Made by a program: the position numbers and the translations under genes
From: Chloroflexota bacterium
GTDB lineage: Bacteria > Chloroflexota > Anaerolineae > Anaerolineales > UBA11579
DNA length: 64,000 nucleotides
Direction of reading: 5' to 3'
Assembly (NCBI GenBank): GCA_013112575.1
Contig: JABFGG010000003.1
Coordinates: 152,898-216,897, forward strand
Part shown: in pieces, positions 1-64,000 of the stretch
How positions within the stretch are numbered: the stretch's first letter is position 1
How the letters are laid out: every line of letters starts with the position of its first letter
Notes under the pieces: model-generated
What the model was told of the DNA's origin: nothing
Database searches by the model: none
The model's input: only the letters and a program-made list of their open reading frames with translations

Positions 1-319
1 GTTGGGGGATGTCCTTGAGGCGTTTGGTGAAATGTCCCAGGTCCCAGGCAGCCAGGCCAGAGATCACACTCAGCGCCAGCAATAGAGGGTTTACATCCAA
101 AAAGCTGCCCAGCGCGGCTAGCAGAAAACATAGCGCGAAACCAAAATTCCCCGGCCAGGATTGAGGCAGTTGCTGAAGCGCCAGCCATACCAACCCAACG
201 CCGATAGCAAACCATATGCCAACATATATATCCACCAACCAGAAACCCACTGCAATGAAAAGCGTTGAAACAATGATGGCAAAGATAGCTAAATAACGCG
301 AGAGGGTCAGATCGTTCAT
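1..319 (-). CDS. multi-pass membrane protein, N-terminal part only (continues past window start); last visible gene of the MoxR/DUF58 operon
   Basis: Minus-strand frame is open from ATG 317-319 (MNDLTLSRYLAIFAIIVSTLFIAVGFWLV...) to position 1 with no stop. ATGA overlap with the DUF58 stop. Hydrophobic helices. Absent from the ORF track because there is no stop in the window. Confidence 0.5.
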   Translation of the reverse strand, partial: MNDLTLSRYLAIFAIIVSTLFIAVGFWLVDIYVGIWFAIGVGLVWLALQQLPQSWPGNFGFALCFLLAALGSFLDVNPLLLALSVISGLAAWDLGHFTKRLKDIPQ

Positions 320-1599
320 AACAAGCCCGCCGTTTGATACCAAAGTGGCACATTATTGAGGGCCGCGTGGGCGGCATTCTCGAAGGTGGTGTTGACATCC
401 CAGTCCATTACAAAGATGCCCGCCTGGCGCAACTTGTTTAATAAGAGGCCGCGCTCAACGCTTGCAATACGGGCGGCTAAGGCCACGTTCTCGTTGTCTT
501 CCAGTAGGGGACGTTCGAATGAGATCGGATTGGGGCTAACGACCAGGATTTGGTAACCGCGGGCGCGTAAGCCGAGCAGCATACCTTCGTCACCATCCAT
601 TAAAGGGCTGATGATGACTAATTGGGAATTGGAGGGGAAGAGGCGCGTGGGCAGGTTTTCCATGGAACCGAAAACAAGACTATTGCCCAGAGTGGCGCGT
701 GCGAGGGAGCGCATGATGCGTTCACGCTGGACTTTGCCATAGGCCGGATAGGTCCAATCCAACAAGCTTCCGTAGAGCAGTAAACCAACCCGGTTGCCTG
801 TACGCAGGAAGGTTTCAGCCAGGGATGCGGTTGCCATAACCCCATGCTCAAAAAGGGATTGGTCAGCATATTTGACATTGACACGAAAACGTGCATCCAG
901 GATCAGGCCCACGTCGACCACGCGTTCCTGCTCAAAGATCTTGGTGAACAAGATATTGCTGTGCCGGGCAGTTGTGTTCCAGTCGATCCAGCGCAAAGAG
1001 TCGCCAGTCTGATATTCACGCAGCCCGAAGAATTCGACGCCAGGGCCACCGATGCGCGCAGGAACCTGCCCGGAAAAAGTACGTGTGCGGTTGGGGCGAA
1101 TAGCGATACGTTTGAGTGGTGGTGTTTGGGGAATAAAGAAAACCCGCCCAGGAGCCGGTACACGTGTTTGGCGCTGGAACAAATCGAATGGGTCACGACT
1201 TGTCACAGTTATGTCGGGGAGGCCGTAATAGCCGCGTGCGCCTGTAACTGTGTGGTCGATTTCAATCGTTTTATCTCGTGGAAGAAAAAGAGCATATTCC
1301 TTTTCTCCTTCCAGTGCTTTAAGGCCATCCGGCAAAAAGCTGGTCAGGTGCAGGTCTTCCTGATCCGTCCCGTTATTGCGGAGGCTAAGTTGAATCGAAA
1401 CTTCTTCCCCAGGGGAGGCGCGATCGGTGTTGACCAAGCGGGATATTTGGAATTGGGGTTCAGCGGGGCTAAAGAATAAACCGGCAAGGATATAAACAAC
1501 AAGAGGGATTAGCAAGGTGAGCAATAGCCCATTGAGCAAACCAAGGCCAAGTAACAATCCTCCCCAGACCAGAACCCCCAAAAAAGTTATGCGGTTCAT
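316..1599 (-). CDS. DUF58 domain protein (VWA-like, MoxR partner)
   Basis: Two N-terminal TM helices. Signature FFGLREYQTGDSLRWIDWNTTAR matches the DUF58 motif. Start overlaps the MoxR stop. Confidence 0.85.
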   Translation of the reverse strand: MNRITFLGVLVWGGLLLGLGLLNGLLLTLLIPLVVYILAGLFFSPAEPQFQISRLVNTDRASPGEEVSIQLSLRNNGTDQEDLHLTSFLPDGLKALEGEKEYALFLPRDKTIEIDHTVTGARGYYGLPDITVTSRDPFDLFQRQTRVPAPGRVFFIPQTPPLKRIAIRPNRTRTFSGQVPARIGGPGVEFFGLREYQTGDSLRWIDWNTTARHSNILFTKIFEQERVVDVGLILDARFRVNVKYADQSLFEHGVMATASLAETFLRTGNRVGLLLYGSLLDWTYPAYGKVQRERIMRSLARATLGNSLVFGSMENLPTRLFPSNSQLVIISPLMDGDEGMLLGLRARGYQILVVSPNPISFERPLLEDNENVALAARIASVERGLLLNKLRQAGIFVMDWDVNTTFENAAHAALNNVPLWYQTAGLL

Positions 1600-2561
1600 G
1601 CACCTGACTCTATGACGGGAACTGGTTGGCTGTCAAGAATGGCAGTGATAATCTCTTCCGCGGCAAAACGTTTGAGCCACAGGTCCGGTTTGAGGATGAG
1701 GCGGTGGACGAGGGCCGGGATGGCAAAATCTTTGATGTCATCCGGGAGTACAAAACCGCGATCCGCTAAGGCCGCGGCGGCGCGGGAAAGTTTTAACAAG
1801 GCCAGCGAACCGCGCGGGCTGGCGCCCACGGAGACTTGTTTGTCCGCCCGCGTGCGACTGACGATGTCGATGATGTATTGGTTTAGGTCGGGATTGATAT
1901 GCACTTCTTCCACGGCAGCCCGCAGCTGAAGCAATTCTTCTCCATTTGTGATGCGCTTGATCTCCACGTCATCTGTGCGCCGGTCCCTGCGGCGTTCGAG
2001 CATCTCAAGTTCATCTTTGGCTGAAGGATAGCCGACCGAGACTTTCATAATGAAGCGATCAAGTTGGGCTTCGGGCAGGGGGAAGGTGCCCTCGTACTCA
2101 ATGGGGTTTTGTGTGGCAAGCACGATAAAAGGCTTCGGTAAGGGCTGGGTTTCGCCCTCCAGCGTGACCTGCCCCTCTTGCATGGCCTCCAGTAAAGCAG
2201 ATTGTGTTTTGGGTGAGGCGCGATTGATCTCGTCTGCAAGGATAATGTTGGCAAAGATAGGTCCCTTGCGCAGCTCAAATTTGCTTTGCGAACGGTCAAA
2301 AACGTAGCCACCAGTGATATCTCCGGGCAGGAGGTCGGGAGTAAACTGGATGCGGCGGAAATCTAAACCGAGCGCCGTTGCCAGGCTTTTTGCCATGAGG
2401 GTTTTGCCCAGCCCCGGGTAGTCTTCGATAAGGACGTGCCCACCAACCATGACCGCTGTAATGATCTGGTTGAGCAATTCCCGTTTGCCGATAATGGCCT
2501 TTTCCACTTCCTTAATGATCTCTTCGCCAAGTGCAGCAACGGTGCGAGGGTTATTGCTCAT
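1596..2561 (-). CDS. MoxR-family AAA+ ATPase
   Basis: Walker A YPGLGKT, ADEINRASPKTQSALLEAMQE (AAA_3 / sensor region), about 320 aa as typical for MoxR. Confidence 0.9.
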   Translation of the reverse strand: MSNNPRTVAALGEEIIKEVEKAIIGKRELLNQIITAVMVGGHVLIEDYPGLGKTLMAKSLATALGLDFRRIQFTPDLLPGDITGGYVFDRSQSKFELRKGPIFANIILADEINRASPKTQSALLEAMQEGQVTLEGETQPLPKPFIVLATQNPIEYEGTFPLPEAQLDRFIMKVSVGYPSAKDELEMLERRRDRRTDDVEIKRITNGEELLQLRAAVEEVHINPDLNQYIIDIVSRTRADKQVSVGASPRGSLALLKLSRAAAALADRGFVLPDDIKDFAIPALVHRLILKPDLWLKRFAAEEIITAILDSQPVPVIESGA

Positions 2562-3162
2562 TATCTAACTCCAATTCAGATTCGAGGTAATCAACGATGG
2601 GTTCGTAACCCAATTCCTGGAGTGAATGGGTCTTTCCTAGATTGAAGCGAGGCAGCACTTGTTGAAAGCGACGGTAGTTGACACGCGACAAACGCAGGTC
2701 CAGGAATTTGAGGATGTGATCGGGGGTCTTTGCTTTACCAGCACGAGCGCGTTCACGCACCTGTTCGATGCTCTCCACTTCTTTATGGGCGATGACAGCC
2801 AGGGTGAGGTCACCCAATTGGCGGGCCATGTGGAGTTGAAAATACTGGCCCTCCTGAGAAAGTTCGATCCAGCGCGCCCAGGTCTGCAGTCGACTACGAT
2901 CCTCTACCGGTTGTTCAATCTCTTCATGGCTGCGTTTGCGCCTGATGTAAAGGCTGCGAAAGGCAACCAAAATGCCCACACCTATGAGTGCAGCCCATTG
3001 CAAGCTTTGGGGGATGCTCAGATAGAGCAATTGTAGTAAAGAAAGGAAAAGATAAAAGGGCTGGACAATACTTTCCCGAAAGATTTCGCGAAGGAATAAA
3101 GCCGCAATAGCCAGGATAAGAACAAGGACAAAAGCTAATATCAGGGTGCGGGAACGGTTCAT
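2551..3162 (-). CDS. membrane protein of unknown function in the MoxR operon
   Basis: ORF track gives 2551..3201. The internal ATG at 3160-3162 forms an ATGA overlap with the upstream stop and precedes the TM helices (MNRSRTLILAFVLVLILAIAALF). Start choice is an inference. Confidence 0.5.
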   Translation of the reverse strand: MNRSRTLILAFVLVLILAIAALFLREIFRESIVQPFYLFLSLLQLLYLSIPQSLQWAALIGVGILVAFRSLYIRRKRSHEEIEQPVEDRSRLQTWARWIELSQEGQYFQLHMARQLGDLTLAVIAHKEVESIEQVRERARAGKAKTPDHILKFLDLRLSRVNYRRFQQVLPRFNLGKTHSLQELGYEPIVDYLESELELDNEQ

Positions 3163-4010
3163 GTGCTGGTTTGAGCGTGAAGCACGATGGCACTCAGGCA
3201 ATCAATGGCTTGTGTTTCTTGTTGTGGATCGGGCTGTTTATTCCCATAACGCACCTGCTCAAAAAGACGCGTCAATTGCTGGACCTCTTGATTAGGCAGT
3301 CCCAAAGCACCCAGCCTGCGTTCAAATTGCCGTGGGGTCATAGCCTCGTGACGTTGGATACCGCGCGTGGCATTGAGGGTGCGGCTCATGTCTACGTAAC
3401 AGCGTTTGATGGTGTCGCCGATATCGGCGCCTGCATAGAGATCGTCGAGGGCTTCCTGTGCGTCCTGGGCGATCTCCTGTAAAGGCGTGGTCCGGAAGAA
3501 GCGCATGTAAATGTATACACCTAGTCCAGTAAGGACCAGTAATATGAAAAAACTAACTGCGTAAACCAGCCACTCTGGAGGGCTATTTGGGGCCACAACA
3601 ACAGGGTCGCCCAATACCTCTTCACCCCCCGCATTGGGAGCAAGGAGTTGGTCTAAATTGACGCGCCGCGAAAAATTCAATATCAGATAATAGATCGTGA
3701 GCATCCAGAGCAGCAGAGTGAGATAACGCCGAAAGCCCTGGCGCATTTCTGGTCTGAAGATGAACAGGATGATAGACAAGGGAAACAGCACATAGCCGAG
3801 GATATATATGGCAATGATAATAAAGGCGCGGACGTCTGGACTTACAAATTCATCAAGGGGGCTATCGTTAAATTGGCTACGTTCTGGGAATAATTGGAAG
3901 CGTTGACTTGGTTGTAGATCCAAGTCAGGCAAACTGGCGGACAAGATCACGAGAGCAAGCAGCGCGATGGCTGCAAGGGCCAGGAACCAGGTTTTGTTGC
4001 CAGGGACCAT
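3159..4010 (-). CDS. membrane protein with DUF4129-like C-terminal domain
   Basis: Several TM helices. The C-terminus (MTPRQFERRLGALGLP...LTRLFEQVRYGNKQP) resembles DUF4129, which commonly accompanies MoxR/DUF58. Confidence 0.6.
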   Translation of the reverse strand: MVPGNKTWFLALAAIALLALVILSASLPDLDLQPSQRFQLFPERSQFNDSPLDEFVSPDVRAFIIIAIYILGYVLFPLSIILFIFRPEMRQGFRRYLTLLLWMLTIYYLILNFSRRVNLDQLLAPNAGGEEVLGDPVVVAPNSPPEWLVYAVSFFILLVLTGLGVYIYMRFFRTTPLQEIAQDAQEALDDLYAGADIGDTIKRCYVDMSRTLNATRGIQRHEAMTPRQFERRLGALGLPNQEVQQLTRLFEQVRYGNKQPDPQQETQAIDCLSAIVLHAQTST

Positions 4011-4139
4011 TATCCTCCTTAGCGATCTTGTGCTTAATCATTTGCACGTTGGCCCAGGCATTGCCGGACCAACGTGCAGTGATGCCCAATGCTGCCGGGC
4101 AGGTTTGAATTGTTAAGTGCTGTGTTCAGTCAGTGGCTG

Positions 4140-4973
4140 CTAATCTGTGAGGATAGCGCCATCCGTGACCTTAATGCCAGCAAACGCAGGTGAAAAGACC
4201 ACTTCGGTATTGCCATTCTTACCGACTGTGAGGAAACCTTCTACACGCTTGTTGTCATACACGAAGATGTACTGGTAACGACCAGCGACCATATCCAGGC
4301 GGTTAAGGCCGGGAGAGATGCTGAAGAAGAACGTGGTCGGGCCGATCAAGGTAACATCAAGTGTTTCGGAATAGTGATTGGCGATGCGGAAGCGTACTGG
4401 ATTGATAGAATCAAAGTCATCGTAAATGAGACGTTCACAACTCTTAATAGTGAACTTGGTGGTGCCATTCTTTTTGACATCCAACACGCCGGTAAACAAC
4501 TGTCCGTCACAGGTCTCGTAAGAATAGAAGTAGTCACCAGAAACGATGGCGCGGAATTTGTTGGTGCCCAATTCCAAGTTGAGTGTATAGGTCTCGGGGC
4601 CAACCAGTTCCATCGTTATGGCTTCATCAATATGGACATTGATGACGATCTTGGGTTCAACGACTTCTTCGTCACAAGGCGGAATAATCAATTCTTGATT
4701 ATTATCTTCCACCGTGATCTCCCCGGCAATTTCGATGTCACACTCATCCACCTCGATAAAATAATCGTAAGTGCCAGCATTAACAGTTTTGTTGATCTTA
4801 CCGGGTGAAAGGGCGAATTTAAAGTCCTTGGGACCTTCGAGTGTGATGGTGACACCATCTTCGGTGTTGTTATGGATGAAAAGCTCGTATTTTTCGTCCT
4901 GGAGGGCAGGGGCAAATGCTGTGGTGAAAAGAATCGCCAGCATTGAAACCAGGAAAGCAGATCGCTTAATCAT
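4140..4973 (-). CDS. secreted protein with three internal beta-rich repeats, unknown function
   Basis: Signal peptide MIKRSAFLVSMLAILFTTAFAPA. A recurring approx 80-aa pattern (G.Y.Y...G.LTV..NG.T). Confidence 0.55.
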   Translation of the reverse strand: MIKRSAFLVSMLAILFTTAFAPALQDEKYELFIHNNTEDGVTITLEGPKDFKFALSPGKINKTVNAGTYDYFIEVDECDIEIAGEITVEDNNQELIIPPCDEEVVEPKIVINVHIDEAITMELVGPETYTLNLELGTNKFRAIVSGDYFYSYETCDGQLFTGVLDVKKNGTTKFTIKSCERLIYDDFDSINPVRFRIANHYSETLDVTLIGPTTFFFSISPGLNRLDMVAGRYQYIFVYDNKRVEGFLTVGKNGNTEVVFSPAFAGIKVTDGAILTD

Positions 4974-5162
4974 AGAATACTCCGTTTCACAAATCGAACA
5001 ACCGTTTGGTTGCGGGGCAAGTGCCCCAAATTTCGAAGCGGGATTCTATCACATATCAAATAAAGAGAATAAGTCGTGGGTACTGGCATTTTCAGGTGTT
5101 TTTAATGTTTCTGTAAAACGGAATCCAATTAATTACGCCTGAGGGAGGAATGAGGTTCAAGC

Positions 5163-6083
5163 TTATTCCTCCAAAAATAAGCCATCCACGCTCAAATAAC
5201 GCTGGCCACTATCTGCCAGCGTGCAAACGATGGTCTTCCCAGCGTTTGCGGGGCGTTGGGCGATCTCCAGTGTAGCTTGCACAACCGCACCAGAAGAAAT
5301 GCCCACCAGCATGCCTTCGGTGCGGGCCAGGCGGCGGCACATGGCAAAGGCCTGTGCTTCGCTGACGAGATAAATCTCATCGATGATTTCCCGGTCAAGC
5401 ACTTCAGGAACAAAGCCGGGAGCGGTGCCCATCATGCGGTGGGGCTGGAATTTGCCTTGGGAGATGAAAGGAGCTTCTTCAGGTTCGATGGCGATAAGCT
5501 GCACAGCAGGGTTTTGTTCTTTGAGATAATGGCCTGCTCCGCCAATGGTGCCGCCTGTGCCCAGGGCCGAAACCAGAATATCGACCTTGCCATCCGTATC
5601 CTCCCAGATCTCAGGGCCGGTGTTTGTGTAATGAGCTTTGGGATTGGATGGATTGCTGTGCTGGCCGACGTAAAAATAGTCCGGGTTGGCTTCAAGCATC
5701 TCTTGCAATTTGCGACGTGCCCCGGCAGTACCTTCTGCGGCCGGAGTAAGCACCAGTTCAGCGCCAAAAGCGGCCAGGACCTGACGGCGTTCCATACTCT
5801 GGATCTCGGACATGACGAGGATGGCGCGGTAACCTCTGATGGCAGCAATGAAGGCCACGGCCATGCCGGTGTTGCCGCTGGTAGCTTCGATAAGGGTGCT
5901 GCCTGGCCCCAGACGTCCTTCCGCTTCAGCGTCATTGATGATCTGCAAGACGGGCCGATCTTTGATGCTGAGAGGATTAAGGAACTCACATTTGGCGAAA
6001 ACCTGATGATCGGGAGCCAGCCGCCCCAAACGCACCAGAGGTGTCTTGCCGATAAATTCAGTGATGTCATTAAAATATTGCAT
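5163..6083 (-). CDS. cysK: cysteine synthase (O-acetylserine sulfhydrylase), PLP-dependent
   Basis: NPLSIKDRP (PLP lysine), SGNTG, GTGGTIGG motifs; 306 aa. Confidence 0.85.
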   Translation of the reverse strand: MQYFNDITEFIGKTPLVRLGRLAPDHQVFAKCEFLNPLSIKDRPVLQIINDAEAEGRLGPGSTLIEATSGNTGMAVAFIAAIRGYRAILVMSEIQSMERRQVLAAFGAELVLTPAAEGTAGARRKLQEMLEANPDYFYVGQHSNPSNPKAHYTNTGPEIWEDTDGKVDILVSALGTGGTIGGAGHYLKEQNPAVQLIAIEPEEAPFISQGKFQPHRMMGTAPGFVPEVLDREIIDEIYLVSEAQAFAMCRRLARTEGMLVGISSGAVVQATLEIAQRPANAGKTIVCTLADSGQRYLSVDGLFLEE

Positions 6084-6156
6084 TGTGGCTCCCAGACTGT
6101 TGAAATCTCGTGAAGCTTATCACTGAATCAGCAGAAAAAACCGGGCATGGTGTAAT

Positions 6157-6174
6157 ATTACCCAAATGGGTAAT
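6157..6174. promoter_or_regulatory. 18-bp perfect palindrome ATTACCCA-AA-TGGGTAAT in the divergent cysK / PNPOx-family promoter region
   Basis: Read directly: the 8-bp arms are exact reverse complements. Located 74 bp from the cysK start and 33 bp from the 6207 start. Confidence 0.35.
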
Positions 6175-6206
6175 CACCCATATATCTAAACCTATTGGAG
6201 AGATAG

Positions 6207-6770
6207 ATGGCGAAGGATTATGCCCAGATGGGCTACACTGAAATGCGGCGCGAAGACCGGGCAGTTGAAGATGACGCCTGGATCAAGGCGTATTTAGGGG
6301 AAGCGGCGATGGGGGTACTGGCGACCTCTTACGAAGGCCAGCCTTTCATTAACAGCAACCTATTCGTGTACGACGAGGTGGAACACGCCATTTACATGCA
6401 TACGGCGCAGGTGGGCCGCACGCGGGCCAACCTTGATGCCAACCCCAGGGTGTGTTTCCATACCTTCAGCATGGGACGCTTGTTGCCTGCTGATGAAGCC
6501 CTGGAATTCAGTGTGGAATATGCTGGGGTGATGGTGTTTGGGGAAGTGGTTATCGTGGAGGAGAACGAAGAAAAGGAACGTGGTTTGCAGCTTTTGCTGG
6601 ATAAATACGCCCCACATCTGCGCCCTGACCGTGATTATCGCTCAATCACCCCAGAGGAATTAAAACGCACTGCAGTGTATAAGATCAGGATCGATGAATG
6701 GGTGGGGAAGAAAAAGGAAGTTGAAGAGGATTTTCCGGGTGCGTTCATATATAATGAAAATGGAAAGTAG
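6207..6770 (+). CDS. pyridoxamine 5'-phosphate oxidase family flavoprotein
   Basis: N-terminus MRREDRAVEDDAWIKAYL..MGVLAT is typical of the Pyridox_ox_2 family. RBS GGAGAG upstream. Confidence 0.75.
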   Translation: MAKDYAQMGYTEMRREDRAVEDDAWIKAYLGEAAMGVLATSYEGQPFINSNLFVYDEVEHAIYMHTAQVGRTRANLDANPRVCFHTFSMGRLLPADEALEFSVEYAGVMVFGEVVIVEENEEKERGLQLLLDKYAPHLRPDRDYRSITPEELKRTAVYKIRIDEWVGKKKEVEEDFPGAFIYNENGK

Positions 6771-6841
6771 AGGCTTATCGTTCCGCGACCAGCGATACAA
6801 TTTTGCGTATAAGCTAGTAGATAAACGAACGGAGAAATAAG

Positions 6842-7249
6842 ATGACTGAAGACAAGGACATTGTACAAGAAGTAGACGAAGAATTGGACGCGCTGGACCA
6901 AGAAATGGATAGTGGTGATTCGGCCTGGGATTGGGGCGGATCGAATTCATGGATCTGGGGTTTGGCCTTAATCGCGGTTGGCGGATTGCTGCTGTTAGGC
7001 AATTTCACTGATTTTAATTTCATTGATGTGAGTAACTGGTGGGCCATTTTTATCCTGGTGCCGGGCATCTCAATGCTGGCAAACGCATTTAGTGCCTCAC
7101 GGCGTGGTCGTTCCGGGGGTGGACAGGCCATTTGGGGTGGTTTCCTGGTGTTGCTGGCGCTGTCGTTCTTCCTCAATATCTCTTTCGCCCTGATCTGGCC
7201 GGTGTTCCTGATTCTGGCCGGGGCAGGCTTGTTGTTCCGGGCTTTCTAG
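6842..7249 (+). CDS. small membrane protein, LiaI/LiaF-like TM region
   Basis: Acidic N-terminus followed by four hydrophobic helices (WGLALIAVGGLLLLGNF...). Confidence 0.45.
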   Translation: MTEDKDIVQEVDEELDALDQEMDSGDSAWDWGGSNSWIWGLALIAVGGLLLLGNFTDFNFIDVSNWWAIFILVPGISMLANAFSASRRGRSGGGQAIWGGFLVLLALSFFLNISFALIWPVFLILAGAGLLFRAF

Positions 7250-7272
7250 TTCCGGCTTTAGACTGATAGTGA

Positions 7273-7303
7273 AGAAACCAACCTGTTCAGGTTGGTTTCT
7301 TTT
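7273..7303. terminator. bidirectional rho-independent terminator between convergent genes
   Basis: 12-bp perfect stem AGAAACCAACCT/AGGTTGGTTTCT, loop GTTC, T-run. Confidence 0.65.
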
Positions 7304-7343
7304 AATTATTCACGCAAAGTATGCCAAGGGCGCGAAGTTTAAT

Positions 7344-7874
7344 CTAGACGTGGCGGGCGGCTAGCTCCGTGACAAAGCTATTGACCTCGAGGTCGATCTT
7401 GCGGCTGGCATCTCTATAATTCTCGCTGGTGTATTCCAGGGGCGAAAAGACGCGGTCAAAATCTATCCCGAATAGACTGGCATCTGTCACAAATGAGCCA
7501 GAGCGTACCTGCAAACCAACGTCATCGGGCAGACGCAACTTTACGTTGGTGACGAAGCCCATATAACGGAGATGGGTTTCGCCTTCGGGTATGTCCGCGC
7601 TGGTGAGGTCCAGGTCAGCGTCACCAACGAAGAACGAGGTTTCTTCATCATTGACCTGCCAGTCGCCATAGCGGTCGATCTCGCCAATGAAACGAAAACG
7701 CACGTTGGTGCCATCGGGGGCGAAGTTGGGGCGCAGGATGATCCACAGACCACCAGCCATCAAAGCTAAGGGCCAAAAGATGGCCCAGGTGTCGAGGTTG
7801 AACAGTCGGGCGGTAAATAGCACCACACCAAGAAGGATAAGAGCAATGCCAAGGAAAGAGCCGGGATTACGCAT
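7344..7874 (-). CDS. LiaF-like (DUF2154) cell-envelope stress protein
   Basis: Two N-terminal TM helices. C-terminal GDADLDLTSADIPEGETHL...VKLRLPDDVGLQV matches the pattern of the LiaF C-terminal domain. Confidence 0.5.
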   Translation of the reverse strand: MRNPGSFLGIALILLGVVLFTARLFNLDTWAIFWPLALMAGGLWIILRPNFAPDGTNVRFRFIGEIDRYGDWQVNDEETSFFVGDADLDLTSADIPEGETHLRYMGFVTNVKLRLPDDVGLQVRSGSFVTDASLFGIDFDRVFSPLEYTSENYRDASRKIDLEVNSFVTELAARHV

Positions 7875-7959
7875 GGGGGAGACTCCAGAAGGTTAGTCGG
7901 ATTTAGTAGGAAGATACTTGTACTTATTGTATCCAATAAGAGGGTGCTTTGGAAATTTG

Positions 7960-8937
7960 TTAAGGGATGGGAAGGACCCCATCACTGACTTTGCATTGGA
8001 TGGCTTCAGTGGGAGTTGGGATTATTGTTTCATCAATAAAAGTATTACCGTGTTCATTCAAGGCTTCGAAAGGCCAAAGAGGTCTGACGAGCACTTCATA
8101 GGTTAGATTTCCTTGACTATAAATGCCGTTCTTGATTTCTTTTGCCAGCCAATCAGTAACAAAATCCCCTTCGATAATTATTGGATATGAATCAATAATT
8201 GGAATGCCCTCTATAAACTCTTCGACCTCTGGGTGTTGCTCTCTACGAATCTGAACTAATTGATCTAAAGACATTGTGTTAATGGGCCAGGCTTGGCTAT
8301 TTATTTCTCCATAAGGAGTTTGCAACCACAGAATCAATTTTTCAGGTTGGTAAGGCTCTAGACCTATGGGCGAGAAGGATGCAAGAAGCTTGTATGTATC
8401 CGCTATGGCAGGCAATACGACGGGGGGCGGAGAGGGCCAGAGCCATTCATCAAGATCAAAATCCCAAACAAACCTTTCAAGGGCTTGATTCCATGAGGTA
8501 TTTGATCGCCAGCTGTCTACGGCAATGTGGGTATATTGAGATCCCTCAAAGGGGGGACGATATGTAGTGTAGTCATAATCAAAATATCCAACTTGGTCAA
8601 TTGTGTTAAGCAATTTACAGGTTTCTTCTCTAGATAAGGCCTTAGTTAATGGTTTAAATGTAAACCATTCTGATTGCGGGTTGGAAATAATTAGTTGCTT
8701 GTCCCCAAATAAGATTAGTTCTGGAGGAAAGTCATAGGAGCCACCACCATCACCAGGAGATTTATCTACAAATATTTGAATTGATTGAGGCACCCATGTG
8801 TGATCTTGTAAAGGAGGCACGAGTGTACTTGTCGGTGAAGGTGTAAGTAGGCTATGTTTAAAAGCTTCGTTGGTCAACTCAAAAGGAAAAGGTGTTTTTG
8901 GAGTGGGAGTGTGACTTGGGATGCTGCCGGCATGCAC
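7960..8937 (-). CDS. hypothetical protein; probably the body of a frameshifted lipoprotein gene (see findings)
   Basis: 325-aa ORF with no signal peptide. Its frame stays open upstream to 9120 without a start codon. The adjacent 8874..9143 ORF supplies a lipoprotein signal in another frame. Confidence 0.45.
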   Translation of the reverse strand: MHAGSIPSHTPTPKTPFPFELTNEAFKHSLLTPSPTSTLVPPLQDHTWVPQSIQIFVDKSPGDGGGSYDFPPELILFGDKQLIISNPQSEWFTFKPLTKALSREETCKLLNTIDQVGYFDYDYTTYRPPFEGSQYTHIAVDSWRSNTSWNQALERFVWDFDLDEWLWPSPPPVVLPAIADTYKLLASFSPIGLEPYQPEKLILWLQTPYGEINSQAWPINTMSLDQLVQIRREQHPEVEEFIEGIPIIDSYPIIIEGDFVTDWLAKEIKNGIYSQGNLTYEVLVRPLWPFEALNEHGNTFIDETIIPTPTEAIQCKVSDGVLPIP

Positions 8938-9163
8938 GCCAACGATATACGGCCAATCTGTTGTACTCGAAGGGGTAAAGAGGGTCGATAGTAGAAGTTG
9001 GTGAGGGGATGGTTGTGGCTGAAGGGACCTGTGGGTGTATAAGTAAGCGTAAGGATTTGAGGACTTGGGGGTGAATTGGTACAGCCTGATTGAAAAACCA
9101 TGGTTGCGAAGACCCCCAGATTAATTATCTTCTTACAGGGCATATTCCTCCCAACGATAGGTC

Positions 9164-9769
9164 TTAGGAATCAATCCAGGGATGAGACCGTTCCCAATCA
9201 CCAAAATATACGAACTCGTTGAGGGCTTTGCGTTGACGGGGGGCGGTTTCGCGTTCGGCTAAGTCTTCATCAAGCTGATCGGGTGTGCCTAGATATCCTA
9301 AGGCTAACATGGTGACGGGGTCGTAGTCCTCAGGGATGTTGAAGGCTTCGTAGGCTTTCTGGCGGCTGAAGCCGGCCATGGGGTGGGCGTAGAGGTTCAT
9401 GGAGACAGCCTGGGTGAGCAGGTTGGAGATGGCCATACCGAGGTCGTGGCGGGCATGTGCGTTATCCCGATGTTTATAGTCAAAGAAGGTCTTGGCGATG
9501 GCGAGGATTAAAACAGGGGCGTCTTTGGCCCAGCGGCTGTTGCCTTCAGAGAGAAGGTCAAGCAGCTGCTGATATTCGTTCGGGTGGTCTTTGGTAGCAA
9601 CGATAAACACCCAGGGTTGCTCGTTGCGTGAGGAGGGCGCCCAGCGAGCAGCTTCAAAGAGTGAAAGCAGATTTTCATGGCTGACCGGTTTGTCTGCAAA
9701 GGCGCGAGGGCTCCAGCGCAGTTCGATGAGTTCGTGAATAGGGTGCTGGTTGTCTGCAGCTTTGGGCAT
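9164..9769 (-). CDS. nitroreductase family protein
   Basis: RWSPRAF motif, about 200 aa, typical NADH/FMN nitroreductase layout. Confidence 0.85.
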   Translation of the reverse strand: MPKAADNQHPIHELIELRWSPRAFADKPVSHENLLSLFEAARWAPSSRNEQPWVFIVATKDHPNEYQQLLDLLSEGNSRWAKDAPVLILAIAKTFFDYKHRDNAHARHDLGMAISNLLTQAVSMNLYAHPMAGFSRQKAYEAFNIPEDYDPVTMLALGYLGTPDQLDEDLAERETAPRQRKALNEFVYFGDWERSHPWIDS

Positions 9770-9783
9770 AGTAGCTCACTCGA

Positions 9784-10611
9784 TTATTCGGATGCAGCAG
9801 TTCCGGCTTCTAGTTCCTGCAAAAATGACAAGGTAGCTTCGACGATGGCAGCCTGCTGGGAATCGGCATCAATTGTGGGGGTGAAATCGTTACGCTGATT
9901 GCCATACCAAGCGTACTGGGCGTGGTTGCCCCCTTCTATTAAAACATACTCAGTACTGGCCGGGAGCAAGTATTTGTTGTCGGCAACTTCTTGCACGGTA
10001 ACGAGGCCATCTTGAGAAGCGTGGATAGAGATCACATCGATGGATTGGCTGGAAAGGTTTTGGTCTTCTGCCGGGTAGGCGGCCCATAAAACCAGTCCAT
10101 CCACGTCTTGAATATGCGTGTTGGTGAACTCGGCGGCGACCACGCCACCCAGCGAGTGCCCGCCCACGGCCCAGGTTTCGATATTGGGGAAAGCGGCAAT
10201 GACTGGTTCGGCGGCATTGGGTTGCCAATTGGCCAATGCAAAGCGCACAGGCAGCAGCACGACGAGATAGCCCTGCTCGGCAATATCCTGAGCGAGAGGG
10301 GCGTAAGCTCGCGGGTCAATACGTGCACCGGGGTAGAAGATCAGGCCGGTACGTGGTGTGCTGTTCGCTGGGGTAAAAACCACCCAGCGGTCGTCTTCAA
10401 CGGAAACCAGGTCACTTGATTCCAGGGCGGGTAGGGCCTCTGCAACGGGCTGACGGGCAAAATTGGCCCAACGATAAAACCGGTAGCCCGTTCGTGCCCC
10501 CAGATAGATGACGGGGATAAGGATGATTCCCAAGGCGATGAGTAGGAAACGTCTTCGTATAGACATAAGAACCTGTGTGACTGTTTCAGAAATTGGGCGC
10601 AATTCTAGCAT
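9784..10611 (-). CDS. membrane-anchored alpha/beta hydrolase
   Basis: N-terminal TM helix and the nucleophile elbow GGHSLGG. Confidence 0.75.
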   Translation of the reverse strand: MLELRPISETVTQVLMSIRRRFLLIALGIILIPVIYLGARTGYRFYRWANFARQPVAEALPALESSDLVSVEDDRWVVFTPANSTPRTGLIFYPGARIDPRAYAPLAQDIAEQGYLVVLLPVRFALANWQPNAAEPVIAAFPNIETWAVGGHSLGGVVAAEFTNTHIQDVDGLVLWAAYPAEDQNLSSQSIDVISIHASQDGLVTVQEVADNKYLLPASTEYVLIEGGNHAQYAWYGNQRNDFTPTIDADSQQAAIVEATLSFLQELEAGTAASE

Positions 10612-10759
10612 AGCCCTTTTTGGTGTTTATGAGCGACTCATGTGTAAATGGCAATAAGAATATGGGTATTGCAGGAATACCAGGGGATGGGCAAATGGAC
10701 CTATCCGCAATACAATGAAGCTGCAAAATGGATAGTGTGTGTAAGAGGAGAAGGAAGAA

Positions 10760-11677
10760 ATGAGAAAGGTTTTACTATTATTAGGTTTGAGTGTCTGGCT
10801 GCTGGCGGCCTGTAACTTTAGCGGGGGCCAGGCTGCTGATACATTAGATGTGAACGCGGCCAGTACACAAGTAGAGCTAACTGTAGCGGCCCAGTTTACC
10901 AGTGACCAGAGCGCGATTGAAACCATTGTAGCGGGGACTGCAGGGCCGGATGGGCAAGCGCCCCCTCCACCACCCCCGGATCAGAATCAGGATGAGCCAC
11001 CTCCACCCCCATCGCCTGAACCCACTGCCACCGAGACGGTTGCCGAAACGCCAACCGAAACAACAACACCGACCCCTCAACCAACCGCAACGCTCTCCGG
11101 GGATGACCCGAAAAAAGACCTGGGCGCGCCCAGTTGGACCGATAATTTTAGCAATAGTAATAACTGGTTTGGTTATGATGAAGGGGACTCAAAGGTCGAG
11201 GTCAAGGGAGGCAAGTTGGAATTCACCGTCAAGCCTGCCTCTTCTGGAACTTTATGGACTGTTGCCCTGCCGGATCTGAGTAACTTCTATATAGAAGTTA
11301 TTGCCAAGACACCTGCCGCGTGTAGTGGAAAGGATCGTTATGGTCTATTGTTGCGTGCGCCTGATCCCAGTAAAGGCATGATCTTTGAGTTCTCATGTGA
11401 TGGATCCTATCGCATCGCCAAATGGGATGGTGCCACCTGGAGTGAGATAAAAAGCTGGACAGCCAGCGGCAATATCAATGCCGGGCCAGACCAGACCAAT
11501 CGCATGGGCGTTAAGGCTGTGGGCAATACCTTCCAATTGTACGTAGATGGAGTTTTGTTAACCGAGGTGACGGACAACGAGTTCGGCTCCGGGCGTTTTG
11601 GGTTGGTGGCTGGCTCTGATGCGACGGCCAACCTGCTGATCGAGTTTGATGATATGGCCTATTGGAATTTGCCGTAG
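10760..11677 (+). CDS. lipoprotein with Pro-rich linker and C-terminal jelly-roll (DUF1080/LamG-like) domain, paralog 1
   Basis: Lipobox LLAAC, PPPPPPDQNQDEPPPPPSP linker. The C-terminal domain ends GRFGLVAGSD...FDDMAYWNLP, shared with the 13447, 14252 and 18766 genes. Confidence 0.7.
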   Translation: MRKVLLLLGLSVWLLAACNFSGGQAADTLDVNAASTQVELTVAAQFTSDQSAIETIVAGTAGPDGQAPPPPPPDQNQDEPPPPPSPEPTATETVAETPTETTTPTPQPTATLSGDDPKKDLGAPSWTDNFSNSNNWFGYDEGDSKVEVKGGKLEFTVKPASSGTLWTVALPDLSNFYIEVIAKTPAACSGKDRYGLLLRAPDPSKGMIFEFSCDGSYRIAKWDGATWSEIKSWTASGNINAGPDQTNRMGVKAVGNTFQLYVDGVLLTEVTDNEFGSGRFGLVAGSDATANLLIEFDDMAYWNLP

Positions 11678-11693
11678 ATATTCCTGAAATATA

Positions 11694-11723
11694 CAAAGAG
11701 ACCTGTCTTGACAGGTCTCTTTG
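11694..11723. terminator. bidirectional terminator between convergent genes
   Basis: 13-bp perfect stem CAAAGAGACCTGT/ACAGGTCTCTTTG, 4-nt loop, T-rich tail. Confidence 0.65.
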
Positions 11724-11726
11724 TTG

Positions 11727-13166
11727 TTAAGCGGTTGCCTGGGCGGCACGGCGCTCGTATTGCAGCCCGACAAAGCTGATAAACAAAGCGAGGCCGATCA
11801 GGGAGGCTGTTACAAGGAAGGTGTCTTGCATACCTCCCAGTTGGAAAACAGGGGAAGCGGTGGTGGCTCCGCCGGGTAAGGGGGCGTTGTTATAAGCTAG
11901 CGTACGAAAAGCCCAGAAAGCCCCGAGGAGGGCAATGCCGGTGGTTTGCCCCAGTGTGCGCGTGATGGAAAGCAGGCCCGAAGCGATGCCCAGGCGTTCA
12001 TTGGGGACGGCACCCATGATTGCGCTGTTATTAGGGGACTGGAAGATGCCCATGCCAATACCAATGGGTGCCATGCGCAGGAGATAACCGATTTCGCTAG
12101 TATCTGTGGAGAGGGTGGTCATGGCGAGATAGCCGGATGCGATAACCAGCAGTCCGGTAATGGTGATGGGGCGCGTGCCAAAGCGATCGGAAAGGGAACC
12201 GGAGATGGGTGCAGTGATGCCCATGGCAATGGGCACGATGGCGAACAGGATGCCAACTTTCTGGGTTGTGAATCCCAGAACATTCTCTAAATAAAAGGGT
12301 ACCAAAATGAGTGCCCCGGCAATACAGATAAATGTGAGCAGGCCGGTAGAGATATTGACGGTAAATAAGGTGGTGCGGAAGATGTGCAGGTCGATCATGG
12401 GCTGTTCGGCATGCATTTCTATATAAATGAAGATAAAGAGGAAAAGCACCCATACAGCCAGGAGAACCAGCACAAGCGGGTCGTTGAGGCCGAGATTTTG
12501 ACCGAGTGTCAGGCCTAGCAACAAAGCCAATAAACTGATGAATAGCGTGATCGCTCCAGCAAAATCAAAACGTTGGCCCCCTTCCGGGTGGAAGTCTGGA
12601 ATGAAACGCAGGGCCATGATCGTGCCGATAATGCCGATGGGCAGGTTAACAAAGAAGATCCAGTGCCAATTGAGGTTTTCAATGATGAAACCACCCAGCA
12701 CAGGACCAGTGACAATGCCAATAGAGACTAAGGAACCGTTGATGCCCAGGGCGCGGCCACGCTCCTGAGGGGGGAAGGATTCTGTGACGATGGCAAAGCC
12801 CAGGGCCAGGACCATGGAAGCTCCTACAGCCTGCACAACACGGAAGGCGATCAGCCAATGCACGGTGGGAGAGAAACCACATAATACGGAACCGATGGTG
12901 AAAACCACGAAGCCAGCAGTGAAGATCTGCTTTTTACCGATCATGTCTCCCAGGCGACCAACACTGAGCATGAGGGTGGTTTGGGTGAGGAGGTAAGCGA
13001 GGACAACCCATTGCACTGTGGGGAAGTCGGTTTGCAGCTCGCGCACGAGTGTGGGCAGGGACACGTTGACGATCGAACCATCGACCGTGGCAAGAAAAAG
13101 ACTCATGCCGACAGCTGCCATAACGTACCATTTGCGCGAATAATCCACTGCTTGGGAAGCTTGCAT
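11727..13166 (-). CDS. MFS transporter, DHA2 (EmrB/QacA-type, 14-TMS) drug:H+ antiporter family
   Basis: 479 aa, about 14 hydrophobic segments, GRLGDMIGKK motif in loop 2-3. Confidence 0.85.
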   Translation of the reverse strand: MQASQAVDYSRKWYVMAAVGMSLFLATVDGSIVNVSLPTLVRELQTDFPTVQWVVLAYLLTQTTLMLSVGRLGDMIGKKQIFTAGFVVFTIGSVLCGFSPTVHWLIAFRVVQAVGASMVLALGFAIVTESFPPQERGRALGINGSLVSIGIVTGPVLGGFIIENLNWHWIFFVNLPIGIIGTIMALRFIPDFHPEGGQRFDFAGAITLFISLLALLLGLTLGQNLGLNDPLVLVLLAVWVLFLFIFIYIEMHAEQPMIDLHIFRTTLFTVNISTGLLTFICIAGALILVPFYLENVLGFTTQKVGILFAIVPIAMGITAPISGSLSDRFGTRPITITGLLVIASGYLAMTTLSTDTSEIGYLLRMAPIGIGMGIFQSPNNSAIMGAVPNERLGIASGLLSITRTLGQTTGIALLGAFWAFRTLAYNNAPLPGGATTASPVFQLGGMQDTFLVTASLIGLALFISFVGLQYERRAAQATA

Positions 13167-13335
13167 ACCTGTCCTTAAAAAGAGAAGGGACGAACCGGGT
13201 CCGCCCCAACGAATATGGTAATTTTATCAGGGAAATAAACTGCTCAGGCTGAGCGGTGTATCTGCTGCTTCATTAACCTTGCTTAGTTACAAGCTGACGG
13301 CAAAATGTTCTGAGATTCACAGGCCATTTATAATT

Positions 13336-13371
13336 AAAATTGTGTAACCTTTTAGTACTAGTTTACGTTAT
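13336..13371 (+). promoter_or_regulatory. candidate ECF-type promoter AAAATTG-TGTAAC-N17-CGTTAT
   Basis: TGTAAC at 13343-13348 and CGTTAT at 13366-13371. Same architecture and flanks as the motifs upstream of the sigma fusion and both beta-helix genes. Confidence 0.4.
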
Positions 13372-13446
13372 TTGGGCATATATCTATTTTGGTGTGCAAT
13401 TGTTTCTGATACAATTGCGCCCAATTTTTAATTCGAGGAGGAAGAA

Positions 13447-14121
13447 GTGAAACCTTTGAAACAAACCCGTTTATTCTTTTTTGGTCTGGCGATATTGCTG
13501 GCCTCTGTAGCCTGTGGCCTGGGTGATGTAACCGGCTTGATCGGTGGAGGCGGGGCATCTGGCCCAGAAGGCTCTGTATACTATGATGACTTTTCGAGTA
13601 CGTCGAGTGGTTGGGCCCAGTATGATGACTTCGATGGCATCAATGACTACGCCGATGGCACTTACCGTATCCTGGTGAACGACACTGAGTATTTCTCCTG
13701 GAGCATCATCGACGAAACTTTCAGTGATGCCAGTATTGAAGTTCAGGTTGTGGGAATGGGCGGCCCCTTTGATGCCGAGGCTGGCATTATATGCCGCTAT
13801 GTGGACGATAATAATTTCTATTTAATGACCATCACTGCGGATGGGTTCTATGCCATTTCGAAGTTCGTCAATAATGAATTCACAGCGCTAACCGGTAATG
13901 GTGATTACGCTGAAAGCAGCCTTATCAATCAGGGTAATTCGAGCAATGCCTTGCGTGCGGACTGTGTTGGTTCAACTCTGAGCCTGTATGTGAATGGGAC
14001 ACTGGTGGACTCGGTAACTGACTCGTCTTTAACCAGTGGTGATGTTGGTCTGGTAGCCGGTACGTTCACCGAACCGGGGTCTGATATCATTTTCGACGAC
14101 TTTACTGTTTATAACCCCTAA
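13447..14121 (+). CDS. lipoprotein consisting of the jelly-roll domain alone, paralog 2
   Basis: GTG start after GAGGAGGAAGAA. Lipobox LASVAC. Ends GDVGLVAGTFTEPGSDIIFDDFTVYNP. Confidence 0.7.
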   Translation: MKPLKQTRLFFFGLAILLASVACGLGDVTGLIGGGGASGPEGSVYYDDFSSTSSGWAQYDDFDGINDYADGTYRILVNDTEYFSWSIIDETFSDASIEVQVVGMGGPFDAEAGIICRYVDDNNFYLMTITADGFYAISKFVNNEFTALTGNGDYAESSLINQGNSSNALRADCVGSTLSLYVNGTLVDSVTDSSLTSGDVGLVAGTFTEPGSDIIFDDFTVYNP

Positions 14122-14142
14122 GAAATAGAGTTCAAAAATAAT

Positions 14143-14170
14143 AAAACGCCCGGCATCGCCGGGCGTTTTT
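14143..14170 (+). terminator. rho-independent terminator
   Basis: AAAACGCCCGG-CATCG-CCGGGCGTTTTT, a GC-rich stem plus T5. Confidence 0.8.
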
Positions 14171-14251
14171 GCTTTTACAAGCTATTTCATTTAATATGCA
14201 GTCATATGCCGCCCGGATTGCACGAATTGGGTATGCGGTGTAAAGTGGGGC

Positions 14252-15532
14252 ATGATGTTCAAGCAATGTGTGACCTTGCATAAATCCTGGTTTTCTATCC
14301 TTCTGCTGGCATTTTTTATAGGTGCCTGTGCAGCCCCGCCTACCGCGGAAGAGGATAAATCCTTGCCGGTTTTGCCTACCCTGCCAACCGAAGAAGAAGA
14401 TGTGCTTGCGCCTCCCGCTTTGGTGGTTCCTGAGGAAGAAGTCAATCCCATAGAAGAAAGCAGCGGACAACAAAGCCCTCAAGAATTGCTGGAGGCCGGC
14501 AATGCTGCAGAAGTGGCAGGTGATCTCGAGTCTGCATTGGGCTATTATGACCTGGCAATCCAGACAGCTCCAGAATACCCGGAAGCGTATTACACGCGGG
14601 CGCGTTTGTTCGCCGATTTGGCCCAGCCCTTGCTGGCGATAGAAGACTATAACCGGGCTATCGAACTGCAGCCGCAATGGGCATTAGCTTTCTATGGGCG
14701 CGGCGTGGCTTATTTTAATGCGGGAGACGGACAGCAGGCTGTGCTGGACCTGTCGGAAGCGATCCGCATCGATCCCACTATTGCCGAGGCCTACCGCGAT
14801 CGCGCCATTGTGGAACGCGGTTTGTACCTGCCCGAGTCGGTGATCGCTGATTTGCAAGTGTATCTGGCGCTGGCCCCTGATGCAGAAGACCGGCCGGATA
14901 TTGAAGCCTTGATTGGTGAATTGGAAGATGAGATTCTGCGCCTTGAAGTTTCTACGGAAGGCTTACCCTTTTTTGACGATTTCAGTGACAACTTGGCAAG
15001 CTGGTTCGACTCTACCGTACCGGAGTTGGGTGAAGTGGGCGAGGGCAAGCTGGACAGCGGCGGCTATCGTATTACCGTTGATGATGATCGTTTTGCCATT
15101 TGGGCGCGTACCGGGGCAAGTTTTACTGATATAGCTATTAATGTAGATGCGACCAAAGTTGGGGGGGATGATGATAATTTTTATGGTGTGATCTGTCGCT
15201 ATCAGAATATTGAGAATTTTTATGCTCTACTGGTGAGCAGTGATGGCTTCTATGGCATCGCCAAACGCCTTGACGGGGGTTCATTGGAGGCTTTCCGCGG
15301 TGGTCTGGAGCCAAGTGATGTGATCAATAAGGGCAGCGGGACCAATCGCATTCGGGCAGTGTGTGCACAGAGTACGATCAAGCTGTACGTCAATGATGTG
15401 TTGTTGATGCAGGTCACGGATAGCTCGATTCCCTTTGGGGACGTGGCGATGATCGCGGGTACTTACGATGTGCCCGGTACGGATATCCTGTTTGACAATT
15501 GGCAGGTAGAAGCGGCTTTGCCAACAGATTGA
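14252..15532 (+). CDS. lipoprotein with TPR repeats and C-terminal jelly-roll domain, paralog 3
   Basis: Lipobox FIGAC. About 4 TPR units (AYYTRARLF..., AFYGRGVAYF..., AYRDRAIV). Ends GDVAMIAGTYDVPGTDILFDNWQVEAALP. Confidence 0.75.
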   Translation: MMFKQCVTLHKSWFSILLLAFFIGACAAPPTAEEDKSLPVLPTLPTEEEDVLAPPALVVPEEEVNPIEESSGQQSPQELLEAGNAAEVAGDLESALGYYDLAIQTAPEYPEAYYTRARLFADLAQPLLAIEDYNRAIELQPQWALAFYGRGVAYFNAGDGQQAVLDLSEAIRIDPTIAEAYRDRAIVERGLYLPESVIADLQVYLALAPDAEDRPDIEALIGELEDEILRLEVSTEGLPFFDDFSDNLASWFDSTVPELGEVGEGKLDSGGYRITVDDDRFAIWARTGASFTDIAINVDATKVGGDDDNFYGVICRYQNIENFYALLVSSDGFYGIAKRLDGGSLEAFRGGLEPSDVINKGSGTNRIRAVCAQSTIKLYVNDVLLMQVTDSSIPFGDVAMIAGTYDVPGTDILFDNWQVEAALPTD

Positions 15533-15571
15533 TTTGAGTAATTGGGTTTTACAGCTATTGATTTGATATAT

Positions 15572-15604
15572 AAAGACCAGCCCAACGGCTGGTCTTTCCT
15601 TTTG
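15572..15604 (+). terminator. rho-independent terminator
   Basis: AAAGACCAGCC-CAAC-GGCTGGTCTTT followed by CCTTTTG. Confidence 0.7.
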
Positions 15605-15702
15605 CTGACTCCTTACATAGACGACGGCAGTCCGCATCTACGCTAAATGTCTTTGAGGCATGGGTAACCACCAGGTTCACTTCTGTTGCTTCCAAACTGC
15701 CC

Positions 15703-15733
15703 TTGACTTTAACCCTACGTCAAACTCCATAAT
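15703..15733 (+). promoter_or_regulatory. MerR-type promoter/operator P1 (TTGACT-19 nt-CATAAT with TTGAC...GTCAA dyad)
   Basis: The 19-nt spacer and internal dyad are read directly. Near-identical to P2 at 15984. Confidence 0.55.
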
Positions 15734-15739
15734 GACGGA

Positions 15740-15881
15740 ATGCTTTGCAATCAGCATGGATATGATGGATAACCATGCCGTCACCTGGCTGCACGTAATA
15801 CCTGAGCGCAGTTACGGACGCCATTAGAAAAACCCGCTCCAAAGATAAAGCAGCCACTACCGTAAGGACGTGGCTGTTTTT
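15740..15881 (+). other. short transcript predicted from P1 to a terminator (possible sRNA or 23-codon ORF 15756..15827)
   Basis: Bounded by P1 and the hairpin at 15851-15881. The ATG at 15756 opens a 23-codon frame (MDMMDNHAVTWLHVIPERSYGRH) with no clear RBS. Confidence 0.3.
15851..15881 (+). terminator. rho-independent terminator
   Basis: CAGCCAC-loop-GTGGCTG followed by TTTTT. Confidence 0.6.
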
Positions 15882-15983
15882 GATTCTAATGAGTAAGGAC
15901 AGGTGGCGAGGCTTTACATCGCTTATACCTGCCCTAACCCTTTTAATCCTCTGGGTTCTAACGTAATATTTATAAATCGGGGG

Positions 15984-16014
15984 TTGACCTTAACACTGTG
16001 TCAAACTCTATAAT
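15984..16014 (+). promoter_or_regulatory. MerR-type promoter/operator P2 (TTGACC-19 nt-TATAAT with TTGAC...GTCAA dyad)
   Basis: The 19-nt spacer is the hallmark of MerR-activated promoters. Lies immediately upstream of the merR-like gene. Confidence 0.65.
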
Positions 16015-16042
16015 GAGCGCAGTTAATACAAAAGAGGTAAAC

Positions 16043-16909
16043 ATGTTCCAAATTGGTGAGTTCTCCAAAATCGCAAGAGTGACAACCCGCATGCTGCGGC
16101 ATTACGACAAGCTGGGGCTGTTGACGCCCGACAAGATTGATGAGCAGACAGGCTACCGCTACTACAGCGCCCAGCAATTGCCACGCTTGAACCGCATCAT
16201 TGCCCTCAAAGACCTGGGACTCACCCTGGACCAGATTGGGCGCTTGCTGGAAGAAAGCATTTCCGCCGACGAGATCCGCGGCATGTTGATGATGAAGAAA
16301 GCGGAGATCGAACAAACACTGGCGGATGAAGTGGAGCGTTTGCGTTCGGTGGAGTCACGTTTGGTGCAGGTGGAACAAGAAGGGGTGCTGCCGGACGTGG
16401 AAGTGATATTAAAGAGTGTGCCGAAGAAGCGACTCCTTGCGGTCAGGGAGATCTGCCACAATGGCCTCCCGGACGCCCTGGCACTGTTCAAGGAGATCAC
16501 TATGGCTTTGCCGGCCCACGTTGACCAGAACATATTGGGGCAGTTTGTGGCACTTTCGCATTCAGAGACGTTTTTGAGCAAAGACATTGACGTAGAAATT
16601 GGTGTCTTCATTGAAGACCAGGATTATGAGGGTGAAGTAAACCTACCCGGTGGGGAAACCATGGTGTTACGGGAATTGCCAGCCGTAGAACTGATGGCCA
16701 CAATGATCGCGGTGGGTGCGCCGGATAAACGCCATATCGGCTATGGCAACCTGGGGCTCTGGGCAGAGGCCAATGGCTATGCTATTGTGGGCAACGAACG
16801 CGAAATCATCATAGAGCCGCCGCTGCCCGGCAGAGAGGAAGAGGGGGTAGTCGAAATTCAATTACCGGTGAAGAAGATCGAGGAAGAATCCATTCGTTTA
16901 TTACCCTGA
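16043..16909 (+). CDS. MerR-family transcriptional regulator with GyrI-like (BmrR/TipA-type) effector domain
   Basis: MFQIGEFSKIARVTTRMLRHYDKLGLL HTH, coiled-coil, then a GyrI-like C-terminal half. The ATG at 16043 follows AAAGAGG. The track start at 15998 lies inside the promoter. Confidence 0.85.
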   Translation: MFQIGEFSKIARVTTRMLRHYDKLGLLTPDKIDEQTGYRYYSAQQLPRLNRIIALKDLGLTLDQIGRLLEESISADEIRGMLMMKKAEIEQTLADEVERLRSVESRLVQVEQEGVLPDVEVILKSVPKKRLLAVREICHNGLPDALALFKEITMALPAHVDQNILGQFVALSHSETFLSKDIDVEIGVFIEDQDYEGEVNLPGGETMVLRELPAVELMATMIAVGAPDKRHIGYGNLGLWAEANGYAIVGNEREIIIEPPLPGREEEGVVEIQLPVKKIEEESIRLLP

Positions 16910-16955
16910 AGCGCGCAACAGGGTGATCTTAAAAACCAATTACAGGAGCGAATTA

Positions 16956-17465
16956 ATGATGACCAATTTGTATTATGAAGCCAAAACCAGCGCCTCTCCT
17001 GAGAAGATCTGGGAGATCCTGGCAGACCTGGGTGGGGTAATGTACTTCCATCCTTACGTGGAGAATTCGTATTACATCTCCGAGGATAAGGAAGGGGTGG
17101 GCGCAGCGCGCATCTGTGAATTCTTCAATGGGATGAAGATTGAAGAGACGGCGGCAGACTGGCAGCCCGGAAAGTCCTACACAGTTAATGTAGCCATGTT
17201 GGCGGGGATGACGCCGCCCATCGATACGCCTACGGGCGAACTGGGTCTGGAAGCTGATAGTGATGGCACTTGCATCTATATGCGCATTACTTACACCCCC
17301 AGGTACGGGTTGCTCGGCAGGGTCATGGATCGTGTGATGATTCGCAGGCAGTATGAAAAGATGATCCCCAATATCCTGCGGGGCCTCAAGCACTACGCCG
17401 AGACCGGTGAAGTGGTGGACTACGAAGTGTTCAAAAAACTTGAAAGCATTCCAACGGCTGTATAG
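16956..17465 (+). CDS. SRPBCC (polyketide cyclase/dehydrase-like) ligand-binding protein
   Basis: About 170 aa, START/Bet v1-like pattern. AGGAG lies 8 nt before the ATG at 16956. Confidence 0.65.
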   Translation: MMTNLYYEAKTSASPEKIWEILADLGGVMYFHPYVENSYYISEDKEGVGAARICEFFNGMKIEETAADWQPGKSYTVNVAMLAGMTPPIDTPTGELGLEADSDGTCIYMRITYTPRYGLLGRVMDRVMIRRQYEKMIPNILRGLKHYAETGEVVDYEVFKKLESIPTAV

Positions 17466-17508
17466 CGATTGGAATTACAAATATGAATAGAAGGAATAGA
17501 GTGCAAAC

Positions 17509-18324
17509 ATGAACGATTTCAAACAAACCTACGGTCCCTGGGCCGTGGTGACTGGAGCATCCTCCGGTATCGGTGAAGAATTTGCCCGCCAACTGGCATC
17601 GAAAGGATTGAACCTGGTGTTAGTAGCGCGGCGAAAGGAAAAACTGGATGCGTTGGGAGAAGAACTGTGCATGCAGCATGGCATCGACTATCGCAGCGCC
17701 AAAGTTGACCTTGCGGATACCGGTATTTTGGACGCAATTGAAACTGCAACGCATGACCTGGATATTGGTTTGCTGGTTTCGAATGCCGGATATGCCAAGA
17801 TGGGCGAGTTCCTTACCTTGCCTGCCGAAGAGCTGGAAAAGATGCTGCGCCTGAACGTGGTCACGCATATGGAATTGAGCCACTACTTTGGCAACCGCAT
17901 GGTCTCTAAGGGACGCAAAGGCGGTTTGCTACTAGTGTCATCCATGGCTGCTTTCCAGGGTGTGCCCTACCTGGCGAATTATTCTGGGGCTAAATCCTAT
18001 ATCCTCAATTTAGGGGAATCATTGAACAATGAGTTGAAGGACAAGGGCATCGATGTCTCGGTGTTGGTTCCTGGACCAACAGATACTGAGATGATGACCA
18101 GTGTGGATGCCGATATGAGCAGTATGCCGATGCCAGCTATGCCAGCCTCGCAAGCTGTTAAAGAGGCTCTACAGGCTCTGGAGCGTAACAAGCCTTATCT
18201 TGTTCCGGGAACATTGAACCGCTTGATGGTGGGGCTGATGGGACGACGGTTGTTAACACGCGGTGCTAACGTAAAAATGTGGGGGACGATAATGAAGCGC
18301 ACCTTGCTTCCCGTGAGCCGTTAA
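17509..18324 (+). CDS. short-chain dehydrogenase/reductase (SDR)
   Basis: TGASSGIG cofactor motif and YSGAKSY catalytic YxxxK. Confidence 0.85.
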   Translation: MNDFKQTYGPWAVVTGASSGIGEEFARQLASKGLNLVLVARRKEKLDALGEELCMQHGIDYRSAKVDLADTGILDAIETATHDLDIGLLVSNAGYAKMGEFLTLPAEELEKMLRLNVVTHMELSHYFGNRMVSKGRKGGLLLVSSMAAFQGVPYLANYSGAKSYILNLGESLNNELKDKGIDVSVLVPGPTDTEMMTSVDADMSSMPMPAMPASQAVKEALQALERNKPYLVPGTLNRLMVGLMGRRLLTRGANVKMWGTIMKRTLLPVSR

Positions 18325-18342
18325 AGATGTGCAATTTGTAAT

Positions 18343-18374
18343 AAAAAGCTCCGACATATTGTCGGAGCTTTTTT
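18343..18374. terminator. bidirectional terminator (SDR gene / cold-shock gene)
   Basis: AAAAAGCTCCGAC-ATATT-GTCGGAGCTTTTT. Confidence 0.75.
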
Positions 18375-18391
18375 GATTCTTGGAAAGAGCT

Positions 18392-18610
18392 TTATTCTAT
18401 TCCCCGCACTTCATGGGCTTCCGGGCCATTCTCACCTACTGTGAGTTGAAACTCGACGCGCTGCTCCGCCAAGAGGGCACGTTGCTCTTCATCTCCAATG
18501 ATGGCATTGAAGCGCACGTAGACGTCACCACCACCATCATCACGGACAATGAAGCCGTAACCCATGGTGGTGTTGAACCATTTGACTGTGCCGGTGTAAA
18601 TCTCTGTCAT
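18392..18610 (-). CDS. cold-shock protein (CspA family)
   Basis: GTVKWFNTTMGYGFI (RNP1) and VYVRFNAI (RNP2-like); 72 aa. Confidence 0.9.
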   Translation of the reverse strand: MTEIYTGTVKWFNTTMGYGFIVRDDGGGDVYVRFNAIIGDEEQRALLAEQRVEFQLTVGENGPEAHEVRGIE

Positions 18611-18765
18611 GGTAAACCTAGTATTTTTAGAATTAGTATTGAATTTTCATGGTTGATGAGCTGTTTGTCAAGCTTACACATCACTAAGCTAATTGATATG
18701 GCTCATTGGCTAAGGTATAGTTAGACTGAGGTAGTTGGTTGGGAGGCCCATTGCAAGGAGCGGAT

Positions 18766-19569
18766 ATGAGATCTGATGATCGCTTGGTTTTGACCTGTTT
18801 CGCAATCGTACTTGGATGTGGAGTTCTGATGGCATGCCTGGTAACGATGGGGAGCATAGGAATGATCGGGTGGACAGGCACAGTTCTGCAAGAGACATCG
18901 CAAGCCTACCAGACTAAAGCGGTCGAAACCGAGCAAGCTTACCAGGTAGATATCAAAGAAGCAGAAATGCTGTTTGATGAAGCTAAAGATTGGGAAGTTG
19001 TATTTAGTGATAGTTTTGATACAAATGAGAATGGCTGGGAGGATGACGCGTTTTCTTATGACTTGGTAGAAGGGGAGGTTGAGGTTGCCGATGGCAAGTA
19101 TTATTGGGATATGGAAGCCATTGAAGGTTTTATCTATTACGATTACCCTGAAATTGATGTTTTGGATGATTTTTACGTTGAAGTGGAGGCTGAACAATCT
19201 CGCGGTCCGGTCAATGGACAATACGGCTTAATATTTCTATATGCCAGCGGCAATTACTATTACTACTTTACAATCACTGAAGATCGCCGTTTTCAAGTTT
19301 ATCTACTCAGAGTCGGAAAGTGGGAAAGTATCATTCCACTCACTTTTAGTGAAGCGATCCAACCGGGAGAAAAGAATAAGCTGGCAATCATAGCAATAGA
19401 GGAAGACCTTTACTTTTATATCAACGACGCCTTCGTGCAATACGTTGGTAGTTCGTTATTGCTTCGCGGTCGAGTGGGGCTACTCACTGGTTTAAGGTTG
19501 GAAGGCGACACAGCTGAATTCGCGTTTGACAATTTTGAAGTGCGCGTACCGCCAGACGCGGGGGAATAA
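18766..19569 (+). CDS. membrane-anchored protein with C-terminal jelly-roll domain, paralog 4
   Basis: ATG at 18766 after AAGGAG. TM anchor LVLTCFAIVLGCGVLMACLV. Ends GRVGLLTGLRLEGDTAEFAFDNFEVRVPP. Confidence 0.65.
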   Translation: MRSDDRLVLTCFAIVLGCGVLMACLVTMGSIGMIGWTGTVLQETSQAYQTKAVETEQAYQVDIKEAEMLFDEAKDWEVVFSDSFDTNENGWEDDAFSYDLVEGEVEVADGKYYWDMEAIEGFIYYDYPEIDVLDDFYVEVEAEQSRGPVNGQYGLIFLYASGNYYYYFTITEDRRFQVYLLRVGKWESIIPLTFSEAIQPGEKNKLAIIAIEEDLYFYINDAFVQYVGSSLLLRGRVGLLTGLRLEGDTAEFAFDNFEVRVPPDAGE

Positions 19570-19582
19570 GGTTGGAAATTTC

Positions 19583-20062
19583 TTAGGCTTTCTCAGCGAG
19601 TTGTTCTTCAAGGTTAAAGAACCACACGCGTTCACCACGAAATAGTTCCTGTTCTGCATTCCAGGGGAAGAAGATCAAAACGTCAAATTCGACCGCTTTC
19701 CCCGAAGCATTATGGTGAAGCCATTTGCCTTCATGCGTGCCTGTAACGTGAGCTTCTTCAAAAACGCCTTGAGGTCCGATCACGATGTTTTGTAAATCAA
19801 AATGTACATCTGGGAAAGCTGTCAGTAATTCTGTATAGAAGCGCTCTGCCCCAGCGTGGCCGCGCCATTCAATTTCAGATTGAGGGATGGCATACACACA
19901 ATCTTCGGTGAGGGTGGCAATTAGGCCAGGGATGTCGCGGGCATCCTCTGCAACCGAATGGTCTCTCCACAAGCGGCGAATCTTTGTGAATTCATCTTTG
20001 TCGAGACGACGTCGCAGTTGGCTTAGGATATTGCTGTGGGCTTCGAGGGCAGGTTCACTCAT
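19583..20062 (-). CDS. SnoaL-like / NTF2-fold protein (ester cyclase-like)
   Basis: About 160 aa with a pattern typical of the SnoaL_2 family. Weak sequence-only call. Confidence 0.5.
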   Translation of the reverse strand: MSEPALEAHSNILSQLRRRLDKDEFTKIRRLWRDHSVAEDARDIPGLIATLTEDCVYAIPQSEIEWRGHAGAERFYTELLTAFPDVHFDLQNIVIGPQGVFEEAHVTGTHEGKWLHHNASGKAVEFDVLIFFPWNAEQELFRGERVWFFNLEEQLAEKA

Positions 20063-20123
20063 GGGGACTCCTTCTGAGGGCAGAGAGGTAAATCAAGCTT
20101 TCATTTTAACAGAGCAGAAAACG

Positions 20124-20155
20124 AAAAACGGGCTGCCATTTGGCAGCCCGTTTTT
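20124..20155 (-). terminator. rho-independent terminator after beta-helix gene 1
   Basis: AAAAACGGGCTGCC-ATTT-GGCAGCCCGTTTTT, a 14-bp stem with T-runs on both strands. Confidence 0.8.
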
Positions 20156-20160
20156 ATGAC

Positions 20161-22317
20161 TTAGGGGCAGATCACTTGTTGTTGCTGATTGAGATAACAG
20201 GGGATGGGTGTGTCCTCCGGTGCGGGCCGGTCGGATGTGGGCTTTGGTGTGGGGGTGGGTGGCTGCGGGACAGTAATCAGGCGCATCTCACTGAATGGAA
20301 TGCTGGGCGTGACGTCATCGCTATCCAGCCAGCAGTTGGTGTTGGCTACGTTGGGGTGAGAAGCTACCAGCCAATCTTGATTGCCATTGCCGGTGAAACC
20401 AGCACCGATCAATTGCGTTGATACACCCGAAGCTAAATTGCTGACGAGGCCATATTGCGGCCCAGGGCCGTTGTAACAGGGTGTAGTTGTAATGATGGTT
20501 ACTGTGCTGGGGCCGCCGGGTGTGGGGGTGCCGATGACAATGTCTGGGTCTTCCAGGGTCAGGAGGCTGGCACCAGTTTCGTAAGCGCCCGCATCACAAC
20601 TTGCTCCAACCGGGCGGCCAAAAGTACGTTGATCTTCCCCTAAACAAGAGCCGACCACGATGTCTACGGCTTCACTATCTGGGTCCAGGGCCAGGGTCCA
20701 GGTTTCGCCGCCATTGTCAGCCAGTGGGCCAATGCGCAATTCGGCGGGGGTAAAAGTCTCCGGGAAACCGCAGGTAGCATCGGAATCAACATTAGTGCCC
20801 TGTAGCGGGAAAGGAATGGCGCTGGGGCCGCTGCTGATGTTGCAGTCATCTAGACCATTTTCGGCGGCTAAGATACTGCGCACGAGGCTGACAGTATTTC
20901 CCCCCCTGAAGGCGGAAAGGCCAGATTCCCCGTTACGGGCGAGGGTGACAAAGCGCATAGCCAGGTCGCCATCGACTGCAATAATGCCGCTGTTGGTGTT
21001 TCCGGTGCTGGTTGAATTCAGCATGGTCATGTCGCCACGGTTTTCGATGCCGTCAAGTTCATTGTCGGCGATAAGGCTGCGATTGATGTAGGCTCGGGCG
21101 AGCGTGCCATTGTAGATGCCAGCATTACCGCCGTCATTCGCTCTGATGGTAGAGTCGAGAACCACTAAGTCGCCCGTTTCTGTCTGGTTCAGGATGCCGC
21201 CATTATGGTTATTTTCGATCAAGGAAGAATAAACGCGCAGCCAGCCCCGGCTTCCAATGCCGCCACCCAGGCTGGTGCCAGCATAGAAAGAGGCATTGTC
21301 GCGAACGGTGACCTCTTCAAGTGTGGCTTCGCTGGTTTCATCAATGAGGATGCCTGTGCGCGGGTTACTGTAAACGTTTCCTCCATTCATGGTGAGAATG
21401 GCATCGTCACTTAGTACGATACCCTCTTCATTCTCGAAGACATCTGTGTTTGTCAGGGTCGCTAAGCCCCCATCGATCCACAGGCCGGGATGATTCATGC
21501 TAAGGATATTGCCGTGCCCGCTGATATCTACACCCGTCAGGTTAGCGGTACCACTACTATAGACACCATAGGTGCCATTGTCCCTGACGATAGTGCCATT
21601 CATGGCCAGCAGGCCAGCGCTGCTGACCCCTGACATATAGTTGTTGGCAACTTCGCCACCCTGAATGTCCAGGTTGCCGCCAGAAACCCCGGCCCCGAAA
21701 GAGCCCTCAAGCTGAGTGGTGCCTGTCACATTTACGTTGATGAGCGTAACTAGGCCGGAACTGGAACTGCGGATGCCGTTGCCAATGCTGTCGACTACAT
21801 TGACATCTTCAACTATCACATCGGCGTTACCGCGAATTTCAATACCACTGCCGGGAGAATTGCCTGAGGCATTCTGGACTGTGAGATCTTCGATACGCAC
21901 GCGGGCGTCACCTGAAGCATAAAAAACTCCATACAATCCGCCGCCATCAATGAAGGTGCTGTCGCGGCCAGCTCCGGTAATGATCAAATTGTAGTCAATG
22001 CCCAGGGCGCTGGAACCTTCACGGAAACCTGTTTCAGGATAGGTTCCGGCAGCAATGAAGATTTGATCGTCATCGTCTGAGCGGGAAACGGCCTCTTGTA
22101 CAGTCAGGCAGGGGTCGTCAATGAAGGCACAGGAATTGCTGTCATCACCATCTGTGGCAACATACCACAAAGATGACTCTCGTTCTTCAGAAATGCCCGG
22201 TGTAGGGGTGCTGGTAGGCAAATTGCCCAGGATGTCCCGGGCCAGGTCCAATGGGCCGCAGGCCAGGGCTGTGAGCGTCATGGCGAAGACGCTGATGATA
22301 AGCTTTTTCTTGTACAT
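20161..22317 (-). CDS. right-handed parallel beta-helix lipoprotein with choice-of-anchor-Q-like region and C-terminal SH3-like/PT-linker/Cys-loop module (H1)
   Basis: Lipobox LTALAC. Many beta-helix repeats (N.A..GGGI-like turns). LADNGGETWTLAL...GEDQRTFGRPVGASCDAGAYE. The C-terminal approx 105 aa is shared with H2 and the sigma fusion. Confidence 0.8.
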   Translation of the reverse strand: MYKKKLIISVFAMTLTALACGPLDLARDILGNLPTSTPTPGISEERESSLWYVATDGDDSNSCAFIDDPCLTVQEAVSRSDDDDQIFIAAGTYPETGFREGSSALGIDYNLIITGAGRDSTFIDGGGLYGVFYASGDARVRIEDLTVQNASGNSPGSGIEIRGNADVIVEDVNVVDSIGNGIRSSSSGLVTLINVNVTGTTQLEGSFGAGVSGGNLDIQGGEVANNYMSGVSSAGLLAMNGTIVRDNGTYGVYSSGTANLTGVDISGHGNILSMNHPGLWIDGGLATLTNTDVFENEEGIVLSDDAILTMNGGNVYSNPRTGILIDETSEATLEEVTVRDNASFYAGTSLGGGIGSRGWLRVYSSLIENNHNGGILNQTETGDLVVLDSTIRANDGGNAGIYNGTLARAYINRSLIADNELDGIENRGDMTMLNSTSTGNTNSGIIAVDGDLAMRFVTLARNGESGLSAFRGGNTVSLVRSILAAENGLDDCNISSGPSAIPFPLQGTNVDSDATCGFPETFTPAELRIGPLADNGGETWTLALDPDSEAVDIVVGSCLGEDQRTFGRPVGASCDAGAYETGASLLTLEDPDIVIGTPTPGGPSTVTIITTTPCYNGPGPQYGLVSNLASGVSTQLIGAGFTGNGNQDWLVASHPNVANTNCWLDSDDVTPSIPFSEMRLITVPQPPTPTPKPTSDRPAPEDTPIPCYLNQQQQVICP

Positions 22318-22351
22318 GGTTTAGATCCTCTCTCTCGTGAGTTCTACTTAA

Positions 22352-22380
22352 TAAACGTATTCAGGTCAAATTTGTTATCA
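22352..22380 (-). promoter_or_regulatory. candidate ECF-type promoter TGATAAC-N16-CGTTTA for H1
   Basis: The reverse complement of 22374-22380 is TGATAAC and of 22352-22357 is CGTTTA. Lies about 35 nt upstream of the ATG. Confidence 0.45.
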
Positions 22381-22422
22381 ATTTTCTGTGCAGTATTACG
22401 TGTAGATGATTGATCTACTTTG

Positions 22423-23196
22423 TTACTTCTTCGTGAAAATGTGCCCGCAAAGGGGAGTTGTTGCAGAACCGAAGGGTGGTGAACCCAACCAGATATCGCT
22501 CAAAATCAGACGGCCTTGATCATCGATCAGGTAGGTTCCGGTGCCGTCGATGTTCTCGGGGAGATAATTGACGCCATCAGCTTGAATTTTGATGGTCTCT
22601 GTATCAAAACTGTATTCTCCGACATAATCGATGTAGGCTTCAAAGGGCCGCCAGGTGACACTGAGGCTGCCGTCGGCAGAGAAGATGAGTTCGCCAATGG
22701 GTTCCTCTACTGAGGTTTCATCGTAAGTGTCACATGTTTGTTGGGCCTTCTCTGTCCAGATGCCGACGAGCGGGTTGCCATCTAAGGAATAAACGGTGAC
22801 CTTTTCTTCGAAGACCTGCTGGCCTGAGGAAACAGAGGCTTGTACAGTGAAAGTCGCTCCGTTACCGACTTCGTCATCGGCAGTTAACAAACCGGTTTGT
22901 GTATCGATCTCGACTCCCTTTGGGGCATCTGCCAGAGACCAGTCTGCACTGGCTTCCACTGTTTCCCAGAATACACAACATTCAAGGGTAGCAAGCCTTA
23001 ATTCCAGTTGTCCGCCTGCTTCGATTTGCAGATTGCCACTTACGGGTGGACCTTCGATCTTTTGGGGGACTATTGAGATGGCCTCTGCATTCTCAAGGGT
23101 CGGTTGGGCGACCTGGCCGACTGAAGAACATGCCAGGGTGGCTACCAACAGTGCCAAAATGCTGATCCAATACCTTTTTATATAGATTGCTTTCAT
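22423..23196 (-). CDS. lipoprotein of unknown function, downstream of H2
   Basis: ATG at 23194-23196 after GAGGAGA. Signal/lipobox LLVATLACSS. The track start at 23265 adds an unlikely 23-aa extension. Confidence 0.6.
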   Translation of the reverse strand: MKAIYIKRYWISILALLVATLACSSVGQVAQPTLENAEAISIVPQKIEGPPVSGNLQIEAGGQLELRLATLECCVFWETVEASADWSLADAPKGVEIDTQTGLLTADDEVGNGATFTVQASVSSGQQVFEEKVTVYSLDGNPLVGIWTEKAQQTCDTYDETSVEEPIGELIFSADGSLSVTWRPFEAYIDYVGEYSFDTETIKIQADGVNYLPENIDGTGTYLIDDQGRLILSDIWLGSPPFGSATTPLCGHIFTKK

Positions 23197-23268
23197 GTTT
23201 AAACTCTCCTCTGCTCTAAAGGTAAACCCTTTTAGGAAGAATTTGTAACAGTTCTTGAGGGCCATAGC

Positions 23269-25479
23269 CTAGCAGGTGGGCACGCCGTTGCCGTTCAAGG
23301 GACACGGAGTAGGATCTTTGGCCGGTTCACGCGTCTCGTCCGGGGTAGGGAGGGGCGTGGGTGTGGGGCGGGCGGGAACGGTTATCAAGCGCATTTCGCC
23401 CAGTGGGATGCCAGTCGTGACGTTGTCGCCGGGCAGCCAGCAATTGACATTTTCGGCTGTAGGATGCGTGCCTACTACCCAGGCCTGATTGCCATTGCCG
23501 GTAAAACCTGCGCCGACCAATTCCATGGTGGTGCCTGCCGAGAAGTTATTGACAAAGCCCCAATCCGGGCCGGGGCCTGTGTAGCAGGGGGTGTCGGGGA
23601 TAAGCACGGTAATAGTAGTGGCGCCTCCCGGCTCTTCTTCGGCTGCTGTTGCAGGCGCCGCAGCAACAGCACCAGTCTCGTAAGCACCTACATCGCAACC
23701 TGCACCTACAGGTCGACCAAAATCACGCTGGTCTATAGGAGGACAGCTTCCGGTAGCAGCGTCGATGGCAGGGCTACTGGCTAACAAAGCATGAGTCATG
23801 GTCAGGCCGCCATTATCTGCCAATCCACCAAGGAGCAGGGCTGTGGGGGAATAGGTGGCTTCTACGCCGCAAGAGCCATCTGTATCGATGTTGACGCCGG
23901 AAGTAGTGCTGCCCTCCAGGCTAAGGAGGTTGATGCAGTCACTGGGAGCGTTGCGGGCGATGATGGTGTTGTCGACGTTGATGCCGGAAGTCAAAATGCC
24001 GAACTGGGTGTTCTCGGCGATGGTGGAGTAGGAGATCGTGGAATTGCCCCATAAGTATGCTCCCAACCCATTATTGTTGCTGATGGTGGTGTTGAGAATC
24101 CGAATCTCTCCGTCGCCTTCTACGCCTGCCCTGAAGCCCTCACCCGCAGCACCCTCAAGGGAGTTGTGCGCGATGAGGCTGTTATCGATGTGGAGAATGC
24201 CACCCAAGTTATAGATGGCGGGATAAGGCTCTTCGGGGTATACACTAGAGTAAAGGACATTGGTATAGCTCATATCCACAGTGCCGGTGGAATCATTTCT
24301 GATGGCTCCATCGCGATTGCGGAGCAATTCACTGTGGGTTATGGTCAGTGCCCCAAAATTGCTGATCGTCCAATTGCGCGGGCCGAGGGTGCCATTGTTC
24401 TCGAAGGTAGTCCCTTCAACGGTTGCCGACCCAGTGTCGGAGATGGAAAGGGCGGTTCCTGGATGATCGCGAACCGTGCTATCGATTAAGGTCAGGCTGC
24501 CGCCGGGGGAGACGTGGATGCCCCTATCGTTCTCCCGGATATTGCTGTTGTCGATCTGCATGGTGCTGTGGGTATCGATGCCGTAAAGATTGGCAGGCGC
24601 AAGATGGTTGTGGTGAACTCCAACAAAACTCAATTGCGCCGTCCCCATGCGGTGTTCGAGCCCCGCGAACTGATTCTGGGTCAGGGTCGTGCCTGTCAGG
24701 CTGATATTGCCCCAATTGAATATGCCAGTCTTATCGTTAGCAGCGATCTCCCCTCCATCGACGGTCATATCACCGAAATTGAGGATGCCGTGCTCGTGCC
24801 AGGTGCTCTCTGCCGGGCCGAAGCCCAGACCGTGTGCCCCGCTGATGTTGACGTTGATCAGCTCAACAGGCCCACTGCCGCGGTTCTCCACACCATTGCC
24901 AACGCAATCCACGAGGTTGACATCGACAACGCGTATTTCTGCGGTGGAGGTTTCCCCAATGTCGATGCAGTCACGTGCATTTTGTAGGGTCAGGTCCCGA
25001 ATAATGATGCGGCCTGCGCCGTCTATGGGGAAACCATTACTAACTTCGCCATCCACTCTGCGGTTAATGATGGTTGAGTCTGTGCCGGCGCCCATGATGG
25101 TGATGTTTCCCTCAAGTGAGCGGTAATAACTGTCATCCATCGTGTAGGTGCCTGGGCCAATGCGGACCACATGGTGGTTACGGCCTTCGGGGTCTGTCAC
25201 CGACAGAGCCAGACTAAGCGCGCGACCAACCGTTGCGCAAGGTGCAGGTTGGCAGTTGTTGAGATCTGATCCATCCGTGGCAACATGCCATTCCTGGATG
25301 AACAAATCGATGCCACCAACCGGTTCAGGTGGCGGACCACTTACCAGGGTCGGCGGCACGTCGATGATTGGCAATGGCGTTGGGCCTCCCAAAGTGCGAG
25401 GCATGTTGCAGGCTGTGAGTACCAATAATGTCAGAATGGCAATAGCAAAACTAAATTTCTTCTTGTAGGCAGGGTTCAT
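23269..25479 (-). CDS. right-handed parallel beta-helix lipoprotein, paralog of H1 (H2)
   Basis: Lipobox LVLTAC, beta-helix repeats, LADNGGLTMTHAL...IDQRDFGRPVGAGCDVGAYE, and the same C-terminal module as H1. Confidence 0.8.
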   Translation of the reverse strand: MNPAYKKKFSFAIAILTLLVLTACNMPRTLGGPTPLPIIDVPPTLVSGPPPEPVGGIDLFIQEWHVATDGSDLNNCQPAPCATVGRALSLALSVTDPEGRNHHVVRIGPGTYTMDDSYYRSLEGNITIMGAGTDSTIINRRVDGEVSNGFPIDGAGRIIIRDLTLQNARDCIDIGETSTAEIRVVDVNLVDCVGNGVENRGSGPVELINVNISGAHGLGFGPAESTWHEHGILNFGDMTVDGGEIAANDKTGIFNWGNISLTGTTLTQNQFAGLEHRMGTAQLSFVGVHHNHLAPANLYGIDTHSTMQIDNSNIRENDRGIHVSPGGSLTLIDSTVRDHPGTALSISDTGSATVEGTTFENNGTLGPRNWTISNFGALTITHSELLRNRDGAIRNDSTGTVDMSYTNVLYSSVYPEEPYPAIYNLGGILHIDNSLIAHNSLEGAAGEGFRAGVEGDGEIRILNTTISNNNGLGAYLWGNSTISYSTIAENTQFGILTSGINVDNTIIARNAPSDCINLLSLEGSTTSGVNIDTDGSCGVEATYSPTALLLGGLADNGGLTMTHALLASSPAIDAATGSCPPIDQRDFGRPVGAGCDVGAYETGAVAAAPATAAEEEPGGATTITVLIPDTPCYTGPGPDWGFVNNFSAGTTMELVGAGFTGNGNQAWVVGTHPTAENVNCWLPGDNVTTGIPLGEMRLITVPARPTPTPLPTPDETREPAKDPTPCPLNGNGVPTC

Positions 25480-25514
25480 GGGTTAGATCCTCTCTCTCGT
25501 TAGGTTCTGAGTAA

Positions 25515-25543
25515 TAAACGTAATAAGGGCCAAATAGTTATCA
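25515..25543 (-). promoter_or_regulatory. candidate ECF-type promoter TGATAAC-N16-CGTTTA for H2
   Basis: Same motif and spacing as upstream of H1. The about 70-nt leaders of H1 and H2 are nearly identical. Confidence 0.45.
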
Positions 25544-25819
25544 TTTTTCTTGTTTCCTGACATCTTTGGGTGATTTGACAGTGATCTTGATCTCAATAGA
25601 TGTGTCCTCATTCTCGTTCTTCTCCACTACATGATGGCGAAAAGTGTAGTTTCCAGTTTGATTTGTTTGTTGTTCTAAAAAGTCCAAAAGTTCGTAAATA
25701 GAGGCAAAATTGTTTCGTTCCTCTTTCCCTGGCTCTTCCAGCGAGGCTCGCCAAACTAACTGACCTTGTTCTTCAAGCTGCCATAAGCGCAGCATATAAG
25801 CCAGATAATCAGGCGGCAC
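25541..25819 (-). CDS. small hypothetical protein (LRLWQ...WRASLE...FASIYELLDFLEQQ motif)
   Basis: 92-aa ORF with a GTG start and no clear RBS. The N-terminal motif recalls a small conserved-hypothetical family, from memory only. Confidence 0.35.
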   Translation of the reverse strand: MPPDYLAYMLRLWQLEEQGQLVWRASLEEPGKEERNNFASIYELLDFLEQQTNQTGNYTFRHHVVEKNENEDTSIEIKITVKSPKDVRKQEK

Positions 25820-25948
25820 TTGAGAATACCAACTTGCTGTTAATCAGTGCCGGGTTGCAAAATGCTACAATATGTTGGTTAGGCGATGCAATTCTCATAG
25901 TCATTTGGCCAAAATTGTTGCGTGAATTGCAGTATAAATACCAAAACA

Positions 25949-25991
25949 GCGTTTCCAAAGGATTGCCAGGGCGTTTCCAACGCGTTTAAAA
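25949..25991 (+). promoter_or_regulatory. three phased direct repeats GCGTTTCCAA / GCGTTTCCAA / GCGTTTAAAA (22-bp and 11-bp spacing)
   Basis: Repeat starts at 25949, 25971 and 25982, read directly. Lies immediately upstream of the SARP/BTAD regulator start. Confidence 0.4.
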
Positions 25992-26003
25992 CCGAATCAT
26001 TTT

Positions 26004-28043
26004 ATGGAAGAAAAAGCGATAAGCATCCGTTTACTGGGATCATTCCAGGCTGAGTTGGGCGAAGGGCAGAAAGCCACATTTCGTTCCGATAGTGAACGCG
26101 CCCTATTGGCATTTCTCCTGATGGAAAAAGATCGCCCGCATCGCAGAGAGAGCCTGGGGGCTTTACTGTGGCCAGAAGTTAGCGAAAAACAAGCGCGCAA
26201 CAATTTGAGGGTGGCTTTACACCGCATGCGCCAGACGATGGAGGCCAATGGGCGGGAAGTCGTAATTGCCAACAACCGCGAACTGCAATTTAATGAAGAT
26301 GCGGATGTATGGTTGGATGTGTGGGCTTTTGAAGATGCCTTGCAGTCCGTGGAGTCTCATGACCATAAGGGCCTGGAAAGTTGTGTCAAGTGCCAGGAAA
26401 AACTCAGTGAAGCTGTTGAGCTTTACCGTGGCCCCTTTTTGCAGGGCTTCATGCTGGAAGATAGCCAGCCTTTCCTTGAATGGGTAGTTTTAAAGCAAGA
26501 ATGGTTACACCGCCAGGCATTGGAAACACTGGCAATACTTGCTGATGTACACGTGGCTTTGGAAGATTATGAGAAGGCAGAAGCCTTTGCGCGACGCCAA
26601 CTGACTCTGGAGCCCTGGAGAGAAGAGGCACATCGCCAACTGATGCATGCTCTGGCTCTGCGAGGTGAACGCAGTGCGGCGTTGGCACAATATGAAAGCT
26701 GCCGGGCTGTTCTGGAAGAAGAGTTGGGCGCGCCGCCTTCCGATACGACTGAGAAGCTTGTAGAAAGAATCCGTAGTGGAGAAGGTTATAGTGAAGAGCA
26801 AAGGGGTAGTACGAGAGTTAAACGAAAAGTTGAATTGACTGCAAGCACACGAGGATTCGACCGCCGTTGGCTTGTTGGCATAGCAGGAGTTGTTTTGTTG
26901 GTTGTGTTGGGTATTGTTGGCTTCGGAAGCATTTGGAGTAATTCCAAAAATGAAAAAAGGGGAGGGATTGCCTGGGAGTTTGAAGATGCGGGCGATACAG
27001 AAGGTTGGGTGCCTTTATATGACCTTGGCCCTTTGACCGTAAGAAGAGGACAACTGCATATCAATTCAACGGGTGATGACCCTTATTTATATATCCCGGA
27101 AGGTGTGGCATTCGATGCTCGAGAGCATCCGTTAATAGAGATGCGGATGAAAGTGTCTGATGGATATGTGGCCCAGGTGTTTTTCCACAATGAAGGTGAA
27201 ATTGATTTTGTGGAGGACAAATCTCAAGTTTTCCCCATTGTCCCAGACGGGGAGTTTCACACTTATATGCTTGATATGTCTGCACAGGATGGGTGGCAGG
27301 GTATGATCAGTGGGCTGCGCCTTGACCCCACGGATACAGTGGCTTCCGTGGAAATTGACTATATCCGCATTGTTCCCAAGGTAGAGGCGGAGAGCGCAGG
27401 TTTAATTGGGGGAAACGTGTATGACAATTTCAACGAACTGGGCTTCGATGGAGCCTATGATTCGGGCAAGTGGATCGAGCCGGATTGGCCGGGGTTAAAA
27501 TGTGAGATCTTCCAGCAAGATGGTGTGTTGCGGGCCTCTAATCATGAATCATTGATGGGATCGGGATGCACTTTTCGAGCCAAGCGACCGCTGGCAGTTG
27601 CTGGCGGTGAATTGGGCGATTATGCGGCAGATCTTCAACTGCTTGATACTCACAATGGCGGCTTTGCAGGGACCGTGTTGCGCATAACGACTGAGTTTGA
27701 AGGCGGGGGCTGGGCGGCGAGTTGTGGAATATTGGCGGATTTTGATGCCCTGAACGTGCAGTTTGACGTCAGCGATGCGCGGCTTAGCGAAGACGATTTT
27801 TTGTATCAGGCGAACCTTCCGGCTGACTACAATACCTGGTACGAAGTTGTGCTGCAAATTGATGAAGGGGCAAAGCGAATTACGTGCATGGTGGATGGAC
27901 AGGTTGTTGGGGAATACCTGCCCGAGAATGCTACCGAACTGGCTTCCGCTCTGATGAATCGCGAACTCGGTGTGTGGCACGAAACAGATGCTATGGCCAC
28001 CACGCTAATCGATGATGTCGAAATCCAAGTGAATTCAAGATAG
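26004..28043 (+). CDS. membrane-anchored SARP/BTAD-family transcriptional regulator with extracytoplasmic LamG/jelly-roll-like sensor region
   Basis: OmpR-type winged helix (IRLLGSFQAELGEG...LRVALHRMRQ), BTAD (LYRGPFL...EEAHRQLMHALALRGERSAALAQYESCRAVLEEELG), one TM helix (WLVGIAGVVLLVVLGIVGF), then about 370 aa outside. Confidence 0.75.
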   Translation: MEEKAISIRLLGSFQAELGEGQKATFRSDSERALLAFLLMEKDRPHRRESLGALLWPEVSEKQARNNLRVALHRMRQTMEANGREVVIANNRELQFNEDADVWLDVWAFEDALQSVESHDHKGLESCVKCQEKLSEAVELYRGPFLQGFMLEDSQPFLEWVVLKQEWLHRQALETLAILADVHVALEDYEKAEAFARRQLTLEPWREEAHRQLMHALALRGERSAALAQYESCRAVLEEELGAPPSDTTEKLVERIRSGEGYSEEQRGSTRVKRKVELTASTRGFDRRWLVGIAGVVLLVVLGIVGFGSIWSNSKNEKRGGIAWEFEDAGDTEGWVPLYDLGPLTVRRGQLHINSTGDDPYLYIPEGVAFDAREHPLIEMRMKVSDGYVAQVFFHNEGEIDFVEDKSQVFPIVPDGEFHTYMLDMSAQDGWQGMISGLRLDPTDTVASVEIDYIRIVPKVEAESAGLIGGNVYDNFNELGFDGAYDSGKWIEPDWPGLKCEIFQQDGVLRASNHESLMGSGCTFRAKRPLAVAGGELGDYAADLQLLDTHNGGFAGTVLRITTEFEGGGWAASCGILADFDALNVQFDVSDARLSEDDFLYQANLPADYNTWYEVVLQIDEGAKRITCMVDGQVVGEYLPENATELASALMNRELGVWHETDAMATTLIDDVEIQVNSR

Positions 28044-28214
28044 CAAAAAAGAGCTAGCCCATCATTGAAAATATAAGTCCCCCTTTTGAGATAGAGTGAT
28101 TCTAAACTGGGTATTTGAGAGCTTCCTCGCTACGCTCGGAATGACAGCTTTAGGTTCTGCAAGAAGTTTGTACCCCAAATGGTAACGGGAGCAACTAGCT
28201 GGATAAGTTTAGTA

Positions 28215-29675
28215 TCAGGGGCAGTATTGCTGCTGGTCTATGGCACAATCCGTAGGTTGTGGATCGTCACCAGGTTGGCGGGGGTCGTCTGGGGTGACGG
28301 TGGGTGTAGTTGTGGGTTTGGGAGGAATGAAGATGTAAGGAAGAACAGGGTTATCTTCGTCCAGGCTGATATCCCCCGCAATCAGCCAGCAATTCACATT
28401 CTCGATGTCCGGATGCGGTCCAACGTAATAAGGAACGTTAAAGCCCTCCCCAACAATCTTGATCTGAGTGCCAGCGGTGAGAGTGTTGACAATACCCCAC
28501 TGTAAGCCGGGACCTGAATAGCAGGTTGTATCTTCTTCTGCGGTTCCCAAAACTTCATCATCATCATCTGCTGGTTCATCCCCACCATCTGGTGGGAGGG
28601 GCGGAGAAACGTTCTCTGAATTCTCTGGGGTGCCTTCGAGCGCGGCGGTTGACAACGGTGTTTCTGTAATGAAAAGGGCTTCGACAGCTTCTTCTTCCGT
28701 TTCCTCTGGGGCTTCTACAGGCGCCACCGGAGGGGGAGGTGGTGGAGGGTCAAATATGGCCGCGAAAAGATTACTTTGTAAGGCTGCAATAACGCCTAGC
28801 ACGATAGTGGATGCAACGATGGCTACGCCACCGCCAGCAAGGACCTTGGGGCGGGCATTGCGCCAGCGTTTTCTACGGCGAAGGCGCTGCGTAGTGCCTG
28901 TGCGTTTGAGGATGCGCGGGCCCAAGCCAGCGGGCGGGATGAGCGGGATGAAGGCACTGAAGATCGTGGATACCGAAAGAAGATTGCGCTGGCGTTCCTG
29001 GCAGTATTCACAATCTTTGACATGCTGGCGGACGAGACGATCCTGAGCGCTGTCGGCTTCATTGTCATGGATGACGCCGATAAGTTCGCCCATGGTGGAA
29101 CATTCGGTGGAGGTTTCTTCCAGCAGCAAGCGAATGCCATAGGCTTCCTGGAATTTGTTGCGAGCACGATGGAGCAGAACCTTGACGTAGTCAATGGTAG
29201 TCTCCATGATCTCGGCGATCTCGTTGTAAGCATATTTGTGAAACTCGCGCAACAATAAAACCTCACGATACTGGGGGGCCAGTTTCTCTAGGGTTTTGCG
29301 CACACGTGCGGCAATATCGCCTTGAGAGGCAGCGCGTTCCGGGTCATTGTTGGGATCGCGGATGTTTTCAATCTGGTCGGCGGAATCGATCATATCGCGG
29401 TTCTGTCGGGTCTCATCAATAAAGCGATTGTGAACGATGCGAAAGACCCAGGCGCGGAAATTGTAGGGTGGGCCAAGACGCTTAAGGTTAGCGTGGGCGC
29501 GTATGAAAGCATCTTGTGTAAGGTCTTCGGCCCAGTCCTGATCATAAGCGAGGGTAACCGCATAGTTATAAACCGCCTGGAAATGCTCTTCAAAGAGATC
29601 TGCAAAAGCTTGCGGATCGCCCTGGGCGGCTTGCTGCACGAGGCGAGCATTAAGGTCAGTATGTGAGTCGTTCAC
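28215..29675 (-). CDS. ECF sigma factor fused to zinc anti-sigma (HxxxCxxC), TM helix and extracytoplasmic SH3-like module
   Basis: Region 2 (DLTQDAFIRAH...WVFRIVHNRFID), region 4 (QYREVLLLREFHKYAYNEIAEIM), HVKDCEYC, TM VLAGGGVAIVASTIVLGVIAAL, PPPPPPP linker. The C-terminal module is homologous to the H1/H2 termini. GTG start. Confidence 0.8.
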   Translation of the reverse strand: MNDSHTDLNARLVQQAAQGDPQAFADLFEEHFQAVYNYAVTLAYDQDWAEDLTQDAFIRAHANLKRLGPPYNFRAWVFRIVHNRFIDETRQNRDMIDSADQIENIRDPNNDPERAASQGDIAARVRKTLEKLAPQYREVLLLREFHKYAYNEIAEIMETTIDYVKVLLHRARNKFQEAYGIRLLLEETSTECSTMGELIGVIHDNEADSAQDRLVRQHVKDCEYCQERQRNLLSVSTIFSAFIPLIPPAGLGPRILKRTGTTQRLRRRKRWRNARPKVLAGGGVAIVASTIVLGVIAALQSNLFAAIFDPPPPPPPVAPVEAPEETEEEAVEALFITETPLSTAALEGTPENSENVSPPLPPDGGDEPADDDDEVLGTAEEDTTCYSGPGLQWGIVNTLTAGTQIKIVGEGFNVPYYVGPHPDIENVNCWLIAGDISLDEDNPVLPYIFIPPKPTTTPTVTPDDPRQPGDDPQPTDCAIDQQQYCP

Positions 29676-29685
29676 GTTTATCTAA

Positions 29686-29715
29686 ATAACGGGGTTTAGT
29701 GGGGTTTTGTTATCA
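29686..29715 (-). promoter_or_regulatory. candidate autoregulatory ECF-type promoter TGATAAC-N17-CGTTAT
   Basis: The reverse complement of 29709-29715 is TGATAAC and of 29686-29691 is CGTTAT. It lies only about 10 nt before the GTG start, implying a very short leader. Confidence 0.4.
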
Positions 29716-29876
29716 ATTTATTAGAAATTGGTTTTATGTAGTTGGTGCTTGCTAAAAGGCACTAGTTTTGACTATTCAGACTGTACCGCATTTGAGAAAA
29801 GAACGCAATGAGAGGAGGGTTTTATAGGCATCTTTCGCAGATTAGCAAAAGTACAGAAAGGTATAATCTGGCGGCA

Positions 29877-31370
29877 ATGGACAAGCAGCGAAGAAAATGG
29901 CTATGGCCAACAACACTGGGTGCTATCGCTTTACTGGGATTCGGATTGGTGTGGGCCAGTACGATCTGGGGGGCGGGTTTGATATCCGATTCTTTCCAGT
30001 ATGTATCCACGGCGCGTAACCTGGCAGGCGGGTTGGGTTTCCAGTTTGAGGTTGGAAAGAGTTTATTGCCCCTGGTGCATTACCCGCCTTTGTTTCCTTC
30101 TGTACTGGCAGGTTTTGAGATTGCGGGAATCGATGCTTTATTGGGAGCAAGGTTGATCAATGCCCTGCTTTTTGGGGCCAACGCTGTTTTGGTGGGTGTG
30201 AGCATAGAGAAAATCACAGCGTCCAAAGTCTGGGGGAGTATAGGCGCTTTGTTGACAGCAATTGCGGCAGTATTGCTGGGAGTACATAGTTGGGCGTTGA
30301 GTGAGCCTTTGTACATTTTCCTTGGTTTAGTAGGGTGGTTGATTTTGTCACAGTATCTGGAAAATAATCAATTGCGATTGCTCGTAGCAGCCAGTGGATT
30401 ATTTGGATTGGCATTTTTGGCTCGTTATGCTGGGGTAGCGATCGTAGTAGCAGGCGCGTTGGCAGTATTGCTTTTCTCTACTCAGAACTGGCGGAAGCGC
30501 GGGATGGATGCCGCGCTGCTAGGCATCATCAGCGTGAGTGTGTCAGGTCTGTGGGCCGTGCGCATCACATTGCTGGCAGGTAGTTTTGGGGCGCGTGAAT
30601 TGCAATACATCCCGCTAACTGCCGGGAATATCGAATCCCTCTTGAACAATATCCTGACCTGGGTTGTGCCTTTCCCGCTGGTGAACGGGCGCGAGGCATG
30701 GATTTTATTTGGTTTATTTATCGGTCTAGTTGTTTTTGGCTTGTATGTGCGAGTGAGCGATTTGAAGGTAAAAGAGATAGTGTGGTCTGAAAAGACGTTG
30801 TTTCGATTGCATAGCCTGTATTTCTGGGTGTATCCGGTATCGGTTGTGGCGGCCAAGATGTTTTTGGATCGCGGCATAGGTTTGAATGACCGCATGCTCT
30901 CCCCGATGTTAGTGTCCCTGATGATCGTGGGCGTGAGTATTGTGGCACAAGTGTGGAAAATGGATCAACGGCGATGGGTACGTGTAGTATTGGTCAGCGG
31001 AGCGGTGCTGTTCACAGCCTTCTATGGGGTGGAAACAGGACTGGCCATGCGTAGTTTTCGTGGAGAGGGGTTGGGCCTGGCGCGGGCGGATTGGCACAGC
31101 GCAGAATCCATTCAAGCTTTTGCAGATTTTGAGGATGAGGAATTCTATTCCAATTCACCTTCATCGCTTTATTTGTGGAGTTACAAGCCTGCCAACAACT
31201 TAAATTCATTTGCGCGAATGGCGGCGAGTGCTGATCCGGACAGAGCTTATATCGTGGTGTTTGCTCACGTCCCCACCAATAAGAACATTGAAGAAATGGC
31301 TGAAGGAGTAGAATTGGTTGTGGGGGATGAGGTGGCTGAGGTGTATTTATTTGTGCCCGAGGGGGAGTAG
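29877..31370 (+). CDS. polytopic membrane protein, GT-C (ArnT/PMT-like) glycosyltransferase candidate
   Basis: About 12 TM helices. DS motif in the first extracytoplasmic loop (GLISDSFQYVSTARNL). Soluble C-terminal domain. The ATG at 29877 is preferred over the track start at 29808. Confidence 0.5.
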   Translation: MDKQRRKWLWPTTLGAIALLGFGLVWASTIWGAGLISDSFQYVSTARNLAGGLGFQFEVGKSLLPLVHYPPLFPSVLAGFEIAGIDALLGARLINALLFGANAVLVGVSIEKITASKVWGSIGALLTAIAAVLLGVHSWALSEPLYIFLGLVGWLILSQYLENNQLRLLVAASGLFGLAFLARYAGVAIVVAGALAVLLFSTQNWRKRGMDAALLGIISVSVSGLWAVRITLLAGSFGARELQYIPLTAGNIESLLNNILTWVVPFPLVNGREAWILFGLFIGLVVFGLYVRVSDLKVKEIVWSEKTLFRLHSLYFWVYPVSVVAAKMFLDRGIGLNDRMLSPMLVSLMIVGVSIVAQVWKMDQRRWVRVVLVSGAVLFTAFYGVETGLAMRSFRGEGLGLARADWHSAESIQAFADFEDEEFYSNSPSSLYLWSYKPANNLNSFARMAASADPDRAYIVVFAHVPTNKNIEEMAEGVELVVGDEVAEVYLFVPEGE

Positions 31371-31380
31371 CAGGCGGCGG

Positions 31381-32151
31381 TCAGGGTTTTGTGAAAGTCA
31401 GGGCATAGAACTGGCCTGAAGGAAGCAATTTGACTTGTGCGTCTGTGATGTAGTGGGGAGCCAATCGTGTGATGGTTTCTAGGGCAGTTTGGGGATCATT
31501 GGCATAGCGTGCGTGGGCAGGCATACGTTTGAGTGTGGTTGTTGCACGACTGGCTTCATCCAAAACGTGAACTTGAGCGCCGGGCTTAGCGACACGAGCC
31601 ATTTCGGAAACCGCTTTGAAAGGATCCCCGAAAAACTGGATACCCCCCATGCTGAAGACCAGGTCAAAGGTATCATCGTGGAAGGGCAGGAATTGAGCGT
31701 CGGCGTGGAATAATTCGGCCTGACGGTCCAAGGCAGCCAACTTGCGTTGGGCGCGAAGGAGCATTGCCAGGGAAATATCCACACCAAAGAAGCGAGCATG
31801 TTTAGGCAGGTATTCGAAATTGCTGGCCGTGCCCACGGCGGACTCCAAGACCCAGGCATCTTGCGGTATTTCCAGATCGACGATGTAATCTTTGCGAACC
31901 TGCTCTTCCGTCCCATAATTGATGTGCGACCCAAATCTAACCGTGGCATCATAGGCGAACGCGAAACGGTCATAGAGCCAACGGTAAAAGCGGTTGCGTC
32001 TGGGTTGGGCACTGGACTGCATTATTGAAGGGATGCCTTGAATGATAGGGAAGCGCTGACCGGATGAAATGCCCACGAGTTGATCTCCGGAGAGGCGTAG
32101 AAGCTCACCTGTATAGGGGTTGCAGATGCGTGTGAGGGTCTCTGCTTGCAT
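31381..32151 (-). CDS. class I SAM-dependent methyltransferase with N-terminal Trm112-like segment
   Basis: Motif I region VLESAVGTASN. FDLVFSMGGIQFF and AKPGAQVHVLDE are typical of Methyltransf_11. Confidence 0.7.
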   Translation of the reverse strand: MQAETLTRICNPYTGELLRLSGDQLVGISSGQRFPIIQGIPSIMQSSAQPRRNRFYRWLYDRFAFAYDATVRFGSHINYGTEEQVRKDYIVDLEIPQDAWVLESAVGTASNFEYLPKHARFFGVDISLAMLLRAQRKLAALDRQAELFHADAQFLPFHDDTFDLVFSMGGIQFFGDPFKAVSEMARVAKPGAQVHVLDEASRATTTLKRMPAHARYANDPQTALETITRLAPHYITDAQVKLLPSGQFYALTFTKP

Positions 32152-32311
32152 AGGTAAATTATACGGCGGAAATGAGGATAGACTTAAGTCCTATAGGCGC
32201 TTTTGAGGTGTGGGGTACAATATTTACCTTATCGGTGGGTTTGTTTTAATAAATTGATTCAGTTGTTATTAACTTGTTGCTTGTCTTCGGGCAGGCATCC
32301 TTTCTATATAA

Positions 32312-33829
32312 ATGCAGAACCGTCAACGGCTAACAAGTTATTTAAAGTGGTTTGCACCGCCCCAATTTGCGGATGCAGAGAAAATGCGGCGCGTGAGATT
32401 GCTAAATGTAATCTTGTGGATGGCGCTTGTCCTTACCATTTTTTCGGGGATATTTGATCTCGCTTTTGGTACAAATCCCTGGCGGACACTCTGGTTTTCA
32501 CTCGTGCTTCTCTTGATCGAAGGGATTGCTTTGCTGTTGATGTGGCAGGGTTACCTTGACTGGGCGGCATTATTTTTTGTGGGTATGGTCTGGGTGGTTT
32601 ATAGTGGGCTGATCCTGATCACCGGTGGAATTTATAGTCCCGACGTTTATGGACAAATGCTTGTAGTGTTGGGGGCGGGATTGTTGCTGGGCTGGCAGGC
32701 TGCCGGCGTGTTCGCCGTAGCGAGCATTTTTTGGGTCGTGGCCGTATCTTATGCTGGGCTGTGGGGCTTCCTGGACTTCAGCAGCGTGCTTGATAACACT
32801 TTCGGAAGCCGACTGGTGTCATACATTACCCAATTGGTCGCAGTCAGTGTGCTATTGGGGCTGGCGGACCAGAGTATCAAGAATGCCCTAAAGCAGGCCA
32901 GCGAGAATGCCCAGAAATCGAATAGTATTCAAGCCCAACTTGAGGCCACATTGGATGCCCTGCCGGATATGATGTTCGAGGTTGGGCCACGGGGGCGTAT
33001 CCTGGATTATCGCGCCCCGAAAAACAGTGGTATCAATTTAGCTCCCGAAAGTTTTTTGTATAAACGCTTCAGTGAGGTGCTGCCCGAAGATGCATCCGCA
33101 GTGATCGCGGATGCATTAAATGAGGCTTCAGCAAGTGGTCGTTCCAGAGGGGCAACCTACTCAATGGATGTGAATGGAGAAACGCGCTGGTTTGAATTGT
33201 CTGTATCTGTTAAGGGAACTGCAGATGGCAATTTGATCGCGCTGGTACGTGAAGTGACCCACCGCATTGAAAGTGAACGGCGTTTGAAAGGAGATTTAAA
33301 AGAGACAGCAGCCTTGGCGCGAACGGATGATTTAACGGGCTTATTGAACAGGCGCGCAATCCTGGAAATGGCCGAAGCCGAGTTTGACAGGGCCCAACGC
33401 CAGAAAAAATCGGTGAGTTTATTATTGATCGATATGTTCAGATTAAAAGAGATCAATGACACACACGGCCACCTGACCGGCGATGCTGCTTTGAAGTTGT
33501 TGGCGCAAGTCTTGCGAGAGAACCGCAGACGCTACGATTGGGTTGGGCGTTGGGGCGGGGATGAATTTGTGGTGGTTTTGCCAGGGGTGGGTGATGAGAA
33601 GGCCTTACAAATGGCCGAGCGTTTGCTTGAGCAAGTGCAAGATACTTATGTATCTTTGCCAGACGGAGGTCAGGAACGACTGCGGGTGAGTGTCGGGGTG
33701 AGCTGTTTTGAAGAAGATGAGCATGAAAATGTCACCCTGGAAACATTGCTGACACAGGCAGATAAGGCCATGTACCAGGCCAAAGAGACCGGGCCGAATA
33801 CGGCGGGAGTGTATCAGGTAAAGAAGTAA
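32312..33829 (+). CDS. membrane sensor diguanylate cyclase (TM region - PAS - GGDEF)
   Basis: Six hydrophobic helices, a PAS-like segment, DDLTGLLNRRA and RWGGDEFVVVLPG. Confidence 0.85.
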   Translation: MQNRQRLTSYLKWFAPPQFADAEKMRRVRLLNVILWMALVLTIFSGIFDLAFGTNPWRTLWFSLVLLLIEGIALLLMWQGYLDWAALFFVGMVWVVYSGLILITGGIYSPDVYGQMLVVLGAGLLLGWQAAGVFAVASIFWVVAVSYAGLWGFLDFSSVLDNTFGSRLVSYITQLVAVSVLLGLADQSIKNALKQASENAQKSNSIQAQLEATLDALPDMMFEVGPRGRILDYRAPKNSGINLAPESFLYKRFSEVLPEDASAVIADALNEASASGRSRGATYSMDVNGETRWFELSVSVKGTADGNLIALVREVTHRIESERRLKGDLKETAALARTDDLTGLLNRRAILEMAEAEFDRAQRQKKSVSLLLIDMFRLKEINDTHGHLTGDAALKLLAQVLRENRRRYDWVGRWGGDEFVVVLPGVGDEKALQMAERLLEQVQDTYVSLPDGGQERLRVSVGVSCFEEDEHENVTLETLLTQADKAMYQAKETGPNTAGVYQVKK

Positions 33830-33874
33830 AGATTCTTGGGGGTGTGTATTTAAAAGCTATGTTACTTTAAGTAC

Positions 33875-35191
33875 ATGAAAGCTGTCTCTATATTGCCCTT
33901 AGCCTTTAGTCTGTTGCTATGGGGGTGCAGCGCGCCTCCGGCAACTCAATTACCAAGTGTTACAGAGATGGAAGCGGTATCCAATGAACTAACTGCAACA
34001 GCTACAGAACTTGCCTCACTAGTAGAATCGGTACGCACTGCTACTGAAACGCTGGAAGTGCAGGTCCCAACTCCCACAACGACAGTGGTTGAGGATGATG
34101 AAGTAGTCCAAGCAGGGGTGAATGGGATCATCCTATTCATTGGTGACGGTATGGGAGTCGGGCAGCGGACAGCAGCACGTTGGCTGGCTGCGGGGCAGGA
34201 TGGCCTGCTAGCGATGGATCAGATGGAGGTGGCGGGTTTGGCGCAAACGGCTGCCTACCAACGGCCGGTCACAGATTCGGCGGCGGGGGCAACTGCCATG
34301 TCGAGCGGGGTGCAGACGCGTTATGGGGTCGTGGGCCTGGATAAAGATTACGAGCCGGTTATCACTATTTTGGAGCAAGCTGAAGCACTGGGCTGGTCGA
34401 CTGGGTTAGTCACTACAGTGCAAATGGCGCACGCGACCCCGGCGTCGTTTGCAGCACACGTTGCAGATCGCGCTAATATGCTGGAGATCGCTCGCCAATA
34501 TCTTGTTGCAGATGTGGATGTTCTCATGGGCGGCGGGGAAGATGAATTCCTGCCGGGTGGGGAAAGAGGCTGTTATCCGGAACCGGGTGAACGCGGCGAT
34601 GGGAGTAACCTTGTTGCCCAGGCCCAGGAGTTGGGTTATCGTTATATATGTACAGCAGAGGAGTTATCTTCTCTTGATGTTGCCAATACACCCAAACTAC
34701 TAGGGTTGTTCGGCGATGAAGAGATGGTACGCCCCTTCTCACCGAGTTTGACTGAGATGACGATCAAGGCGGTTGAGATACTTTCCCAAAACCCTAATGG
34801 GTTTTTCTTGATGGTAGAAGGTGGGCAAATTGATTGGGCGGGGCATGCCAACGATGCTGCTTGGGCCATGGAGACCACCCTGGGATTTGATTCAGCGGTG
34901 GCATATGGGCAGGCTTATGCGGCAATTGATGGGAATGTGTTGGTGATCGTAGCGGCAGACCATGAAACGGGTGGAATGAGCGTGGGCCTAACCCCAGATG
35001 GAACTTTCAGGCAGGAGGGTCCGTTTACAGGGGCAGATGGGCAAGAGTTTTACGTGGATTGGCAAACCGGATCTCATACCGCGGTGGACATTCCGATTAA
35101 TGCACAGGGGCCTTATGCAAATATGTTGGAAGGGACATATCATTTGGCGCATATTTATGAGGTTATGTATGCGGCCTTGATGGGGAAATGA
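33875..35191 (+). CDS. secreted alkaline phosphatase (PhoA family)
   Basis: Lipoprotein-type signal LLLWGC, FIGDGMG, active-site DSAAGATAMSSG, and the HETGG metal site. Confidence 0.85.
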   Translation: MKAVSILPLAFSLLLWGCSAPPATQLPSVTEMEAVSNELTATATELASLVESVRTATETLEVQVPTPTTTVVEDDEVVQAGVNGIILFIGDGMGVGQRTAARWLAAGQDGLLAMDQMEVAGLAQTAAYQRPVTDSAAGATAMSSGVQTRYGVVGLDKDYEPVITILEQAEALGWSTGLVTTVQMAHATPASFAAHVADRANMLEIARQYLVADVDVLMGGGEDEFLPGGERGCYPEPGERGDGSNLVAQAQELGYRYICTAEELSSLDVANTPKLLGLFGDEEMVRPFSPSLTEMTIKAVEILSQNPNGFFLMVEGGQIDWAGHANDAAWAMETTLGFDSAVAYGQAYAAIDGNVLVIVAADHETGGMSVGLTPDGTFRQEGPFTGADGQEFYVDWQTGSHTAVDIPINAQGPYANMLEGTYHLAHIYEVMYAALMGK

Positions 35192-35324
35192 TGCATAAAA
35201 ATAGCTTATCGATAATAAGATTTTGTAGGTTTCAATAACAGTTTGCAAAACTGTAAAGCGTTTCAGGTAAAAAAGAGTACCTTTGGTATATGACTTGGCA
35301 TAATATGAAAGCTAATATGAAAGT

Positions 35325-36419
35325 ATGGCAATAAAACCTGGAGTACAACGCAGCCATGAACGACAAGAAGATATGCTCCAAACCCTGAATACCTTTGTGG
35401 CAAAAGTGGTCGGCAAATTGCGCGCGCCATCTAATTCAACTCGATCAAATTCCGATTTGCAGAAGGCTTTAGAGGTGAGCGAAGAACGTTTTCGCTTGCT
35501 GGCTGACCACATTGATGAAGTGTTCTGGTTGATCTCGGCGGATGGCAGCGAGGTGCAGTTCGTGAGCAGCGCTTATAAAAAACTGACCGGGCGGTCAAGT
35601 GAGATGTTGTTTGCTGATGCCAATGATTGGGAACACAGCATGGACCCCCAACATCGCCCGCGTTTCCAGGAGATGATGGCTGCTGTGCAAGGTGGGAAAG
35701 AGCCTGTTGAAAATGAACAGGAATTTGGGATCATGCGTGAGGATGGCAGTGTGCGCTGGGCGCGTATCCAGATCCAACCCATGCGCGATGAAAAAGGAGA
35801 ACTAATGATGTTCCTGGGGGTGGCTGTTGATGTAACGGAAAACAAAAGACTAGAACAAGAACTAAAGAAATCGTTAGCGCGCATTGAAGCCGAGGCGATG
35901 ATCGACGAGTTAACCGGATTGCTAAATCGCAGAGCTGTGATCCAGAATGCCACTGCAGAGCTCAGTCGCGCCATGCGAGAAAAACGCCCGGTAAGTTTGA
36001 TGGTAATCGACATTGACAATTTGAAAGCTGTAAATGATGAATATGGCCATCTTGTAGGAGATAAGATCTTAAAAATGGCTTCGGCGATCATCGAACACAG
36101 CACAAGACCTTATGATTGGGTGGGGCGTTGGGGCGGTGACGAATTCATGGTCATTTTGCCGGGGGCCGACCTGCGGGTTGCGAAGAATGTAGCTGCACGC
36201 ATGCAGCGTATGACGCGCGATTCTGTGCTTGAACTGGACGACCAGAATGAATTAGAAATCCGCTTTAGTCTTGGACTTACAGTTTTCTTCGGGACAACGT
36301 TTACAGCCGAACAATCTGAAGAAGAGATACTGGAAAGATTATTTGGGGAAGCAGACCAGGCTTTGTATGAAGCGAAACAGGCGGGGCGTGACCAGGTGAG
36401 GATTTACGGAGAAGATTAG
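35325..36419 (+). CDS. cytoplasmic PAS-GGDEF diguanylate cyclase
   Basis: PAS (EERFRLLADHIDEVFWL), DELTGLLNRRA, RWGGDEFMVILPG. The GGDEF half is closely related to that of the 32312 gene. Confidence 0.85.
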   Translation: MAIKPGVQRSHERQEDMLQTLNTFVAKVVGKLRAPSNSTRSNSDLQKALEVSEERFRLLADHIDEVFWLISADGSEVQFVSSAYKKLTGRSSEMLFADANDWEHSMDPQHRPRFQEMMAAVQGGKEPVENEQEFGIMREDGSVRWARIQIQPMRDEKGELMMFLGVAVDVTENKRLEQELKKSLARIEAEAMIDELTGLLNRRAVIQNATAELSRAMREKRPVSLMVIDIDNLKAVNDEYGHLVGDKILKMASAIIEHSTRPYDWVGRWGGDEFMVILPGADLRVAKNVAARMQRMTRDSVLELDDQNELEIRFSLGLTVFFGTTFTAEQSEEEILERLFGEADQALYEAKQAGRDQVRIYGED

Positions 36420-36484
36420 TTATTGGTGATTACCAATTCGTAGTTTTATAGAGTGGGGAAGAAATGCTATGCTGAAAACCAAAG

Positions 36485-37522
36485 TCATTCTGAAAGATCA
36501 AAGGCCAGGAGAATAGTTGCTGCGAGGGCAATGCGTGTGGCACGGTGCATGTATTGTGCATCGAGACGGTTGGGGATGTCGTTGCCTGTGTGATTGACAT
36601 CACGATTTTCAAGGGCTTCTATAAGACGAACTGCCGGAAACCCCGCGGCGCTAAAGGGCACGTGATCGGAGTAGAAGCCAGGGCGGTCAATGGTGGGTTG
36701 AACGAGGATCTGCATTTCCGGCACGTATAATTCGGCCACTGACGGCAGCCATTGCGCTAGCTGTCGTCCTGGGTGATTGGGATCGGGATCGGCGAAAACG
36801 CGCAACTCGGAAGCTCCTTGCTCCACCGTAGGGTTGCCTAAAGTGTCGAGAACGAGGACGGCTTGAAATGAAAGGCCGCGTGACTGGGCATCGGCAAGGT
36901 AGGCGGTGGCTCCACCAGCATTGATCTCTTCGGCGCTAAAGGCAACTAAGACAATCGTATATTGGGGTGTCTGGTTGGTCAGTAGGCGAGCGATCTCCAG
37001 TAAAGCAGCTACACCTGTCCCATTGTCATTGGCGCCCGGAGCAGGTGAAGTAGCGTCACGGATATCTGTAGTGCGCGAATCGTAATGTGCGCCGACCAGG
37101 ACGATCTGATCGCTCTGGCCCGGCAAGGTTGCCAGGATATTGCGCTGAGTAGTGTTGACCCCATTGTAGCTATAGGGGAATTCCTGAAAGGACACTTGCC
37201 AGCCCCCGCCAACATCTGAAAAACGTTCAGCAATTAGATCGGCGGCGGTGTGAATGCCGGGGCTGTTAACGTGGCGGGAGTTAATATCGGATAGGGCGGT
37301 GACGTGATCAAAGAGAAGGGCGGTGTTGACAAGGTCCAGTGTATTCTGAACAAAGCTGGCATCTATGGGTGAATCAAGTCCTTGGCCTGGCGGCAAATCT
37401 TCAGGAGCCAGAAATTCATCGGGGACAGGTGTAAAGAAGGCAATCTGGGTGGGTTGAGAGCTAAGTAGATTACATGCCAAAATGGCAGGGATTATAAAAA
37501 GCAGTGTGAAACGTTTTTTCAT
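36485..37522 (-). CDS. M28-family aminopeptidase, lipoprotein
   Basis: Lipobox ILAC, GAHYDS, GANDNGTGVAALLEIARLL. Confidence 0.8.
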   Translation of the reverse strand: MKKRFTLLFIIPAILACNLLSSQPTQIAFFTPVPDEFLAPEDLPPGQGLDSPIDASFVQNTLDLVNTALLFDHVTALSDINSRHVNSPGIHTAADLIAERFSDVGGGWQVSFQEFPYSYNGVNTTQRNILATLPGQSDQIVLVGAHYDSRTTDIRDATSPAPGANDNGTGVAALLEIARLLTNQTPQYTIVLVAFSAEEINAGGATAYLADAQSRGLSFQAVLVLDTLGNPTVEQGASELRVFADPDPNHPGRQLAQWLPSVAELYVPEMQILVQPTIDRPGFYSDHVPFSAAGFPAVRLIEALENRDVNHTGNDIPNRLDAQYMHRATRIALAATILLAFDLSE

Positions 37523-37650
37523 ATTGGCCGTTGCTGATTATATATCAGCAGAATTCATGAAGCTAATTGGTTAGCTGGTGTAGCTTTTGGTAAATTGTAG
37601 TATTCTTGTCATAATTGTGGCCCGATGGAAGATATTGCAAAGAAGCCTAT

Positions 37651-38058
37651 ATGGTCGACCTGATCTGGAATTTCCTGCGGGAAATTCAGGAAGACAAAGA
37701 ATATATTCTGGTGGCAACTTCGGGCTTACAAGCGCCTCCATTAAATATGGCCATGTCTGATGAGATCATAGAACTAACGAATCAGGTTGTGGGGCAGTTG
37801 CGGGATGCCGATGGTTGTATGGGTTATGCATTGCATAATTCCTTTATGCCCTATTCGGAGTGGACCGTGTCTATTTGGGAATCGGATGATGCAGTCAACC
37901 AATTCTTTCGGACGGGTACCCACCTCGCTGTGATCAAGAAGCTTGGAGAATTAATCCAGGCTAATTTCAAGCATGCACGATGGTTGATGGATGGTAGTGA
38001 ACTACCCCCTGCCTGGGAACAAATCCTGGAAGAGCTGGATCAGAAAGATGCGTACTGA
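37651..38058 (+). CDS. small hypothetical protein (ABM/DUF3291-like, weak)
   Basis: 135 aa from the ATG at 37651. There is only a loose resemblance to monooxygenase-like dimeric alpha-beta barrels. Confidence 0.35.
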   Translation: MVDLIWNFLREIQEDKEYILVATSGLQAPPLNMAMSDEIIELTNQVVGQLRDADGCMGYALHNSFMPYSEWTVSIWESDDAVNQFFRTGTHLAVIKKLGELIQANFKHARWLMDGSELPPAWEQILEELDQKDAY

Positions 38059-38086
38059 ATGGTTGGCAAGATGGCAAATCCCCAGA

Positions 38087-38590
38087 TCAGGGGCCTACAA
38101 AAGTATTGATCGTTAAAAGACAAGCCTCACCATCTTGTTGGATGACGTTCGAAAAACCCTCTTCCGTAAAAGAAATCGTCGTGCTCATGCCCGGTTGGGG
38201 GGAATAGCCGTAGACATCGGCGGATAATTTTACAAGAGTGGCTGACGTAGGTTCGTCTCCGAGGCGCTCAAGGACGACCTGGTTGTCAGAAAAGGTAAAG
38301 CGGAAGCTGGCCGTACGCTTGAGATCAAAGACAGAAGTGCAGTTGAATTCGGTGGTCTCTGAATTGTATTGATGCTCTCCCAGATTGGCACACTCTGCAG
38401 CACTGAGGCCATCACAAGGGTCAGCAGGAGTGGCTTCCTCTATTGGCTCATTCGTTGGTGTTTGTGTGGGAGCGACTTCAACTTCGGGGGTTGGGGTTGC
38501 AGTAGAAATAGAGGCTGACTGACTATTGCAGGAAGCCAAGGTAAGTGCAAAGATGGAAAGCAAGGCCAGTATAAAATTGCGATTGGGCAT
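38087..38590 (-). CDS. lipoprotein of unknown function
   Basis: ATG at 38588-38590 after AAGGA. Lipobox LTLASC and a PT-rich linker. Confidence 0.5.
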   Translation of the reverse strand: MPNRNFILALLSIFALTLASCNSQSASISTATPTPEVEVAPTQTPTNEPIEEATPADPCDGLSAAECANLGEHQYNSETTEFNCTSVFDLKRTASFRFTFSDNQVVLERLGDEPTSATLVKLSADVYGYSPQPGMSTTISFTEEGFSNVIQQDGEACLLTINTFVGP

Positions 38591-38791
38591 GATCATCCTT
38601 CTGAAGGTTTTGGTGATTATAGTTGCTTTCAATGCTCACTCACATAATATCTTTGAAAGTTCCGCGTTTCACAAGGATTGATTGAATGTCACCGCCTGAT
38701 AAGACAAATCTCCTATTTGCGAGGTTGTGAAGTTTTGTAAGAATGGTTATCCTACTGTTGGCCTTATAAGATCAAATATTTCGGAGGCAAT

Positions 38792-40396
38792 ATGAAAACT
38801 AATGTAAGAAGACAACTATTGATTACCGTCGCAGCACTTTTTCTAATCCAGGGATTGTGTGTAAATAGCGCTGCCCCTGATGATGAATTACCTGCGGATA
38901 ACAGCAATGTCGGGGGTGGAGAAGAAGTAGTAGTAGAAGAAGCAAATATTCAAGAACCTGAAGTGATTGGCGAAGATACGCAACCTTCAAATGGAAATGA
39001 AGAGAGTTATTTGATCGGTGACTTTGTTTGGGAAGATTTAAACGAGAATGGTGTCCAGGATGAAGGTGAACCGGGATTGGCAAACGTGCAAGTTGTGTTG
39101 TTGAGTACGAGCGGAGAGGTTTTGGCGGATACGCTCACGGATGAAGACGGAGCCTTCAGTTTTTCAGTCAGTGGTGAGGATGTCCAGTACCAGATACGTG
39201 TTGTAAGCCCAGAAGGATATTCTGTCACTTCTCTCGAGCAAGGCGGGGATGAAACGAAAGATAATAATGCCAATGCGGATGAATTGACCGAGCTGTTTTC
39301 GGCTGCTTCGTTAAGTGACCTAGGTAGTGTGGATATTGGCTTTGTGCCTGCACAAGTTGCAGCAGAACTATGCCCATTAACGGGTGAGGTGGTTGCAGAA
39401 GGGGAGTTGGGCTTAGCGCCCTTAGCGATTTCTCTTTCCCATTTCCCGCCACTGGCTACGCGCCCGCCGACCGGACTAACCTGGGCTCCGTGGGTGTTCG
39501 AGTTGTACACAGGGGAGGGCCAAACGCGTTTGCTCTCGCTATTTTATTGTGGCTTTGGAGAAATGGAAGAAGCCATTGAGACGCAGCAGGTTGATACCGG
39601 GCTAACTGTAAATGATGTGCGCATTGAGGGCGTGCGCTCTGGACGTGTGATCTACGGCAATATCGCCAAGTATTTTGCAGCAGCGATCATCCAGGGTGGC
39701 TCAGACCAGACGAACGTGGCGCCAGCTATTCAGGAACTGGTGTGCGCAAATGCGTACGGCAGCGACCCGGATGACATTGGCTCTGGAGGGATGAGCATTG
39801 AGCGTTTGTTGCGTCTGGCTGAAGAATGTAGAGACTTGATCGGAGAGCGCAACCTGGCCAGTTATCTGTTTGATGCGTCCCCACCGAGTGGTGGGCAAGA
39901 AGCCAGTGAGTTGTTGATGTTCTACAATATCGGCAACCAAACACAATGGGTGTACGACGCCGACCTGGGCGGCTACGTGCGATACCAGAATGGTGCTAAC
40001 AGCCAGGCTGAGTTCGAGACTTTTACGGTCAGCACGGATCGATTGACGGATGACGCTATCGTGCGGGAGAACGTGATCGTGATGGGTGTGGAGCATATAG
40101 CACTAAATGGTGATGAGACGATCTTCGACCTGGTGAACTTTGATTTCAGTATTGGGCCGGCGAAACTATTCCGTAATGGAATTGTCTATGATATTTGCTG
40201 GAATACGCTGAATACGGAGCCCAACCAGAAAGAGTTGCAGCCGGTGCGTTTCACCGATTGCAATGGAAACAGTATTGCACTAGCTCCGGGAAGTACTTGG
40301 GTGAATGTGGTCAATCTGGGCGACCAGTTCTTGCAGGAAGTGTCACCAGGTGTGTGGAAGGCGAGATTCAGTGCGCCGAGTTTCCAGGCGAACTAA
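38792..40396 (+). CDS. secreted protein with SdrD B-like (Cna-B type) domain and DUF3048-like region
   Basis: Signal peptide. GDFVWEDLNENGVQDEGEPGLANVQVVLL...TDEDGAFSF is a textbook SdrD_B repeat. The following region (ATRPPTGLTWAPWVFELYTGEGQTRLLSLFY) resembles the DUF3048 N-terminal domain. Confidence 0.65.
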   Translation: MKTNVRRQLLITVAALFLIQGLCVNSAAPDDELPADNSNVGGGEEVVVEEANIQEPEVIGEDTQPSNGNEESYLIGDFVWEDLNENGVQDEGEPGLANVQVVLLSTSGEVLADTLTDEDGAFSFSVSGEDVQYQIRVVSPEGYSVTSLEQGGDETKDNNANADELTELFSAASLSDLGSVDIGFVPAQVAAELCPLTGEVVAEGELGLAPLAISLSHFPPLATRPPTGLTWAPWVFELYTGEGQTRLLSLFYCGFGEMEEAIETQQVDTGLTVNDVRIEGVRSGRVIYGNIAKYFAAAIIQGGSDQTNVAPAIQELVCANAYGSDPDDIGSGGMSIERLLRLAEECRDLIGERNLASYLFDASPPSGGQEASELLMFYNIGNQTQWVYDADLGGYVRYQNGANSQAEFETFTVSTDRLTDDAIVRENVIVMGVEHIALNGDETIFDLVNFDFSIGPAKLFRNGIVYDICWNTLNTEPNQKELQPVRFTDCNGNSIALAPGSTWVNVVNLGDQFLQEVSPGVWKARFSAPSFQAN

Positions 40397-40416
40397 GAAA
40401 AGTTAGTGATTTTGAG

Positions 40417-40448
40417 AAGAGCCTCATTTCAATCGAGGCTCTTTTTTT
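40417..40448 (+). terminator. rho-independent terminator
   Basis: AAGAGCCTC-loop-GAGGCTCTT followed by a T-run. Confidence 0.7.
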
Positions 40449-40513
40449 GTTTAATCACGAATGACACTAATTACACGAATGTGATAGCCAATTTGTGGAT
40501 AGTCTTTGAATAT

Positions 40514-41563
40514 TTACTTCATTCCAGTAGTGGCGATGCCAGTGGTGATGTATTTCTGGAGAAAGGCGAAAACGACGGTAATCGGCAAGAGAGAGACGAC
40601 TGTGATAGCAAGGAGGAGATGCCACTGCACGTTCAGCTCTCCCTGGAAGGAGTTGAGGCCGATCTGGAGGGTAAAAAGCTCGCTGCGGCTGAGGACGATG
40701 AGGGGCCAGAGAAAATCGTTCCAGCGCCACATGACCGAAAAAATGGTGAGGACGGCCAAGGCGGGACGCGCCAAAGGCAGAATGATCTGGGCATAGATAC
40801 GCCACTCTGATGCACCTTCAATGCGGGCAGCTTCGATCAGTTCATCGGGGATGGTGAGCATGTACTGACGCAGAAGGAAGACACCCGTGGGGGTGGCAGC
40901 AGCAGGAATGATGACACCCAGTAAGTTATTGTTCCAGCCAATTTGAGTGATGACCAGGAAGACCGGCACAAGAATCACGGAAAGAGGGACCATCAAGGTG
41001 CTGAGCATTACGAGGAAGATAGATTGACGAGCGCGGAACTGGTATTTGCTGAGGGCAAAAGCAGCGAGACTGTTTACGAAGAGAGTGAGCAAGGTGGCCG
41101 CTACAGTGACAATTACACTGTTGAAGAAATAAAGAGGGAAGTTAAATGATTGTACACCTTCTACATAATTATCAAAGCGGAAAGAAATGGTTTCAACCGG
41201 AATGCGGTCTTCGACGCGGACTGAATAAGTGTTAGAAGGATTGGTGGGTTCAATCATTGTGGCCGTAGCGCCGTCCAGGTCGATCTGGACAAGTTGCCGA
41301 GACAGGCCATCTATTTGAACGTCAAAGAGGGGGAGAGGGTCAGCGTAACCATCGACATCTACCATGACTTGTTGGTAGGGCAGGAAGCGAGGTGGAAACT
41401 TGATGATCTCTGCACTGCTCTTGAATGAAGAAAGCACCAACCAGAGCATGGGGCCAAACATGAGAATAGTACCCAGGATGAGATACAGGTAGCTGAACAG
41501 GTCTGTGGAGTGTAGACGATTGACGCCGCGAGTACGACCGAGGAATTGTGAGATTGTGGCCAT
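40514..41563 (-). CDS. carbohydrate ABC transporter permease (MalG-like)
   Basis: The ATG at 41561-41563 lies 1 nt after the upstream stop. EAA-loop region IDGASEWRIYAQIILPLARPAL. The track start at 41800 overlaps the upstream gene and is rejected. Confidence 0.85.
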   Translation of the reverse strand: MATISQFLGRTRGVNRLHSTDLFSYLYLILGTILMFGPMLWLVLSSFKSSAEIIKFPPRFLPYQQVMVDVDGYADPLPLFDVQIDGLSRQLVQIDLDGATATMIEPTNPSNTYSVRVEDRIPVETISFRFDNYVEGVQSFNFPLYFFNSVIVTVAATLLTLFVNSLAAFALSKYQFRARQSIFLVMLSTLMVPLSVILVPVFLVITQIGWNNNLLGVIIPAAATPTGVFLLRQYMLTIPDELIEAARIEGASEWRIYAQIILPLARPALAVLTIFSVMWRWNDFLWPLIVLSRSELFTLQIGLNSFQGELNVQWHLLLAITVVSLLPITVVFAFLQKYITTGIATTGMK

Positions 41564-41564
41564 A

Positions 41565-42590
41565 TTACTCGTTATCCTCACGTTGGAGAACAAGCTGAAC
41601 GATAGTGAAGATGATGAGAACACCGGCCATAAGAATCGATGCAGTGGTGGCGATACCATATTGCCGTGTGGGGCTGGCAAAGCCATTGTCGTAAATGAAT
41701 TGGACGAGGTACTGCGTAGCTGTGCCGGGGCCACCACCAGTGAAGGCGAAAACAATGTCAAAGATCTGCACAGCGCGAATGAAGGAAAGCACGAGAACAA
41801 CGAGCATGGTAGGCATCAACAGAGGAAGCGTGACGCGAAAGAAAGATTGCAACTCATTAGCCCCGTCGATCTTGGCGGCTTCATACAGTTCTGAGGGGAT
41901 GCCTTGAAGACCAGCTAAGAGAATCAGGGTGTAAAAACCCATGTAAGCCCAGACACTGATCATGACGACCCAAAATTGGGCCCAGTTGGCATTAGCTAAA
42001 AAAGAAACGCTTTCAAAGCCGATTGCGGTGATAAGGCCGTTGAGGACGCCATTCTCCTGCAAGATCCATTTCCAGATGAGGGCAACAACGATAGGAGAGA
42101 GCAAGACGGGGTAAAAGAAAACGCTGCGGAAAAAGCCCCTGGCCTTGATACGGCGGTTGAGGATCACGGCTGTGAGGAGGGAGACCAGGACCATGAGAGC
42201 AACCTGGGCAATGACGTAGCCTGAAGTGTTAAAAACGGCGCGCCAAAACAGGTCCTGGGAACAGGTATTGGGATCGAAGTAGTTGGTGCAATTGAGCAGT
42301 TTGCTGAAATTGTCGAAGCCAACCCAACGGCGTTCAGTGGGGATGAAATTGCTGCCGCCCGTAAAGGCATAAGCAAAGTTGAGTAGCATGGGAAAAAGGA
42401 TAAAAATGCCAAAGATCAGCAGATTGGGAATAACAAAGATATAGGGCATGCGCCGCATGCCCATCCAGCGTTGCAGGTAACGGAAGGGAACATCAAAGAT
42501 GCTAACGATGAACTCGAGAGAGCGATTCCAAAAACGCTCAATAATGGTCTTTGGTGATTGGTCGGGGATGTCTTGAGAACGTGTGGTCAT
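41565..42590 (-). CDS. carbohydrate ABC transporter permease (MalF-like)
   Basis: Six TM helices. EAA loop EAAKIDGANELQSFFRVTLPLLMP. Confidence 0.85.
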   Translation of the reverse strand: MTTRSQDIPDQSPKTIIERFWNRSLEFIVSIFDVPFRYLQRWMGMRRMPYIFVIPNLLIFGIFILFPMLLNFAYAFTGGSNFIPTERRWVGFDNFSKLLNCTNYFDPNTCSQDLFWRAVFNTSGYVIAQVALMVLVSLLTAVILNRRIKARGFFRSVFFYPVLLSPIVVALIWKWILQENGVLNGLITAIGFESVSFLANANWAQFWVVMISVWAYMGFYTLILLAGLQGIPSELYEAAKIDGANELQSFFRVTLPLLMPTMLVVLVLSFIRAVQIFDIVFAFTGGGPGTATQYLVQFIYDNGFASPTRQYGIATTASILMAGVLIIFTIVQLVLQREDNE

Positions 42591-42623
42591 GTAGCTCGTT
42601 AGCGGTCTTGAATGAAGAAAAGA

Positions 42624-42650
42624 AAGGGGCGTGAATAACTCACGCCCCTT
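42624..42650 (-). other. intercistronic stem-loop between the SBP and permease genes
   Basis: AAGGGGCGTGA-ATAAC-TCACGCCCCTT. On the minus strand it is followed by TCTTTTCTTC. Such hairpins commonly stabilise SBP transcripts. Confidence 0.45.
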
Positions 42651-42672
42651 GTGCTATGGGATAACGAGGTGT

Positions 42673-43959
42673 TTACCCGGAGGCTTCTGCTATAGCGTCG
42701 TCAATGTCTTGCTGCAAACGCTCCAGGGCTTCATCCAGGGTGAGTTCGCCGGTGAGATATTGCGATATGCGGTCGGCACTATTGCGATAATAGGCGAAAG
42801 CAAAGGGATGGACATTCAGACCAACGGCCTGGTCTTGCAATTTGGGGATCTCGGCTGTGAAGACTGTGAGGGCGTCAAGAATGTTCTGGTCATCCGTGGC
42901 AAAGTCCACGCCTTGCGTGGCTACATCTGTTTGGGCAGGGAGGAACAGGGTCTGGGCGGACCACTGGCTATAGTTCTCTGCTTGAATGAGAAATTCCATG
43001 ACTTTGGCAACTTCTTCAGGATGTTCGGTGTCTGCAAAGGCAACCACACCAGCTCCACCAGCAACACCTGTAGAACCACCATCTCCGGAGGGGTTGGGTA
43101 CAACGACCCAATCAAAGGTGTCACCAACGTCGGTGGCAGTACCATTGATCTGCCAACTGCCAGTCATGCACATAACGAGTTCGCCGGATTTGAAGGCGTC
43201 AATACAGGAATTCACGCTGTCGCCGACCAACCAAACCTCTTCAGGGGTAAGGCCGTCTGTATGCCAGCCGTTGATTGTTTCGGCGAAGGCTCGGAAACCT
43301 GGAGTATCGACGGTGAAGTTGCCATCGGAATCGATGAGAGTGGCTCCCATGCTCATGGCAGGCCCAGCAAAACGGTGACCTGTGCGATCTACCGAGATAG
43401 CATACTGAGCGCCAGAGGCTTCAACCACTGCAGCAGTAGCAGCTGTCCAATCTGCCCAGGAGGCATCCGGACCAGGCATTTCAACGCCAGCCTGATCAAA
43501 GAGAGTCTTGTTCACAAAGGGGCCGGTCACTGTGAGGCCATCGGGATAGCCGTACAAACCATTTGTGTCACCATCCGGGCGCATGGCTGCCAAAACCGGC
43601 TCGGGGAAATTGTTGGTGAAATAATCATCGTCCTCGAGGAGGGGGAGGAGATCAAGAAGTTGGCCGCGATACGCGCCAAAGTTCGTAATGCGGGCAATGT
43701 CGGGGCCTTCACCAGTCTCAACCTGAACAGGAAGTTGTTCGTCGATTGTCTGGTAGGGGACTTCGTCGAGAACGACGGTGATGTCGGGGTTGGCTGCTTC
43801 GAACTGGTCGAGCAAGCCGCGCATGACCTCGGCTTCATTGCCATCGCTATAAATCGTAAAGCGGATTTCAACAGGGCCATCGCTGCCACCACAAGCCGTG
43901 ATAAGCAGGGCTGTGATGACGAGCACACTAAGCAATATTAGTAGTCGTTGGGGTTTCAT
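42673..43959 (-). CDS. ABC transporter extracellular solute-binding lipoprotein (family 1, sugar)
   Basis: Lipobox LLITAC, 428 aa, SBP_bac_1-like pattern. Confidence 0.85.
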   Translation of the reverse strand: MKPQRLLILLSVLVITALLITACGGSDGPVEIRFTIYSDGNEAEVMRGLLDQFEAANPDITVVLDEVPYQTIDEQLPVQVETGEGPDIARITNFGAYRGQLLDLLPLLEDDDYFTNNFPEPVLAAMRPDGDTNGLYGYPDGLTVTGPFVNKTLFDQAGVEMPGPDASWADWTAATAAVVEASGAQYAISVDRTGHRFAGPAMSMGATLIDSDGNFTVDTPGFRAFAETINGWHTDGLTPEEVWLVGDSVNSCIDAFKSGELVMCMTGSWQINGTATDVGDTFDWVVVPNPSGDGGSTGVAGGAGVVAFADTEHPEEVAKVMEFLIQAENYSQWSAQTLFLPAQTDVATQGVDFATDDQNILDALTVFTAEIPKLQDQAVGLNVHPFAFAYYRNSADRISQYLTGELTLDEALERLQQDIDDAIAEASG

Positions 43960-44075
43960 GAGGCTCCTTCTCTCAGGAATGGGAATTCAGCAAAGTAACT
44001 GCTGTAACTAATTTCACTAATCTTAACACAGTGTGAATTTTCGGGGGTGGGAGGGAAACGATATGTTACATTGGC

Positions 44076-44104
44076 TTGACTGAAATCGTATACGATTATA
44101 CACT
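44076..44104 (+). promoter_or_regulatory. promoter with embedded GntR-type operator (palindrome ATCGTATACGAT, 44085-44096)
   Basis: TTGACT at 44076-44081, a 12-bp perfect palindrome containing the GT-N-AC core, then TATACA/TACACT. Lies in the divergent region between the ABC operon and the gntR-like gene. Confidence 0.45.
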
Positions 44105-44110
44105 TGGGTA

Positions 44111-44758
44111 GTGGCTGAGTTAGAACTATCACGGGCAGGGGGCAGTACGGCTGACGCTGTGGCCGATGCCATACGCGAGTCGATACTGAAAGGGGATTTT
44201 AAAAGGGGAGTGGCTTTAAAGCAGGATGAACTGGCTGCTAAAGCGGGTGTTAGCAAAATCCCTGTGCGAGAGGCGCTGGTGAAACTGGAGGCGGAGGGAT
44301 TGGTGCAATTTTCACCGAATCGCGGGGCGGTAGTGGTTGATCTGTCTGTTGATGAAGTGCAGGAAATCACGCTGATGCGTATTGCGTTGGAGACTGTGCT
44401 CTTGAGGGAGGCCATTCCGTATTTGAAGATGCCAGAATATTCCCTAGCGGCAGGCCTGCTGAATGGTATTGCTAATGAACCAGATGCCTTTGAATGGGTG
44501 AAGCTTGATTGGGCGTTTCATGAAGCGCTTTATAAGGCGGCAAATTTGCCTAAGATTCTGAAAATGGCCCGGCAGCTCTACAACAACATGGCGCGATATA
44601 TGGTTGAGTTCCGATTAATTGCGACAGGGTTAAATTCCCAGCGGCAACACCGAGCTATCTTGAGGGCGAGCCGGAGAAAGAATGTTGGCCCAGCGAGCAG
44701 TTTTTTGGAGAACCATATACTAGATACAGGCAAGGCGATCATCGGGGCGATGAAATAG
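44111..44758 (+). CDS. GntR-family regulator, FadR subfamily (FCD domain)
   Basis: LKQDELAAKAGVSKIPVREALVKLEAEGLV HTH with an all-helical C-terminal domain. GTG start. Confidence 0.85.
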   Translation: MAELELSRAGGSTADAVADAIRESILKGDFKRGVALKQDELAAKAGVSKIPVREALVKLEAEGLVQFSPNRGAVVVDLSVDEVQEITLMRIALETVLLREAIPYLKMPEYSLAAGLLNGIANEPDAFEWVKLDWAFHEALYKAANLPKILKMARQLYNNMARYMVEFRLIATGLNSQRQHRAILRASRRKNVGPASSFLENHILDTGKAIIGAMK

Positions 44759-44762
44759 GATT

Positions 44763-44815
44763 TTGTAAAGGTCTTGACAGATACTTGATTAAATAGAACG
44801 TTTGTGCATAATTAA
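44763..44815 (+). promoter_or_regulatory. 53-bp promoter element, copy 1 (TTGACA ... TTGATT-16 nt-TGCATAAT)
   Basis: 49/53 identical to 59400-59452. TTGATT at 44785-44790, CATAAT at 44807-44812, preceded by TG. Confidence 0.55.
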
Positions 44816-44887
44816 TGATGCTGGGGAAGTTGTAAATCGTATTGGTGGTGGGGGAAATAGAGGATGAATTCATAAAGAGAAAGACAA

Positions 44888-46531
44888 TTGAAGATAAGTG
44901 ATGTGAAAGCAGCACAAGTGAATCAACCAACGCGTAAGCTGGATAAATGGGTCGAAGATGGGCCAAAGGCGTTTGGGCGATTTTATGCGGAAGTATTTGG
45001 GCGGGAATGCCCGCGGCACGCCATGGAAGAATGGATCAAACCATTGTATGCGGCGCGAGGCCTAGATAAAGGCTTGGTGATCGAGGCTTTCCGTGGGTCA
45101 AGCAAAACGACTACGGTGACGATCGGGTGGCTGGCATTTCAGATTGGGCTGAAGCCGCATAAGAGCTATATGCTGGTGCAGGTAGGGGATGAACTGGCAA
45201 AAGATACGGTGCAGGAAATTGCTGACCTGATCGAGTACAACCCCGGATGGCAAAGGGTTTTCCCGGATGTGGCAGCTGACCGTAAGGCAGGGTGGAGTAC
45301 GCGAGGGTATGAGGTCAAGCGGGTGGACATGGACTATGAGGATTGGCGACAATTGTGTGCCAATGAGAAAGGCAAAGACCCGAGCCTGGTGGGAATGGGA
45401 TACAAGTCGCGGGCGATCATTGGGAGACACCCAACAGGTGCGCTGATATTAGATGACATACATGATGAAAATAATACGCGGTCTGGGCGAGAATTAGCGA
45501 CGGTGATCAAGATCGTGCAAGGAACGATCTTGCCGACGGTGACGCCGGATACCTGGAAGGTGGCAGTCGGAACGCCGTGGCGAAGGGATGACGTGCTGGC
45601 ATATTTAAAGGGGACAGGGGAGTTCGAGAGTGTAAAGACGCCAGCGATAAGAGTCAAGGAAGCAGGAAGCAGGGATAAGGAATTAGGGTTGGGGGAGGGG
45701 AGCAAGGGGGCTATGGGAGCAGGGGAGCAAGGGGATAAAAGGAAAACGAAGAAAAAATGCAAAGAGTCTAAAGTCCCACAAAATTTTGAGGAGAGTATCT
45801 GGAAGGCAACGTGGTTTGAAGGCTTGCCATTAAAGGACGTGGAGAAGCAGCGGCGAGTGCTGGGTGAGGTGGAGTTCGCGCGAATGTATTTGCTGGACCT
45901 TGAGGCGGCAAGTGGTGTGCATTTGCGGTCAGGGTGGTTGCAGCGTTACCCGTACGAGGAAATCGGGAAGGATTGGCCGGTGGTGATGGGGGTGGACTAT
46001 GCTTCGGTGGCCGACCAGTTGAAGGCGAGTACGCGGGATTATTTCGCGGTGGCGATTGGGCGAGGTATCCCCGGTGGCGGTGTTGTATTGGTGGATGGCT
46101 TCCGGGGGAAAGTGTCGCAAGGCCAGGCTCAGCAGAAGCTGCAATCCATCGCCAGACAATATCCCACCTTGCAAACGATCGGGGTGGAGGCGGTGGGGAA
46201 GGGGGAGGAATTCTTCCATTTGATGCTGCGGACAAGCTGGCTGCCAGTGACACCGATGCAACCGGGGAGGAAAAGCAAGGGGTATCGCTTTGAGAAGGTG
46301 TTAGCGCCGATGTTCGAGTATGGGCGGGTAAAGGTTAGCTCGGCAGAGACACCATTCTTGCAGGCGTTTCGTGATGAGTGGGTGCGTTGGCCGTATGGTG
46401 AGCATGACGATACTTTGGATGCGGTGTATTGGATGTTGCAAGTGGCGAAACACCATATGGTGGTTGAAGAGGAGGGGGAGAGCCAGAAGCGAGAAAAAGT
46501 GAACCCGTTTGCGGAATTGGGGAGGGGATAA
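44888..46531 (+). CDS. terL: phage terminase large subunit
   Basis: Walker A-like FRGSSKTT, Walker B LILDDIHDE, nuclease motifs MGVDYA and HDDTLDAVYWML. TTG start is uncertain. Carries a low-complexity insert (see findings). Confidence 0.85.
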   Translation: MKISDVKAAQVNQPTRKLDKWVEDGPKAFGRFYAEVFGRECPRHAMEEWIKPLYAARGLDKGLVIEAFRGSSKTTTVTIGWLAFQIGLKPHKSYMLVQVGDELAKDTVQEIADLIEYNPGWQRVFPDVAADRKAGWSTRGYEVKRVDMDYEDWRQLCANEKGKDPSLVGMGYKSRAIIGRHPTGALILDDIHDENNTRSGRELATVIKIVQGTILPTVTPDTWKVAVGTPWRRDDVLAYLKGTGEFESVKTPAIRVKEAGSRDKELGLGEGSKGAMGAGEQGDKRKTKKKCKESKVPQNFEESIWKATWFEGLPLKDVEKQRRVLGEVEFARMYLLDLEAASGVHLRSGWLQRYPYEEIGKDWPVVMGVDYASVADQLKASTRDYFAVAIGRGIPGGGVVLVDGFRGKVSQGQAQQKLQSIARQYPTLQTIGVEAVGKGEEFFHLMLRTSWLPVTPMQPGRKSKGYRFEKVLAPMFEYGRVKVSSAETPFLQAFRDEWVRWPYGEHDDTLDAVYWMLQVAKHHMVVEEEGESQKREKVNPFAELGRG

Positions 46532-46638
46532 GGGCTAAATCCAGGATTTGGCTTCAGAGAACGTACCGCATTCTCTACTACGAGCAATGGAGCCTGGGAC
46601 GAAGAGGGCAAATATAAATATCGAGGTGAGAATTCATT

Positions 46639-48672
46639 ATGGGTAAAAAACAGGATCTGAGCAAAAGACGAATGGAAGCTTTGAGGCGCGGGGACCTCGA
46701 AACGGCGGATAAGCTCTTACGGGAGTTGATGCCGCGGCAGCGCAGAGATCAGGAGGCGCATGATCTGGAAAAAGAGGCATTACGGGCAAGACGCAGTAAA
46801 AAGCTGCGGGACAGGAACACCTATGATGTGGTGGCCGGGGACAGCTTCTTTTCGGTGGCAAGTGAGGTGTTAGGGGATGCGCGGCTGGCGGGGGCATTAC
46901 TTGAGGCGAACCCGAATGTTTACGTGCTGCGTCCGGGGATGGTGTTGGACCTGCCGGAATTGGACACTGAAGCAGAAGAACCACCGTTGTTCTCGGAGGA
47001 GGCTTACCGCGATGCGCTGATCTCACAGGAGTTGGTGGATGCGATTGGAGGCGATCCGAGTGGGGCGCGTGTGGGGGATGAAGACGTGGAGATAGAAGCG
47101 GATGAGGAATTTGTGCAGGACAGCCAGGAGGCCTTGGCGGGTCTGGGAATGGAGGAAGAAGCCCTGGCAGAAGCGGTGGCAGACCTGCTGATAAACCTGG
47201 GGTATACCGATGTGCCAGTACCCAAAGTGATGGAGAAGCCTGCCGCACAAGTAGAAGAGGATATTGACGAAGAAACGTTTGAGGGGCCAGCCCTTGAGAC
47301 CGAAGAGTACCTAGGGGCAGATGTAAGTTTGGAGGATGGGCCGCAACAAGATGAAACCCCACCGTCACCAGATGACGAAGGAAAGCGCGGAACTAGGAAG
47401 GTAGAAGGTAAGGGGACGTCAGAACCGGAACCGGCGGTTGTTCCGACAGAGGAAGTAGAGCCGACCGAAGTTGTCAACGAGCCCCTGCCCAGCTATGAGG
47501 AACTGGTGATCGCTGAGGAGACGAACTGGCCGCAATGGGAGAATGCCTTAGAGAACTCAGGCATCGAATTGAGGGATAATGAGGGTGAACTGAATCTTGA
47601 GGAGATCAGCACTTTTATTGCGGAAGATATTGAAGTAAATAAAGAACGTTATGCCCAGGAATTGGGAATGACAGTTGATGAGTTGGCAGAGGTTTCAAAA
47701 GAAAGAGTAGAGATTTGGCTGGAGGCAGCTGAATTGCATGGCCAGTTAGATGTTTTTAACACCTCATTATTACTGAAGCAGAATGATCAAGATATTTTTG
47801 GAGTCAATATTGATGTCATGGTTGATGGGGCCCCGATGGGTTTGGATGCTTACATCGAAACTCAGAACGATGCAGATATTGAATCGACTCGGCTGAATTT
47901 TTCAATAGCGTTGGTAAATATGGGTTTTGCTTTGTCAGGTGTTTCTCCTGATTATGATGATCCGGGAGAGGTATTTCGGGATGTATTCGGTGATGTAACA
48001 ATCAAATTTGACAGCAAATATAGTCAGGGTTGGGGGTGCAAGACTAACTCGAGTCGAGAGGTCGTGTGTGGGAGTGGTGGGTTGAGTTACAGTATTCCGC
48101 AATATGGATATTTTGGTTTATATCCCGAAGTAATCATCCATGAATTGGGCCATGTTTTGCATAGTAGAATAGCGAGAAACTTGGCAATAGGTTTAGGACG
48201 AACCCCGAATAACGAAGATAAAGAACTGGAACAGATCTACAAGGACAAATTAAGCTTATTTGACCCCTATATTCGTCTCGGTAGCACGAGTTTATACTTA
48301 GACGAAGATTACACAGATGGTGAAGGAATTGTTTTCGCTGGGCCAGGAATTGCTGAGCGGAGTGAGTTAGGATGGCAGTATACGGATAGGGATGGTTACC
48401 TGTCAGATTTACCTTATCAGATACATGGTTATGAATTATTTCCGCTACCTAAAACTCCTGAAGAACGAGAAGATTATGATGATCCTAATAGCCCGAATGA
48501 AAGATTTGCAGATATGTTTTTAAACTGGGTACTAGACTCATTTGACTACACTGACTCTGCTCAAGGAGCTGGCCAAGCCATGTATGATTGGGTTGATGAA
48601 AATGCTGCTGATTTTGTGTATTTTGCATCTCACACGTATTCAGAAGAATGGGACAATAGAATTGAGAATTGA
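46639..48672 (+). CDS. LysM-domain protein with acidic linker and C-terminal HExxH metallopeptidase-like domain
   Basis: Basic N-terminus. LysM (YDVVAGDSFFSVASEVLGD...LRPGMVLDLP). A long Asp/Glu-rich middle. VIIHELGHVLH near the C-terminus. No signal peptide. Confidence 0.7.
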   Translation: MGKKQDLSKRRMEALRRGDLETADKLLRELMPRQRRDQEAHDLEKEALRARRSKKLRDRNTYDVVAGDSFFSVASEVLGDARLAGALLEANPNVYVLRPGMVLDLPELDTEAEEPPLFSEEAYRDALISQELVDAIGGDPSGARVGDEDVEIEADEEFVQDSQEALAGLGMEEEALAEAVADLLINLGYTDVPVPKVMEKPAAQVEEDIDEETFEGPALETEEYLGADVSLEDGPQQDETPPSPDDEGKRGTRKVEGKGTSEPEPAVVPTEEVEPTEVVNEPLPSYEELVIAEETNWPQWENALENSGIELRDNEGELNLEEISTFIAEDIEVNKERYAQELGMTVDELAEVSKERVEIWLEAAELHGQLDVFNTSLLLKQNDQDIFGVNIDVMVDGAPMGLDAYIETQNDADIESTRLNFSIALVNMGFALSGVSPDYDDPGEVFRDVFGDVTIKFDSKYSQGWGCKTNSSREVVCGSGGLSYSIPQYGYFGLYPEVIIHELGHVLHSRIARNLAIGLGRTPNNEDKELEQIYKDKLSLFDPYIRLGSTSLYLDEDYTDGEGIVFAGPGIAERSELGWQYTDRDGYLSDLPYQIHGYELFPLPKTPEEREDYDDPNSPNERFADMFLNWVLDSFDYTDSAQGAGQAMYDWVDENAADFVYFASHTYSEEWDNRIEN

Positions 48673-48694
48673 ATTGGTAAGTTTTGGATAAAAC

Positions 48695-49672
48695 ATGAGA
48701 AATGACAAGGGTCTTTTTCAACGAATTGGAGGAACAGTTATCGGAAGTTTAGTAAAGGTGCTGTTGCTTATCTTTTTTTTACTAGTCGTAATCTCCTTCG
48801 TGAGTTGTTCACCGACGAATAGATACGATCCAAGATTGCTCATAGAGAATGGTCTCCAAATGAGTTGGTCACCTTCTGGGAAGGAAATTGCATATGTTGC
48901 AGATCGTGAGGGCTCTGACACTCATGATCTCTATCTATATGATACTCAGACAGGAAATATTAGCCAGGTTACTGAATTAGATGGCCCTTATGCACCTGCG
49001 TTTCCTAGTTGGTCCCCAAATGGTCAAAAGCTTTCATTTGTCCTTTATTCTGAGGGTTTAGATATTGTCTTATTAGATTTTGGTAAGTTTGACGGAACCC
49101 CACTAGACAGCATTGAATTAAGAGAATTAATTGCAAAAGGGGTCCCACCGACTCAAACTGGAGAGATATATGCCTGGAACGACGACCCCCATTGGTCACC
49201 AGACGGTACAAAGATAGCGTTCATTTCCTGGCTGGAGGAGAATGTTGAAATCTACATAATGGATGAGGAAGGAGACAATGCAATCAAAATTGGAGAACAG
49301 GTTGGAAAAAATTATGAGCCTACTTGGTCACCGGATGGAAATTCGCTTGCTTTTGTATCAGACCGAGACGGAAACCTCGAAATCTATACAGTGAACCTCA
49401 TTAGTTTGGAAGTATCAAGAATAACTAATAGTTCAGAAATAGACCAGTCTCCTGATTGGTCTCCTGATGGGAAATGGCTCGTATTCGAATCGATGAGAAC
49501 AGGGAACTGGGATCTGTTTGCGTTTCACCTAGAGAGTGGGGAGTTGGTGCAACTGACTTTTGATGAGGCGGATGACTATACTGCTGATTGGTCGCCAGAT
49601 GGAAGCTTGATCGGGTTTACGTCTTTGCGATTAGGTGAAGCGGCTTTGTATGTGATCGATGCGCCGGAGTAG
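48695..49672 (+). CDS. TolB-like PD40 beta-propeller lipoprotein 1
   Basis: Lipobox FVSC. Repeated WSPDG/WSPNG blades. Confidence 0.8.
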   Translation: MRNDKGLFQRIGGTVIGSLVKVLLLIFFLLVVISFVSCSPTNRYDPRLLIENGLQMSWSPSGKEIAYVADREGSDTHDLYLYDTQTGNISQVTELDGPYAPAFPSWSPNGQKLSFVLYSEGLDIVLLDFGKFDGTPLDSIELRELIAKGVPPTQTGEIYAWNDDPHWSPDGTKIAFISWLEENVEIYIMDEEGDNAIKIGEQVGKNYEPTWSPDGNSLAFVSDRDGNLEIYTVNLISLEVSRITNSSEIDQSPDWSPDGKWLVFESMRTGNWDLFAFHLESGELVQLTFDEADDYTADWSPDGSLIGFTSLRLGEAALYVIDAPE

Positions 49673-49712
49673 TGTTTAGCAAAGTCGGATTTTCGTCAAA
49701 GGGGTTCTTTAG

Positions 49713-50666
49713 ATGAAATCAATATGGATAGTATTCTTTTGCTTGCTTGTTGTAAGTGGAACCGGATGTGGTTCTAACAACAGAATTCAAGACCGCATTC
49801 GGCTGACAAATAACCTTAGCATAGATATTTTGCCAGACTGGGCACCGGATGGAACACAAATCGCATTTGTACGTAGAGAGGAAGATAATAACAATGCTCA
49901 CCAAGTTTTTGCAGTTCATGTATTGAATCAGATCGAAGAGGAACTCCTCAATAATGAAACCAGTTACAGAATAGATGGACTTGGCTGGTTGCCTGACGGA
50001 GAAGAGATTGCTTTTTTAATATTTGGTGGAGACGTTGGCCCTGCAGTCGGCATACTATCTTATATTCAGGGGGAAATACCACCTCCGAGCATTTTAAAGA
50101 TGGAGGTATTACGCGGTTTGGGCGACCGAGCATTTGTATGGAACTTTGAATGGTCATCAAGTGGGGAAGAAATTGCAATCATACGAAACTATGATGATAG
50201 CATTGCTCCTGGCTTATACACCGTGAAAAGAGATAATACTGAGTTGCAACAAATAACGCAGGGTTACGGAGCCTGGGGGCCAAGTTGGTCTCCAGATGGG
50301 AATAGGATTGTGTTCGAGCATATTGGGGAAATCGATCCGAATGATACTGTGTTTATGTCTGATGAAAATGGAGAAATATACACCATCAAAGTAGATGGAA
50401 CAGAACTTTTCCAAGTGACTAATCACATCGCGAATGACTCTGAGCCTGAATGGTCACCAGCAGGAGATTGGATAGCATTTGTTTCTGAGAGAGATGGAAA
50501 CAAGGAGTTGTATGTAATTCGACCTGATGGTAGGGAACTCACACGACTAACTGAGGAAGAGGCAGACGACTATTCGCCAACCTGGTCGCCAGATGGAACA
50601 CAGATCGCGTTTGTGTCTGAACGGGATGGGAACCCTGAGCTATATATTATGGATGTGCCGGAGTAG
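49713..50666 (+). CDS. TolB-like PD40 beta-propeller lipoprotein 2
   Basis: Lipobox SGTGC. Repeated WSPDG/WAPDG blades. Confidence 0.8.
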   Translation: MKSIWIVFFCLLVVSGTGCGSNNRIQDRIRLTNNLSIDILPDWAPDGTQIAFVRREEDNNNAHQVFAVHVLNQIEEELLNNETSYRIDGLGWLPDGEEIAFLIFGGDVGPAVGILSYIQGEIPPPSILKMEVLRGLGDRAFVWNFEWSSSGEEIAIIRNYDDSIAPGLYTVKRDNTELQQITQGYGAWGPSWSPDGNRIVFEHIGEIDPNDTVFMSDENGEIYTIKVDGTELFQVTNHIANDSEPEWSPAGDWIAFVSERDGNKELYVIRPDGRELTRLTEEEADDYSPTWSPDGTQIAFVSERDGNPELYIMDVPE

Positions 50667-50856
50667 AAGATAGAAGGAGCTAGGGGGCAGAAGAAACAAA
50701 AGGTCCAGAAGGGCCAAAGGAGTTAAAAGCGTAGAGGTTTGACAATAGGGGCGTAGGGAAAACAAGAAGCAAGACTTGCTCAAGTAATTTTGAATAGCGG
50801 GGGGGGTGTGAGGGGAAATTGAACATTGTCCATTTTTCTATTTAAAGGAGTTAGCG

Positions 50857-52761
50857 GTGAAGAGTTTGAATTATTACCAGGGTTTGGCGAATGAGATGGT
50901 GCAGGCTGACCGGGGGCGAGATGCGATGCTGAGGGCGATGGATGATATGTGGCATAACCGGTGGAGTTTGCCAAAAGGGATAAGCAATTTGCGGTGGGTG
51001 CACAAGGTGGTGAGCACGGACCCGCACGATGCACTACGAGCAGGTACGCGGGTACTGAGTAGTGTGGAACCGCGCATCAAGCTGCAGCCGCTGGCACCCA
51101 ATGAGGCGACACGCGAAAAAACGGATGGCATTGAACGAGCACTGGGATGGCATTTCCGAAATGCGAGCAGGCGGCGGCGGGCGAATGTGCTGCGAGACGT
51201 GGTATTGAGCACATTGTTATATGATGAGGTGGTGGCGCAGGTAGTGTATCTACCGGAGCAGATCGAGGCGATGAAGGCGTTCAAGGGAGACACGCGACGC
51301 CTGGAGGCAGCACGACGATATGGGCCATTTTCGATCCTAGTGAGGAACCCGCGGCAGGTGCACGTGCGGTATTCGGACTGGATGCCGGAAAGTGTGTTGT
51401 TAAAGAAGGTGATGCGGGTGGGGGAGGTGGTCGATTTTTGGGGGACAAAGGCCAGGGGCTTAAAAAATAAGCTGAAGGAGCAGGGGAGTAAGGGAGTGGG
51501 GGGGAAGAAGGATTGGGAATATTGCACGGTGTATGACTACATGGACCTGGATGTGCGGGTGGTGTGGGCTGTGCCGCATGCCGGGGGAAGCATGGTGAGC
51601 GATCCTTTAGGGGATGCGGAGGGCACAGGCGGGGTGCAAATCTTGCGAGAGAAACATGATCTGGGTTTCTTGCCGTGGGTGGCTAAGGTGGGGGGCACGA
51701 CACTGGAAGATGAGGCGGCTTTCCAGCGGATGCCGTTGTTGGCTTCGATCTACCAGAGCGGACAGTGGGATACGCAAAACATCGTGGATACCTTGATGGC
51801 GAGCGAAGTGATCGCATATGCGGCTGCGCCTCGCTTGAAGGTGTCCGGGCCGACGGACCAGGTGGAAGTGGATTATGGCGAGCCGGGACGGCCAGCGTAC
51901 GTGCCACCGGGGCATGAATTGAGTGCGATGACGCCTCCGGGGCTGGACCAGAGTCTGGCGGTGCTGGCAGAGCGGATCGGAAGCCGGATGGCAAAAAGCA
52001 CAGTGCCGCGAGTGTTGCAGAGCGGGGATTTCCCATCGGGGACGGCGTTTTCGACGCTGAACCTGGCGACGCAGAGCGGGATCAAGTCATTGGCGCCGTA
52101 TAAAGAACTGGCTGAAGAGGCGCTGGTGGATGTGTTCACGCAGATGTTGTATTGGGTGAAATATGCCAATGAGCCTGTGCTGGCATTTGGAAAGAAACGC
52201 GATGATCCAGGCAGCCAGTACACGATCTACCCGAAGGATATTGACCTGGAGAGTGTTTACATGGAGGTTGAATTGACGGCGGATGTGCCGACAGACCGGA
52301 TGGCGCGCATCAACGCAGCCTCGATGGCGGTGCGGGACCTGAATTACTCAAAATCGCGGGCACTGGAACAGGTGGGCGAATCCGACCCGGGCTTCATCAT
52401 GGAGCAAGCGCGTGAGGAAACGCTGGATGAAGTTGACCTGGAAATTGAAAAACAACGTAAGCTGGCATTGGGGAAGCTGGAGATCGAGAAGATGGTGAAA
52501 GAGATACAGGAAGGGGAAGAGGAGGCGAAAGCGCCAGAGGAAGCAGAAGTATCAGAGGGGCCAGTGGCAGTAGCCGGGCAGCCCCAAAATATCCAAGAGC
52601 TATTAAAGCAGCCGAAGTTCCGGGAGCGTGTGCATGAGGTCATGGGGCAGGGGTTTAACCCGGCGGCGGGTGGCAGCCCTCCAGTGCAGGCAGACCCTGA
52701 ACTCAGCAATCGTAAAAAGCCAGCAACTACAAAGACAGGTGAAGAGGTCGCAGAGGTATAG
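50857..52761 (+). CDS. phage portal protein (candidate)
   Basis: 634 aa, lies between the terminase and capsid genes, acidic C-terminal tail, GTG start after AGGAG. The call rests on size and synteny, not on a recognised motif. Confidence 0.6.
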   Translation: MKSLNYYQGLANEMVQADRGRDAMLRAMDDMWHNRWSLPKGISNLRWVHKVVSTDPHDALRAGTRVLSSVEPRIKLQPLAPNEATREKTDGIERALGWHFRNASRRRRANVLRDVVLSTLLYDEVVAQVVYLPEQIEAMKAFKGDTRRLEAARRYGPFSILVRNPRQVHVRYSDWMPESVLLKKVMRVGEVVDFWGTKARGLKNKLKEQGSKGVGGKKDWEYCTVYDYMDLDVRVVWAVPHAGGSMVSDPLGDAEGTGGVQILREKHDLGFLPWVAKVGGTTLEDEAAFQRMPLLASIYQSGQWDTQNIVDTLMASEVIAYAAAPRLKVSGPTDQVEVDYGEPGRPAYVPPGHELSAMTPPGLDQSLAVLAERIGSRMAKSTVPRVLQSGDFPSGTAFSTLNLATQSGIKSLAPYKELAEEALVDVFTQMLYWVKYANEPVLAFGKKRDDPGSQYTIYPKDIDLESVYMEVELTADVPTDRMARINAASMAVRDLNYSKSRALEQVGESDPGFIMEQAREETLDEVDLEIEKQRKLALGKLEIEKMVKEIQEGEEEAKAPEEAEVSEGPVAVAGQPQNIQELLKQPKFRERVHEVMGQGFNPAAGGSPPVQADPELSNRKKPATTKTGEEVAEV

Positions 52762-52763
52762 TC

Positions 52764-54389
52764 ATGGGTGATAAGAATCGAGAGATCGCAGAGTATTACA
52801 AGAAACGAAGAAGAGGGGAACGGGATGATGAAATGCTGGACCGGATCGTGGGGGGAGGGAGGCGACAGCGAAGGGCCAAGGCTGAGGAGAGGGAGGCCAA
52901 ACGGGAGTATCGAAAAAAGCGTAGCCTGTTACAAAATGCGTACACGGTGCAGCTGGGCGATAGCTGGTTCAGCATTGCGGGGAGCGAAATGGGAGACCAG
53001 CGCTATGCAGGAGACCTGGCGAGGGCAAACCCGGGGTTTGACGTATTGAAGCCGGGGACGGTAATCATGCTGCCGCCTGCGGGGGGAGAGGAGACACCTA
53101 TCCTGACATACGAAGATTATGAGATGTTGGAGGGTATTCAGGAAAAGGTGGAAGAGGCACAAGAGCCGCCGGTGACAGCAGCAAACAGCCCAGTCTATGG
53201 TGATCCTGCAGGAATAGAAGCGGAACACGACATGATACAAGCCTATTTGGATAGGCAAGAAGCGGATGAGACTCCTGTAGATGAAGAGGCGAATGGACTG
53301 GAGGAGGAATTCAATGTGGCGGATTATGAGGCGGAGGCGCAAGCGATAGCACAGATGTTGTTGGAGATGCAAGCTTTGCGTGAGCAGGAGGAAGAGGGGT
53401 CAATAAAGGTGGCGGCCCTTGCGCAGGATGTTGTTTTGCAGGAAGAAACGCAAGAGCAAAAAGAAGCAAATGAATTGTTGGATACCTGGTTTCAGACCCA
53501 AGTAGCAGATATGAAAATCCTGGGGCAGGATAATTACCGTGCAATTCATAATGAGTACAAGGCATTACAAAATGGAATTAGCCAGGGTAGCGTTACGCGT
53601 AATGAAATGTTTAGAAGGGTATATGGAACGGAATATGTGCCGACCCCCACACCAACGCCTACAGAGGGATTGCCCCCACCTATTGTAGAAGTACGGCCAT
53701 TAGAAACTGATACACCTGAGCCTATTCTCACACCAGAGCCTATTCGAATACCTACTGCAGAACCTACAGCAGCAAATTGGGTAGAGGTCTTGGAGTCGTA
53801 TGCTCCAATGAATGGGGATGGATTTTTTGTTTCAGGAAATCGTCATGGGACAGAAATACTTAAAGGATTGCATGTGGGTGTTGACATTGCCGCAGATGAC
53901 CGTATTGTTGAGGCCAATGTGGCGGGGAAAGTGTACTTCTTCCAGACCCTCAAGGGTGCTGGAGGAATAATCGAAACAAGAGCCTTTGACCCTGCATTGG
54001 AATACCCTGAAAATGATGATAGTTATGAGGACTTTGGGAATTATGTAGTGCTCGTAAGTGAATTCAACGGTGAGACTTACTATCAAGTCTTTGCTCATTT
54101 AGAGTCATTCAGTCATGATTTTCAGAATGGTGATGAAGTGCCCGCTGGAACTTTATTAGGGGAAATGGGGAAAACAGGCGCTACTGAAGAGTATCATGTC
54201 CATTGGGAGATTCGAACAGAGGACGGAGTCAATATAGATGAAAATGGGGTGATTCGATTTGATATTTTTGAACGGGTTTTAGCGGACGGCACATATCCTA
54301 CCTATTATGCGCAATCAGAGGAAGAGTTAGAGCAGTTTACAATTAACCCATATGATTTCACTAATCTGCTGAATTCTATTGACAATTAA
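52764..54389 (+). CDS. LysM-domain protein with acidic linker and C-terminal M23 peptidase domain
   Basis: Start lies 2 nt after the portal stop. Basic N-terminus. LysM (YTVQLGDSWFSIAGSEMGD...LKPGTVIMLPP). M23 motifs HVGVDIAA and YHVHWEIR. Confidence 0.75.
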   Translation: MGDKNREIAEYYKKRRRGERDDEMLDRIVGGGRRQRRAKAEEREAKREYRKKRSLLQNAYTVQLGDSWFSIAGSEMGDQRYAGDLARANPGFDVLKPGTVIMLPPAGGEETPILTYEDYEMLEGIQEKVEEAQEPPVTAANSPVYGDPAGIEAEHDMIQAYLDRQEADETPVDEEANGLEEEFNVADYEAEAQAIAQMLLEMQALREQEEEGSIKVAALAQDVVLQEETQEQKEANELLDTWFQTQVADMKILGQDNYRAIHNEYKALQNGISQGSVTRNEMFRRVYGTEYVPTPTPTPTEGLPPPIVEVRPLETDTPEPILTPEPIRIPTAEPTAANWVEVLESYAPMNGDGFFVSGNRHGTEILKGLHVGVDIAADDRIVEANVAGKVYFFQTLKGAGGIIETRAFDPALEYPENDDSYEDFGNYVVLVSEFNGETYYQVFAHLESFSHDFQNGDEVPAGTLLGEMGKTGATEEYHVHWEIRTEDGVNIDENGVIRFDIFERVLADGTYPTYYAQSEEELEQFTINPYDFTNLLNSIDN

Positions 54390-54485
54390 TAAATGTGTGG
54401 TTAAAAACTCGAGCAAGTGAGGAAATCTTGGTAACATGAAAAGGACGTTCGTTCCTGAAAGGCGAAAAAGCGGTCGAGGTGTTTC

Positions 54486-55136
54486 ATGAATAATATAATC
54501 AAACGTAGAAAAAAGACTGTGGTAATTGTGAGTTTCGCAATACTCATATTGACCGGGTGTCAAAGTGGAATACTCACTGTCCCTACCCAAACTCAGGAGG
54601 TGAAGCCAATATTTGCCCCTGAGCCAACTCTTGAAGGCTCGTGGGCAGGTTTGCCATTCGGCGAGAACTGGGAGCTCAGAGTCGTTGGGGCGGATGAGGA
54701 GCGGGAAAACCCCTGGTTGTATGCTTACTTTGAAGGGCAGGAAGTCCTGGCGAATAGAGATTATGAGGGCTGCGAGTTGACCTATTGGTTTGGTTCTGGG
54801 GAAGGAATAGATGAGTTTGGGGAATTCCCTGAATTCTTTTCTTATATCTCTTTTGAGCAAAAGATAGGAGGAAATGATTTTGGTGTTATTCTCCATCTTT
54901 TAGAAGGAGAACTCGATTATATTAAATATGTCTTTGACTCAAAGATATACGGGGCATCCAACGTATATGAAAATGGATATGTTGGTACTTTGCGTCTTCG
55001 ATTGATCGATACCGAGATCGATCCATGCATCCAAGAAACGAAGTGGCTATTAGCGGAGATAGACCCAAGTGGGATGTATGCGATGCGAGATCCATTCATG
55101 GAATGGAATAATGTGAGGCGATTTGGGGATGAATAA
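54486..55136 (+). CDS. lipoprotein of unknown function, paralog A
   Basis: Lipobox ILTGC. About 90 percent DNA identity to 58398-58952. Confidence 0.6.
   Translation: MNNIIKRRKKTVVIVSFAILILTGCQSGILTVPTQTQEVKPIFAPEPTLEGSWAGLPFGENWELRVVGADEERENPWLYAYFEGQEVLANRDYEGCELTYWFGSGEGIDEFGEFPEFFSYISFEQKIGGNDFGVILHLLEGELDYIKYVFDSKIYGASNVYENGYVGTLRLRLIDTEIDPCIQETKWLLAEIDPSGMYAMRDPFMEWNNVRRFGDE
54618..55136 (+). repeat. direct repeat copy A (about 0.52 kb)
   Basis: Aligns with 58398-58952 at a 3780-bp offset. For example, CCTGAGCCAACTCTTGAAGGCTCGTGGGCAGGTTTGCCA is identical in both. Confidence 0.8.
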
Positions 55137-55175
55137 GGGGGGATTGATGAATAAGCAAGGGATTTTGTAGTTGCG

Positions 55176-56126
55176 ATGAGAACATTGTGGATTCCTGTGA
55201 TTTATTTGCTTTTTGTTGTGGGGTGTAAAGGCTTTTGGGAAGAGCCGCGGCTAGAAGGTCACATAGCGTTCATGATGGAAGTGGAAGGGAATCATGATAT
55301 TTACATCATGGAACCCAATGGGGACAATGTCAGAAGATTAACGGACCACGCTGCTTATGATATGGAACCGGCCCTCTCCCCTGATGGGCAAAAAGTCGTT
55401 TTCGTTTCAGATCGCGATAAGAATTGGGATATCTACATGGTGGATGTGGACGGTAGTAATGTAACCCAGCTTACATTTTCCTCTATGGCGAATGAGAGCT
55501 TTGAAGAGTTTTCAAAAGCACTTGATTGGGGAACACACTGGTCTCCGGATGGGAGATGGATCGCATTCCAGTCGCAGCGAGACGGCAATGCTGAGATATA
55601 CGTAATGCGCTCGGATGGGAGCAATCAAAAAAGATTGACCTTTCACCCAGCGGATGATGCTCTGCCGACATGGTCGCCAGACGGTACACAAATAGGTTTC
55701 ATGTCTGCGAGGCCAAGTCCAGTAGACATCCCTGTGCGGAACTTTGATACCTATCTGTTGGACACAGAAAGTGGTGTAGTCAGTAGAGTAACTGAATATG
55801 TTGGCCTGGATGGGCCTCCTGTATGGTCACCAGATGGAGATCTGATAGCCATCGCCTCGGAACGAGAAGGGGGACAAAGAATATTCATTGTAGATGTCAG
55901 TAGTGGTGAATGGCGATTATTGACGGAGGCGTATGATGAGGGAAATGAAGAGTTTAATGGAGAGCTAGATGGAGAGATACGTGAGGGTTCTGAAAGTTGG
56001 TCACCAGATGGTAATTGGCTGGTGTTAACCTACGGAGCCAAGATCTGTACGATACATAAAGAGGGACATAGTTTGAATTGTATTGAAGGAATAAGTCGTG
56101 CAGCACAGCCTGATTGGGGACCGTGA
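55176..56126 (+). CDS. TolB-like PD40 beta-propeller lipoprotein 3
   Basis: Lipobox VVGC. Repeated SPDG blades. Confidence 0.8.
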   Translation: MRTLWIPVIYLLFVVGCKGFWEEPRLEGHIAFMMEVEGNHDIYIMEPNGDNVRRLTDHAAYDMEPALSPDGQKVVFVSDRDKNWDIYMVDVDGSNVTQLTFSSMANESFEEFSKALDWGTHWSPDGRWIAFQSQRDGNAEIYVMRSDGSNQKRLTFHPADDALPTWSPDGTQIGFMSARPSPVDIPVRNFDTYLLDTESGVVSRVTEYVGLDGPPVWSPDGDLIAIASEREGGQRIFIVDVSSGEWRLLTEAYDEGNEEFNGELDGEIREGSESWSPDGNWLVLTYGAKICTIHKEGHSLNCIEGISRAAQPDWGP

Positions 56127-56219
56127 TTCTTGGGGAAGGAATAGCTAAAGAGACCTTCAAAACTCTTGCAAAATAAGTTTAGATGGCTCTTGAAGCGCGA
56201 AGTGAAAGCAGAGTGATTG

Positions 56220-57149
56220 ATGAGTAATGGGATTTTGATCTATCTAGCGAAACTTTGGTTTTCATTAGTTTTATCTGGTTTGTTTGTGGCTAGCTGTACT
56301 TTCCTTGAATCGACAACAAAACCGGAGGGTCAATTACTATTTGTTGGAGAATCTGAAGATGGGTTAGATTCTGAAGCTTTTGTTTACAATTTAGAAAAAG
56401 AAATCACAAACCAATTGACAGATAATGAAATCACTGATTATTATGCAAAATTTTCGGCTGATGGCAAGCAAATTGCGGTGGCTGCGGGGTTACCAATGCC
56501 GGGAATAGTATTAGTAGATATAGAAACTCAAGACCTTTATCAATTGACTAATGAGGAAACTTTAGTTGGTTATTTATCCTGGTCATCTGATGGGGAGTGG
56601 ATTGCCTTTTCCAAAGATATGGATTCAGGTTCTGTCAATTCAGATATTTATAGAGTAAATATTGACAATAGTACAGTCTCTAAATTCTTTGGCACGGACG
56701 GCAATGACATTCGTGTATTATGGTCACCTGATGGAAACCAAGTAGCATTCAGTTCAAATTTTGAGGCTATTGAATTTAACGACTATGATGTATATGTTTA
56801 CGAGATTGATGATGCTAGTATTGTTAGATTGACATTTGAAGATTCGGATGATGCACCGCTATCCTGGTCTCCAGATGGGAAATACTTAATTGTGTCTTCT
56901 GGAACTGGACTAGATAATCAGGATAAGCGGTTTTTCTTGTTAGAGGTTGATACAGGCAACAAAGAACCTCTAATCGAAGATAAAAATTATTCAACAGGAA
57001 AAAATGAGAATTCTGCAATTTGGTCACCTGATGGGAATTGGATCGCTATAGATGTGGATGGCAGGATTTGTATTATGGATCTGAAGGGTGAACTCTACGA
57101 TTGCTATACGGAAGGATATAAATATATATTGACTGATTGGGGGCCGTGA
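56220..57149 (+). CDS. TolB-like PD40 beta-propeller lipoprotein 4
   Basis: Lipobox FVASC. WSSDG/WSPDG blades. ATG at 56220 (the track uses TTG at 56217). Confidence 0.75.
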   Translation: MSNGILIYLAKLWFSLVLSGLFVASCTFLESTTKPEGQLLFVGESEDGLDSEAFVYNLEKEITNQLTDNEITDYYAKFSADGKQIAVAAGLPMPGIVLVDIETQDLYQLTNEETLVGYLSWSSDGEWIAFSKDMDSGSVNSDIYRVNIDNSTVSKFFGTDGNDIRVLWSPDGNQVAFSSNFEAIEFNDYDVYVYEIDDASIVRLTFEDSDDAPLSWSPDGKYLIVSSGTGLDNQDKRFFLLEVDTGNKEPLIEDKNYSTGKNENSAIWSPDGNWIAIDVDGRICIMDLKGELYDCYTEGYKYILTDWGP

Positions 57150-57182
57150 AATTTGAGTGTCGGGAATGATGAAGTAATAAAA

Positions 57183-58091
57183 ATGGTGAGGCAAATATAT
57201 CTTCTAATACTAGTTTCGTTGATGATGATTGGATGCAGTCGAATTGAAGAGCAGCAAATTGCTTTTCATACGGGTACGGTAATGATCGACGCGCAAATCT
57301 ACGTAGTGGATCTGAATGGACAAAACCTAACACAGCTAACTGACAGCCGCGGCTCCAATTCGGCTCCGACCTGGTCGCCTGATGGCAGCCAGATTGCTTT
57401 TGTGTCCACACGGGACACGAATTTTGAAATCTATATCATGAACGCAGATGGGAGTGGACAATACAATTTCACAGAGAGCCGGGCCCACGATAGGAACCCA
57501 ACGTGGTCTCCTGATGGGAAATGGATCCTCTTTGAATCACGAGTCAATGACACAGAATATCGCGATCTCTATCGTAAGAATGTGGAGACTGGTGAATTAG
57601 TCCAACTGACGGACACTCCAGAACTGGCTGAGTTCCACCCAGCATGGTCAACAGATGGAAGTCAAATCGCATTCTCAGTCCTTAATAAGGACGCTGCTTT
57701 GGATATCTACATCATGGACAAAGATGGAGGTAACGTAGAGCGAATCACTGGGGAGATAAGAAACGTTGACTATCCGATATGGGGAAGATCTGGAGATAAA
57801 ATCTATTTTGTCACATTTGGGTGGTTTGAAGTAGGCAAGCGTGAGATTGTTGCATATGATCTGGAAACAGGTGAATTGAGCCAAATAAGTTTTGATGGTC
57901 AGCCCAAGGGGGAATTTGTGATTACGCCGGATGGTTCAAATATCCTGTTTGAATCCTCCGTGGAGATAGGTCAAAATGAGGATGGGATCAGATTAACGCG
58001 TGGAGCAATCTTTGTCATGAATATTGACGGGACAGGATTGGAATTGCTGCCTATTTATATCAGTGCCAGTGGTGTTGCGTGGAGGCCGTGA
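57183..58091 (+). CDS. TolB-like PD40 beta-propeller lipoprotein 5
   Basis: Lipobox MMIGC. WSPDG/WSTDG blades. The ATG at 57183 is preferred over the TTG at 57153. Confidence 0.75.
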   Translation: MVRQIYLLILVSLMMIGCSRIEEQQIAFHTGTVMIDAQIYVVDLNGQNLTQLTDSRGSNSAPTWSPDGSQIAFVSTRDTNFEIYIMNADGSGQYNFTESRAHDRNPTWSPDGKWILFESRVNDTEYRDLYRKNVETGELVQLTDTPELAEFHPAWSTDGSQIAFSVLNKDAALDIYIMDKDGGNVERITGEIRNVDYPIWGRSGDKIYFVTFGWFEVGKREIVAYDLETGELSQISFDGQPKGEFVITPDGSNILFESSVEIGQNEDGIRLTRGAIFVMNIDGTGLELLPIYISASGVAWRP

Positions 58092-58140
58092 ATAATCTCT
58101 CTGGTTTTTGAAAAACTCGTTAAATTGGTTTAGCTATGAT

Positions 58141-58176
58141 AATTGAGCCTGCATTTACTGATGTAGGCTCAATTTT
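58141..58176 (+). terminator. terminator-like hairpin after PD40 gene 5
   Basis: 10-bp stem AATTGAGCCT/AGGCTCAATT, 14-nt loop, followed by TTAT. A TGgTAAAAT extended -10 follows at 58185-58193. Confidence 0.45.
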
Positions 58177-58244
58177 ATGCCAAATGGTAAAATCTGCCGC
58201 CAAGGTTTGAGAAGAAGAGGGATGGATATTTGTAGGAGCCCTTG

Positions 58245-58952
58245 ATGCTGACTAATTGTTTAAGCGTATTTCGTTCGTATTGCTTCCTTTTTAGCTGCTT
58301 GATATTTGTTGGTGCCTGTAGTTCTGTAGGGAATAGCGGAGAAGAGGGATTAGTTCCTGCTGCTATTCAAACTGAGGAAGCGAAGACAGTATTCGTCCCT
58401 GAGCCAACTCTTGAAGGCTCGTGGGCAGGTTTGCCATACGGTGAAAACTGGGAGCTCAGGGTTGTTGAAGAGGATGAGGAGCGGGTAGACCACGAGTTGT
58501 ATACTTACTTTGGGGAGCGGGCAGACCGCTGGTTGTATGCTTACTTTGAAGGGCAAGAAGTCCTTGTGAATAGAAATCATGATGGCTGCGAGTTGACCTA
58601 TTGGTTTGGTTCGGGGGAAAGAGGAGAAGAGTTTGGGGAAGGCCCTGAATTTCTTTCTACTATCTCTTTTGAGCAAAATTTAGGAGGGAATGATTTTGAT
58701 GTTATTCTCAATCTTGTGGCCGGAAAACTCGATTACATTAAATATATCTTTGACTCAAAGATATACGGAGCATCCAACGTATATGAAAATGGGTATCTTG
58801 GTACTTTGCGACTTCGATTGATCGATACCGAGATCAATCCATGCATCCAAGAAACGAAGTGGCTATTAGCGGAGATAGATCCGAGTGGGATGTATGCGAT
58901 GCGAGATCCATTCATGGAATGGAATAATGTGAGGCGATTTGGGGTTCCATAG
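58245..58952 (+). CDS. lipoprotein of unknown function, paralog B
   Basis: ATG after AGGAG. Lipobox FVGAC. Carries a 15-codon internal duplication relative to paralog A. Confidence 0.6.
   Translation: MLTNCLSVFRSYCFLFSCLIFVGACSSVGNSGEEGLVPAAIQTEEAKTVFVPEPTLEGSWAGLPYGENWELRVVEEDEERVDHELYTYFGERADRWLYAYFEGQEVLVNRNHDGCELTYWFGSGERGEEFGEGPEFLSTISFEQNLGGNDFDVILNLVAGKLDYIKYIFDSKIYGASNVYENGYLGTLRLRLIDTEINPCIQETKWLLAEIDPSGMYAMRDPFMEWNNVRRFGVP
58398..58952 (+). repeat. direct repeat copy B (about 0.55 kb)
   Basis: See copy A. Confidence 0.8.
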
Positions 58953-58962
58953 ATGGGTACAG

Positions 58963-58989
58963 AAAAGGACACCCATGGGTGTCCTTTTT
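58963..58989. terminator. bidirectional terminator between lipoprotein B and rpsU
   Basis: AAAAGGACACCC/GGGTGTCCTTTT palindromic stem with A/T runs on both sides. Confidence 0.75.
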
Positions 58990-59009
58990 ATGTGTTGAAT
59001 TTGGGGTGA

Positions 59010-59213
59010 TCAGCGGCGGCGGTTACGTTGGGAAACACGACGGCGGGCGCGGCGGATGGCTTTCTTCTTTTGAATGCGGCGCTCTTCGGATTTGGAGACG
59101 AACCAGCGTTTGCGGCGGATGTCACCGAGGACCCCGCTGCGGGTAACGGTCTTGCGGAAGCGGCTATAAAGCTGCTGCTGCGACTCGTTGGAGCGTAATT
59201 CTACTTTTGGCAC
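59010..59213 (-). CDS. rpsU: 30S ribosomal protein bS21
   Basis: VPKVELRSNESQQQLYSRFRKTVTRSGVLGDIRRKRWFVSKSEERRIQKKKAIRRARRR fits the S21 pattern. GTG at 59211-59213 lies 7 nt after AAAGGAGGTGA. Confidence 0.85.
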   Translation of the reverse strand: MPKVELRSNESQQQLYSRFRKTVTRSGVLGDIRRKRWFVSKSEERRIQKKKAIRRARRRVSQRNRRR

Positions 59214-59399
59214 TGGAGGTTCACCTCCTTTCATATAAAGCGTAATCGCTTTGTTTTTGGCCTATGAACTGACCGAGCGGGATTATACCTTGGGGAGGGG
59301 AAGTGTACAAGGGCGCGACAATGTGGGGGGAAGATGAAGGTTCGGACACGGACGAGGCATGCCTCGCCCCTACAAAATCTCCAACAATTCCGCGTAGGC

Positions 59400-59452
59400 T
59401 TGTAAAGGTCTTGACAAAGGCTTGATTAAATAGAACATTTGTGCATAATTAA
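59400..59452 (+). promoter_or_regulatory. 53-bp promoter element, copy 2
   Basis: TTGACA at 59411-59416, TTGATT at 59422-59427, CATAAT at 59444-59449. 4 mismatches to copy 1. Confidence 0.55.
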
Positions 59453-59510
59453 GGGCACAAGCAAACCCGAGCTGGGGGCTAGAGAACGGATGACCTCAAA
59501 GGAGCAGGAA

Positions 59511-60116
59511 ATGACAGAAGCACTGGAGAGCGGCGCTAAACGCGAGGAAGCTGGTGAAAACAGCCAGGTTTCGACAGCACAGCGTGACGAGCAAACTTCA
59601 GGTGAAGTTGAACGGCCAAATTCCCCACTGGAAAAGCAGATCGAGGAGCACATTGCTTCGGAGGTGGAGCGACGGTTCCAGAGTGCAAAAGATAAACGGT
59701 GGGCGCAACTTGAGCGGCAGTATGGGGCTTTGAGTGAGTTACAAAAGGCAATGGACGGGCAGGATGAAATTCAAGCCACTGATGACAACTGGGTGATCGA
59801 TAAAGCCCAGGGGTTGTTAAAAATGGCGGGATTGGAAAACGATCCGGAAGTAAGCGCGTTGTTGAGAGAGAAGCCCTATGGTGCGGATAATGATGGCTAC
59901 GTGGCCCTATTGAGTGATCTGACCGAGGTGGTTTTGCGACGCAATAGTCGTGGGCCCACAAATGGGGCGGCGGTGGCCCAGCCAAGTGGTGGCCTGCCTG
60001 TGAATGACCTGAGAGAGGATTATGAGTTACGAAAACGCCAACTCGTTGCGGGGGATGTGAATGCGCTAATGGCTTTGAAACGAGAGTTCCGGGCGAAGGG
60101 TTTGGATATTTTTTAG
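59511..60116 (+). CDS. scaffolding-like protein (acidic, helical), immediately upstream of the capsid gene
   Basis: ATG at 59511 lies 6 nt after AAGGAG. The track start at 59439 lies inside the promoter. Charged helical composition and position support the call. Confidence 0.45.
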   Translation: MTEALESGAKREEAGENSQVSTAQRDEQTSGEVERPNSPLEKQIEEHIASEVERRFQSAKDKRWAQLERQYGALSELQKAMDGQDEIQATDDNWVIDKAQGLLKMAGLENDPEVSALLREKPYGADNDGYVALLSDLTEVVLRRNSRGPTNGAAVAQPSGGLPVNDLREDYELRKRQLVAGDVNALMALKREFRAKGLDIF

Positions 60117-60200
60117 CAGTGAGCCTTTAGCTGTGAGTAGATAATTATTAGAAATTTCCTCACGGTGAATGGGCATTAGTGGTTTATCAGGAGAAGGTAA

Positions 60201-61331
60201 ATGGCAGTTTTGGAGCAACCAAAGACAAGTTATAGCGACACGACCTCCCAGGCAAGGGTGATCAGTGACGTGATCCAGATGGTGGATCCGCGTGATACTC
60301 CCTTGATCGCAAAACTGGGATTGGACGGGGCGCGCGAGAAGTTCAAGATCCAGTTGAATGGTCATAAAGTGGAATTGCTGGAAGATGAATTGGACCCGCT
60401 GGAAGATGCGCTGGATGGGGCACTGGATAATTCGGCGACGAGCAGCATCGGTGTGGATGATGCTACCAAATTCCAGGACGGACATATCATCTTGATCGAT
60501 AATGAGAAGATGGTGGTGAAGTCCGCTGACTCGACGGGGAATACTGTGGACGTGTACGGACGTGGTTTTGGGAGCACGACGGCGGTATCCCATACGGACA
60601 ACAGCACAATCACGATCATCGGTATGGCGCGTTTGGAAGGCGATGACGCAGATTACGGGCCAATCGTAGATCTGTCAGCACCGTTTAACTACACAAGCAT
60701 TTTCCAGAAGGCGGTACAGGTATCTGGCACCCAACAGGTGATTTCCCAATATGGGATCGATGATGAATTCATGTACCAGGCCAATAAGGCCGTGCCTCAT
60801 CTGTTACGCCTGGTAGAGCGACAGGCATTCTATGGTGAACGTGAAGTAGGTTCCGGCTCGGCGCCCCGTTCCATGGGTGGGCTGAGTACGTTCATCACGG
60901 ATAACTCGGTGGATGCCGGTGGTGGGATTGCCAAGTCTGACGTGGACGCTTTGATGGAAGAGATCACGATGGATGGGGGGTATCCTGATTTGCTAGTGAT
61001 GAACCCTCGGATCGCGAACGACTTACGTGGTTTGTTGGATAGCTCGAGTTTTGTGCGTGTGTCCCAGGATGAGAACAAACTGGGTGTGGATGCTATTGAG
61101 CGTGTGATGACGCAATATGGTGAGTTGGAACTGGTGATGGATCGTTGGTGCCCGGAAGATACGGCCTACATTTTGCAATCCGACAAAGTGGGTTTCTACA
61201 CACTGCGTCCGTTTGCCAGCCACGAACTGGCCCGCTCTGGCGACAGTTTGAAGGGGGAAGTAATCGGCGAGGTGAGCGTGCTGGTGGCCAATGATAAGGC
61301 GCATGGAAAGATCACGGGAATCACAACCTAA
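60201..61331 (+). CDS. phage major capsid protein (HK97-fold, SU10/DUF5309-like by recollection)
   Basis: 376 aa. N-terminal ISDVIQMVDPRDTPLIAKLG...HKVELLEDELDP pattern. Strong RBS GGAGAAGG. Followed by a strong hairpin. Confidence 0.7.
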   Translation: MAVLEQPKTSYSDTTSQARVISDVIQMVDPRDTPLIAKLGLDGAREKFKIQLNGHKVELLEDELDPLEDALDGALDNSATSSIGVDDATKFQDGHIILIDNEKMVVKSADSTGNTVDVYGRGFGSTTAVSHTDNSTITIIGMARLEGDDADYGPIVDLSAPFNYTSIFQKAVQVSGTQQVISQYGIDDEFMYQANKAVPHLLRLVERQAFYGEREVGSGSAPRSMGGLSTFITDNSVDAGGGIAKSDVDALMEEITMDGGYPDLLVMNPRIANDLRGLLDSSSFVRVSQDENKLGVDAIERVMTQYGELELVMDRWCPEDTAYILQSDKVGFYTLRPFASHELARSGDSLKGEVIGEVSVLVANDKAHGKITGITT

Positions 61332-61383
61332 GCCTGAGTTATAGCCTGGGGGTGACTGTGCTAGTCACTCCTATATAACAAAA

Positions 61384-61448
61384 GGCGGAGCGGGCAGGCG
61401 GCGCAACAATTATTGGTGAATAAACGACTGGCCCGCTCCGCCAGCGGG
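61384..61448 (+). other. GC-rich stem structures downstream of the capsid gene
   Basis: GGCGGAGCGGGC (61384-61395) pairs with GCCCGCTCCGCC (61431-61442). An overlapping local hairpin CCCGC...GCGGG is followed by GATTTTA. Confidence 0.4.
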
Positions 61449-61508
61449 GATTTTAGAAAGAAAGTTTGATTTATTGGTACGCAGTGTGGCAGGTTTGAGA
61501 GGGTATTA

Positions 61509-62360
61509 ATGGCTTTTACTTTTAGCGATCTTTTACAAGCAGTGTATGCTGAATTGGGGCAATTGCAGACAGGAACAATAAGCAGTGGTTCAACAACAAC
61601 GGTGATAGATGGAGAGATAAGCGGCTGGCATAAAGATGGGGATTGGAAAAACGGGGCAATCTTTATCATTGATGTCGGTGGAGCAGCTCCTGAAGGTGAA
61701 TTTTCCCGAATTAGTGGATACGATGACAGTGCAGGTCAATTTGACTTAGCAACCGCATTAAGTGCGGCAGTGAGCGTGGGGGATAATTATGGATTTGTGT
61801 CGGCATATTATTCACTCGGAACTATGATCGAGTTGGTGAATGCCGGATTACGCACATTGGGTGACATTGCACTCGTAAATACGACAACTCTGGATAGTTC
61901 TGCTGGTCAAAGCGAATATACGGCAACGGTGAATTGGAAACGCCGACGGCCGATGGCGATAGATTATCAGGGTCAACCCGGAGTGAGTGGTAACAACCAA
62001 TGGGTGCGAGTGTACGATTGGGAATACGTGCCCAGCCTGCCGGGTGAAGACGGGCTGATCATATTCAATGAAGAATTACCGGCCGGCCGAGACGTGCGTA
62101 TCTGGTACGTTGACCGGCATCCACGGTTGAGCCAATTTGATGATGTTGTATCAGAGACAATAGCACTGGAGTTAGCTGTGGCGGCAGGGGTAGAGCGTGC
62201 GTTGCGATACCAGAACTCGAGATTGGCAGGGAGTGAACCCTTTCTGGTGCAGAGATGGAATGATGCCAAAGTTGAACTGGCACGGGCACAGGTCAGTTTT
62301 CCCGTGTGGACGCCGCGGCGTGTGGCTAATTTGATGCAAGTGCGGGCAGGGAGCGTATAA
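61509..62360 (+). CDS. phage structural protein of unknown role (head-completion/adaptor position)
   Basis: 283-aa ORF directly after the capsid gene. No recognisable motif. Confidence 0.4.
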   Translation: MAFTFSDLLQAVYAELGQLQTGTISSGSTTTVIDGEISGWHKDGDWKNGAIFIIDVGGAAPEGEFSRISGYDDSAGQFDLATALSAAVSVGDNYGFVSAYYSLGTMIELVNAGLRTLGDIALVNTTTLDSSAGQSEYTATVNWKRRRPMAIDYQGQPGVSGNNQWVRVYDWEYVPSLPGEDGLIIFNEELPAGRDVRIWYVDRHPRLSQFDDVVSETIALELAVAAGVERALRYQNSRLAGSEPFLVQRWNDAKVELARAQVSFPVWTPRRVANLMQVRAGSV

Positions 62361-62362
62361 AA

Positions 62363-64000
62363 ATGGCAATCATTGTTCATCCTGGCGCGCCAAACCCAAC
62401 CCATGAGATCAGTTTGAGCGATGGGGTGCAAACCTGGGGACTTAAATTGGATGGAGGTCCCGGCGCTTTGCAGGAAATCCCCATGACGCCATCTACGCTG
62501 CAATTCACTGGTGGTGGTAGCAAATTTGGAGACTGGGAACCGGGGATGTCCCACATTGAACAGCGTACGTGGGAAGGCGGGCGCGGCCTGGAAGATTTTG
62601 CGGAGGACAGTACGCGTTATTACGACAGCATGAATGCCTGGACGCTGACTCCTGGACGGGTGATGCCAGCGCCGCAATGGCGATTTGCGAAAGGCTTGAG
62701 AGAGAGTTATGAGGAGTTGCCTGGGAATGTGAGTTGGCGAGCTTTGCTAGGGAATGAAAAATATGTTTCAGCAGCTATCACAGTAGGGGAATCTGGTTTT
62801 GATGTACAAGCTGCTTATATCTGGCTAAGACGCAAGGGCTCCCCTGGGGTTTTGACCGCTGCAATATACAGCGATAGTGGCGGAGAACCTGACGAGGCTT
62901 TGCCTAATTCGAGCCAGAGTGTGTCAATTGCAGATGTGGAGGATGTTGTGAGTGTGTTCCAGGTCTTTGATGTTTCTCAAAGCGCTGACCTTGCAGCAGA
63001 TACTGTTTATCACTTAGTAGTCTACGCTAGCGCAAATGATAACGCGGCGAACCATTGGGAAGTAGGTGTTTACACATTTGGGGAAGGGGCGCGAATTTCT
63101 GTAGATGGCATAAGTTGGAGCCAGGCAACATATAGCCTGTATCACCGGATTGTGGATGCCGGTATTAAGCGGCGCATGCATATGTTCGAATTAGAGGGGG
63201 CCTTGTATGCTGTGGATGAGCGTGAGGATGGCTCAGCGGCAAAGCTTTACATGAATGGGGATCGCGGCGTTCAAAATGACTCTGTGAGCGGCAGCCAAAG
63301 TGTCAGCAACCTAGTAGATGAGGATAAAAGTTGGGTAGCAGATAGGTGGGCTGGGGCCTGGGTCAGGATCGTGTCCGGGTCGGGAGAAGGTCAGCAACGA
63401 CTGCTTGAAAGTAACACTGCTGATACGCTGGTGCTTGGCGCTGATTGGGACGTCACACCTGACAACACTACTAATTATGTAATCTATGCAACGGATGAGT
63501 GGGCGGATATCACGCCTGACAGTGGCGATCAATTTTCGGCTCCGGTAAGTTCTGTTGTGGTTTTCAATGATATTGTCGCATTTGCCCAAGGACAAGCTGC
63601 AAATGTTTTGAAAATGAGGTTCAACGCAGCGGCCTCCCCCCCGGCACATGATTTCGATGCAGACTCAAATAAGGCTGACTTACTCTATGTGTTTTATGAT
63701 CCGGATGATGGGGCGCAAGTGTGGCGGGCAAGCAATGATGTAAAAACTGTATCGAGATCCAATCCTACTCTTTGGGGAATAAACTTATCCTTTGCTACAG
63801 CCATTGAGATCGGTGAAGATAGTGCGCCAATTACGCGGCTGGTCGATTACAACTACCAGCTATGGATACTGAAAACTGATAGCGCCTGGGTTATCGATAA
63901 GGATGCGAACGATAATGACATTGCACGAAAGCTGAATCTGGGACTAAGCGCGCTGAGAGATGTGCGGAATGGGCTGGCGGCGACAGTGCAGAAAGGCTTT
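62363..64000 (+). CDS. large phage structural protein, N-terminal 546 codons (continues past window end)
   Basis: I translated the frame from the ATG at 62363 (MAIIVHPGAPNPTHEISLSDG...) to 64000 and found no stop. Not in the ORF track because it is open-ended. Start lies 2 nt after the upstream stop. Confidence 0.55.
   Translation, partial: MAIIVHPGAPNPTHEISLSDGVQTWGLKLDGGPGALQEIPMTPSTLQFTGGGSKFGDWEPGMSHIEQRTWEGGRGLEDFAEDSTRYYDSMNAWTLTPGRVMPAPQWRFAKGLRESYEELPGNVSWRALLGNEKYVSAAITVGESGFDVQAAYIWLRRKGSPGVLTAAIYSDSGGEPDEALPNSSQSVSIADVEDVVSVFQVFDVSQSADLAADTVYHLVVYASANDNAANHWEVGVYTFGEGARISVDGISWSQATYSLYHRIVDAGIKRRMHMFELEGALYAVDEREDGSAAKLYMNGDRGVQNDSVSGSQSVSNLVDEDKSWVADRWAGAWVRIVSGSGEGQQRLLESNTADTLVLGADWDVTPDNTTNYVIYATDEWADITPDSGDQFSAPVSSVVVFNDIVAFAQGQAANVLKMRFNAAASPPAHDFDADSNKADLLYVFYDPDDGAQVWRASNDVKTVSRSNPTLWGINLSFATAIEIGEDSAPITRLVDYNYQLWILKTDSAWVIDKDANDNDIARKLNLGLSALRDVRNGLAATVQKGF

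Follow-up and report, generated by a model that had tools for sequence, protein, structure and literature searches.

In the 64-kb window (the whole stretch of 64,000 nucleotides analysed here, from a Chloroflexi/Chloroflexota MAG), a single gene codes for a protein of 486 aa in which an ECF sigma factor continues into a predicted zinc anti-sigma domain, a transmembrane (TM) helix, a proline-rich stalk and an SH3b-like ectodomain. We consider it rather probable that this protein is a one-polypeptide sigma/anti-sigma unit that is released by proteolysis, and that its targets are its own promoter and at least three genes coding for beta-helix lipoproteins that carry the SH3b module of the sensor.

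Architecture and integrity of the fused protein

The GTG start of the 486-aa ORF is the first possible one downstream of the upstream stop (Table 1). A preliminary description of this DNA had reported in a single ORF the sigma regions 2 and 4, the motif HVKDCEYC, a TM helix, a PPPPPPP/acidic linker and a folded C-terminal domain. Every one of these elements was verified, and the profile searches that it proposed as a check detect both sigma regions.

The N-terminus looks like a functional ECF sigma factor, most similar to SigW, SigM and SigY. The general NCBIfam model TIGR02937 (sigma70-ECF) gives 105 bits for a cutoff of 42.9 (E = 2e-30), the models of SigM, SigW and SigY score about 1e-27 to 1e-32 on the sigma core, and the best solved relative of the sigma part by sequence is SigW (5wuq_A, 4e-15). 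All NCBIfam models of named ECF equivalogs or subfamilies stay under their cutoffs, the best one being the SigM subfamily (111 vs 148 bits). The layout is that of ECF factors: the linker between regions 2 and 4 is short (aa 94–111, disordered in the model), and regions 1 and 3 have no Pfam match in the 486-aa protein. Among the 18 fused-family members in the alignment used for all counts of invariance, the region 2 residues D51, Q54, F57, W76 and N83 are invariant.

The sigma part is joined without a break to what is predicted to be a class I zinc anti-sigma domain of the RsiW/ChrR type. The motif reads C192-x25-H218-x3-C222-x2-C225, i.e., the H-x3-C-x2-C of ZAS domains with a fourth ligand about 23–26 residues upstream (C192 lies 26 residues before H218). 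All family members in the alignment have H218, C222 and C225, and at least 90% of them have C192. A family profile of this domain matches RsiW (5wuq_C, 6e-7), ChrR (3e-4), DdvA (6e-4) and RslA (0.04). The zf-HC2 check, also suggested in the preliminary description, succeeds for the family, as 13 of 13 members match at E up to 0.1 (best 3.5e-14), but not for the 486-aa protein alone, whose 14–17 bits are under the Pfam threshold of 22.2. AF2 places four helices in the domain (193–203, 209–221, 223–240 and 251–258). The full-length model (pTM 0.44, from an alignment of 18 sequences) resembles SigW in the RsiW complex (TMt 0.81–0.83) and CnrH/CnrY (0.82), and RNAP-bound ECF sigmas at a TMt of just 0.35–0.45; it hints that regions 2 and 4 may adopt an anti-sigma-bound, inhibited arrangement.

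The TM helix is present in all members of the fused family. Because the basic cluster RLRRRKRWRNARPK precedes it and DPPPPPPP with an acidic stretch follows, the topology is predicted to be N-in/C-out. The ectodomain had been called SH3-like in the preliminary description, with structure prediction as the check, and this assignment held up: the AF2 model of the C-terminal 112 aa is an SH3-like barrel (pLDDT 81, at least about 90 over residues 1–80), and the best Foldseek match in the PDB is the bacterial SH3 domain 2krs (TMt 0.75), with E-values of only about 5e-3. Further top matches are the SH3 domains of NlpC/P60 proteins, endolysins and muramidases, which bind the cell wall. In Pfam, neither SH3_3 nor SH3_4 matches the 486-aa protein at E up to 0.1, and no carbohydrate-binding domain matches it either. 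A single-sequence search with the C-terminal module retrieves one protein, the word index being limiting; the exhaustive profile search used instead retrieves 1416 proteins, including SH3_3 repeat proteins such as P0063, with eight repeats. As modelled, the ectodomain, with cysteines at positions 385, 429, 477 and 485, is probably a disulfide-containing SH3b-type domain.

Table 1. Features of the fused gene and of its candidate regulon in the window
Feature	Residues	Position	Strand	Basis
Whole gene: ECF sigma, zinc anti-sigma domain, TM helix, stalk, SH3b ectodomain	1–486	28215..29675	-	
Sigma-70 region 2	27–93	29397..29597	-	Pfam PF04542 (Sigma70_r2), 5e-15
Sigma-70 region 4	124–174	29154..29306	-	Pfam PF08281 (Sigma70_r4_2), 4e-12
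Predicted class I anti-sigma domain	about 186–258	28902..29120	-	Conservation, profile matches, zf-HC2
HVKDCEYC	218–225	29001-29024	-	
Single TM helix	278–309	28749..28844	-	Hydropathy up to 2.34 over 19 aa; positive-inside rule
Extracytoplasmic disordered stalk, PPPPPPP then acidic Pro-rich	310–379	28539..28748	-	Sequence; pLDDT 33–36 (full-length model)
SH3b-like ectodomain, PT-rich linker, C-terminal Cys loop	380–486	28218..28538	-	AF2, Foldseek, profile search
Candidate autoregulatory promoter TGATAAC-N17-CGTTAT		29686..29715	-	10 nt before GTG
Motif TGATAAC-N16-CGTTTAT		25514..25543	-	34 nt upstream of 736-aa gene
Putative target, gene of 736-aa beta-helix lipoprotein		23269..25479	-	
C-terminal module of 736-aa lipoprotein		23272-23616		45% identity to sigma ectodomain, E 1e-18
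Lipoprotein gene, 280-aa ORF		22423..23265	-	Lipobox LLVATLAC; 3 nt downstream of 736-aa gene
Motif TGATAAC-N16-CGTTTAT		22351..22380	-	33 nt upstream of 718-aa gene
Putative target, gene of 718-aa beta-helix lipoprotein (identical to KAA3643398.1)		20161..22317	-	
C-terminal module of 718-aa lipoprotein, same as above		20164-20505		

An ORF of this length would also result if an error of sequencing or assembly (a lost stop or a frameshift) had joined an ordinary sigma gene to the anti-sigma gene next to it, and the distribution of relatives shows how this might happen. In a scan of GTDB genomes, whose listed matches do not include the genome of the window, the relatives from Bacillota, Gemmatimonadota, Armatimonadota and Planctomycetota among the matches listed have 24–30% identity and a sigma ORF of about 170–197 aa, counted from where the match starts to the stop. 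Anti-sigma homology continues past this stop, presumably in a separate anti-sigma gene, and we read these distant relatives as ordinary two-gene sigma/anti-sigma pairs. The continuation shares the frame of the sigma ORF in the majority of the best-matching loci examined, where one lost stop could therefore join both genes. The long GTDB matches, reaching residues 260–325, were considered as fusions in other phyla and rejected, because ORF tracing gives ORFs of the same 170–197 aa. Even within the family two relatives are broken, L001 into 337 and 163 aa and L004 by an in-frame stop. However, the break of L001 falls within the TM helix, away from the sigma/anti-sigma junction, on a contig of 5.5x coverage where several syntenic genes are split too, and the stop of L004 falls within the recognition helix of sigma region 4 (NAR*.HRARL), which is no natural gene boundary. 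Given these positions and the error-prone contigs, we rejected both as natural gene splits. The 486-aa protein is identical to NOH11331.1 and nearly so to KAA3643403.1/MBL1194037.1; thus, the check in independent assemblies proposed in the preliminary description finds no stop splitting the ORF, the same or a near-identical uninterrupted protein being present in three NCBI assemblies and also in Logan contigs. P0002 matches it over the full length with 77% identity. Around 40 homologous but divergent fused clusters of 460–613 aa, from independent metagenomes, are uninterrupted as well, have the junction ARxxFxExYGxRxLxEE..C in common and keep the H/C/C residues. The assemblies, these clusters and P0002 together indicate at the sequence level that the fusion is real; an artefact has a negligible probability and is effectively refuted already.

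Candidate promoter and regulon

The ECF-type motif TTGATAAC-N16/17-CGTTAT has exactly three copies in the window, all of them on the minus strand and each lying 10–34 nt upstream of one of the three module-encoding genes. For GATAAC-N16-18-CGT, 3 occurrences are observed in 64 kb vs 0.89 expected. AAC and CGT are the classic signature of ECF promoters, as in those of SigW, SigX and SigM. Because the candidate promoter of the sigma gene ends 10 nt before the GTG, the sigma mRNA would be nearly leaderless. The other two copies precede the genes of the 736-aa and 718-aa lipoproteins; the 280-aa lipoprotein, which has no Pfam match, is probably co-transcribed with the former.

Orthologues in L001, L002 and L084 have kept the motif in front of the gene, with a diverged spacer. 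The motif is also found upstream of P0020, a third module-bearing beta-helix protein, on a different contig. P0020 and the proteins of the window have accessions of common NOH and KAA/MBL series, and its locus is most likely an unlinked one of the same genome. Since the motif precedes both the sigma gene and module-bearing beta-helix lipoprotein genes (two in the window, and P0020), we infer from these sequences an autoregulated regulon in which the sensor domain would copy the module of its own products.

Similar arrangements can be identified in other subfamilies. In L085, CTGTCACA-N16-CGTTACA is common to the sigma gene of P0015 and to the second gene downstream, which encodes a lipoprotein, and the lipoprotein gene directly downstream has the SH3-like module of P0015 (2e-19). 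In L084, the downstream beta-helix lipoprotein has the PT linker of the L084 sigma. The pattern of shared modules is not universal, as the neighbours of P0012 and P0013 show no convincing common module (PT-rich sequence only, with E = 0.002, or no match). Nor is the linkage between sigma and beta-helix genes, since no beta-helix gene adjoins the sigma gene of the 77% identical orthologue in L002. No clear motif was seen in the upstream regions of L087 and L088. P0017 appears to be truncated at the N-terminus.

The modules differ between subfamilies: SH3b is combined with a Cys loop here, and the clade of P0015 has an SH3-like module. In the clade of P0004 only a common PT linker is visible, the contig ending there.

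Relation to described fusions and to separate anti-sigma factors

The preliminary description implied that the covalent fusion of sigma and anti-sigma was itself new, which was overstated. A class of ECF sigma factors with a fused zinc anti-sigma domain, TM helix, Pro-rich stalk and binding ectodomain has already been described (PMC5826349, PMC8999054) and includes ECF52, with SCO4117 of Streptomyces coelicolor as its studied member (PMC5826349), and the further fused groups ECF48 and ECF53, all three in Actinobacteria (PMC8999054); IutY is another known fusion. The remark in the preliminary description that the combination with an SH3-like ectodomain seemed undescribed stands for the ectodomain, as no SH3b domain on a sigma/anti-sigma fusion was described in the literature searched, but not for the fusion. 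The same literature contains no link between a fused sigma and a lipoprotein regulon with the same module. The 486-aa protein is a Chloroflexi, SigW/RsiW-like variant of known fusions with a different ectodomain.

ECF52 provides the closest parallel in layout: one polypeptide with an ECF core, a zinc finger, one or more TM helices, a Pro-rich stalk and a binding ectodomain. Positive autoregulation is proposed for both, and so is activation by proteolytic excision, as put forward for SCO4117 (PMC5826349, PMC8999054). The differences concern taxonomy, ECF52 being reported as exclusive to Actinobacteria; the ectodomain, which is the carbohydrate-binding module smart00776 in ECF52 and SH3b-like with a Cys loop here; and the promoter, CSGYN-17-SRHA being proposed for ECF52 instead of TTGATAAC-N16/17-CGTTAT. 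A further difference may lie in the sigma core, whose closest resemblance is to SigW, SigM and SigY.

For both halves, SigW/RsiW of Bacillus subtilis (5wuq/5wur) are the best-matching relatives with a solved structure; they share with the 486-aa protein the HxxxCxxC zinc anti-sigma domain, the one TM helix after it and the promoter type AAC-N16-CGT. They are, however, two separate proteins, and the ectodomain of RsiW is unrelated. The proteases acting on RsiW are PrsW, RasP and ClpXP. IutY (Pseudomonas putida, ECF243) does combine a cytoplasmic ECF sigma, a TM helix and an extracytoplasmic regulatory domain in a single polypeptide, but its anti-sigma part is of the FecR type, its partner is a TonB-dependent outer-membrane receptor, and it has neither the zinc motif nor SH3b. 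FecR has no Pfam match in the 486-aa protein, and the neighbouring genes examined include no TonB-dependent receptor.

A resemblance between sensor and products is known from Clostridium thermocellum, where the ectodomain of the anti-sigma factor RsgI is a module of the same kind (CBM, PA14) as those of the enzymes controlled by the sigma. RsgI proteins have been described as sensors of polysaccharides through which cellulosome genes are regulated. In the SigI/RsgI system of B. subtilis, the wall is sensed by a disordered region outside the membrane, which gates the proteolysis within the membrane (PMC9732909). SigI differs from the sigma described here in being non-ECF and a protein separate from RsgI, and a juxtamembrane domain of RsgI is autoproteolytic (PMC10556640, PMC10328401), with nothing comparable seen in the 486-aa protein.

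Release of the sigma factor and feedback by its products

In the mechanism that we propose, the anti-sigma domain at rest would clamp sigma regions 2 and 4 intramolecularly, with the TM helix holding the complex at the membrane. An envelope signal received through the SH3b module, whose ligand would probably be peptidoglycan or another wall polymer, and through the stalk would lead to loss of the ectodomain, followed by an intramembrane cut by a site-2 protease and by cytoplasmic degradation of the anti-sigma part. The free sigma would then direct RNA polymerase to the TTGATAAC-N16/17-CGTTAT promoters of its own gene, as positive feedback, and of the lipoprotein genes. Because the anti-sigma domain is still covalently attached after the intramembrane cut, an extra selective degradation that stops at sigma region 4 would be needed. 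The preliminary description had deduced from the tethering that the sigma must either be freed proteolytically or work at the membrane; this is reasonable, and the fused IutY, for which experiments showed that Prc and RseP release the sigma, is a precedent for the former (PMC5411451). By analogy, we infer that regulated proteolysis releases the sigma here too.

Two alternatives deny either that the sigma is cleaved or that it is a sigma at all. According to one, it is never cleaved and works while tethered to the membrane, like ToxR and CadC, the fused zinc domain being a reversible switch triggered by oxidation or zinc loss, in the style of RsrA/ChrR, or by a conformational signal through the TM helix. 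The complete zinc motif, with its RsrA-like C-to-H spacing and its invariance in the fused family, fits such a switch, the about 35 residues between anti-sigma helix 4 and the TM helix could provide reach, no site-1 or site-2 protease gene is present in the 64-kb window, and the covalent link makes a simple proteolytic release mechanistically awkward. Yet in SigW/RsiW, the best-matching solved pair, the zinc site is structural and regulated proteolysis is what activates. The ectodomain, elaborate and variable among the members of the family, favours an extracytoplasmic signal over a cytoplasmic redox one. Moreover, about half of the membrane-bound class I anti-sigma domains have a zinc motif without redox sensing (PMC7406223), and the only fused sigma/anti-sigma tested experimentally, IutY, is released by proteases (PMC5411451). 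Hence, a permanently tethered sigma seems unlikely. According to the other alternative, the sigma-like domain does not transcribe, being a decoy of the PhyR type or the cytoplasmic anchor of a surface protein, and the motif is read by another factor. The sigma-like models of PhyR do match weakly (E = 0.005 and 0.07) and PhyR structures appear, at low rank, in the fold search, but the true ECF models quoted above score far better and region 2 and 4 residues are invariant across the fused family. The ECF-type -35/-10 pair before the sigma gene is conserved in four orthologous groups, and the -35 element varies with the sigma subfamily (TGATAAC, TGTCACA, GTAACA) while the -10 CGTTA is constant, as one would expect if the sigma co-evolves with its own promoter. 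This makes a non-transcribing domain highly improbable.

Proteolytic release of a transcribing sigma remains our preferred reading. The 486-aa protein extends ZAS-fused ECF sigma factors to another phylum, the ECF52 group having been reported as exclusive to Actinobacteria. Fused sigma/anti-sigma proteins act like one-component systems among sigma factors and are poorly understood: a release mechanism has been demonstrated for IutY only, and ECF52 has a single studied member. They raise the question of how a covalently attached anti-sigma domain is removed or opened. The Chloroflexi family is a compact test case for it, with a well-understood structural relative for both halves in SigW/RsiW, a well-defined candidate promoter and a small recognisable regulon. 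The likeness between the sensor and a module of the regulated surface proteins is suggestive of feedback resembling that in the biomass-sensing RsgI systems, set on an ECF scaffold. One may speculate, with considerable doubt, that this is a general design of self-similar sensors, in which the ectodomain copies the anchoring or binding module of the controlled lipoproteins and synthesis is tuned by feedback from the product. If so, the module would be swapped jointly in sensor and regulon across subfamilies, and the cell would gauge the occupancy or availability of the binding sites of the module in the envelope, or homotypic contact with the products.

Sigma and anti-sigma domains in one protein

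The sigma fusion gene begins with GTG, the earliest start codon available past the upstream stop. Pfam places Sigma70_r2 at residues 27–93 (5e-15) and Sigma70_r4_2 at residues 124–174 (4e-12), and the protein scores 105 bits with the NCBIfam ECF superfamily model TIGR02937 (cutoff 42.9), in agreement with the preliminary description, which had read both sigma-70 regions in one 486-aa ORF. None of the equivalog or subfamily NCBIfam models is passed, the nearest being the SigM, SigY, and SigW families, and the sigma half matches SigW (5wuq_A, 4e-15). The NCBI annotation is "RNA polymerase sigma factor," with nothing further. The other elements of that description are also found in their places: the HxxxCxxC motif (HVKDCEYC, residues 218–225) and a single strongly hydrophobic segment (residues 278–309), with RLRRRKRWRNARPK on its N-terminal side and DPPPPPPP plus an acidic stretch on the other. 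This places the sigma part in the cytoplasm and the C-terminus outside the membrane.

The fusion of sigma and anti-sigma factor is real. The preliminary description had left room for a stop or frameshift artefact, but three NCBI assemblies carry the protein, or nearly the same one, unbroken: NOH11331.1 is identical, KAA3643403.1/MBL1194037.1 is a near-identical form of 488 aa, and the protein is also in Logan assemblies. The homolog P0002 is collinear over the full length at 77% identity. Fifteen more homologs at 28–49% identity (353–604 aa, most 466–604) have the sigma factor, the zinc anti-sigma domain, the TM helix, and a PT-rich stalk, with varying ectodomains, and a profile search adds ~20 further fused proteins. 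In an alignment of 18 homologs the junction ARxxFxExYGxRxLxEE..C is conserved, suggesting that the fusion is old.

Two loci have broken genes. In the orthologous locus L001, on a contig of 5.5x coverage, the sigma gene is split (337 + 163 aa) inside the TM helix; other splits relative to the window affect a beta-helix gene (516 + 218 aa), alkaline phosphatase (325 + 116 aa), and GGDEF proteins, and all probably stem from indel errors, not from pseudogenization. A homolog from an Anaerolineaceae MAG (L004, 552–1820) has an in-frame stop in the region 4 recognition helix (…YDNAR*·HRARL…) and more frame breaks downstream; it is a pseudogene, or else co-assembly introduced the errors. Because these breaks fall inside the TM helix or region 4, and L001 has low coverage and several split genes, we rejected them as counter-evidence to the fusion. 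Among the matches listed, distant relatives (24–30% identity) from Bacillota, Gemmatimonadota, Armatimonadota, Planctomycetota, and Poribacteria have a sigma ORF that stops after ~170–197 aa from the match start, with anti-sigma homology running on past the stop, often in the same frame. On sequence grounds these read as the ordinary two-gene arrangement, which is likely the ancestral state.

By homology, the middle part is an anti-sigma domain, and here the evidence from the family is much stronger than the score of the single protein. With the sigma fusion alone zf-HC2 gives 14–17 bits, under the Pfam threshold of 22.2; yet it matches all 13 family members tested (E up to 0.1; best 3.5e-14), and the profile of residues 181–262 matches solved anti-sigma domains (RsiW 5wuq_C, 6e-7; ChrR, 3e-4; also DdvA and RslA). 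H218, C222, and C225 do not vary among the 18 aligned homologs, and at least 90% of these keep C192. C192 lies 26 residues upstream of H218, a distance typical of the ligands in classical zinc anti-sigma domains. The four helices that AF2 predicts in residues 193–258 are what a class I anti-sigma domain should have. When the full-length model is compared with solved structures, its sigma part superposes on anti-sigma-bound sigma factors (TMt 0.81–0.83 to SigW in the RsiW complex, 0.82 to CnrH/CnrY) and far more poorly on RNAP-bound ECF sigma factors (TMt 0.35–0.45), hinting weakly, given a pTM of 0.44 and a shallow alignment, at a closed, inhibited arrangement.

A module and a candidate promoter motif common to the sigma fusion and its neighbors

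The SH3-like ectodomain of the preliminary description holds in the AF2 model of residues 375–486, built from six sequences (pLDDT 81; at least ~90 in the first 80 residues). The best PDB matches with Foldseek, at a marginal E of ~5e-3, are a Clostridium perfringens SH3 domain (2krs, TMt 0.75), NlpC/P60 SH3 domains, and SH3-like domains with which an endolysin and a muramidase bind the cell wall. The final ~110 residues contain four cysteines (385, 429, 477, and 485). An exhaustive profile search with this module yields 1416 proteins with E ≤ 1e-3 (173 with E ≤ 1e-10). In many of the top matches the module lies at the C-terminus of a protein of ~550–740 aa; those scanned are beta-helix or related repeat proteins, most with lipoprotein-type N-termini. 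Other matches consist of tandem Pfam SH3_3 repeats. Among the 150 representatives listed, the only sigma fusions with the module are P0160 and the P0002 cluster, the expected representative of the window protein in a library clustered at 50%.

In the window the module is present three times, always at the extreme C-terminus. Each copy ends in a PT-rich linker and a Cys-x6-9-Cys(-Pro) loop; this tail, where AF2 confidence is ~50, is kept in many beta-helix lipoproteins from the profile search.

Features of the sigma fusion gene and the module-bearing genes of the window
Feature	Position	Strand	Remark
Sigma fusion gene	28215..29675	-	486 aa
736-aa beta-helix lipoprotein	23269..25479		module 45% identical to sigma ectodomain, E 1e-18
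718-aa beta-helix lipoprotein	20161..22317		C-terminal module
PT-rich/Cys-loop tail	28218-28290		sigma fusion
PT-rich/Cys-loop tail	23272-23340		736-aa lipoprotein
PT-rich/Cys-loop tail	20164-20230		718-aa lipoprotein
GATAAC-N16-18-CGT	29689-29714	-	ahead of sigma gene
GATAAC-N16-18-CGT	25518-25542	-	35 nt ahead of 736-aa gene
GATAAC-N16-18-CGT	22355-22379	-	37 nt ahead of 718-aa gene

Upstream of the sigma gene, TTGATAAC-N17-CGTTAT is conserved between the window, L001, and a second orthologous locus, L002, the spacer diverging; its end lies 10–13 nt ahead of the start codon. The form GATAAC-N16-18-CGT has exactly three matches in the whole window (0.89 expected), one ahead of each module-bearing gene. 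It is also found ahead of the L001 orthologs, where the copy at the second beta-helix gene has one mismatch, and ahead of the sigma gene in L002 and in L084 (P0004 clade, 49% identity). On a different contig it precedes a third module-bearing beta-helix protein, P0020 (locus L003), most likely from the same organism, since its NOH and KAA/MBL accession series are those of the window proteins. An AAC at -35 and a CGT at -10 are the hallmark of SigW/SigX/SigM-type ECF promoters, and the families that the sigma core matches best agree with this. From the placement of the motif, we infer autoregulation of the sigma gene and at least three further targets, all of them beta-helix lipoprotein genes. 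Before the sigma genes (window 29673-29715; L084 9964-10003) the candidate -10 element ends 7–13 nt ahead of the start codon and a Shine-Dalgarno sequence is absent, unlike in the beta-helix genes, which have a clear ribosome-binding site (GAGAGAGAGGA); the sigma mRNA may thus be leaderless, starting here with GTG.

Similar arrangements occur in other subfamilies. In L085 (P0015 clade), CTGTCACA-N16-CGTTACA stands before the sigma gene and before a lipoprotein gene two genes downstream, and the lipoprotein immediately downstream has the SH3-like module of the sigma protein (35% over 116 aa, 2e-19). L004 has CTGTCACA-N16-CGTTAAA and L086 (P0012) has GTAACA-N16-CGTTACA. The -10 is constant as CGTTA and the -35 varies by sigma subfamily, the pattern expected if a sigma factor and its own promoter co-evolve. 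In L084 the downstream beta-helix lipoprotein has the PT-rich linker of the sigma protein (Smith-Waterman 138 versus 54 ± 9 shuffled), and the contig ends before any domain after it. The pattern of a module common to sensor and neighbor is not universal: no beta-helix gene adjoins the sigma gene in L002, and the neighbors of P0012 and P0013 have no convincing module in common with the sigma protein.

Among the surrounding genes, a divergent multi-TM gene with a highly conserved 5′ region adjoins the sigma gene in 3/3 orthologous loci (29808-31370 (+); L001 6474-7817; L002 1-252). Its product has a weak PMT_2 (GT-C glycosyltransferase) match, below cutoff (E 0.001), and one may speculate that it glycosylates the Pro/Thr-rich linkers of module-bearing proteins. 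Convergent with the sigma gene, 26004-28043 (+) codes for 679 aa with an N-terminal winged helix (Trans_reg_C), a BTAD/SARP-type activator domain, one TM helix, and a large extracytoplasmic domain, and looks like a second membrane-tethered transcription factor. This gene and a 92-aa ORF (25541-25819) are missing from the syntenic L001, where the beta-helix genes directly follow the sigma gene. Also syntenic with L001 is an alkaline phosphatase flanked by two PAS-GGDEF diguanylate cyclases (32312-36419). An apparent operon at 316-4010 (-) codes for MoxR-type AAA ATPase, DUF58, and DUF4129 proteins. The region ~44000-64000 is phage-like, with a terminase large-subunit match (44888-46531), an M23 peptidase (52764-54389), several large ORFs without Pfam match, GC down to 0.41–0.44 (48–50 kb, 54–58 kb), and the window's strongest GC skew. 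In L088 the fused sigma gene P0017 is directly followed by a group II intron-type reverse transcriptase (RVT_1 + GIIM, 7698-9158).

Putative mechanism and relation to known ECF groups

In the mechanism we propose, the anti-sigma part would inhibit the sigma factor intramolecularly and sensing would involve the SH3b module and the ~70-aa disordered stalk. Loss of the ectodomain would lead to intramembrane cleavage and then to removal of the anti-sigma part, with positive feedback. The main difficulty lies with the anti-sigma domain, which would remain covalently attached once the protein is cut within the membrane, so that selective degradation or conformational opening would be needed. The main rival, a tethered sigma switch that is never cleaved, seems to us rather improbable. 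As for release by cleavage, RsiW reportedly follows a RIP pathway. IutY is released by Prc and RseP (PMC5411451), and a release model has been proposed for the ECF52 protein SCO4117 (PMC5826349, PMC8999054). In RsgI of B. subtilis, a disordered region outside the cytoplasm can act as a wall sensor and control intramembrane proteolysis (PMC9732909); by analogy, the stalk is a plausible part of the sensor.

ECF52 is defined by an ECF core, a zinc finger, a TM helix, a Pro-rich stalk, and a binding module, and is reported as exclusive to Actinobacteria, with a carbohydrate-binding module (PMC5826349). Compared by these features, the sigma fusion has the same architecture but lacks two defining ones, because phylum and ectodomain differ. 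ECF271 is a Chloroflexi group with ZAS partners, and some ECF270 members are fused (PMC8999054). The novelty implied in the preliminary description does not extend to the fusion architecture, already defined for ECF52; as for the SH3 combination, no paper in the literature searched joins ECF, anti-sigma factor, C-terminal extension, and SH3. To a specialist the fusion as such would come as no surprise; the useful additions are the module common to sensor and regulon and the clean promoter.

Follow-up and report, generated by a model that had tools for sequence, protein, structure and literature searches.

The window (the whole stretch of 64,000 nt that was analysed) lies in an Anaerolineales (Chloroflexi) chromosome and contains part of a phage-derived structural-gene cluster of ~24 kb, which runs from the large terminase gene (TerL) to a GH25 endolysin gene and combines a podovirus-type portal with an SU10-type capsid. 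The following features were identified.

44763–44815, +, promoter-like element, copy 1 (TTGATT-16-CATAAT), upstream of TerL (direct repeat and promoter scan)
44888–46531, +, TerL, backbone (PHROG 38, E 2.6e-54; Pfam Terminase_6C)
46639–47474, +, conserved N-terminal part of a 677-aa protein (ORF 46639–48672) with basic helix, LysM and acidic linker, backbone
47475–48672, +, variable C-terminal domain of the 677-aa protein, start of cassette 1 (HExxH motif)
48695–49672, +, PD40 beta-propeller lipoprotein 1, cassette 1 (Pfam PD40 E 4e-42; DPPIV_N E 3e-18; lipobox FVSC, Cys38; GC3 0.38)
49713–50666, +, PD40 beta-propeller lipoprotein 2, cassette 1 (Pfam PD40 E 1e-38; lipobox GTGC, Cys19; GC3 0.38)
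50857–52761, +, portal protein, 634 aa, backbone (AlphaFold model and Foldseek; GC 0.571)
52764–53005, +, conserved N-terminal LysM part of a 541-aa protein (ORF 52764–54389), backbone
53006–54389, +, linker and M23 peptidase domain of the 541-aa protein, start of cassette 2 (Pfam Peptidase_M23)
54486–55136, +, small lipoprotein A, 216 aa, cassette 2 (lipobox LTGC, Cys25)
55176–56126, +, PD40 beta-propeller lipoprotein 3, cassette 2 (Pfam PD40 E 1e-43; lipobox VVGC)
56217–57149, +, PD40 beta-propeller lipoprotein 4, cassette 2 (Pfam PD40 E 6e-19; lipobox VASC; lowest GC of the region, 0.37, GC3 0.30)
57153–58091, +, PD40 beta-propeller lipoprotein 5, cassette 2 (Pfam PD40 E 5e-30; lipobox MIGC)
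58242–58952, +, small lipoprotein B, 236 aa, paralog of A, end of cassette 2 (lipobox VGAC)
59010–59234, −, bS21 ribosomal protein gene, between cassette 2 and scaffold (NCBIfam TIGR00030)
59400–59452, +, promoter-like element, copy 2, upstream of scaffold (direct repeat and promoter scan)
59511–60116, +, putative scaffold protein, backbone (position between portal and MCP in all relatives)
60201–61331, +, major capsid protein (MCP), SU10-type, backbone (PHROG 1328, E 4.5e-52; Pfam SU10_MCP on record)
61509–64000, +, first neck/tail genes, 283 aa followed by an 864-aa protein running off the window

Backbone genes and host setting

The two promoter-like elements form a 53-nt direct repeat (92% identical) with a site in both copies according to the promoter scan, and the element upstream of TerL and scaffold is also conserved in a second species, represented by L042, which occupies the same chromosomal site and shares 76–83% nucleotide identity in the backbone. 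Identity to L042 is 84% for the TerL protein, 80% for the putative scaffold (38% in L009; the public gene call is 201 aa) and 92–94% for the MCP amino acid sequence. The portal gene has no match in Pfam or PHROG; its AlphaFold model (pLDDT 72.6) matches the podophage portals of Pan3, N4, SU10 and T7 (Foldseek E 1e-12 to 1e-9), and 281 homologues were found, for the most part in Anaerolineales. A bS21 gene, missed in the original prediction, also lies in the portal–scaffold interval; it scores 38.3 bits against a TIGR00030 cut-off of 28.95 and has the same position in L009, L027 and L042, and the phage relatives are without it.

In L002 the 3' end of the cluster is a lysis cassette with the GH25 endolysin and two small ORFs, closed off by a terminator, beyond which lie the host genes PadR and PolX. 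Searches of the cluster turned up neither an integrase or TerS gene nor replication genes or att repeats; a repressor gene and a giant internal protein are likewise absent from it. In the window every backbone ORF is intact. The portal family occurs in conserved host synteny in many Anaerolineales genomes, where head genes are scattered among host genes, and is under purifying selection, with dN/dS of 0.07–0.17 in the five closer pairs, of which four compare solitary copies set in host synteny, and 0.15–0.22 at greater distance. Because the cluster lacks integrase and replication genes and its portal family is under purifying selection in host synteny, these data suggest a domesticated, possibly GTA-like element that may produce particles; it does not look like an ordinary prophage.

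Composition and exchange of the cassettes

The original prediction, that the TerL–portal–scaffold/MCP order is interrupted by two low-GC blocks encoding seven lipobox proteins, was confirmed, with intervals of 4.3 kb (TerL–portal) and 6.7 kb (portal–scaffold) as it had given them. The blocks extend over 47475–50826 and 53006–58962 with a GC of 0.428 and 0.439, compared to 0.545–0.569 in the backbone and 0.507 (sd 0.040) in host DNA, and the GC3 is 0.30–0.46 in the cassettes and 0.62–0.67 in the backbone; the earlier hand counts of GC (21/60, 18/60 and 37/60) were exact on recount. The tetranucleotide correlation to host DNA is 0.49 for the cassettes and 0.86–0.89 for equal-size host chunks, a discontinuity which bears out that the inserts are compositionally foreign.

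The drop in GC sets in at ~47.5 kb, within ORF 46639–48672, and at ~53.0–53.3 kb, within ORF 52764–54389, that is within both LysM ORFs, and each insert therefore also holds a C-terminal enzyme domain. The lipoprotein arrays are thus part of the inserted unit and not a free-standing island as had been assumed. In the 677-aa protein the N-terminal part (GC 0.54–0.57; residues 58–110 match LysM domains) shares 83% protein identity with a 639-aa homologue in L042 up to ...VPTEEVEPTEVV and is unrelated beyond, no homology to the C-terminal domain being found in L042. This domain (GC ~0.41) contains an HExxH motif (IIHELGH) and further on a NERFAD motif; it has no relatives in Pfam, PDB or the databases searched, and its AlphaFold model (pLDDT 38.8) gives no confident fold. 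The N-terminus of the 541-aa protein is 40% identical to that of the 677-aa protein, and its linker/M23 part, with a Peptidase_M23 match at residues 422–490 (E 3e-14), falls to a GC of 0.38–0.47. Neither carrier protein has a signal peptide.

All five PD40 proteins match Pfam PD40 (E 6e-19 to 1e-43) as stated before, and of the label TolB-like the propeller stands but not the identity, the score of 181.8 bits falling short of the cut-off for the TolB equivalog, 343. As proposed, the small proteins are paralogues, small lipoprotein B being 80–88% identical at the nucleotide level to 54567–54994 in the gene of A, and A has no family match in Pfam, PHROG, NCBIfam and other family searches. In 7/7 proteins a hydrophobic h-region precedes the lipobox Cys, in agreement with their earlier prediction as exported lipoproteins and not virion parts.

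When comparing synteny, the TerL–portal distance was ≤ ~320 bp in 12/12 phage-like contigs with the portal family, making the split in the window atypical, as had been supposed. The portal–scaffold gap had also been read as a sign of insertion, but a long interval is normal for this phage family, 7–8 kb in relatives, where it holds a LysM protein and a protein of 1700–2140 aa. A LysM gene is located directly 3' of the portal in the phage relatives L035, L037, L039, L053, L062 and L070, and the LysM gene after the portal in the window is therefore ancestral and not inserted.

Replacement of the cassettes was seen in one close relative only, L042, a low-coverage long-read contig with frameshifts, which has no homology to 47475–50826 or 53006–58962 save for a 222-nt PD40 tail. 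Both blocks are occupied by unrelated sequence with the breakpoint within the LysM gene; homology stops at 53005 in the gene of the 541-aa protein, whose M23 part has no homologue in L042, and the two PD40 lipoproteins of L042 are just 36–45% identical to those in the window. In L013 four genes share 86–100% nucleotide identity over the first ~200 nt and ~100 nt upstream and then continue into different C-terminal domains. One is followed by a membrane protein, another by a PD40 lipoprotein and a third by a PepSY lipoprotein; the fourth is a fragment of 120 aa. PepSY is a peptidase-inhibitor domain. Exhaustive HMMER searches found the carrier N-terminus elsewhere fused to Amidase_2, Phage_lysozyme, Ntox44 and unknown domains.

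A lipoprotein or membrane-protein gene of lower GC recurs as the next gene after the effector in L049, L089 and L091. In L090 it is second downstream, after a gene directly following the effector that encodes a 211-aa HEAT-repeat protein without signal peptide; a partner is thus not necessarily found right next to the effector. PD40 partners were found with at least three C-terminal domain types. Their evolution is much more rapid than that of the backbone: the PD40 proteins of L043 and L045 share 54% identity, while the portals of the two differ at a pN of 0.075. In L043–L045 the PD40 lipoproteins, which are the best relatives of PD40 lipoprotein 3, adjoin solitary portals with no LysM effector nearby, and here they could serve the element itself instead.

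Possible function of the cassettes

We infer a wall-cutting activity for the carriers, a route of delivery and an inhibitory role for the PD40 proteins. Each cassette joins a swappable cell-wall-enzyme domain to PD40 lipoproteins that would most likely be its antidotes, a toxin–immunity-like arrangement which, taken as a whole with carriers, exchange and neutralisation, we hold to be somewhat better than an even chance. The two carriers, encoded after TerL and after the portal, have a conserved N-terminus (basic helix and peptidoglycan-binding LysM), while their C-termini, HExxH metallopeptidase-like in the first and M23 peptidase in the second, are exchangeable and would be wall hydrolases. 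Each C-terminal domain travels with the lipoprotein genes directly downstream (two PD40 in cassette 1; a small, three PD40 and a second small lipoprotein in cassette 2) as one low-GC unit. Related genomes swap these units through recombination, with breakpoints inside the conserved N-terminal part or immediately past it. The carriers might reach other cells on or in a phage-like particle, or when the lysis genes of the cluster open the producer; LysM would then dock on peptidoglycan for the C-terminal domain to cut. On the outer face of the cytoplasmic membrane, the lipoproteins would bind and neutralise the cognate hydrolase, protecting the carrier lineage by a self or kin immunity equal to exclusion of same-type particles. 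Superinfection exclusion, as suggested originally, or an immunity role is compatible with the evidence.

A structural precedent for such antidotes is Tsi1, which confers immunity to the peptidoglycan peptidase Tse1 and is a partial DPP-IV-like beta-propeller (PMC3391265). Against this reading, beta-propellers were not found among the immunity proteins according to Zhang et al. 2012 (PMC3482391), there are more PD40 genes (five) than a one-to-one pairing with two enzymes would require, the occurrence of PD40 with at least three C-terminal types leaves specificity in doubt, and the HExxH domain is without detectable relatives or a confident model.

The lipoproteins might instead be ordinary prophage morons, independent of the LysM-peptidases and acting in lysogenic conversion or superinfection exclusion (e.g. 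Llp/Cor-like receptor masking) at permissive junctions of a temperate phage. Low-GC DNA, export of 7/7 proteins, unrelated cargo at the same junctions in L007 and L048, membrane proteins there in L019, L026 and L056, and PD40 genes adjoining portals without LysM effector all agree with this. The composition and homology breakpoints, however, lie within the LysM genes and not at junctions, enzyme domain and lipoproteins are replaced jointly in L042, and the order of effector and lipoprotein or membrane protein recurs in loci with seven further C-terminal domains. With no integrase, repressor or replication genes in the cluster the framing as lysogenic conversion is weak, and morons appear unlikely.

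PD40 domains gate S9/DPP-IV peptidases, and an envelope-remodelling operon, in which the propellers position or activate the LysM-peptidases as their partners for particle release, particle uptake or host wall turnover with no antagonism involved, would fit the co-oriented genes (gaps of 3–191 nt) downstream of one promoter-like element, the frequent partnership of PD40 with peptidases (cf. the DPPIV_N and Tricorn matches) and a PD40 lipoprotein kept beside the portal over long evolutionary spans. Fast divergence and wholesale swapping of both partners nevertheless typify conflict systems and not housekeeping, and in L013 a PepSY inhibitor domain occupies the equivalent position; moreover, the effectors have no signal peptide while the lipoproteins are exported, so the two would stay apart as long as the producer cell is intact, which leaves remodelling quite improbable. 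We see just a slight chance of a decaying prophage remnant, with structural relics scattered among ordinary host lipoprotein genes in a functionless arrangement. The lack of integrase, replication module, TerS and giant internal protein, the dispersal of head genes among host genes in many Anaerolineales genomes and the frameshifted or truncated TerL, MCP or portal in L009, L012, L030 and L033 point that way, but the backbone ORFs in the window are all intact, portal dN/dS is 0.07–0.17 in the closer and 0.15–0.22 in the more distant pairs, two species share the duplicated promoter-like element, the cluster ends in a lysis cassette and terminator, and the cassettes are not host-like in composition (r 0.49 against 0.86–0.89).

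Comparison with known systems

The cluster resembles gene transfer agents (RcGTA-type viriforms) in having structural and lysis genes only, with no integration or replication genes, in its conservation under purifying selection across a bacterial order and in the dispersal of head genes in host synteny. It differs from the siphovirus-like RcGTA in its podovirus-like lineage, and its particles and any packaging of host DNA are hypothetical; no report of a GTA in Chloroflexi was found in the literature searched. Sp (spackle) of phage T4 acts from the envelope in superinfection exclusion, blocking the enzyme with which incoming particles of its own kind degrade the wall; the proteins are unrelated to those described here, whose enzyme and putative inhibitor are swapped jointly as cassettes.

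The T6SS pair Tse1/Tsi1 (PMC3391265) likewise joins a wall peptidase to an adjacent immunity protein acting outside the cytoplasm, as we infer for the cassettes, and the propeller fold of Tsi1 is related to DPP-IV, in line with the DPPIV_N matches of the PD40 proteins in the window. The setting here is a phage-derived cluster and no T6SS, and unlike Tsi1 the PD40 propellers are ~300 aa, lipid-anchored and in several copies.

In its logic the arrangement matches the polymorphic toxin/immunity cassettes surveyed by Zhang et al. 2012 (PMC3482391), with a conserved N-terminus, highly variable C-terminal domains and breakpoints at their junction, low-GC cassettes of C-terminal domain and immunity gene, truncated or orphan modules (the 120-aa fragment in L013; PD40 genes without effector) and Ntox44 in one relative. 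Unlike these toxins it has no recognised trafficking domain (T5SS, T6SS, T7SS, Rhs), and lipoprotein immunity is exceptional in that survey.

The architecture had been thought to have no counterpart among described phage modules, but polymorphic toxins of the MuF type in the packaging modules of prophages (Jamet et al. 2017, PMC5576092) are analogous and the nearest known case. These are multi-domain proteins encoded in the packaging/head module of temperate phages beside terminase and portal, with a conserved phage-associated N-terminal domain, a variable C-terminal toxin and a small downstream gene proposed to confer immunity; the toxins have been suggested to be delivered by the particle or to take part in competition between bacteria. 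The N-terminus here is instead a basic helix with LysM, and Pfam/domain searches gave no match to Phage_Mu_F among the window proteins; the C-terminal domains (M23, HExxH, amidase, lysozyme) are predicted to aim at the cell wall, where the targets of the MuF toxins lie mostly in the cytoplasm. The partners here are exported lipoproteins, which often form arrays of PD40 propellers, and the host belongs to Chloroflexi and not Firmicutes, with a carrier that looks domesticated and not like a temperate phage. What the two have in common is a multi-domain protein in the head module with a conserved N-terminus, a variable C-terminus and a candidate immunity gene downstream.

Gene content and composition of the low-GC blocks

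A single series of co-oriented plus-strand genes begins at 44.8 kb, continues to the window end and includes the following features.

44888-46531, plus strand: terminase, TerL (PHROG 38, E 2.6e-54)
46639-48672, plus strand: 677-aa protein with an HExxH motif in its C-terminal domain
48695-49672, plus strand: PD40 protein 1 (Pfam PD40)
49713-50666, plus strand: PD40 protein 2 (Pfam PD40)
50857-52761, plus strand: 634-aa predicted portal (predicted structure and Foldseek)
52764-54389, plus strand: 541-aa protein ending in an M23 peptidase (E 3e-14)
54486-55136, plus strand: 216-aa protein, small lipoprotein A (lipobox)
55176-56126, plus strand: PD40 protein 3 (Pfam PD40)
56217-57149, plus strand: PD40 protein 4 (Pfam PD40)
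57153-58091, plus strand: PD40 protein 5 (Pfam PD40)
58242-58952, plus strand: 236-aa protein, small lipoprotein B (lipobox)
59010-59234, minus strand: bS21 gene (TIGR00030, 38.3 bits, cut-off 28.95)
ending at 60116, plus strand: scaffold-like gene (from gene order)
60201-61331, plus strand: major capsid protein, MCP (PHROG 1328, E 4.5e-52)
downstream of the MCP to the window end, plus strand: 283-aa protein, then the start of an 864-aa protein

From their profile matches TerL and the MCP are securely identified, the nearest capsids of cultured phages being less than 33% identical to the latter. Between the ATPase and nuclease parts of TerL lies a Lys/Gly-rich low-complexity insertion (45620-45830, residues ~246-312), which is skipped in the alignments to two relative loci, L029 and L033. 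The 634-aa protein had no sequence match in Pfam, PHROG, NCBIfam or PDB, and neither the portal profile nor the 677-aa protein found a useful match among PDB sequences. When its structure was predicted with AlphaFold on a 28-homologue alignment (pLDDT 72.6, pTM 0.62), Foldseek matched the model to 73 PDB chains at E <= 0.001. All of the top 50 matches were phage or phage-satellite portal, portal-vertex or tail-complex structures, the best being the podophage portals of Pan3, N4, SU10, KHP30 and T7 (E 1e-12 to 1e-9), and by its predicted fold the protein is a portal. An Rfam scan of the window gave no match, a tRNA search found none and PADLOC returned only sub-threshold matches to PDC-M58B.

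According to the original prediction this head module is split by AT-rich inserts encoding PD40 lipoproteins. On recount its three hand counts of GC were exact, its gaps were correct (4.3 kb between TerL and portal, 6.7 kb between portal and scaffold) and the GC discontinuity was evident, the two blocks having a GC of 0.428 and 0.439 against 0.545–0.569 in the backbone genes, with a host baseline of 0.507 (sd 0.040 per 500 bp) in the upstream 44 kb. The same division was seen in GC3 (0.30–0.46 in the blocks, 0.62–0.67 in the backbone) and in tetranucleotide usage, where the blocks correlated with host DNA at r 0.49, equal-size host pieces at 0.86–0.89 and the backbone at 0.81. The drop in GC is intragenic and not at gene borders, situated at ~47.5 kb in the 677-aa ORF and ~53.0–53.3 kb in the 541-aa ORF.

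Portals lie ~6–11 GC points over their own genome at the loci where both were measured, with no amelioration even where apparently anciently resident (0.72 against 0.64 for the locus at L012 10001-11722; 0.57 against 0.51 at window 50857-52761), and cargo or lipoprotein genes adjoining portals are often 10–15 points below the genome. A 325-aa ORF with a Pro/Thr-rich N-terminus (7960-8937, minus strand, GC 0.42) is found in the host DNA of the window; its kilobase is one of the two poorest in GC apart from the cassettes.

All five propellers encoded in the blocks match Pfam PD40 (PF07676) at 68–147 bits, the cut-off being 20.9, and also DPPIV_N. They were rejected as TolB orthologues, reaching 181.8 bits against the TIGR02800 cut-off of 343.15 in a match that covers the propeller part only (profile 196–353 of 418), and they differ from TolB of Tol-Pal in being lipoproteins with no tol-pal genes nearby. 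The seven proteins predicted to carry lipoboxes do so at the level of the motif, each with a hydrophobic h-region and [LVIFM..][ASTVIG][GAST]C with the Cys at position 17–38, PD40 protein 2 (GTGC) being the least canonical. Small lipoproteins A and B, which flank the three-gene PD40 array, are paralogues with 80–88% nucleotide identity, as had been proposed; Pfam at E <= 10 gave only noise for both, as for the scaffold and the portal.

LysM carrier proteins and their exchangeable C-termini

The genes of the 677-aa and 541-aa proteins directly follow TerL and the portal, the post-portal position being conserved in phage relatives. Both proteins, here called carriers, begin with a common N-terminal module of ~115 residues (40% identical) made up of a basic helical stretch and LysM, the LysM part being confirmed by an exhaustive HMMER search, and continue through acidic linkers into unlike C-terminal domains. 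That of the 541-aa protein is an M23 peptidase by Pfam, while in the 677-aa protein the only clue is the HExxH, followed by a NERFAD motif, read directly from the sequence. A full-length database search with the 677-aa protein returned only itself and its homologue in L042, a close relative, and AlphaFold modelling of the HExxH domain without an alignment was unusable (pLDDT 38.8). Five variable C-terminal domains gave only noise in Pfam at E <= 10, and the 133-aa N-terminus of the 541-aa protein had no match in a word-indexed protein database. Neither carrier has a signal peptide, and apart from LysM and the basic helix no T5SS, T6SS, T7SS, Rhs or MuF domain was found, Pfam scans giving no Phage_Mu_F match in either.

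The L042 cluster lies at the same chromosomal site, after an SdrD_B/DUF3048 gene, and its backbone has 76–83% nucleotide identity to that of the window (protein identity 84% for TerL, 92–94% for the MCP and 92% for bS21). Nucleotide homology is interrupted twice, from 47474 to 50826 and from 53005 to 58962, at limits that coincide with those of the low-GC blocks, within which the sole match is a 222-nt stretch in a PD40 gene tail. L042 has other sequence in place of both cassettes, with homology and GC breakpoints at ~47475 and ~53005, inside the LysM genes. In the L042 homologue of the 677-aa protein the N-terminal module is 83% identical, and beyond the common string VPTEEVEPTEVV the protein runs into an unrelated 340-aa C-terminus, followed by two PD40 lipoproteins with mosaic C-terminal ends and only 36–45% identity to the PD40 lipoproteins of the window. 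The second L042 block (~4 kb), not readable gene by gene in this 5.5x long-read contig with frameshifts, resembled at the protein level neither the M23 domain nor the small lipoproteins nor PD40 proteins 3–5. As in polymorphic toxins, the C-terminal domain and the downstream genes are replaced as a cassette with the breakpoint at the N-/C-terminal junction.

Four carrier genes were found in L013, from another Anaerolineales MAG, with 86–100% nucleotide identity over the first ~200 nt and ~100 nt upstream, and complete divergence into unlike C-terminal domains past the conserved start. These C-termini had no Pfam match; in our own reading of the sequences NLCGQ...SHW gives one of them a likeness to cysteine peptidases, and GIAQI gives another a likeness to lytic transglycosylases. 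The three full-length carriers are followed by a 156-aa membrane protein, a 379-aa PD40 lipoprotein and a 246-aa PepSY lipoprotein, PepSY being known as a peptidase inhibitor domain; the fourth carrier is fragmentary (120 aa). The conserved ~100-nt upstream regions (L013 7088-7207, 11940-12059, 15012-15131 and 17796-17915) contain a TATAAT-like box and an AGGAGGA ribosome-binding site, and the cassettes look individually transcribed.

The exhaustive search also revealed the whole N-terminal module fused to Amidase_2 (P0128), Phage_lysozyme (P0226) and Ntox44 (P0242), and joined to nothing recognisable in P0139, P0167 and P0211; P0125 was discarded as an independent M23 example, being the same window protein with a later start. 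A common N-terminus is joined to diverse unrelated C-terminal domains, as in polymorphic toxins. The next gene, usually of lower GC, encodes a lipoprotein or membrane protein in 9 of the 10 cases with visible downstream sequence, the exception being L090, where a HEAT-repeat protein lies between carrier and lipoprotein. Such a gene is found downstream in all four loci with readable flanks and is the immediate neighbour in three of them.

L089: portal end, LysM-Ntox44, 202-aa membrane protein (GC 0.42)
L091: LysM-lysozyme, 419-aa lipoprotein (GC 0.45)
L090: LysM-amidase, HEAT protein, 429-aa lipoprotein
L049: rhomboid, portal, LysM protein, PD40 lipoprotein (GC 0.41)

Other genes were seen between TerL and portal in further loci. 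A conserved ~245-aa membrane protein is found there on the opposite strand in three genomes (L019 8316-9956, L026 2122-2850 and L056 1963-2706, minus strand) and a 367-aa gene in L048, which together make the TerL-portal junction a recurrent cargo site. In L007 (4148-9809, minus strand) the gap is 6.4 kb and holds four minus-strand genes; those of 780, 487 and 223 aa differ in length and have a common N-terminus (...AYQ.A..RIE.AA..GAT.L.L...), and may be another N-terminus-conserved variable family at this junction.

Phage relatives, extent of the cluster and the resident portal family

Twelve phage-like contigs carry the portal family of the window (24–53% identity), all with the order TerL, portal, LysM protein (330–400 aa), giant protein (1700–2140 aa), scaffold and MCP, and without PD40 genes. 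In the five sequences displayed the LysM protein has a Gly-rich tail and a ...INWRIG end. TerL and portal are at most ~320 bp apart in all twelve and abut or overlap in eleven. The original prediction had called both gaps abnormal; this stands for the TerL-portal insert, while the fixed order makes the long portal-scaffold interval a family trait and the post-portal LysM gene ancestral. The window is unusual in its 4.3-kb insert between TerL and portal, in having lost the giant protein, of which tblastn found no remnant, and in that enzyme domains with partner lipoproteins have taken the place of the LysM protein's C-terminus.

Host genes border the cluster; an ABC transporter and GntR/FCD directly adjoin TerL on its left. 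Past the window, in L002, the cluster extends over about eight more genes as far as a GH25 endolysin, which is followed by two small ORFs, a hairpin terminator and then host PadR and PolX; the terminator, a strong hairpin with a T-run (AAAGTGCCCCAAATCTGGGGCACTTTCTTTT) at L002 10175-10205 (~69.09–69.12 kb in window numbering), closes the cluster. The LysM proteins were considered as ordinary endolysins with spanins and rejected as such, since 300-aa propellers are not spanins and the lysis cassette at the cluster end has a GH25 endolysin of its own. The cluster was found to lack an integrase, a repressor and replication genes, as well as a TerS homologue (a small gene preceding TerL in relatives) and flanking direct or att-like repeats of at least 13 nt.

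A 53-nt promoter-like direct repeat (TTGATT-16-CATAAT) is found upstream of TerL (44763-44815) and upstream of the scaffold gene (59400-59452), and is kept at both sites in L042 (4026-4058 and 16630-16662), which suggests two co-regulated operons separated by the divergent bS21 gene. The repeats were rejected as att sites because they lie upstream of two operon starts, fit a promoter consensus and are both retained in L042. The GAAC-N4-GTGC within the spacer weakly resembles a Cheo/LexA-type box, a match from which no claim is made. The bS21 gene, between the portal-side genes and the scaffold and divergent from the latter, has the same position in L009 (12325-12555), L027 (6573-6758) and L042 (16313-16540), adjoins the portal in L046 (2706-2933) and is absent from the phage-like relatives, marking it as a cellular gene embedded in the head module across species.

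The portal has 281 database homologues with 46–70% identity, nearly all named ones from Anaerolineales/Chloroflexi and on contigs of up to 4.4 Mb. At least 10 genomes have a solitary intact portal in the same host neighbourhood (L016, L017, L018, L020, L028, L031, L043-L045, L049, L051, L052 and L083, the portal starting at ~10001 in loci of 21 kb). Nearly all have a rhomboid gene upstream, and bipA ahead of it in the loci with an annotated flank (L043-L045, L083); in eight (L016, L017, L020, L028, L031, L043-L045) the downstream genes include an acetyltransferase and an ABC transporter. Several of these genomes have an intact TerL 6–9 kb upstream on the other strand, and in L045 a capsid gene lies 9.6 kb downstream of the portal, past the transporter. 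In L043-L045 a divergently oriented PD40 lipoprotein gene of host-like GC adjoins the portal; this lipoprotein evolves fast, with 54% amino-acid identity between L043 and L045 at a portal pN of 0.075. Pairwise dN/dS of the solitary portals, the one gene in which purifying selection was tested, was 0.07–0.17. Together with the conserved synteny this appears to be a signature of domestication rather than decay, and the head-gene set looks dispersed and domesticated.

Interpretation and comparison with known systems

The observation behind the original prediction is confirmed, and its interpretation is partly supported and can be sharpened. The reading with the best support takes the two blocks for effector/immunity-like cassettes of a polymorphic family, in which a conserved LysM carrier encoded beside the packaging genes would have an exchangeable C-terminal cell-wall hydrolase and the lipoproteins, on the outside of the membrane, would neutralise it. 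The carriers could be particle-borne, as the post-portal position suggests, or be released by the lysis genes of the cluster and act from outside on a monoderm wall like bacteriolysins. A structural precedent for a propeller in the immunity role is Tsi1, a DPP-IV-like partial propeller inhibiting a peptidoglycan peptidase (PMC3391265). Against this role speak the finding of PD40 partners with several enzyme types, the presence of five PD40 genes for two enzymes and the persistence of PD40 genes beside portals without a nearby effector; nor were propeller immunity proteins found in the 2012 survey of polymorphic toxins (PMC3482391).

A broader and distinctly speculative proposal is that Anaerolineales carry an old domesticated, podovirus-derived GTA-like viriform with polymorphic LysM-anchored cell-wall hydrolases, the cognate PD40 lipoproteins setting immunity or closure to its particles. 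Terminase, portal and capsid would then be kept under purifying selection, often dispersed among host genes, and the PD40 code would act as self/non-self for particle-mediated killing or gene transfer. The phage-derived capsid/portal/terminase set that genome comparison shows as conserved and dispersed across Anaerolineales may be the more important lead.

If the cassette reading is true, the polymorphic toxin/immunity logic would gain a new carrier in the LysM N-terminus encoded beside a portal, a new host phylum in the Chloroflexi and a new class of immunity proteins in lipid-anchored PD40 beta-propellers, and the PD40 lipoproteins, abundant in Chloroflexi with no assigned function, would gain a testable role. 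A candidate domesticated phage-particle system would likewise be flagged in a phylum with none described in the literature searched, and could influence antagonism or gene flow where Anaerolineales abound, in anaerobic digesters, sediments and mats.

The likeness to GTAs, seen here at the level of genes, consists of head, tail and lysis genes that are host-flanked and without integration, replication or lysogeny genes, a portal vertically inherited under purifying selection across the clade, and a chromosomal site shared by the window and L042; no GTA in Chloroflexi was described in the literature searched. No trafficking domain or secretion system was recognised for the carriers, unlike in polymorphic toxin systems. 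Among described systems the MuF polymorphic toxins come closest; they sit in prophage packaging modules (PMC5576092) as the carriers of the window sit in the packaging/head module beside the portal, but the carriers lack their MuF N-terminus, and targets and partners here lie outside the cytoplasm. As effector/immunity cassettes of a polymorphic kind within a head cluster of phage origin, the proposed system would be new in its carrier domain, candidate immunity fold and host phylum.

Follow-up and report, generated by a model that had tools for sequence, protein, structure and literature searches.

In a prophage element of a Chloroflexota bacterium, two paralogous LysM genes, ORF A (46639-48672, 677 aa) and ORF B (52764-54389, 541 aa), are mosaics, each made of a 5' half that is part of the GC-rich phage backbone and a 3' half that is part of an AT-rich cassette of tightly packed lipoprotein genes. 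Both are present where the sequence-only reading of this DNA had placed them, among the terminase, portal and capsid genes of the window, that is the whole stretch of 64,000 nucleotides that was analysed, which comes from a metagenome-assembled genome (Table 1).

The N-terminal ~200 aa of the two proteins are paralogous (33% identity, BLASTP E=5e-19) and form a module specific to this lineage, and their C-termini have no mutual relationship. Residues 1-60 carry a net charge of +8 in ORF A and +9 in ORF B, and the acidic linkers, each of which includes a conserved helix, a net charge of -49 and -28, respectively. Although the LysM scores of the single sequences (11.9 bits for ORF A and 16.7 for ORF B) fall short of the Pfam cut-off of 20.9, the presence of one LysM domain per ORF is established, because the relative L007 scores above threshold (27.3 bits), the family profile matches solved LysM domains (4uz2, E=9e-8), and the AF2 model contains a beta-alpha-alpha-beta unit (residues 59-102, pLDDT 87-93) that superposes on LysM structures at 1.4-2.5 Å. 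Two nucleotides separate the stop codon of the portal gene from the start of ORF B, which has a GAGG upstream; the start annotated by NCBI (P0003, 480 aa) truncates the LysM domain. Neither protein has a signal peptide or a hydrophobic segment (maximum 19-aa Kyte-Doolittle mean of 1.24 in ORF A and 0.66 in ORF B). The sequence-only reading had described just such a pair, with a basic N-terminus, one LysM domain and a long acidic linker in common, different peptidase ends (HExxH and M23), and ORF B abutting the portal gene, and this description is borne out.

The sequence-only reading had also placed the change in composition inside both genes, at about 47.55 and 53.45 kb. In close agreement with these estimates, GC drops from 0.567 to 0.409 at nt 47548 in ORF A (2-log-likelihood support 47519-47614) and from 0.547 to 0.428 at nt 53428 in ORF B (53398-53470). 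The log-likelihood ratios of the GC3 change-points (22.7 and 14.3, respectively) are above those of all 1000 codon shuffles (p<0.001), and the two change-points rank first and third among the 38 genes of the window. Codon usage of the N-terminal halves correlates with that of the backbone (r=0.78 for ORF A, 0.76 for ORF B), and that of the C-terminal halves correlates better with the cassette genes (r 0.78-0.80) than with their own N-terminal halves (r 0.60 and 0.44), which supports the proposal that the enzymatic C-termini arrived together with the downstream lipoprotein genes. The breakpoints fall at the end of the conserved N-module, within the linker, and the catalytic domains proper lie ~120-140 aa further downstream.

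Table 1. Features of the packaging and head region, in window coordinates.
Feature	Coordinates	Strand	Description
Promoter-like repeat	44763..44815	+	53 nt, TTGATT-16-CATAAT; upstream of TerL
Large terminase (TerL), GC-rich backbone	44888..46531	+	phrog_38 E=2.6e-54; Terminase_6C match; ~79% nt identical to L001
ORF A N-module	46639..47547	+	basic helices aa 1-60, LysM aa 61-108, acidic linker aa 109-303; GC 0.567
ORF A AT-rich C-terminal half	47548..48672	+	pre-domain aa 304-423, zincin-like HExxH domain aa ~424-671; GC 0.409
PD40 beta-propeller lipoprotein 1, cassette 1	48695..49672	+	PD40 E=4e-42; lipobox VSFVSC; GC3 0.38
PD40 beta-propeller lipoprotein 2, cassette 1	49713..50666	+	PD40 E=1e-38; lipobox SGTGC; GC3 0.38
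Portal protein, GC-rich backbone	50857..52761	+	assigned by position, between TerL and scaffold/MCP
ORF B N-module	52764..53426	+	basic helices aa 1-58, LysM aa 59-105, acidic linker aa 106-221; GC 0.546
ORF B AT-rich C-terminal half	53427..54389	+	linker, Pro/Thr-rich stretch aa 290-335, M23 aa ~360-500; GC 0.429
Small lipoprotein lipo1, cassette 2	54486..55136	+	paralogue of 58242-58952
Three PD40 beta-propeller lipoprotein genes, cassette 2	55176-56126, 56217-57149, 57153-58091	+	PD40 E 1e-19 to 1e-44; lipoboxes present; GC3 0.30-0.45
Small lipoprotein lipo2	58242..58952	+	direct-repeat partner of lipo1, right end of cassette 2
Ribosomal protein S21 homologue, backbone	59010..59234	-	inside head module; Ribosomal_S21 44.7 bits
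Putative scaffold protein, backbone	59439-60116	+	assigned by position
Major capsid protein (MCP), backbone	60201-61331	+	phrog_1328 E=4.5e-52; SU10_MCP match

The C-terminus of ORF A carries its HExxH motif at residues 501-505 (HELGH, nt 48139-48153) and a putative third ligand at E621 (nt 48499-48501); the H, E and H of HExGH and the downstream Glu are invariant in 22 homologues. We found 50 homologues of this domain. Its relatives are C-terminal domains located after RHS cores (TIGR03696), and two homologues have N-termini that by eye look WXG/LXG-like, without a family match. No close solved fold was found for the AF2 model of the domain (pLDDT 81). By its sequence, ORF A ends in a zincin, a predicted enzyme of a kind that RHS proteins carry at their C-termini. 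The relatives are RHS-linked toxin-type domains and not known wall hydrolases. The closest homologue, P0005 (locus L028), is encoded by an AT-rich gene followed by a PD40 lipoprotein gene on a contig with a GC of 0.61; this gene is partial and lacks its N-terminus. In ORF B, Peptidase_M23 scores 53.3 bits, above its cut-off of 28.7, and HxxxD at residue 370 (nt 53871-53885) and HxH at residue 478 (nt 54195-54203) confirm a predicted M23 endopeptidase with an intact active site. Residues 369-541 are 35% identical to P0004, the top PDB match of the M23 domain is an internal protein of phage A4 (9k2v_E, E=1.1e-6), and NCBIfam gives weak matches to DipM, NlpD and ActS.

The sole close relative, L001, was assembled from long reads and has a backbone ~78% identical at the nucleotide level. 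Identity between the two is lost at 47474 and 53005 and regained at 50826 and 58962. The L001 counterpart of ORF A, P0002, keeps the N-module (75% aa identity over aa 1-257 by tblastn, near-identical up to ~aa 280 in the BLASTP alignment) and has an unrelated C-terminus; protein similarity stops at aa ~280-296, and P0002 shows a GC drop of its own at aa 287. This coincidence of the homology break with the GC break supports chimeric genes with exchangeable ends. The L001 orthologue of ORF B aligns over aa 1-97, and this region of L001 is interrupted by frameshifts. The PD40 genes of L001 nevertheless retain 30-47% identity to those of the window, so that part of the difference between cassettes could reflect fast divergence and not replacement.

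Further homologues with other C-termini, as anticipated by the sequence-only reading, were found beyond L001. L007 combines LysM and linker with a GH19-type lysozyme (4ok7, E=1.6e-7), switches from a GC of 0.57 to 0.42 at nt 4684, and is followed by a PD40 gene; other relatives of the N-module, of 62, 72, 127 and 168 aa, have no enzyme. The exchangeable ends predicted for the family are a zincin, an M23 peptidase, a GH19 lysozyme and the uncharacterised domain of P0002. With L001 as the single close relative of ORF A and with few extended forms related to ORF B, the sample contains a small number of independent swaps. TerL abuts the portal gene in L014, L019, L021, L022 and the podovirus MW202608.1, which indicates that ORF A and the two PD40 genes are an insertion. 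The post-portal LysM gene is kept as far as the complete genome of MW202608.1, and in relatives takes short LysM-only or extended forms. ORF B holds the ancestral post-portal position, and ORF A is a diverged paralogue that entered, along with its cassette, between the TerL and portal genes. In relatives, the TerL-portal and post-portal slots also hold unrelated cargo, namely LRR/Roc-COR genes, a GGDEF gene and a 347-aa protein.

The portal protein has no Pfam or PHROG match; it has 57-76% aa identity in 26 related loci and is 36% identical to the post-TerL gene of MW202608.1. The scaffold/MCP region is 78% identical to L001 at the nucleotide level, and the S21 homologue is kept in L001, L004 and L008. 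A second copy of the promoter-like repeat lies at 59400-59452; the two copies are 92% identical, share the same pattern and are both found in L001. In cassette 2, lipo1 and lipo2 are 72% identical in aa and 80-88% in nt, and searches of Pfam, PHROG and NCBIfam with lipo1 gave no match. Just beyond the window, the element encodes a GH25 endolysin (phrog_291, E=2.9e-24) adjoined by two small, holin-like membrane proteins. Since it has this lysis machinery of its own, ORF A and ORF B are probably not its endolysins. The element as seen (~24 kb) consists of structural and lysis genes only: integrase, replication and small-terminase genes are absent, and no contractile-tail genes were identified in it. 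It may form no infectious particles whatever.

The closest parallel is with the MuF toxins, whose genes lie immediately after the portal gene (PMC5576092), which are predicted to be loaded into the phage head (PMC3482391), and ~20% of which have metallopeptidases (Jamet et al. 2017, PMC5576092; Zhang et al. 2012, PMC3482391). Since neither PF04233 nor PF06152 matches either ORF, both fall outside this group, and Pfam and PHROG searches detected no similarity of the N-module to MuF or any known capsid or ejection protein. In both systems a gene of the packaging/head module directly follows the portal gene, short forms exist beside C-terminally extended ones, the extensions are variable toxin or enzyme domains common to other polymorphic-toxin families, downstream genes move with the C-terminal domain, and a secretion signal is absent, with delivery predicted inside the capsid. 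Unlike in MuF toxins, however, the N-module consists of basic helices, LysM and an acidic linker; two of the four C-termini are predicted peptidoglycan hydrolases (M23, GH19) and not cytoplasmic toxins, the other two being the zincin and the uncharacterised domain; arrays of 216-325 aa lipoproteins replace the one small downstream ORF; each element has two paralogous copies; and the host belongs to Chloroflexi instead of Firmicutes.

Podovirus ejection systems offer another comparison; the capsid protein of this element belongs to the SU10 podovirus type. T7 gp16 is one virion-associated peptidoglycan hydrolase and ejection protein of podoviruses. Another is cyanophage A4 gp28, a capsid-internal pre-ejectosome protein with an M23 domain (PDB 9K2V; PMC12002296). 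Like gp28, which is located inside the capsid, ORF B, which is known from its gene, has a wall-degrading M23 domain on a protein encoded among head genes. Similarity between the two is confined to this domain, however, and ejection proteins are large helical bundles, unlike the small LysM module and long acidic linker seen here. Small LysM-only or LysM-containing particle proteins are also known, such as P2 gpX (Phage_tail_X), the LysM subunits of 9gtp and 7aeb, and phiCD508 gp61. gpX has the size of the 62-72 aa short relatives, one short relative has a weak Phage_tail_X match (16.3 bits, under the Pfam threshold), and the top Foldseek matches of the N-module model are LysM structural subunits from phage tails and contractile injection systems; but the gene here adjoins the portal and is not in a baseplate cluster. 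Finally, NlpD, DipM and LytM-like regulators share with ORF B the order of N-terminal LysM, linker and C-terminal M23. ORF B differs from these proteins in lacking a signal peptide or lipobox and in being phage-encoded, translationally abutting the portal gene and mosaic in composition, and from NlpD, whose active site is degenerate, in its intact one.

We hold with moderate confidence that the best explanation overall is one of mosaic LysM genes with swapped cassettes that encode particle-carried wall enzymes. Cassettes would be swapped via recombination in the linker, just past the conserved module, much as in polymorphic toxin loci. The proteins, devoid of a secretion signal, would be synthesised late alongside the head genes and carried in the particle, in a capsid-internal or portal-proximal position. 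On infection they would be released into the wall, where LysM would anchor the enzyme to peptidoglycan and the warhead would cut locally; more speculatively, the lipoproteins that moved with them may neutralise the enzymes or modulate their action on the lysogen surface. We infer virion-borne wall hydrolases as the most likely reading because of the conserved post-portal position, the separate GH25 endolysin and holin-like genes, and the match of the M23 domain to A4 gp28.

It seems unlikely that the C-termini are instead toxins of an effector-immunity system, acting against other bacteria or superinfecting/competing phage hosts, delivered by a phage-like particle or released at lysis, with the PD40 and small lipoproteins as membrane-surface immunity. 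Such a system would fit the RHS and WXG/LXG-like contexts of the ORF A domain family, the recurrence of the HExxH domain and PD40 lipoprotein pair in L028, and the variable C-terminus with co-moving downstream genes, a hallmark of polymorphic toxins (PMC3482391, PMC5576092). The PD40 proteins of the window also match DPPIV_N, and Tsi1, which gives immunity to the peptidoglycan hydrolase Tse1, is a partial DPP-IV-like beta-propeller (PMC3391265); moreover, an element with structural and lysis genes only is reminiscent of prophage remnants for which a role in capsid-based toxin delivery has been proposed (PMC3482391). However, PD40 lipoproteins trail at least three unrelated ends (HExxH, the P0002 domain and GH19), as well as M23 after an intervening lipoprotein, which argues against specific toxin-immunity pairing. 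Immunity ORFs of MuF toxins are <150 aa (PMC5576092), against 216-325 aa and arrays of 2 to 5 here, and neither PADLOC nor known immunity families gave a match.

We strongly doubt that ORF A and ORF B are endolysins or lysis accessories produced by ordinary modular shuffling, in which a wall-binding LysM and a catalytic C-terminus would act from within, late in the lytic cycle. LysM with M23 or GH19 are typical endolysin blocks, ORF B matches endolysin PHROGs and the LysM region of ORF A matches phrog_380, the C-terminus of L007 matches the endolysin of phage SPN1S (4ok7), and holin-dependent endolysins likewise have no signal peptide. Yet the GH25 endolysin with its two membrane proteins already forms the usual end of a late operon, in MW202608.1 both XhlA and a PlyB-like endolysin accompany the post-portal LysM protein, the 62-168 aa relatives hold the post-portal position without any catalytic domain, and ORF A and ORF B lie among head genes, outside any lysis cassette. 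Very improbable, to our mind, is an uncoupled accident, in which a small LysM gene received AT-rich moron lipoprotein cassettes at its 3' end and gave fortuitous read-through fusions, or in which assembly or binning made a chimera, the parts having no joint function. Both slots are indeed places where relatives often carry unrelated cargo, and the window derives from a metagenome. But both C-termini are complete and in frame with intact catalytic motifs, L001 (assembled from long reads), L007 and probably L028 repeat the fusion logic in other organisms and independent assemblies, and the exact ORF A sequence is found on 8 contigs of NCBI and Logan assemblies, one Logan contig being 100% identical to the window across 5 kb.

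As genes for particle-carried wall enzymes with exchangeable ends, ORF A and ORF B would be the LysM-based equivalent, in a Chloroflexi prophage, of the MuF polymorphic toxins that phages are known to carry.

The head and packaging block of a prophage-like element, found in a metagenome-assembled genome of Chloroflexi, contains two mosaic genes, in which a LysM module encoded by the phage backbone is joined to exchangeable C-terminal enzymes belonging to AT-rich cassettes that also carry lipoprotein genes. These two genes, which we call ORF A and ORF B, follow the large terminase (TerL) and the portal genes, respectively, ORF A being a paralogous copy inserted between the two. The portal stop codon and the start of ORF B are only 2 nt apart, with a GAGG motif upstream of ORF B. 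In the public annotation (P0003, 480 aa), ORF B begins with a GTG at residue 62, in the first LysM strand (window 52764-52946 upstream of it), but the longer form starting at 52764 is favoured by the paralogy with ORF A, by the orthologue in L001 (an ENA long-read contig), and by the ribosome-binding site.

Features of the element and its surroundings (window coordinates)
Feature	Position	Strand	Match or remark
Host gene, SdrD_B then DUF3048 N- and C-terminal domains	38792-40396		
GntR-family regulator	44111-44758	+	
53-nt repeat, first copy	44763-44815		directly upstream of TerL
Large terminase (TerL)	44888-46531	+	phrog_38, E=2.6e-54
ORF A, 677 aa	46639-48672	+	
Two PD40 beta-propeller lipoproteins	48695-49672 and 49713-50666	+	cassette 1
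Portal	50857-52761	+	
ORF B, 541 aa	52764-54389	+	
Small lipoprotein lipo1	54486-55136	+	cassette 2
Three PD40 lipoproteins	55176-58091	+	cassette 2
Small lipoprotein lipo2	58242-58952	+	lipo1 paralogue
Ribosomal-protein-S21 homologue	59010-59234	-	Pfam 44.7 bits
53-nt repeat, second copy	59400-59452		directly upstream of scaffold-like gene
Scaffold-like gene	59439-60116	+	
Major capsid protein (MCP), SU10 type	60201-61331	+	phrog_1328
Element beyond the window's right end, ~7 kb	~62363-69084		contig L034, 3449-10170

Some further features of this layout deserve mention. The two copies of the 53-nt repeat are 92% identical, hold a TTGATT-16-CATAAT promoter-like pattern, and are kept in L001 (8135-8200 and 20741-20793); the repeat is probably a shared late promoter or operator. 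The S21 homologue lies on the opposite strand between the post-portal and the scaffold/capsid genes, a spot that is kept in several related elements (L001 20444-20758, L004 ~2793-2924, and L008 12325-12555). The lipoproteins lipo1 and lipo2, whose family is not assigned, share 72% amino acid and 80-88% nucleotide identity and form a 3.8-kb-spaced direct repeat flanking the three PD40 genes of cassette 2, through which cassettes could be duplicated or deleted. A promoter and terminator scan of the cassettes was uninformative, with terminators at chance level.

ORF A and ORF B are paralogous over their first ~200 residues (33% identity, E=5e-19). Both N-termini comprise basic helices (net charge of residues 1-60: +8 in ORF A, +9 in ORF B), a LysM domain and an acidic linker (-49 and -28, respectively), an arrangement to which we refer as the N-module, and in neither protein is there a hydrophobic stretch that could serve as a signal peptide or a membrane helix. 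Taken singly, the two sequences score 11.9 and 16.7 bits for LysM, below the Pfam cut-off of 20.9 (PF01476 / CBM50). However, the homologue in the related locus L007 exceeds this cut-off (27.3 bits), a profile built from seven family members matches solved LysM domains (4uz2, E=9.1e-8, as well as YaaH, Kbp, SafA, and YkuD), and the AF2 model of the ORF B N-module (strand 59-61, helices 68-76 and 79-88, strand 100-102; pLDDT 87-93) displays a beta-alpha-alpha-beta unit that superposes on LysM structures (1.4-2.5 A over ~48 residues, Foldseek probability up to 1.00). The LysM identity is therefore weak on single sequences but secure at the family level, and the domain is a predicted peptidoglycan anchor. 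In Foldseek, this unit lies closest to the LysM subunits of phage particles and contractile-injection particles.

Two-segment likelihood analysis placed a change-point at nt 47548 in ORF A (support 47519-47614), where GC drops from 0.567 to 0.409, and at nt 53428 in ORF B (support 53398-53470), where it drops from 0.547 to 0.428. The shift is equally strong at third codon positions (LLRs of 22.7 and 14.3, above all 1000 codon shuffles and ranking first and third among the 38 genes of the window), which rules out amino-acid composition as its source. Synonymous-codon usage tells the same two halves apart: the N-halves correlate with the phage backbone (r = 0.78 and 0.76), whereas the C-halves correlate with the lipoprotein genes of the cassettes (r = 0.78-0.80) and with each other (r = 0.83) rather than with their own N-halves (r = 0.60 and 0.44). 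Windows of 1 kb with low GC cluster in the two cassettes, and no PD40 paralogues were found across the 44 kb of host sequence to the left of the element. The conserved N-module ends at residues ~280-296 in ORF A and ~202 in ORF B, with the breakpoints at 304 and 222. The sequence-only reading had described a shared basic N-terminus, LysM domain and acidic linker without a signal peptide, and a GC switch inside each ORF near 47.55 kb and 53.45 kb; all of this holds, the change-points falling essentially where they had been estimated. Its expectation that breakpoints coincide with domain boundaries is borne out for the end of the conserved N-module but not for the catalytic domains, since the breakpoints lie in the linker, 120-140 residues ahead of them. 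Just one other gene of the window, the SdrD_B-DUF3048 host gene, has a strong internal GC3 shift (0.36 to 0.60 at codon 203, LLR 15, p<0.001), at the boundary between the two domains. The same architecture is also present directly upstream of the related element in L001 (6186-7868), which hints at a common chromosomal neighbourhood.

L001 is the sole close relative. Its backbone is ~78% identical at the nucleotide level, and homology to the window is lost at 47474 and 53005 and comes back at 50826 and 58962. Its ORF A orthologue, P0002, is near-identical to ORF A until residue ~280-296 and entirely different beyond; its own GC falls from 0.538 to 0.401 at residue 287, and two PD40 lipoprotein genes come next. 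In ORF A, the breaks in composition, codon usage and homology fall within about 25-70 nt of each other, making for unusually clean recombination junctions. The ORF B region of this 5.5x long-read contig is unreadable, with many frameshifts, and the comparison of C-terminal halves with L001 covers ORF A. Identity between the PD40 genes of the window and those of L001 still amounts to 30-47%, so that divergence and replacement are not fully separable for these genes. Within cassette 1, the 3' ends of the PD40 genes (49451-49672 and 50567-50671) are the only parts that are 78-80% identical in nucleotides to the L001 PD40 genes, in swapped order, and GC3 there rises from 0.34-0.35 to 0.54-0.55; they may be recombination anchors or conserved last propeller blades.

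Whole-protein searches returned two matches each for ORF A and ORF B, probably because the acidic linkers dominate the word filter. Using the portal as query, we found 26 further related loci, while a scan of viral contigs with the portal profile gave no match. TerL directly adjoins the portal in L014, L019, L021, and L022, which indicates that ORF A and its two PD40 genes are an insertion into the TerL-portal slot. Elsewhere, this slot holds unrelated cargo: three LRR/Roc-COR-like genes on the opposite strand (L002 4148-9809), a GGDEF gene (L003 316-1098), or an unannotated protein of 347 aa (L008 8929-9972; ~347-350 aa, also slot cargo in L006 and L029) with a Cys...His pattern that is peptidase-like by eye.

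A post-portal LysM gene is present in L002, L007, L008, L014, L029, and the podovirus MW202608.1. Short forms code for 62 aa (L008, on 66 contigs), 72 aa (L002), and 127 aa (L029); a LysM form in L030 consists of the N-module only (168 aa), and that of L014 exceeds 153 aa, the contig ending within the gene. In L008 (12072-12227) and L029 (7050-7205), the short LysM-only gene is directly followed by one coding for a very hydrophobic protein of 51 aa, with no equivalent seen in the window. The post-portal gene of L007 is extended, with LysM, an acidic Pro/Thr-rich linker, and a GH19-type lysozyme end matching the SPN1S endolysin (4ok7, E=1.6e-7); GC switches within this gene as well, from 0.566 to 0.422 at nt 4684, and a PD40 gene lies downstream of it. 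A single frameshift (L007 4824-4885) splits the lysozyme end into two overlapping ORFs, and may reflect sequencing error, decay or programmed frameshifting. Although extended relatives are few, alternative C-termini on a conserved N-terminus are seen twice (ORF A vs P0002, and L007 vs P0054), for four C-termini in all plus several C-less forms. Lipoprotein genes lie downstream of every extended form and travel with that form, and PD40 genes adjoin unrelated C-termini. The same fusions occur in independent assemblies, which rules out an assembly artefact. A diversity-generating retroelement was also considered as the source of variable C-termini and ruled out, as neither a reverse transcriptase ORF nor a pair of template and variable repeats was seen.

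The proposal from sequence alone that the two genes carry different peptidase domains and that these C-termini are exchangeable thus finds clear backing, as the homologues plainly do not keep to one combination of N- and C-terminus (P0002, the GH19 form of L007, the C-less forms) and the two domains in the window are distinct: a zincin-like one in ORF A and an M23 peptidase in ORF B. The ORF A domain carries HELGH at residues 501-505 and had to be searched alone for its family to appear. A HMMER search with residues 301-677 against 1.84 billion representatives retrieved 50 homologues, and H501, E502, H505, and E621 (in NERFADMF) are invariant across 22 homologues; judged by these motifs, HExGH plus the downstream Glu is a gluzincin-like signature. 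In five homologues (P0012, P0018, P0026, P0028, and P0038) the domain lies directly behind an RHS core (TIGR03696, above cut-off), which makes it part of the polymorphic-toxin C-terminal domain pool. The N-termini of P0021 and P0043 are WXG/LXG-like by eye only, family searches giving no backing. The closest homologue, P0005 (locus L028), is encoded by a gene of GC 0.44 followed by a PD40 lipoprotein gene of 0.50, whereas the other genes of the contig have 0.61. No curated family was found among Pfam, NCBIfam, and PHROGs for the ORF A C-terminus, nor for that of P0002, the portal, lipo1/lipo2, or the 347-aa slot protein of L008, and the PDB, searched with the C-terminal sequences of ORF A and P0002, gave no matches or chance-level ones. 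The AF2 model of the ORF A domain (pLDDT 81, pTM 0.83) has insignificant fold matches (anthrax lethal factor, E=0.55 in the PDB; a 'lethal factor' fragment, E=0.11 in BFVD).

ORF B matches Peptidase M23 (PF01551) over residues 422-490 with 53.3 bits (cut-off 28.7). Its motifs HVGVD (HxxxD) at residue 370 and HVH (HxH) at 478 align with those of P0004, a LysM-M23 protein with 35% identity over the M23 domain, and with gp28 of cyanopodophage A4, which is also the best solved match (9K2V chain E, E=1.1e-6). This gp28 is a capsid-internal pre-ejectosome protein that is proposed to breach the host wall during infection by means of its lytic transglycosylase and M23 domains (PMC12002296).

Do ORF A and ORF B code for endolysins or for components of the particle? 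The Logan contig L034 matches window 58915-64000 at 100% identity and adds a further 8.4 kb to the element. The extension encodes an 864-aa protein, small proteins (one phrog_644), a Laminin_G_3 protein and, at the end, a GH25 endolysin (phrog_291, E=2.9e-24) and two small holin-like membrane proteins, before host genes (PadR, PolX). The element thus comes with its own lysis cassette of the conventional kind, located ~13 kb downstream of ORF B, and no holin-like gene adjoins ORF A or ORF B among the window ORFs, so that neither protein is likely to be the endolysin of a holin cassette. A similar picture emerges from MW202608.1, a complete 41.8-kb podovirus whose portal is 36% identical to that of the window. 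There, TerL and the portal are followed in turn by a "lysin motif" protein of 461 aa, one of 2156 aa, a scaffold-like gene and MCP. The lysin-motif protein has an N-terminus that fits the N-module family profile (hhalign probability 97.4%, E=1.5e-11), and XhlA and a PlyB-like endolysin are encoded elsewhere in the genome, indicating that a LysM protein after the portal is conserved in the lineage and is separate from the endolysin. The 2156-aa protein (L032/L033; MW202608.1 19748-26218) has no domain match but a weak SHOCT and, by its position, could be a giant internal or ejection protein. Taken together, the post-portal conservation, the separate endolysin, and the particle LysM subunits found as Foldseek neighbours favour a particle-associated role of ORF A and ORF B. 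On neither side of the ~24-kb element were integrase, replication or small-terminase genes seen, and the element may be a defective prophage, domesticated or GTA-like.

Under a particle-associated role, the two proteins would be expressed late, at the same time as the head genes, then travel with the particle and be released at the wall, where LysM would anchor the enzyme and the C-terminal domain, or warhead, would cut. Cassette exchange would proceed via recombination in the linker after the conserved helix, with the 3' ends of the PD40 genes or the next backbone gene as possible right-hand anchors.

Polymorphic toxins (Zhang et al. 2012) share with the LysM loci a constant N-terminal region with alternative C-termini, and the C-terminal domain of ORF A is common to their RHS delivery family. 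The closest known system is that of the MuF polymorphic toxins (PMC5576092, PMC3482391), which have, as do the LysM loci, a post-portal gene with short and C-extended forms, downstream genes moving with the C-terminal domain, toxin domains common to other polymorphic-toxin families, and predicted capsid loading. ORF B lies directly after the portal as in MuF systems, whereas ORF A follows TerL. However, no MuF-type Pfam domain (PF04233, PF06152 or relatives) was found on either protein at E<=0.01, nor on their N-terminal fragments at E<=10, and the LysM proteins thus lack the defining feature of MuF membership. Moreover, they are followed by arrays of lipoproteins of 216-325 aa, as opposed to one small ORF in MuF systems. 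What is new here with respect to MuF is the carrier module, the host phylum, the presence of wall-hydrolase warheads next to RHS-type ones, and the lipoprotein arrays. ORF A and ORF B also bear a general likeness to virion-associated peptidoglycan hydrolases, and their domain order resembles that of bacterial LysM-M23 proteins such as NlpD and DipM, although they have no export signals of that type.

As to the lipoproteins, it is tempting to speculate that they modulate or neutralise the ORF A and ORF B enzymes at the surface of the lysogen. A precedent is the inhibition of the wall hydrolase Tse1 by Tsi1, a DPP-IV-like partial propeller (PMC3391265). The LysM-module proteins and the co-transferred lipoprotein arrays might even form a phage-borne effector-immunity system, possibly with a domesticated GTA- or tailocin-like particle as the delivery device, which we consider rather improbable. 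The particle would then deliver a LysM-anchored wall- or protein-cutting warhead, and the PD40 and small lipoproteins on the lysogen membrane would neutralise matching warheads, resulting in superinfection exclusion or kin protection against related particles. An element of ~24 kb with structural and lysis genes only makes such a domesticated particle possible. Against this, the known immunity families gave no match, and PADLOC returned a weak repeat-level match only, i.e. no known defence system.

With the mosaic LysM genes, a single system of exchangeable cassettes brings together RHS-type toxin domains, phage lysin domains, and beta-propeller lipoprotein arrays. If a particle-associated role is correct, LysM would represent a second carrier, unrelated to MuF, among phage-head-associated polymorphic proteins, and the idea of such proteins would extend to Chloroflexi and to wall-degrading warheads. 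Should the lipoproteins be inhibitors, they would constitute a new mechanism of prophage-mediated exclusion and a source of matched wall hydrolase-inhibitor pairs.
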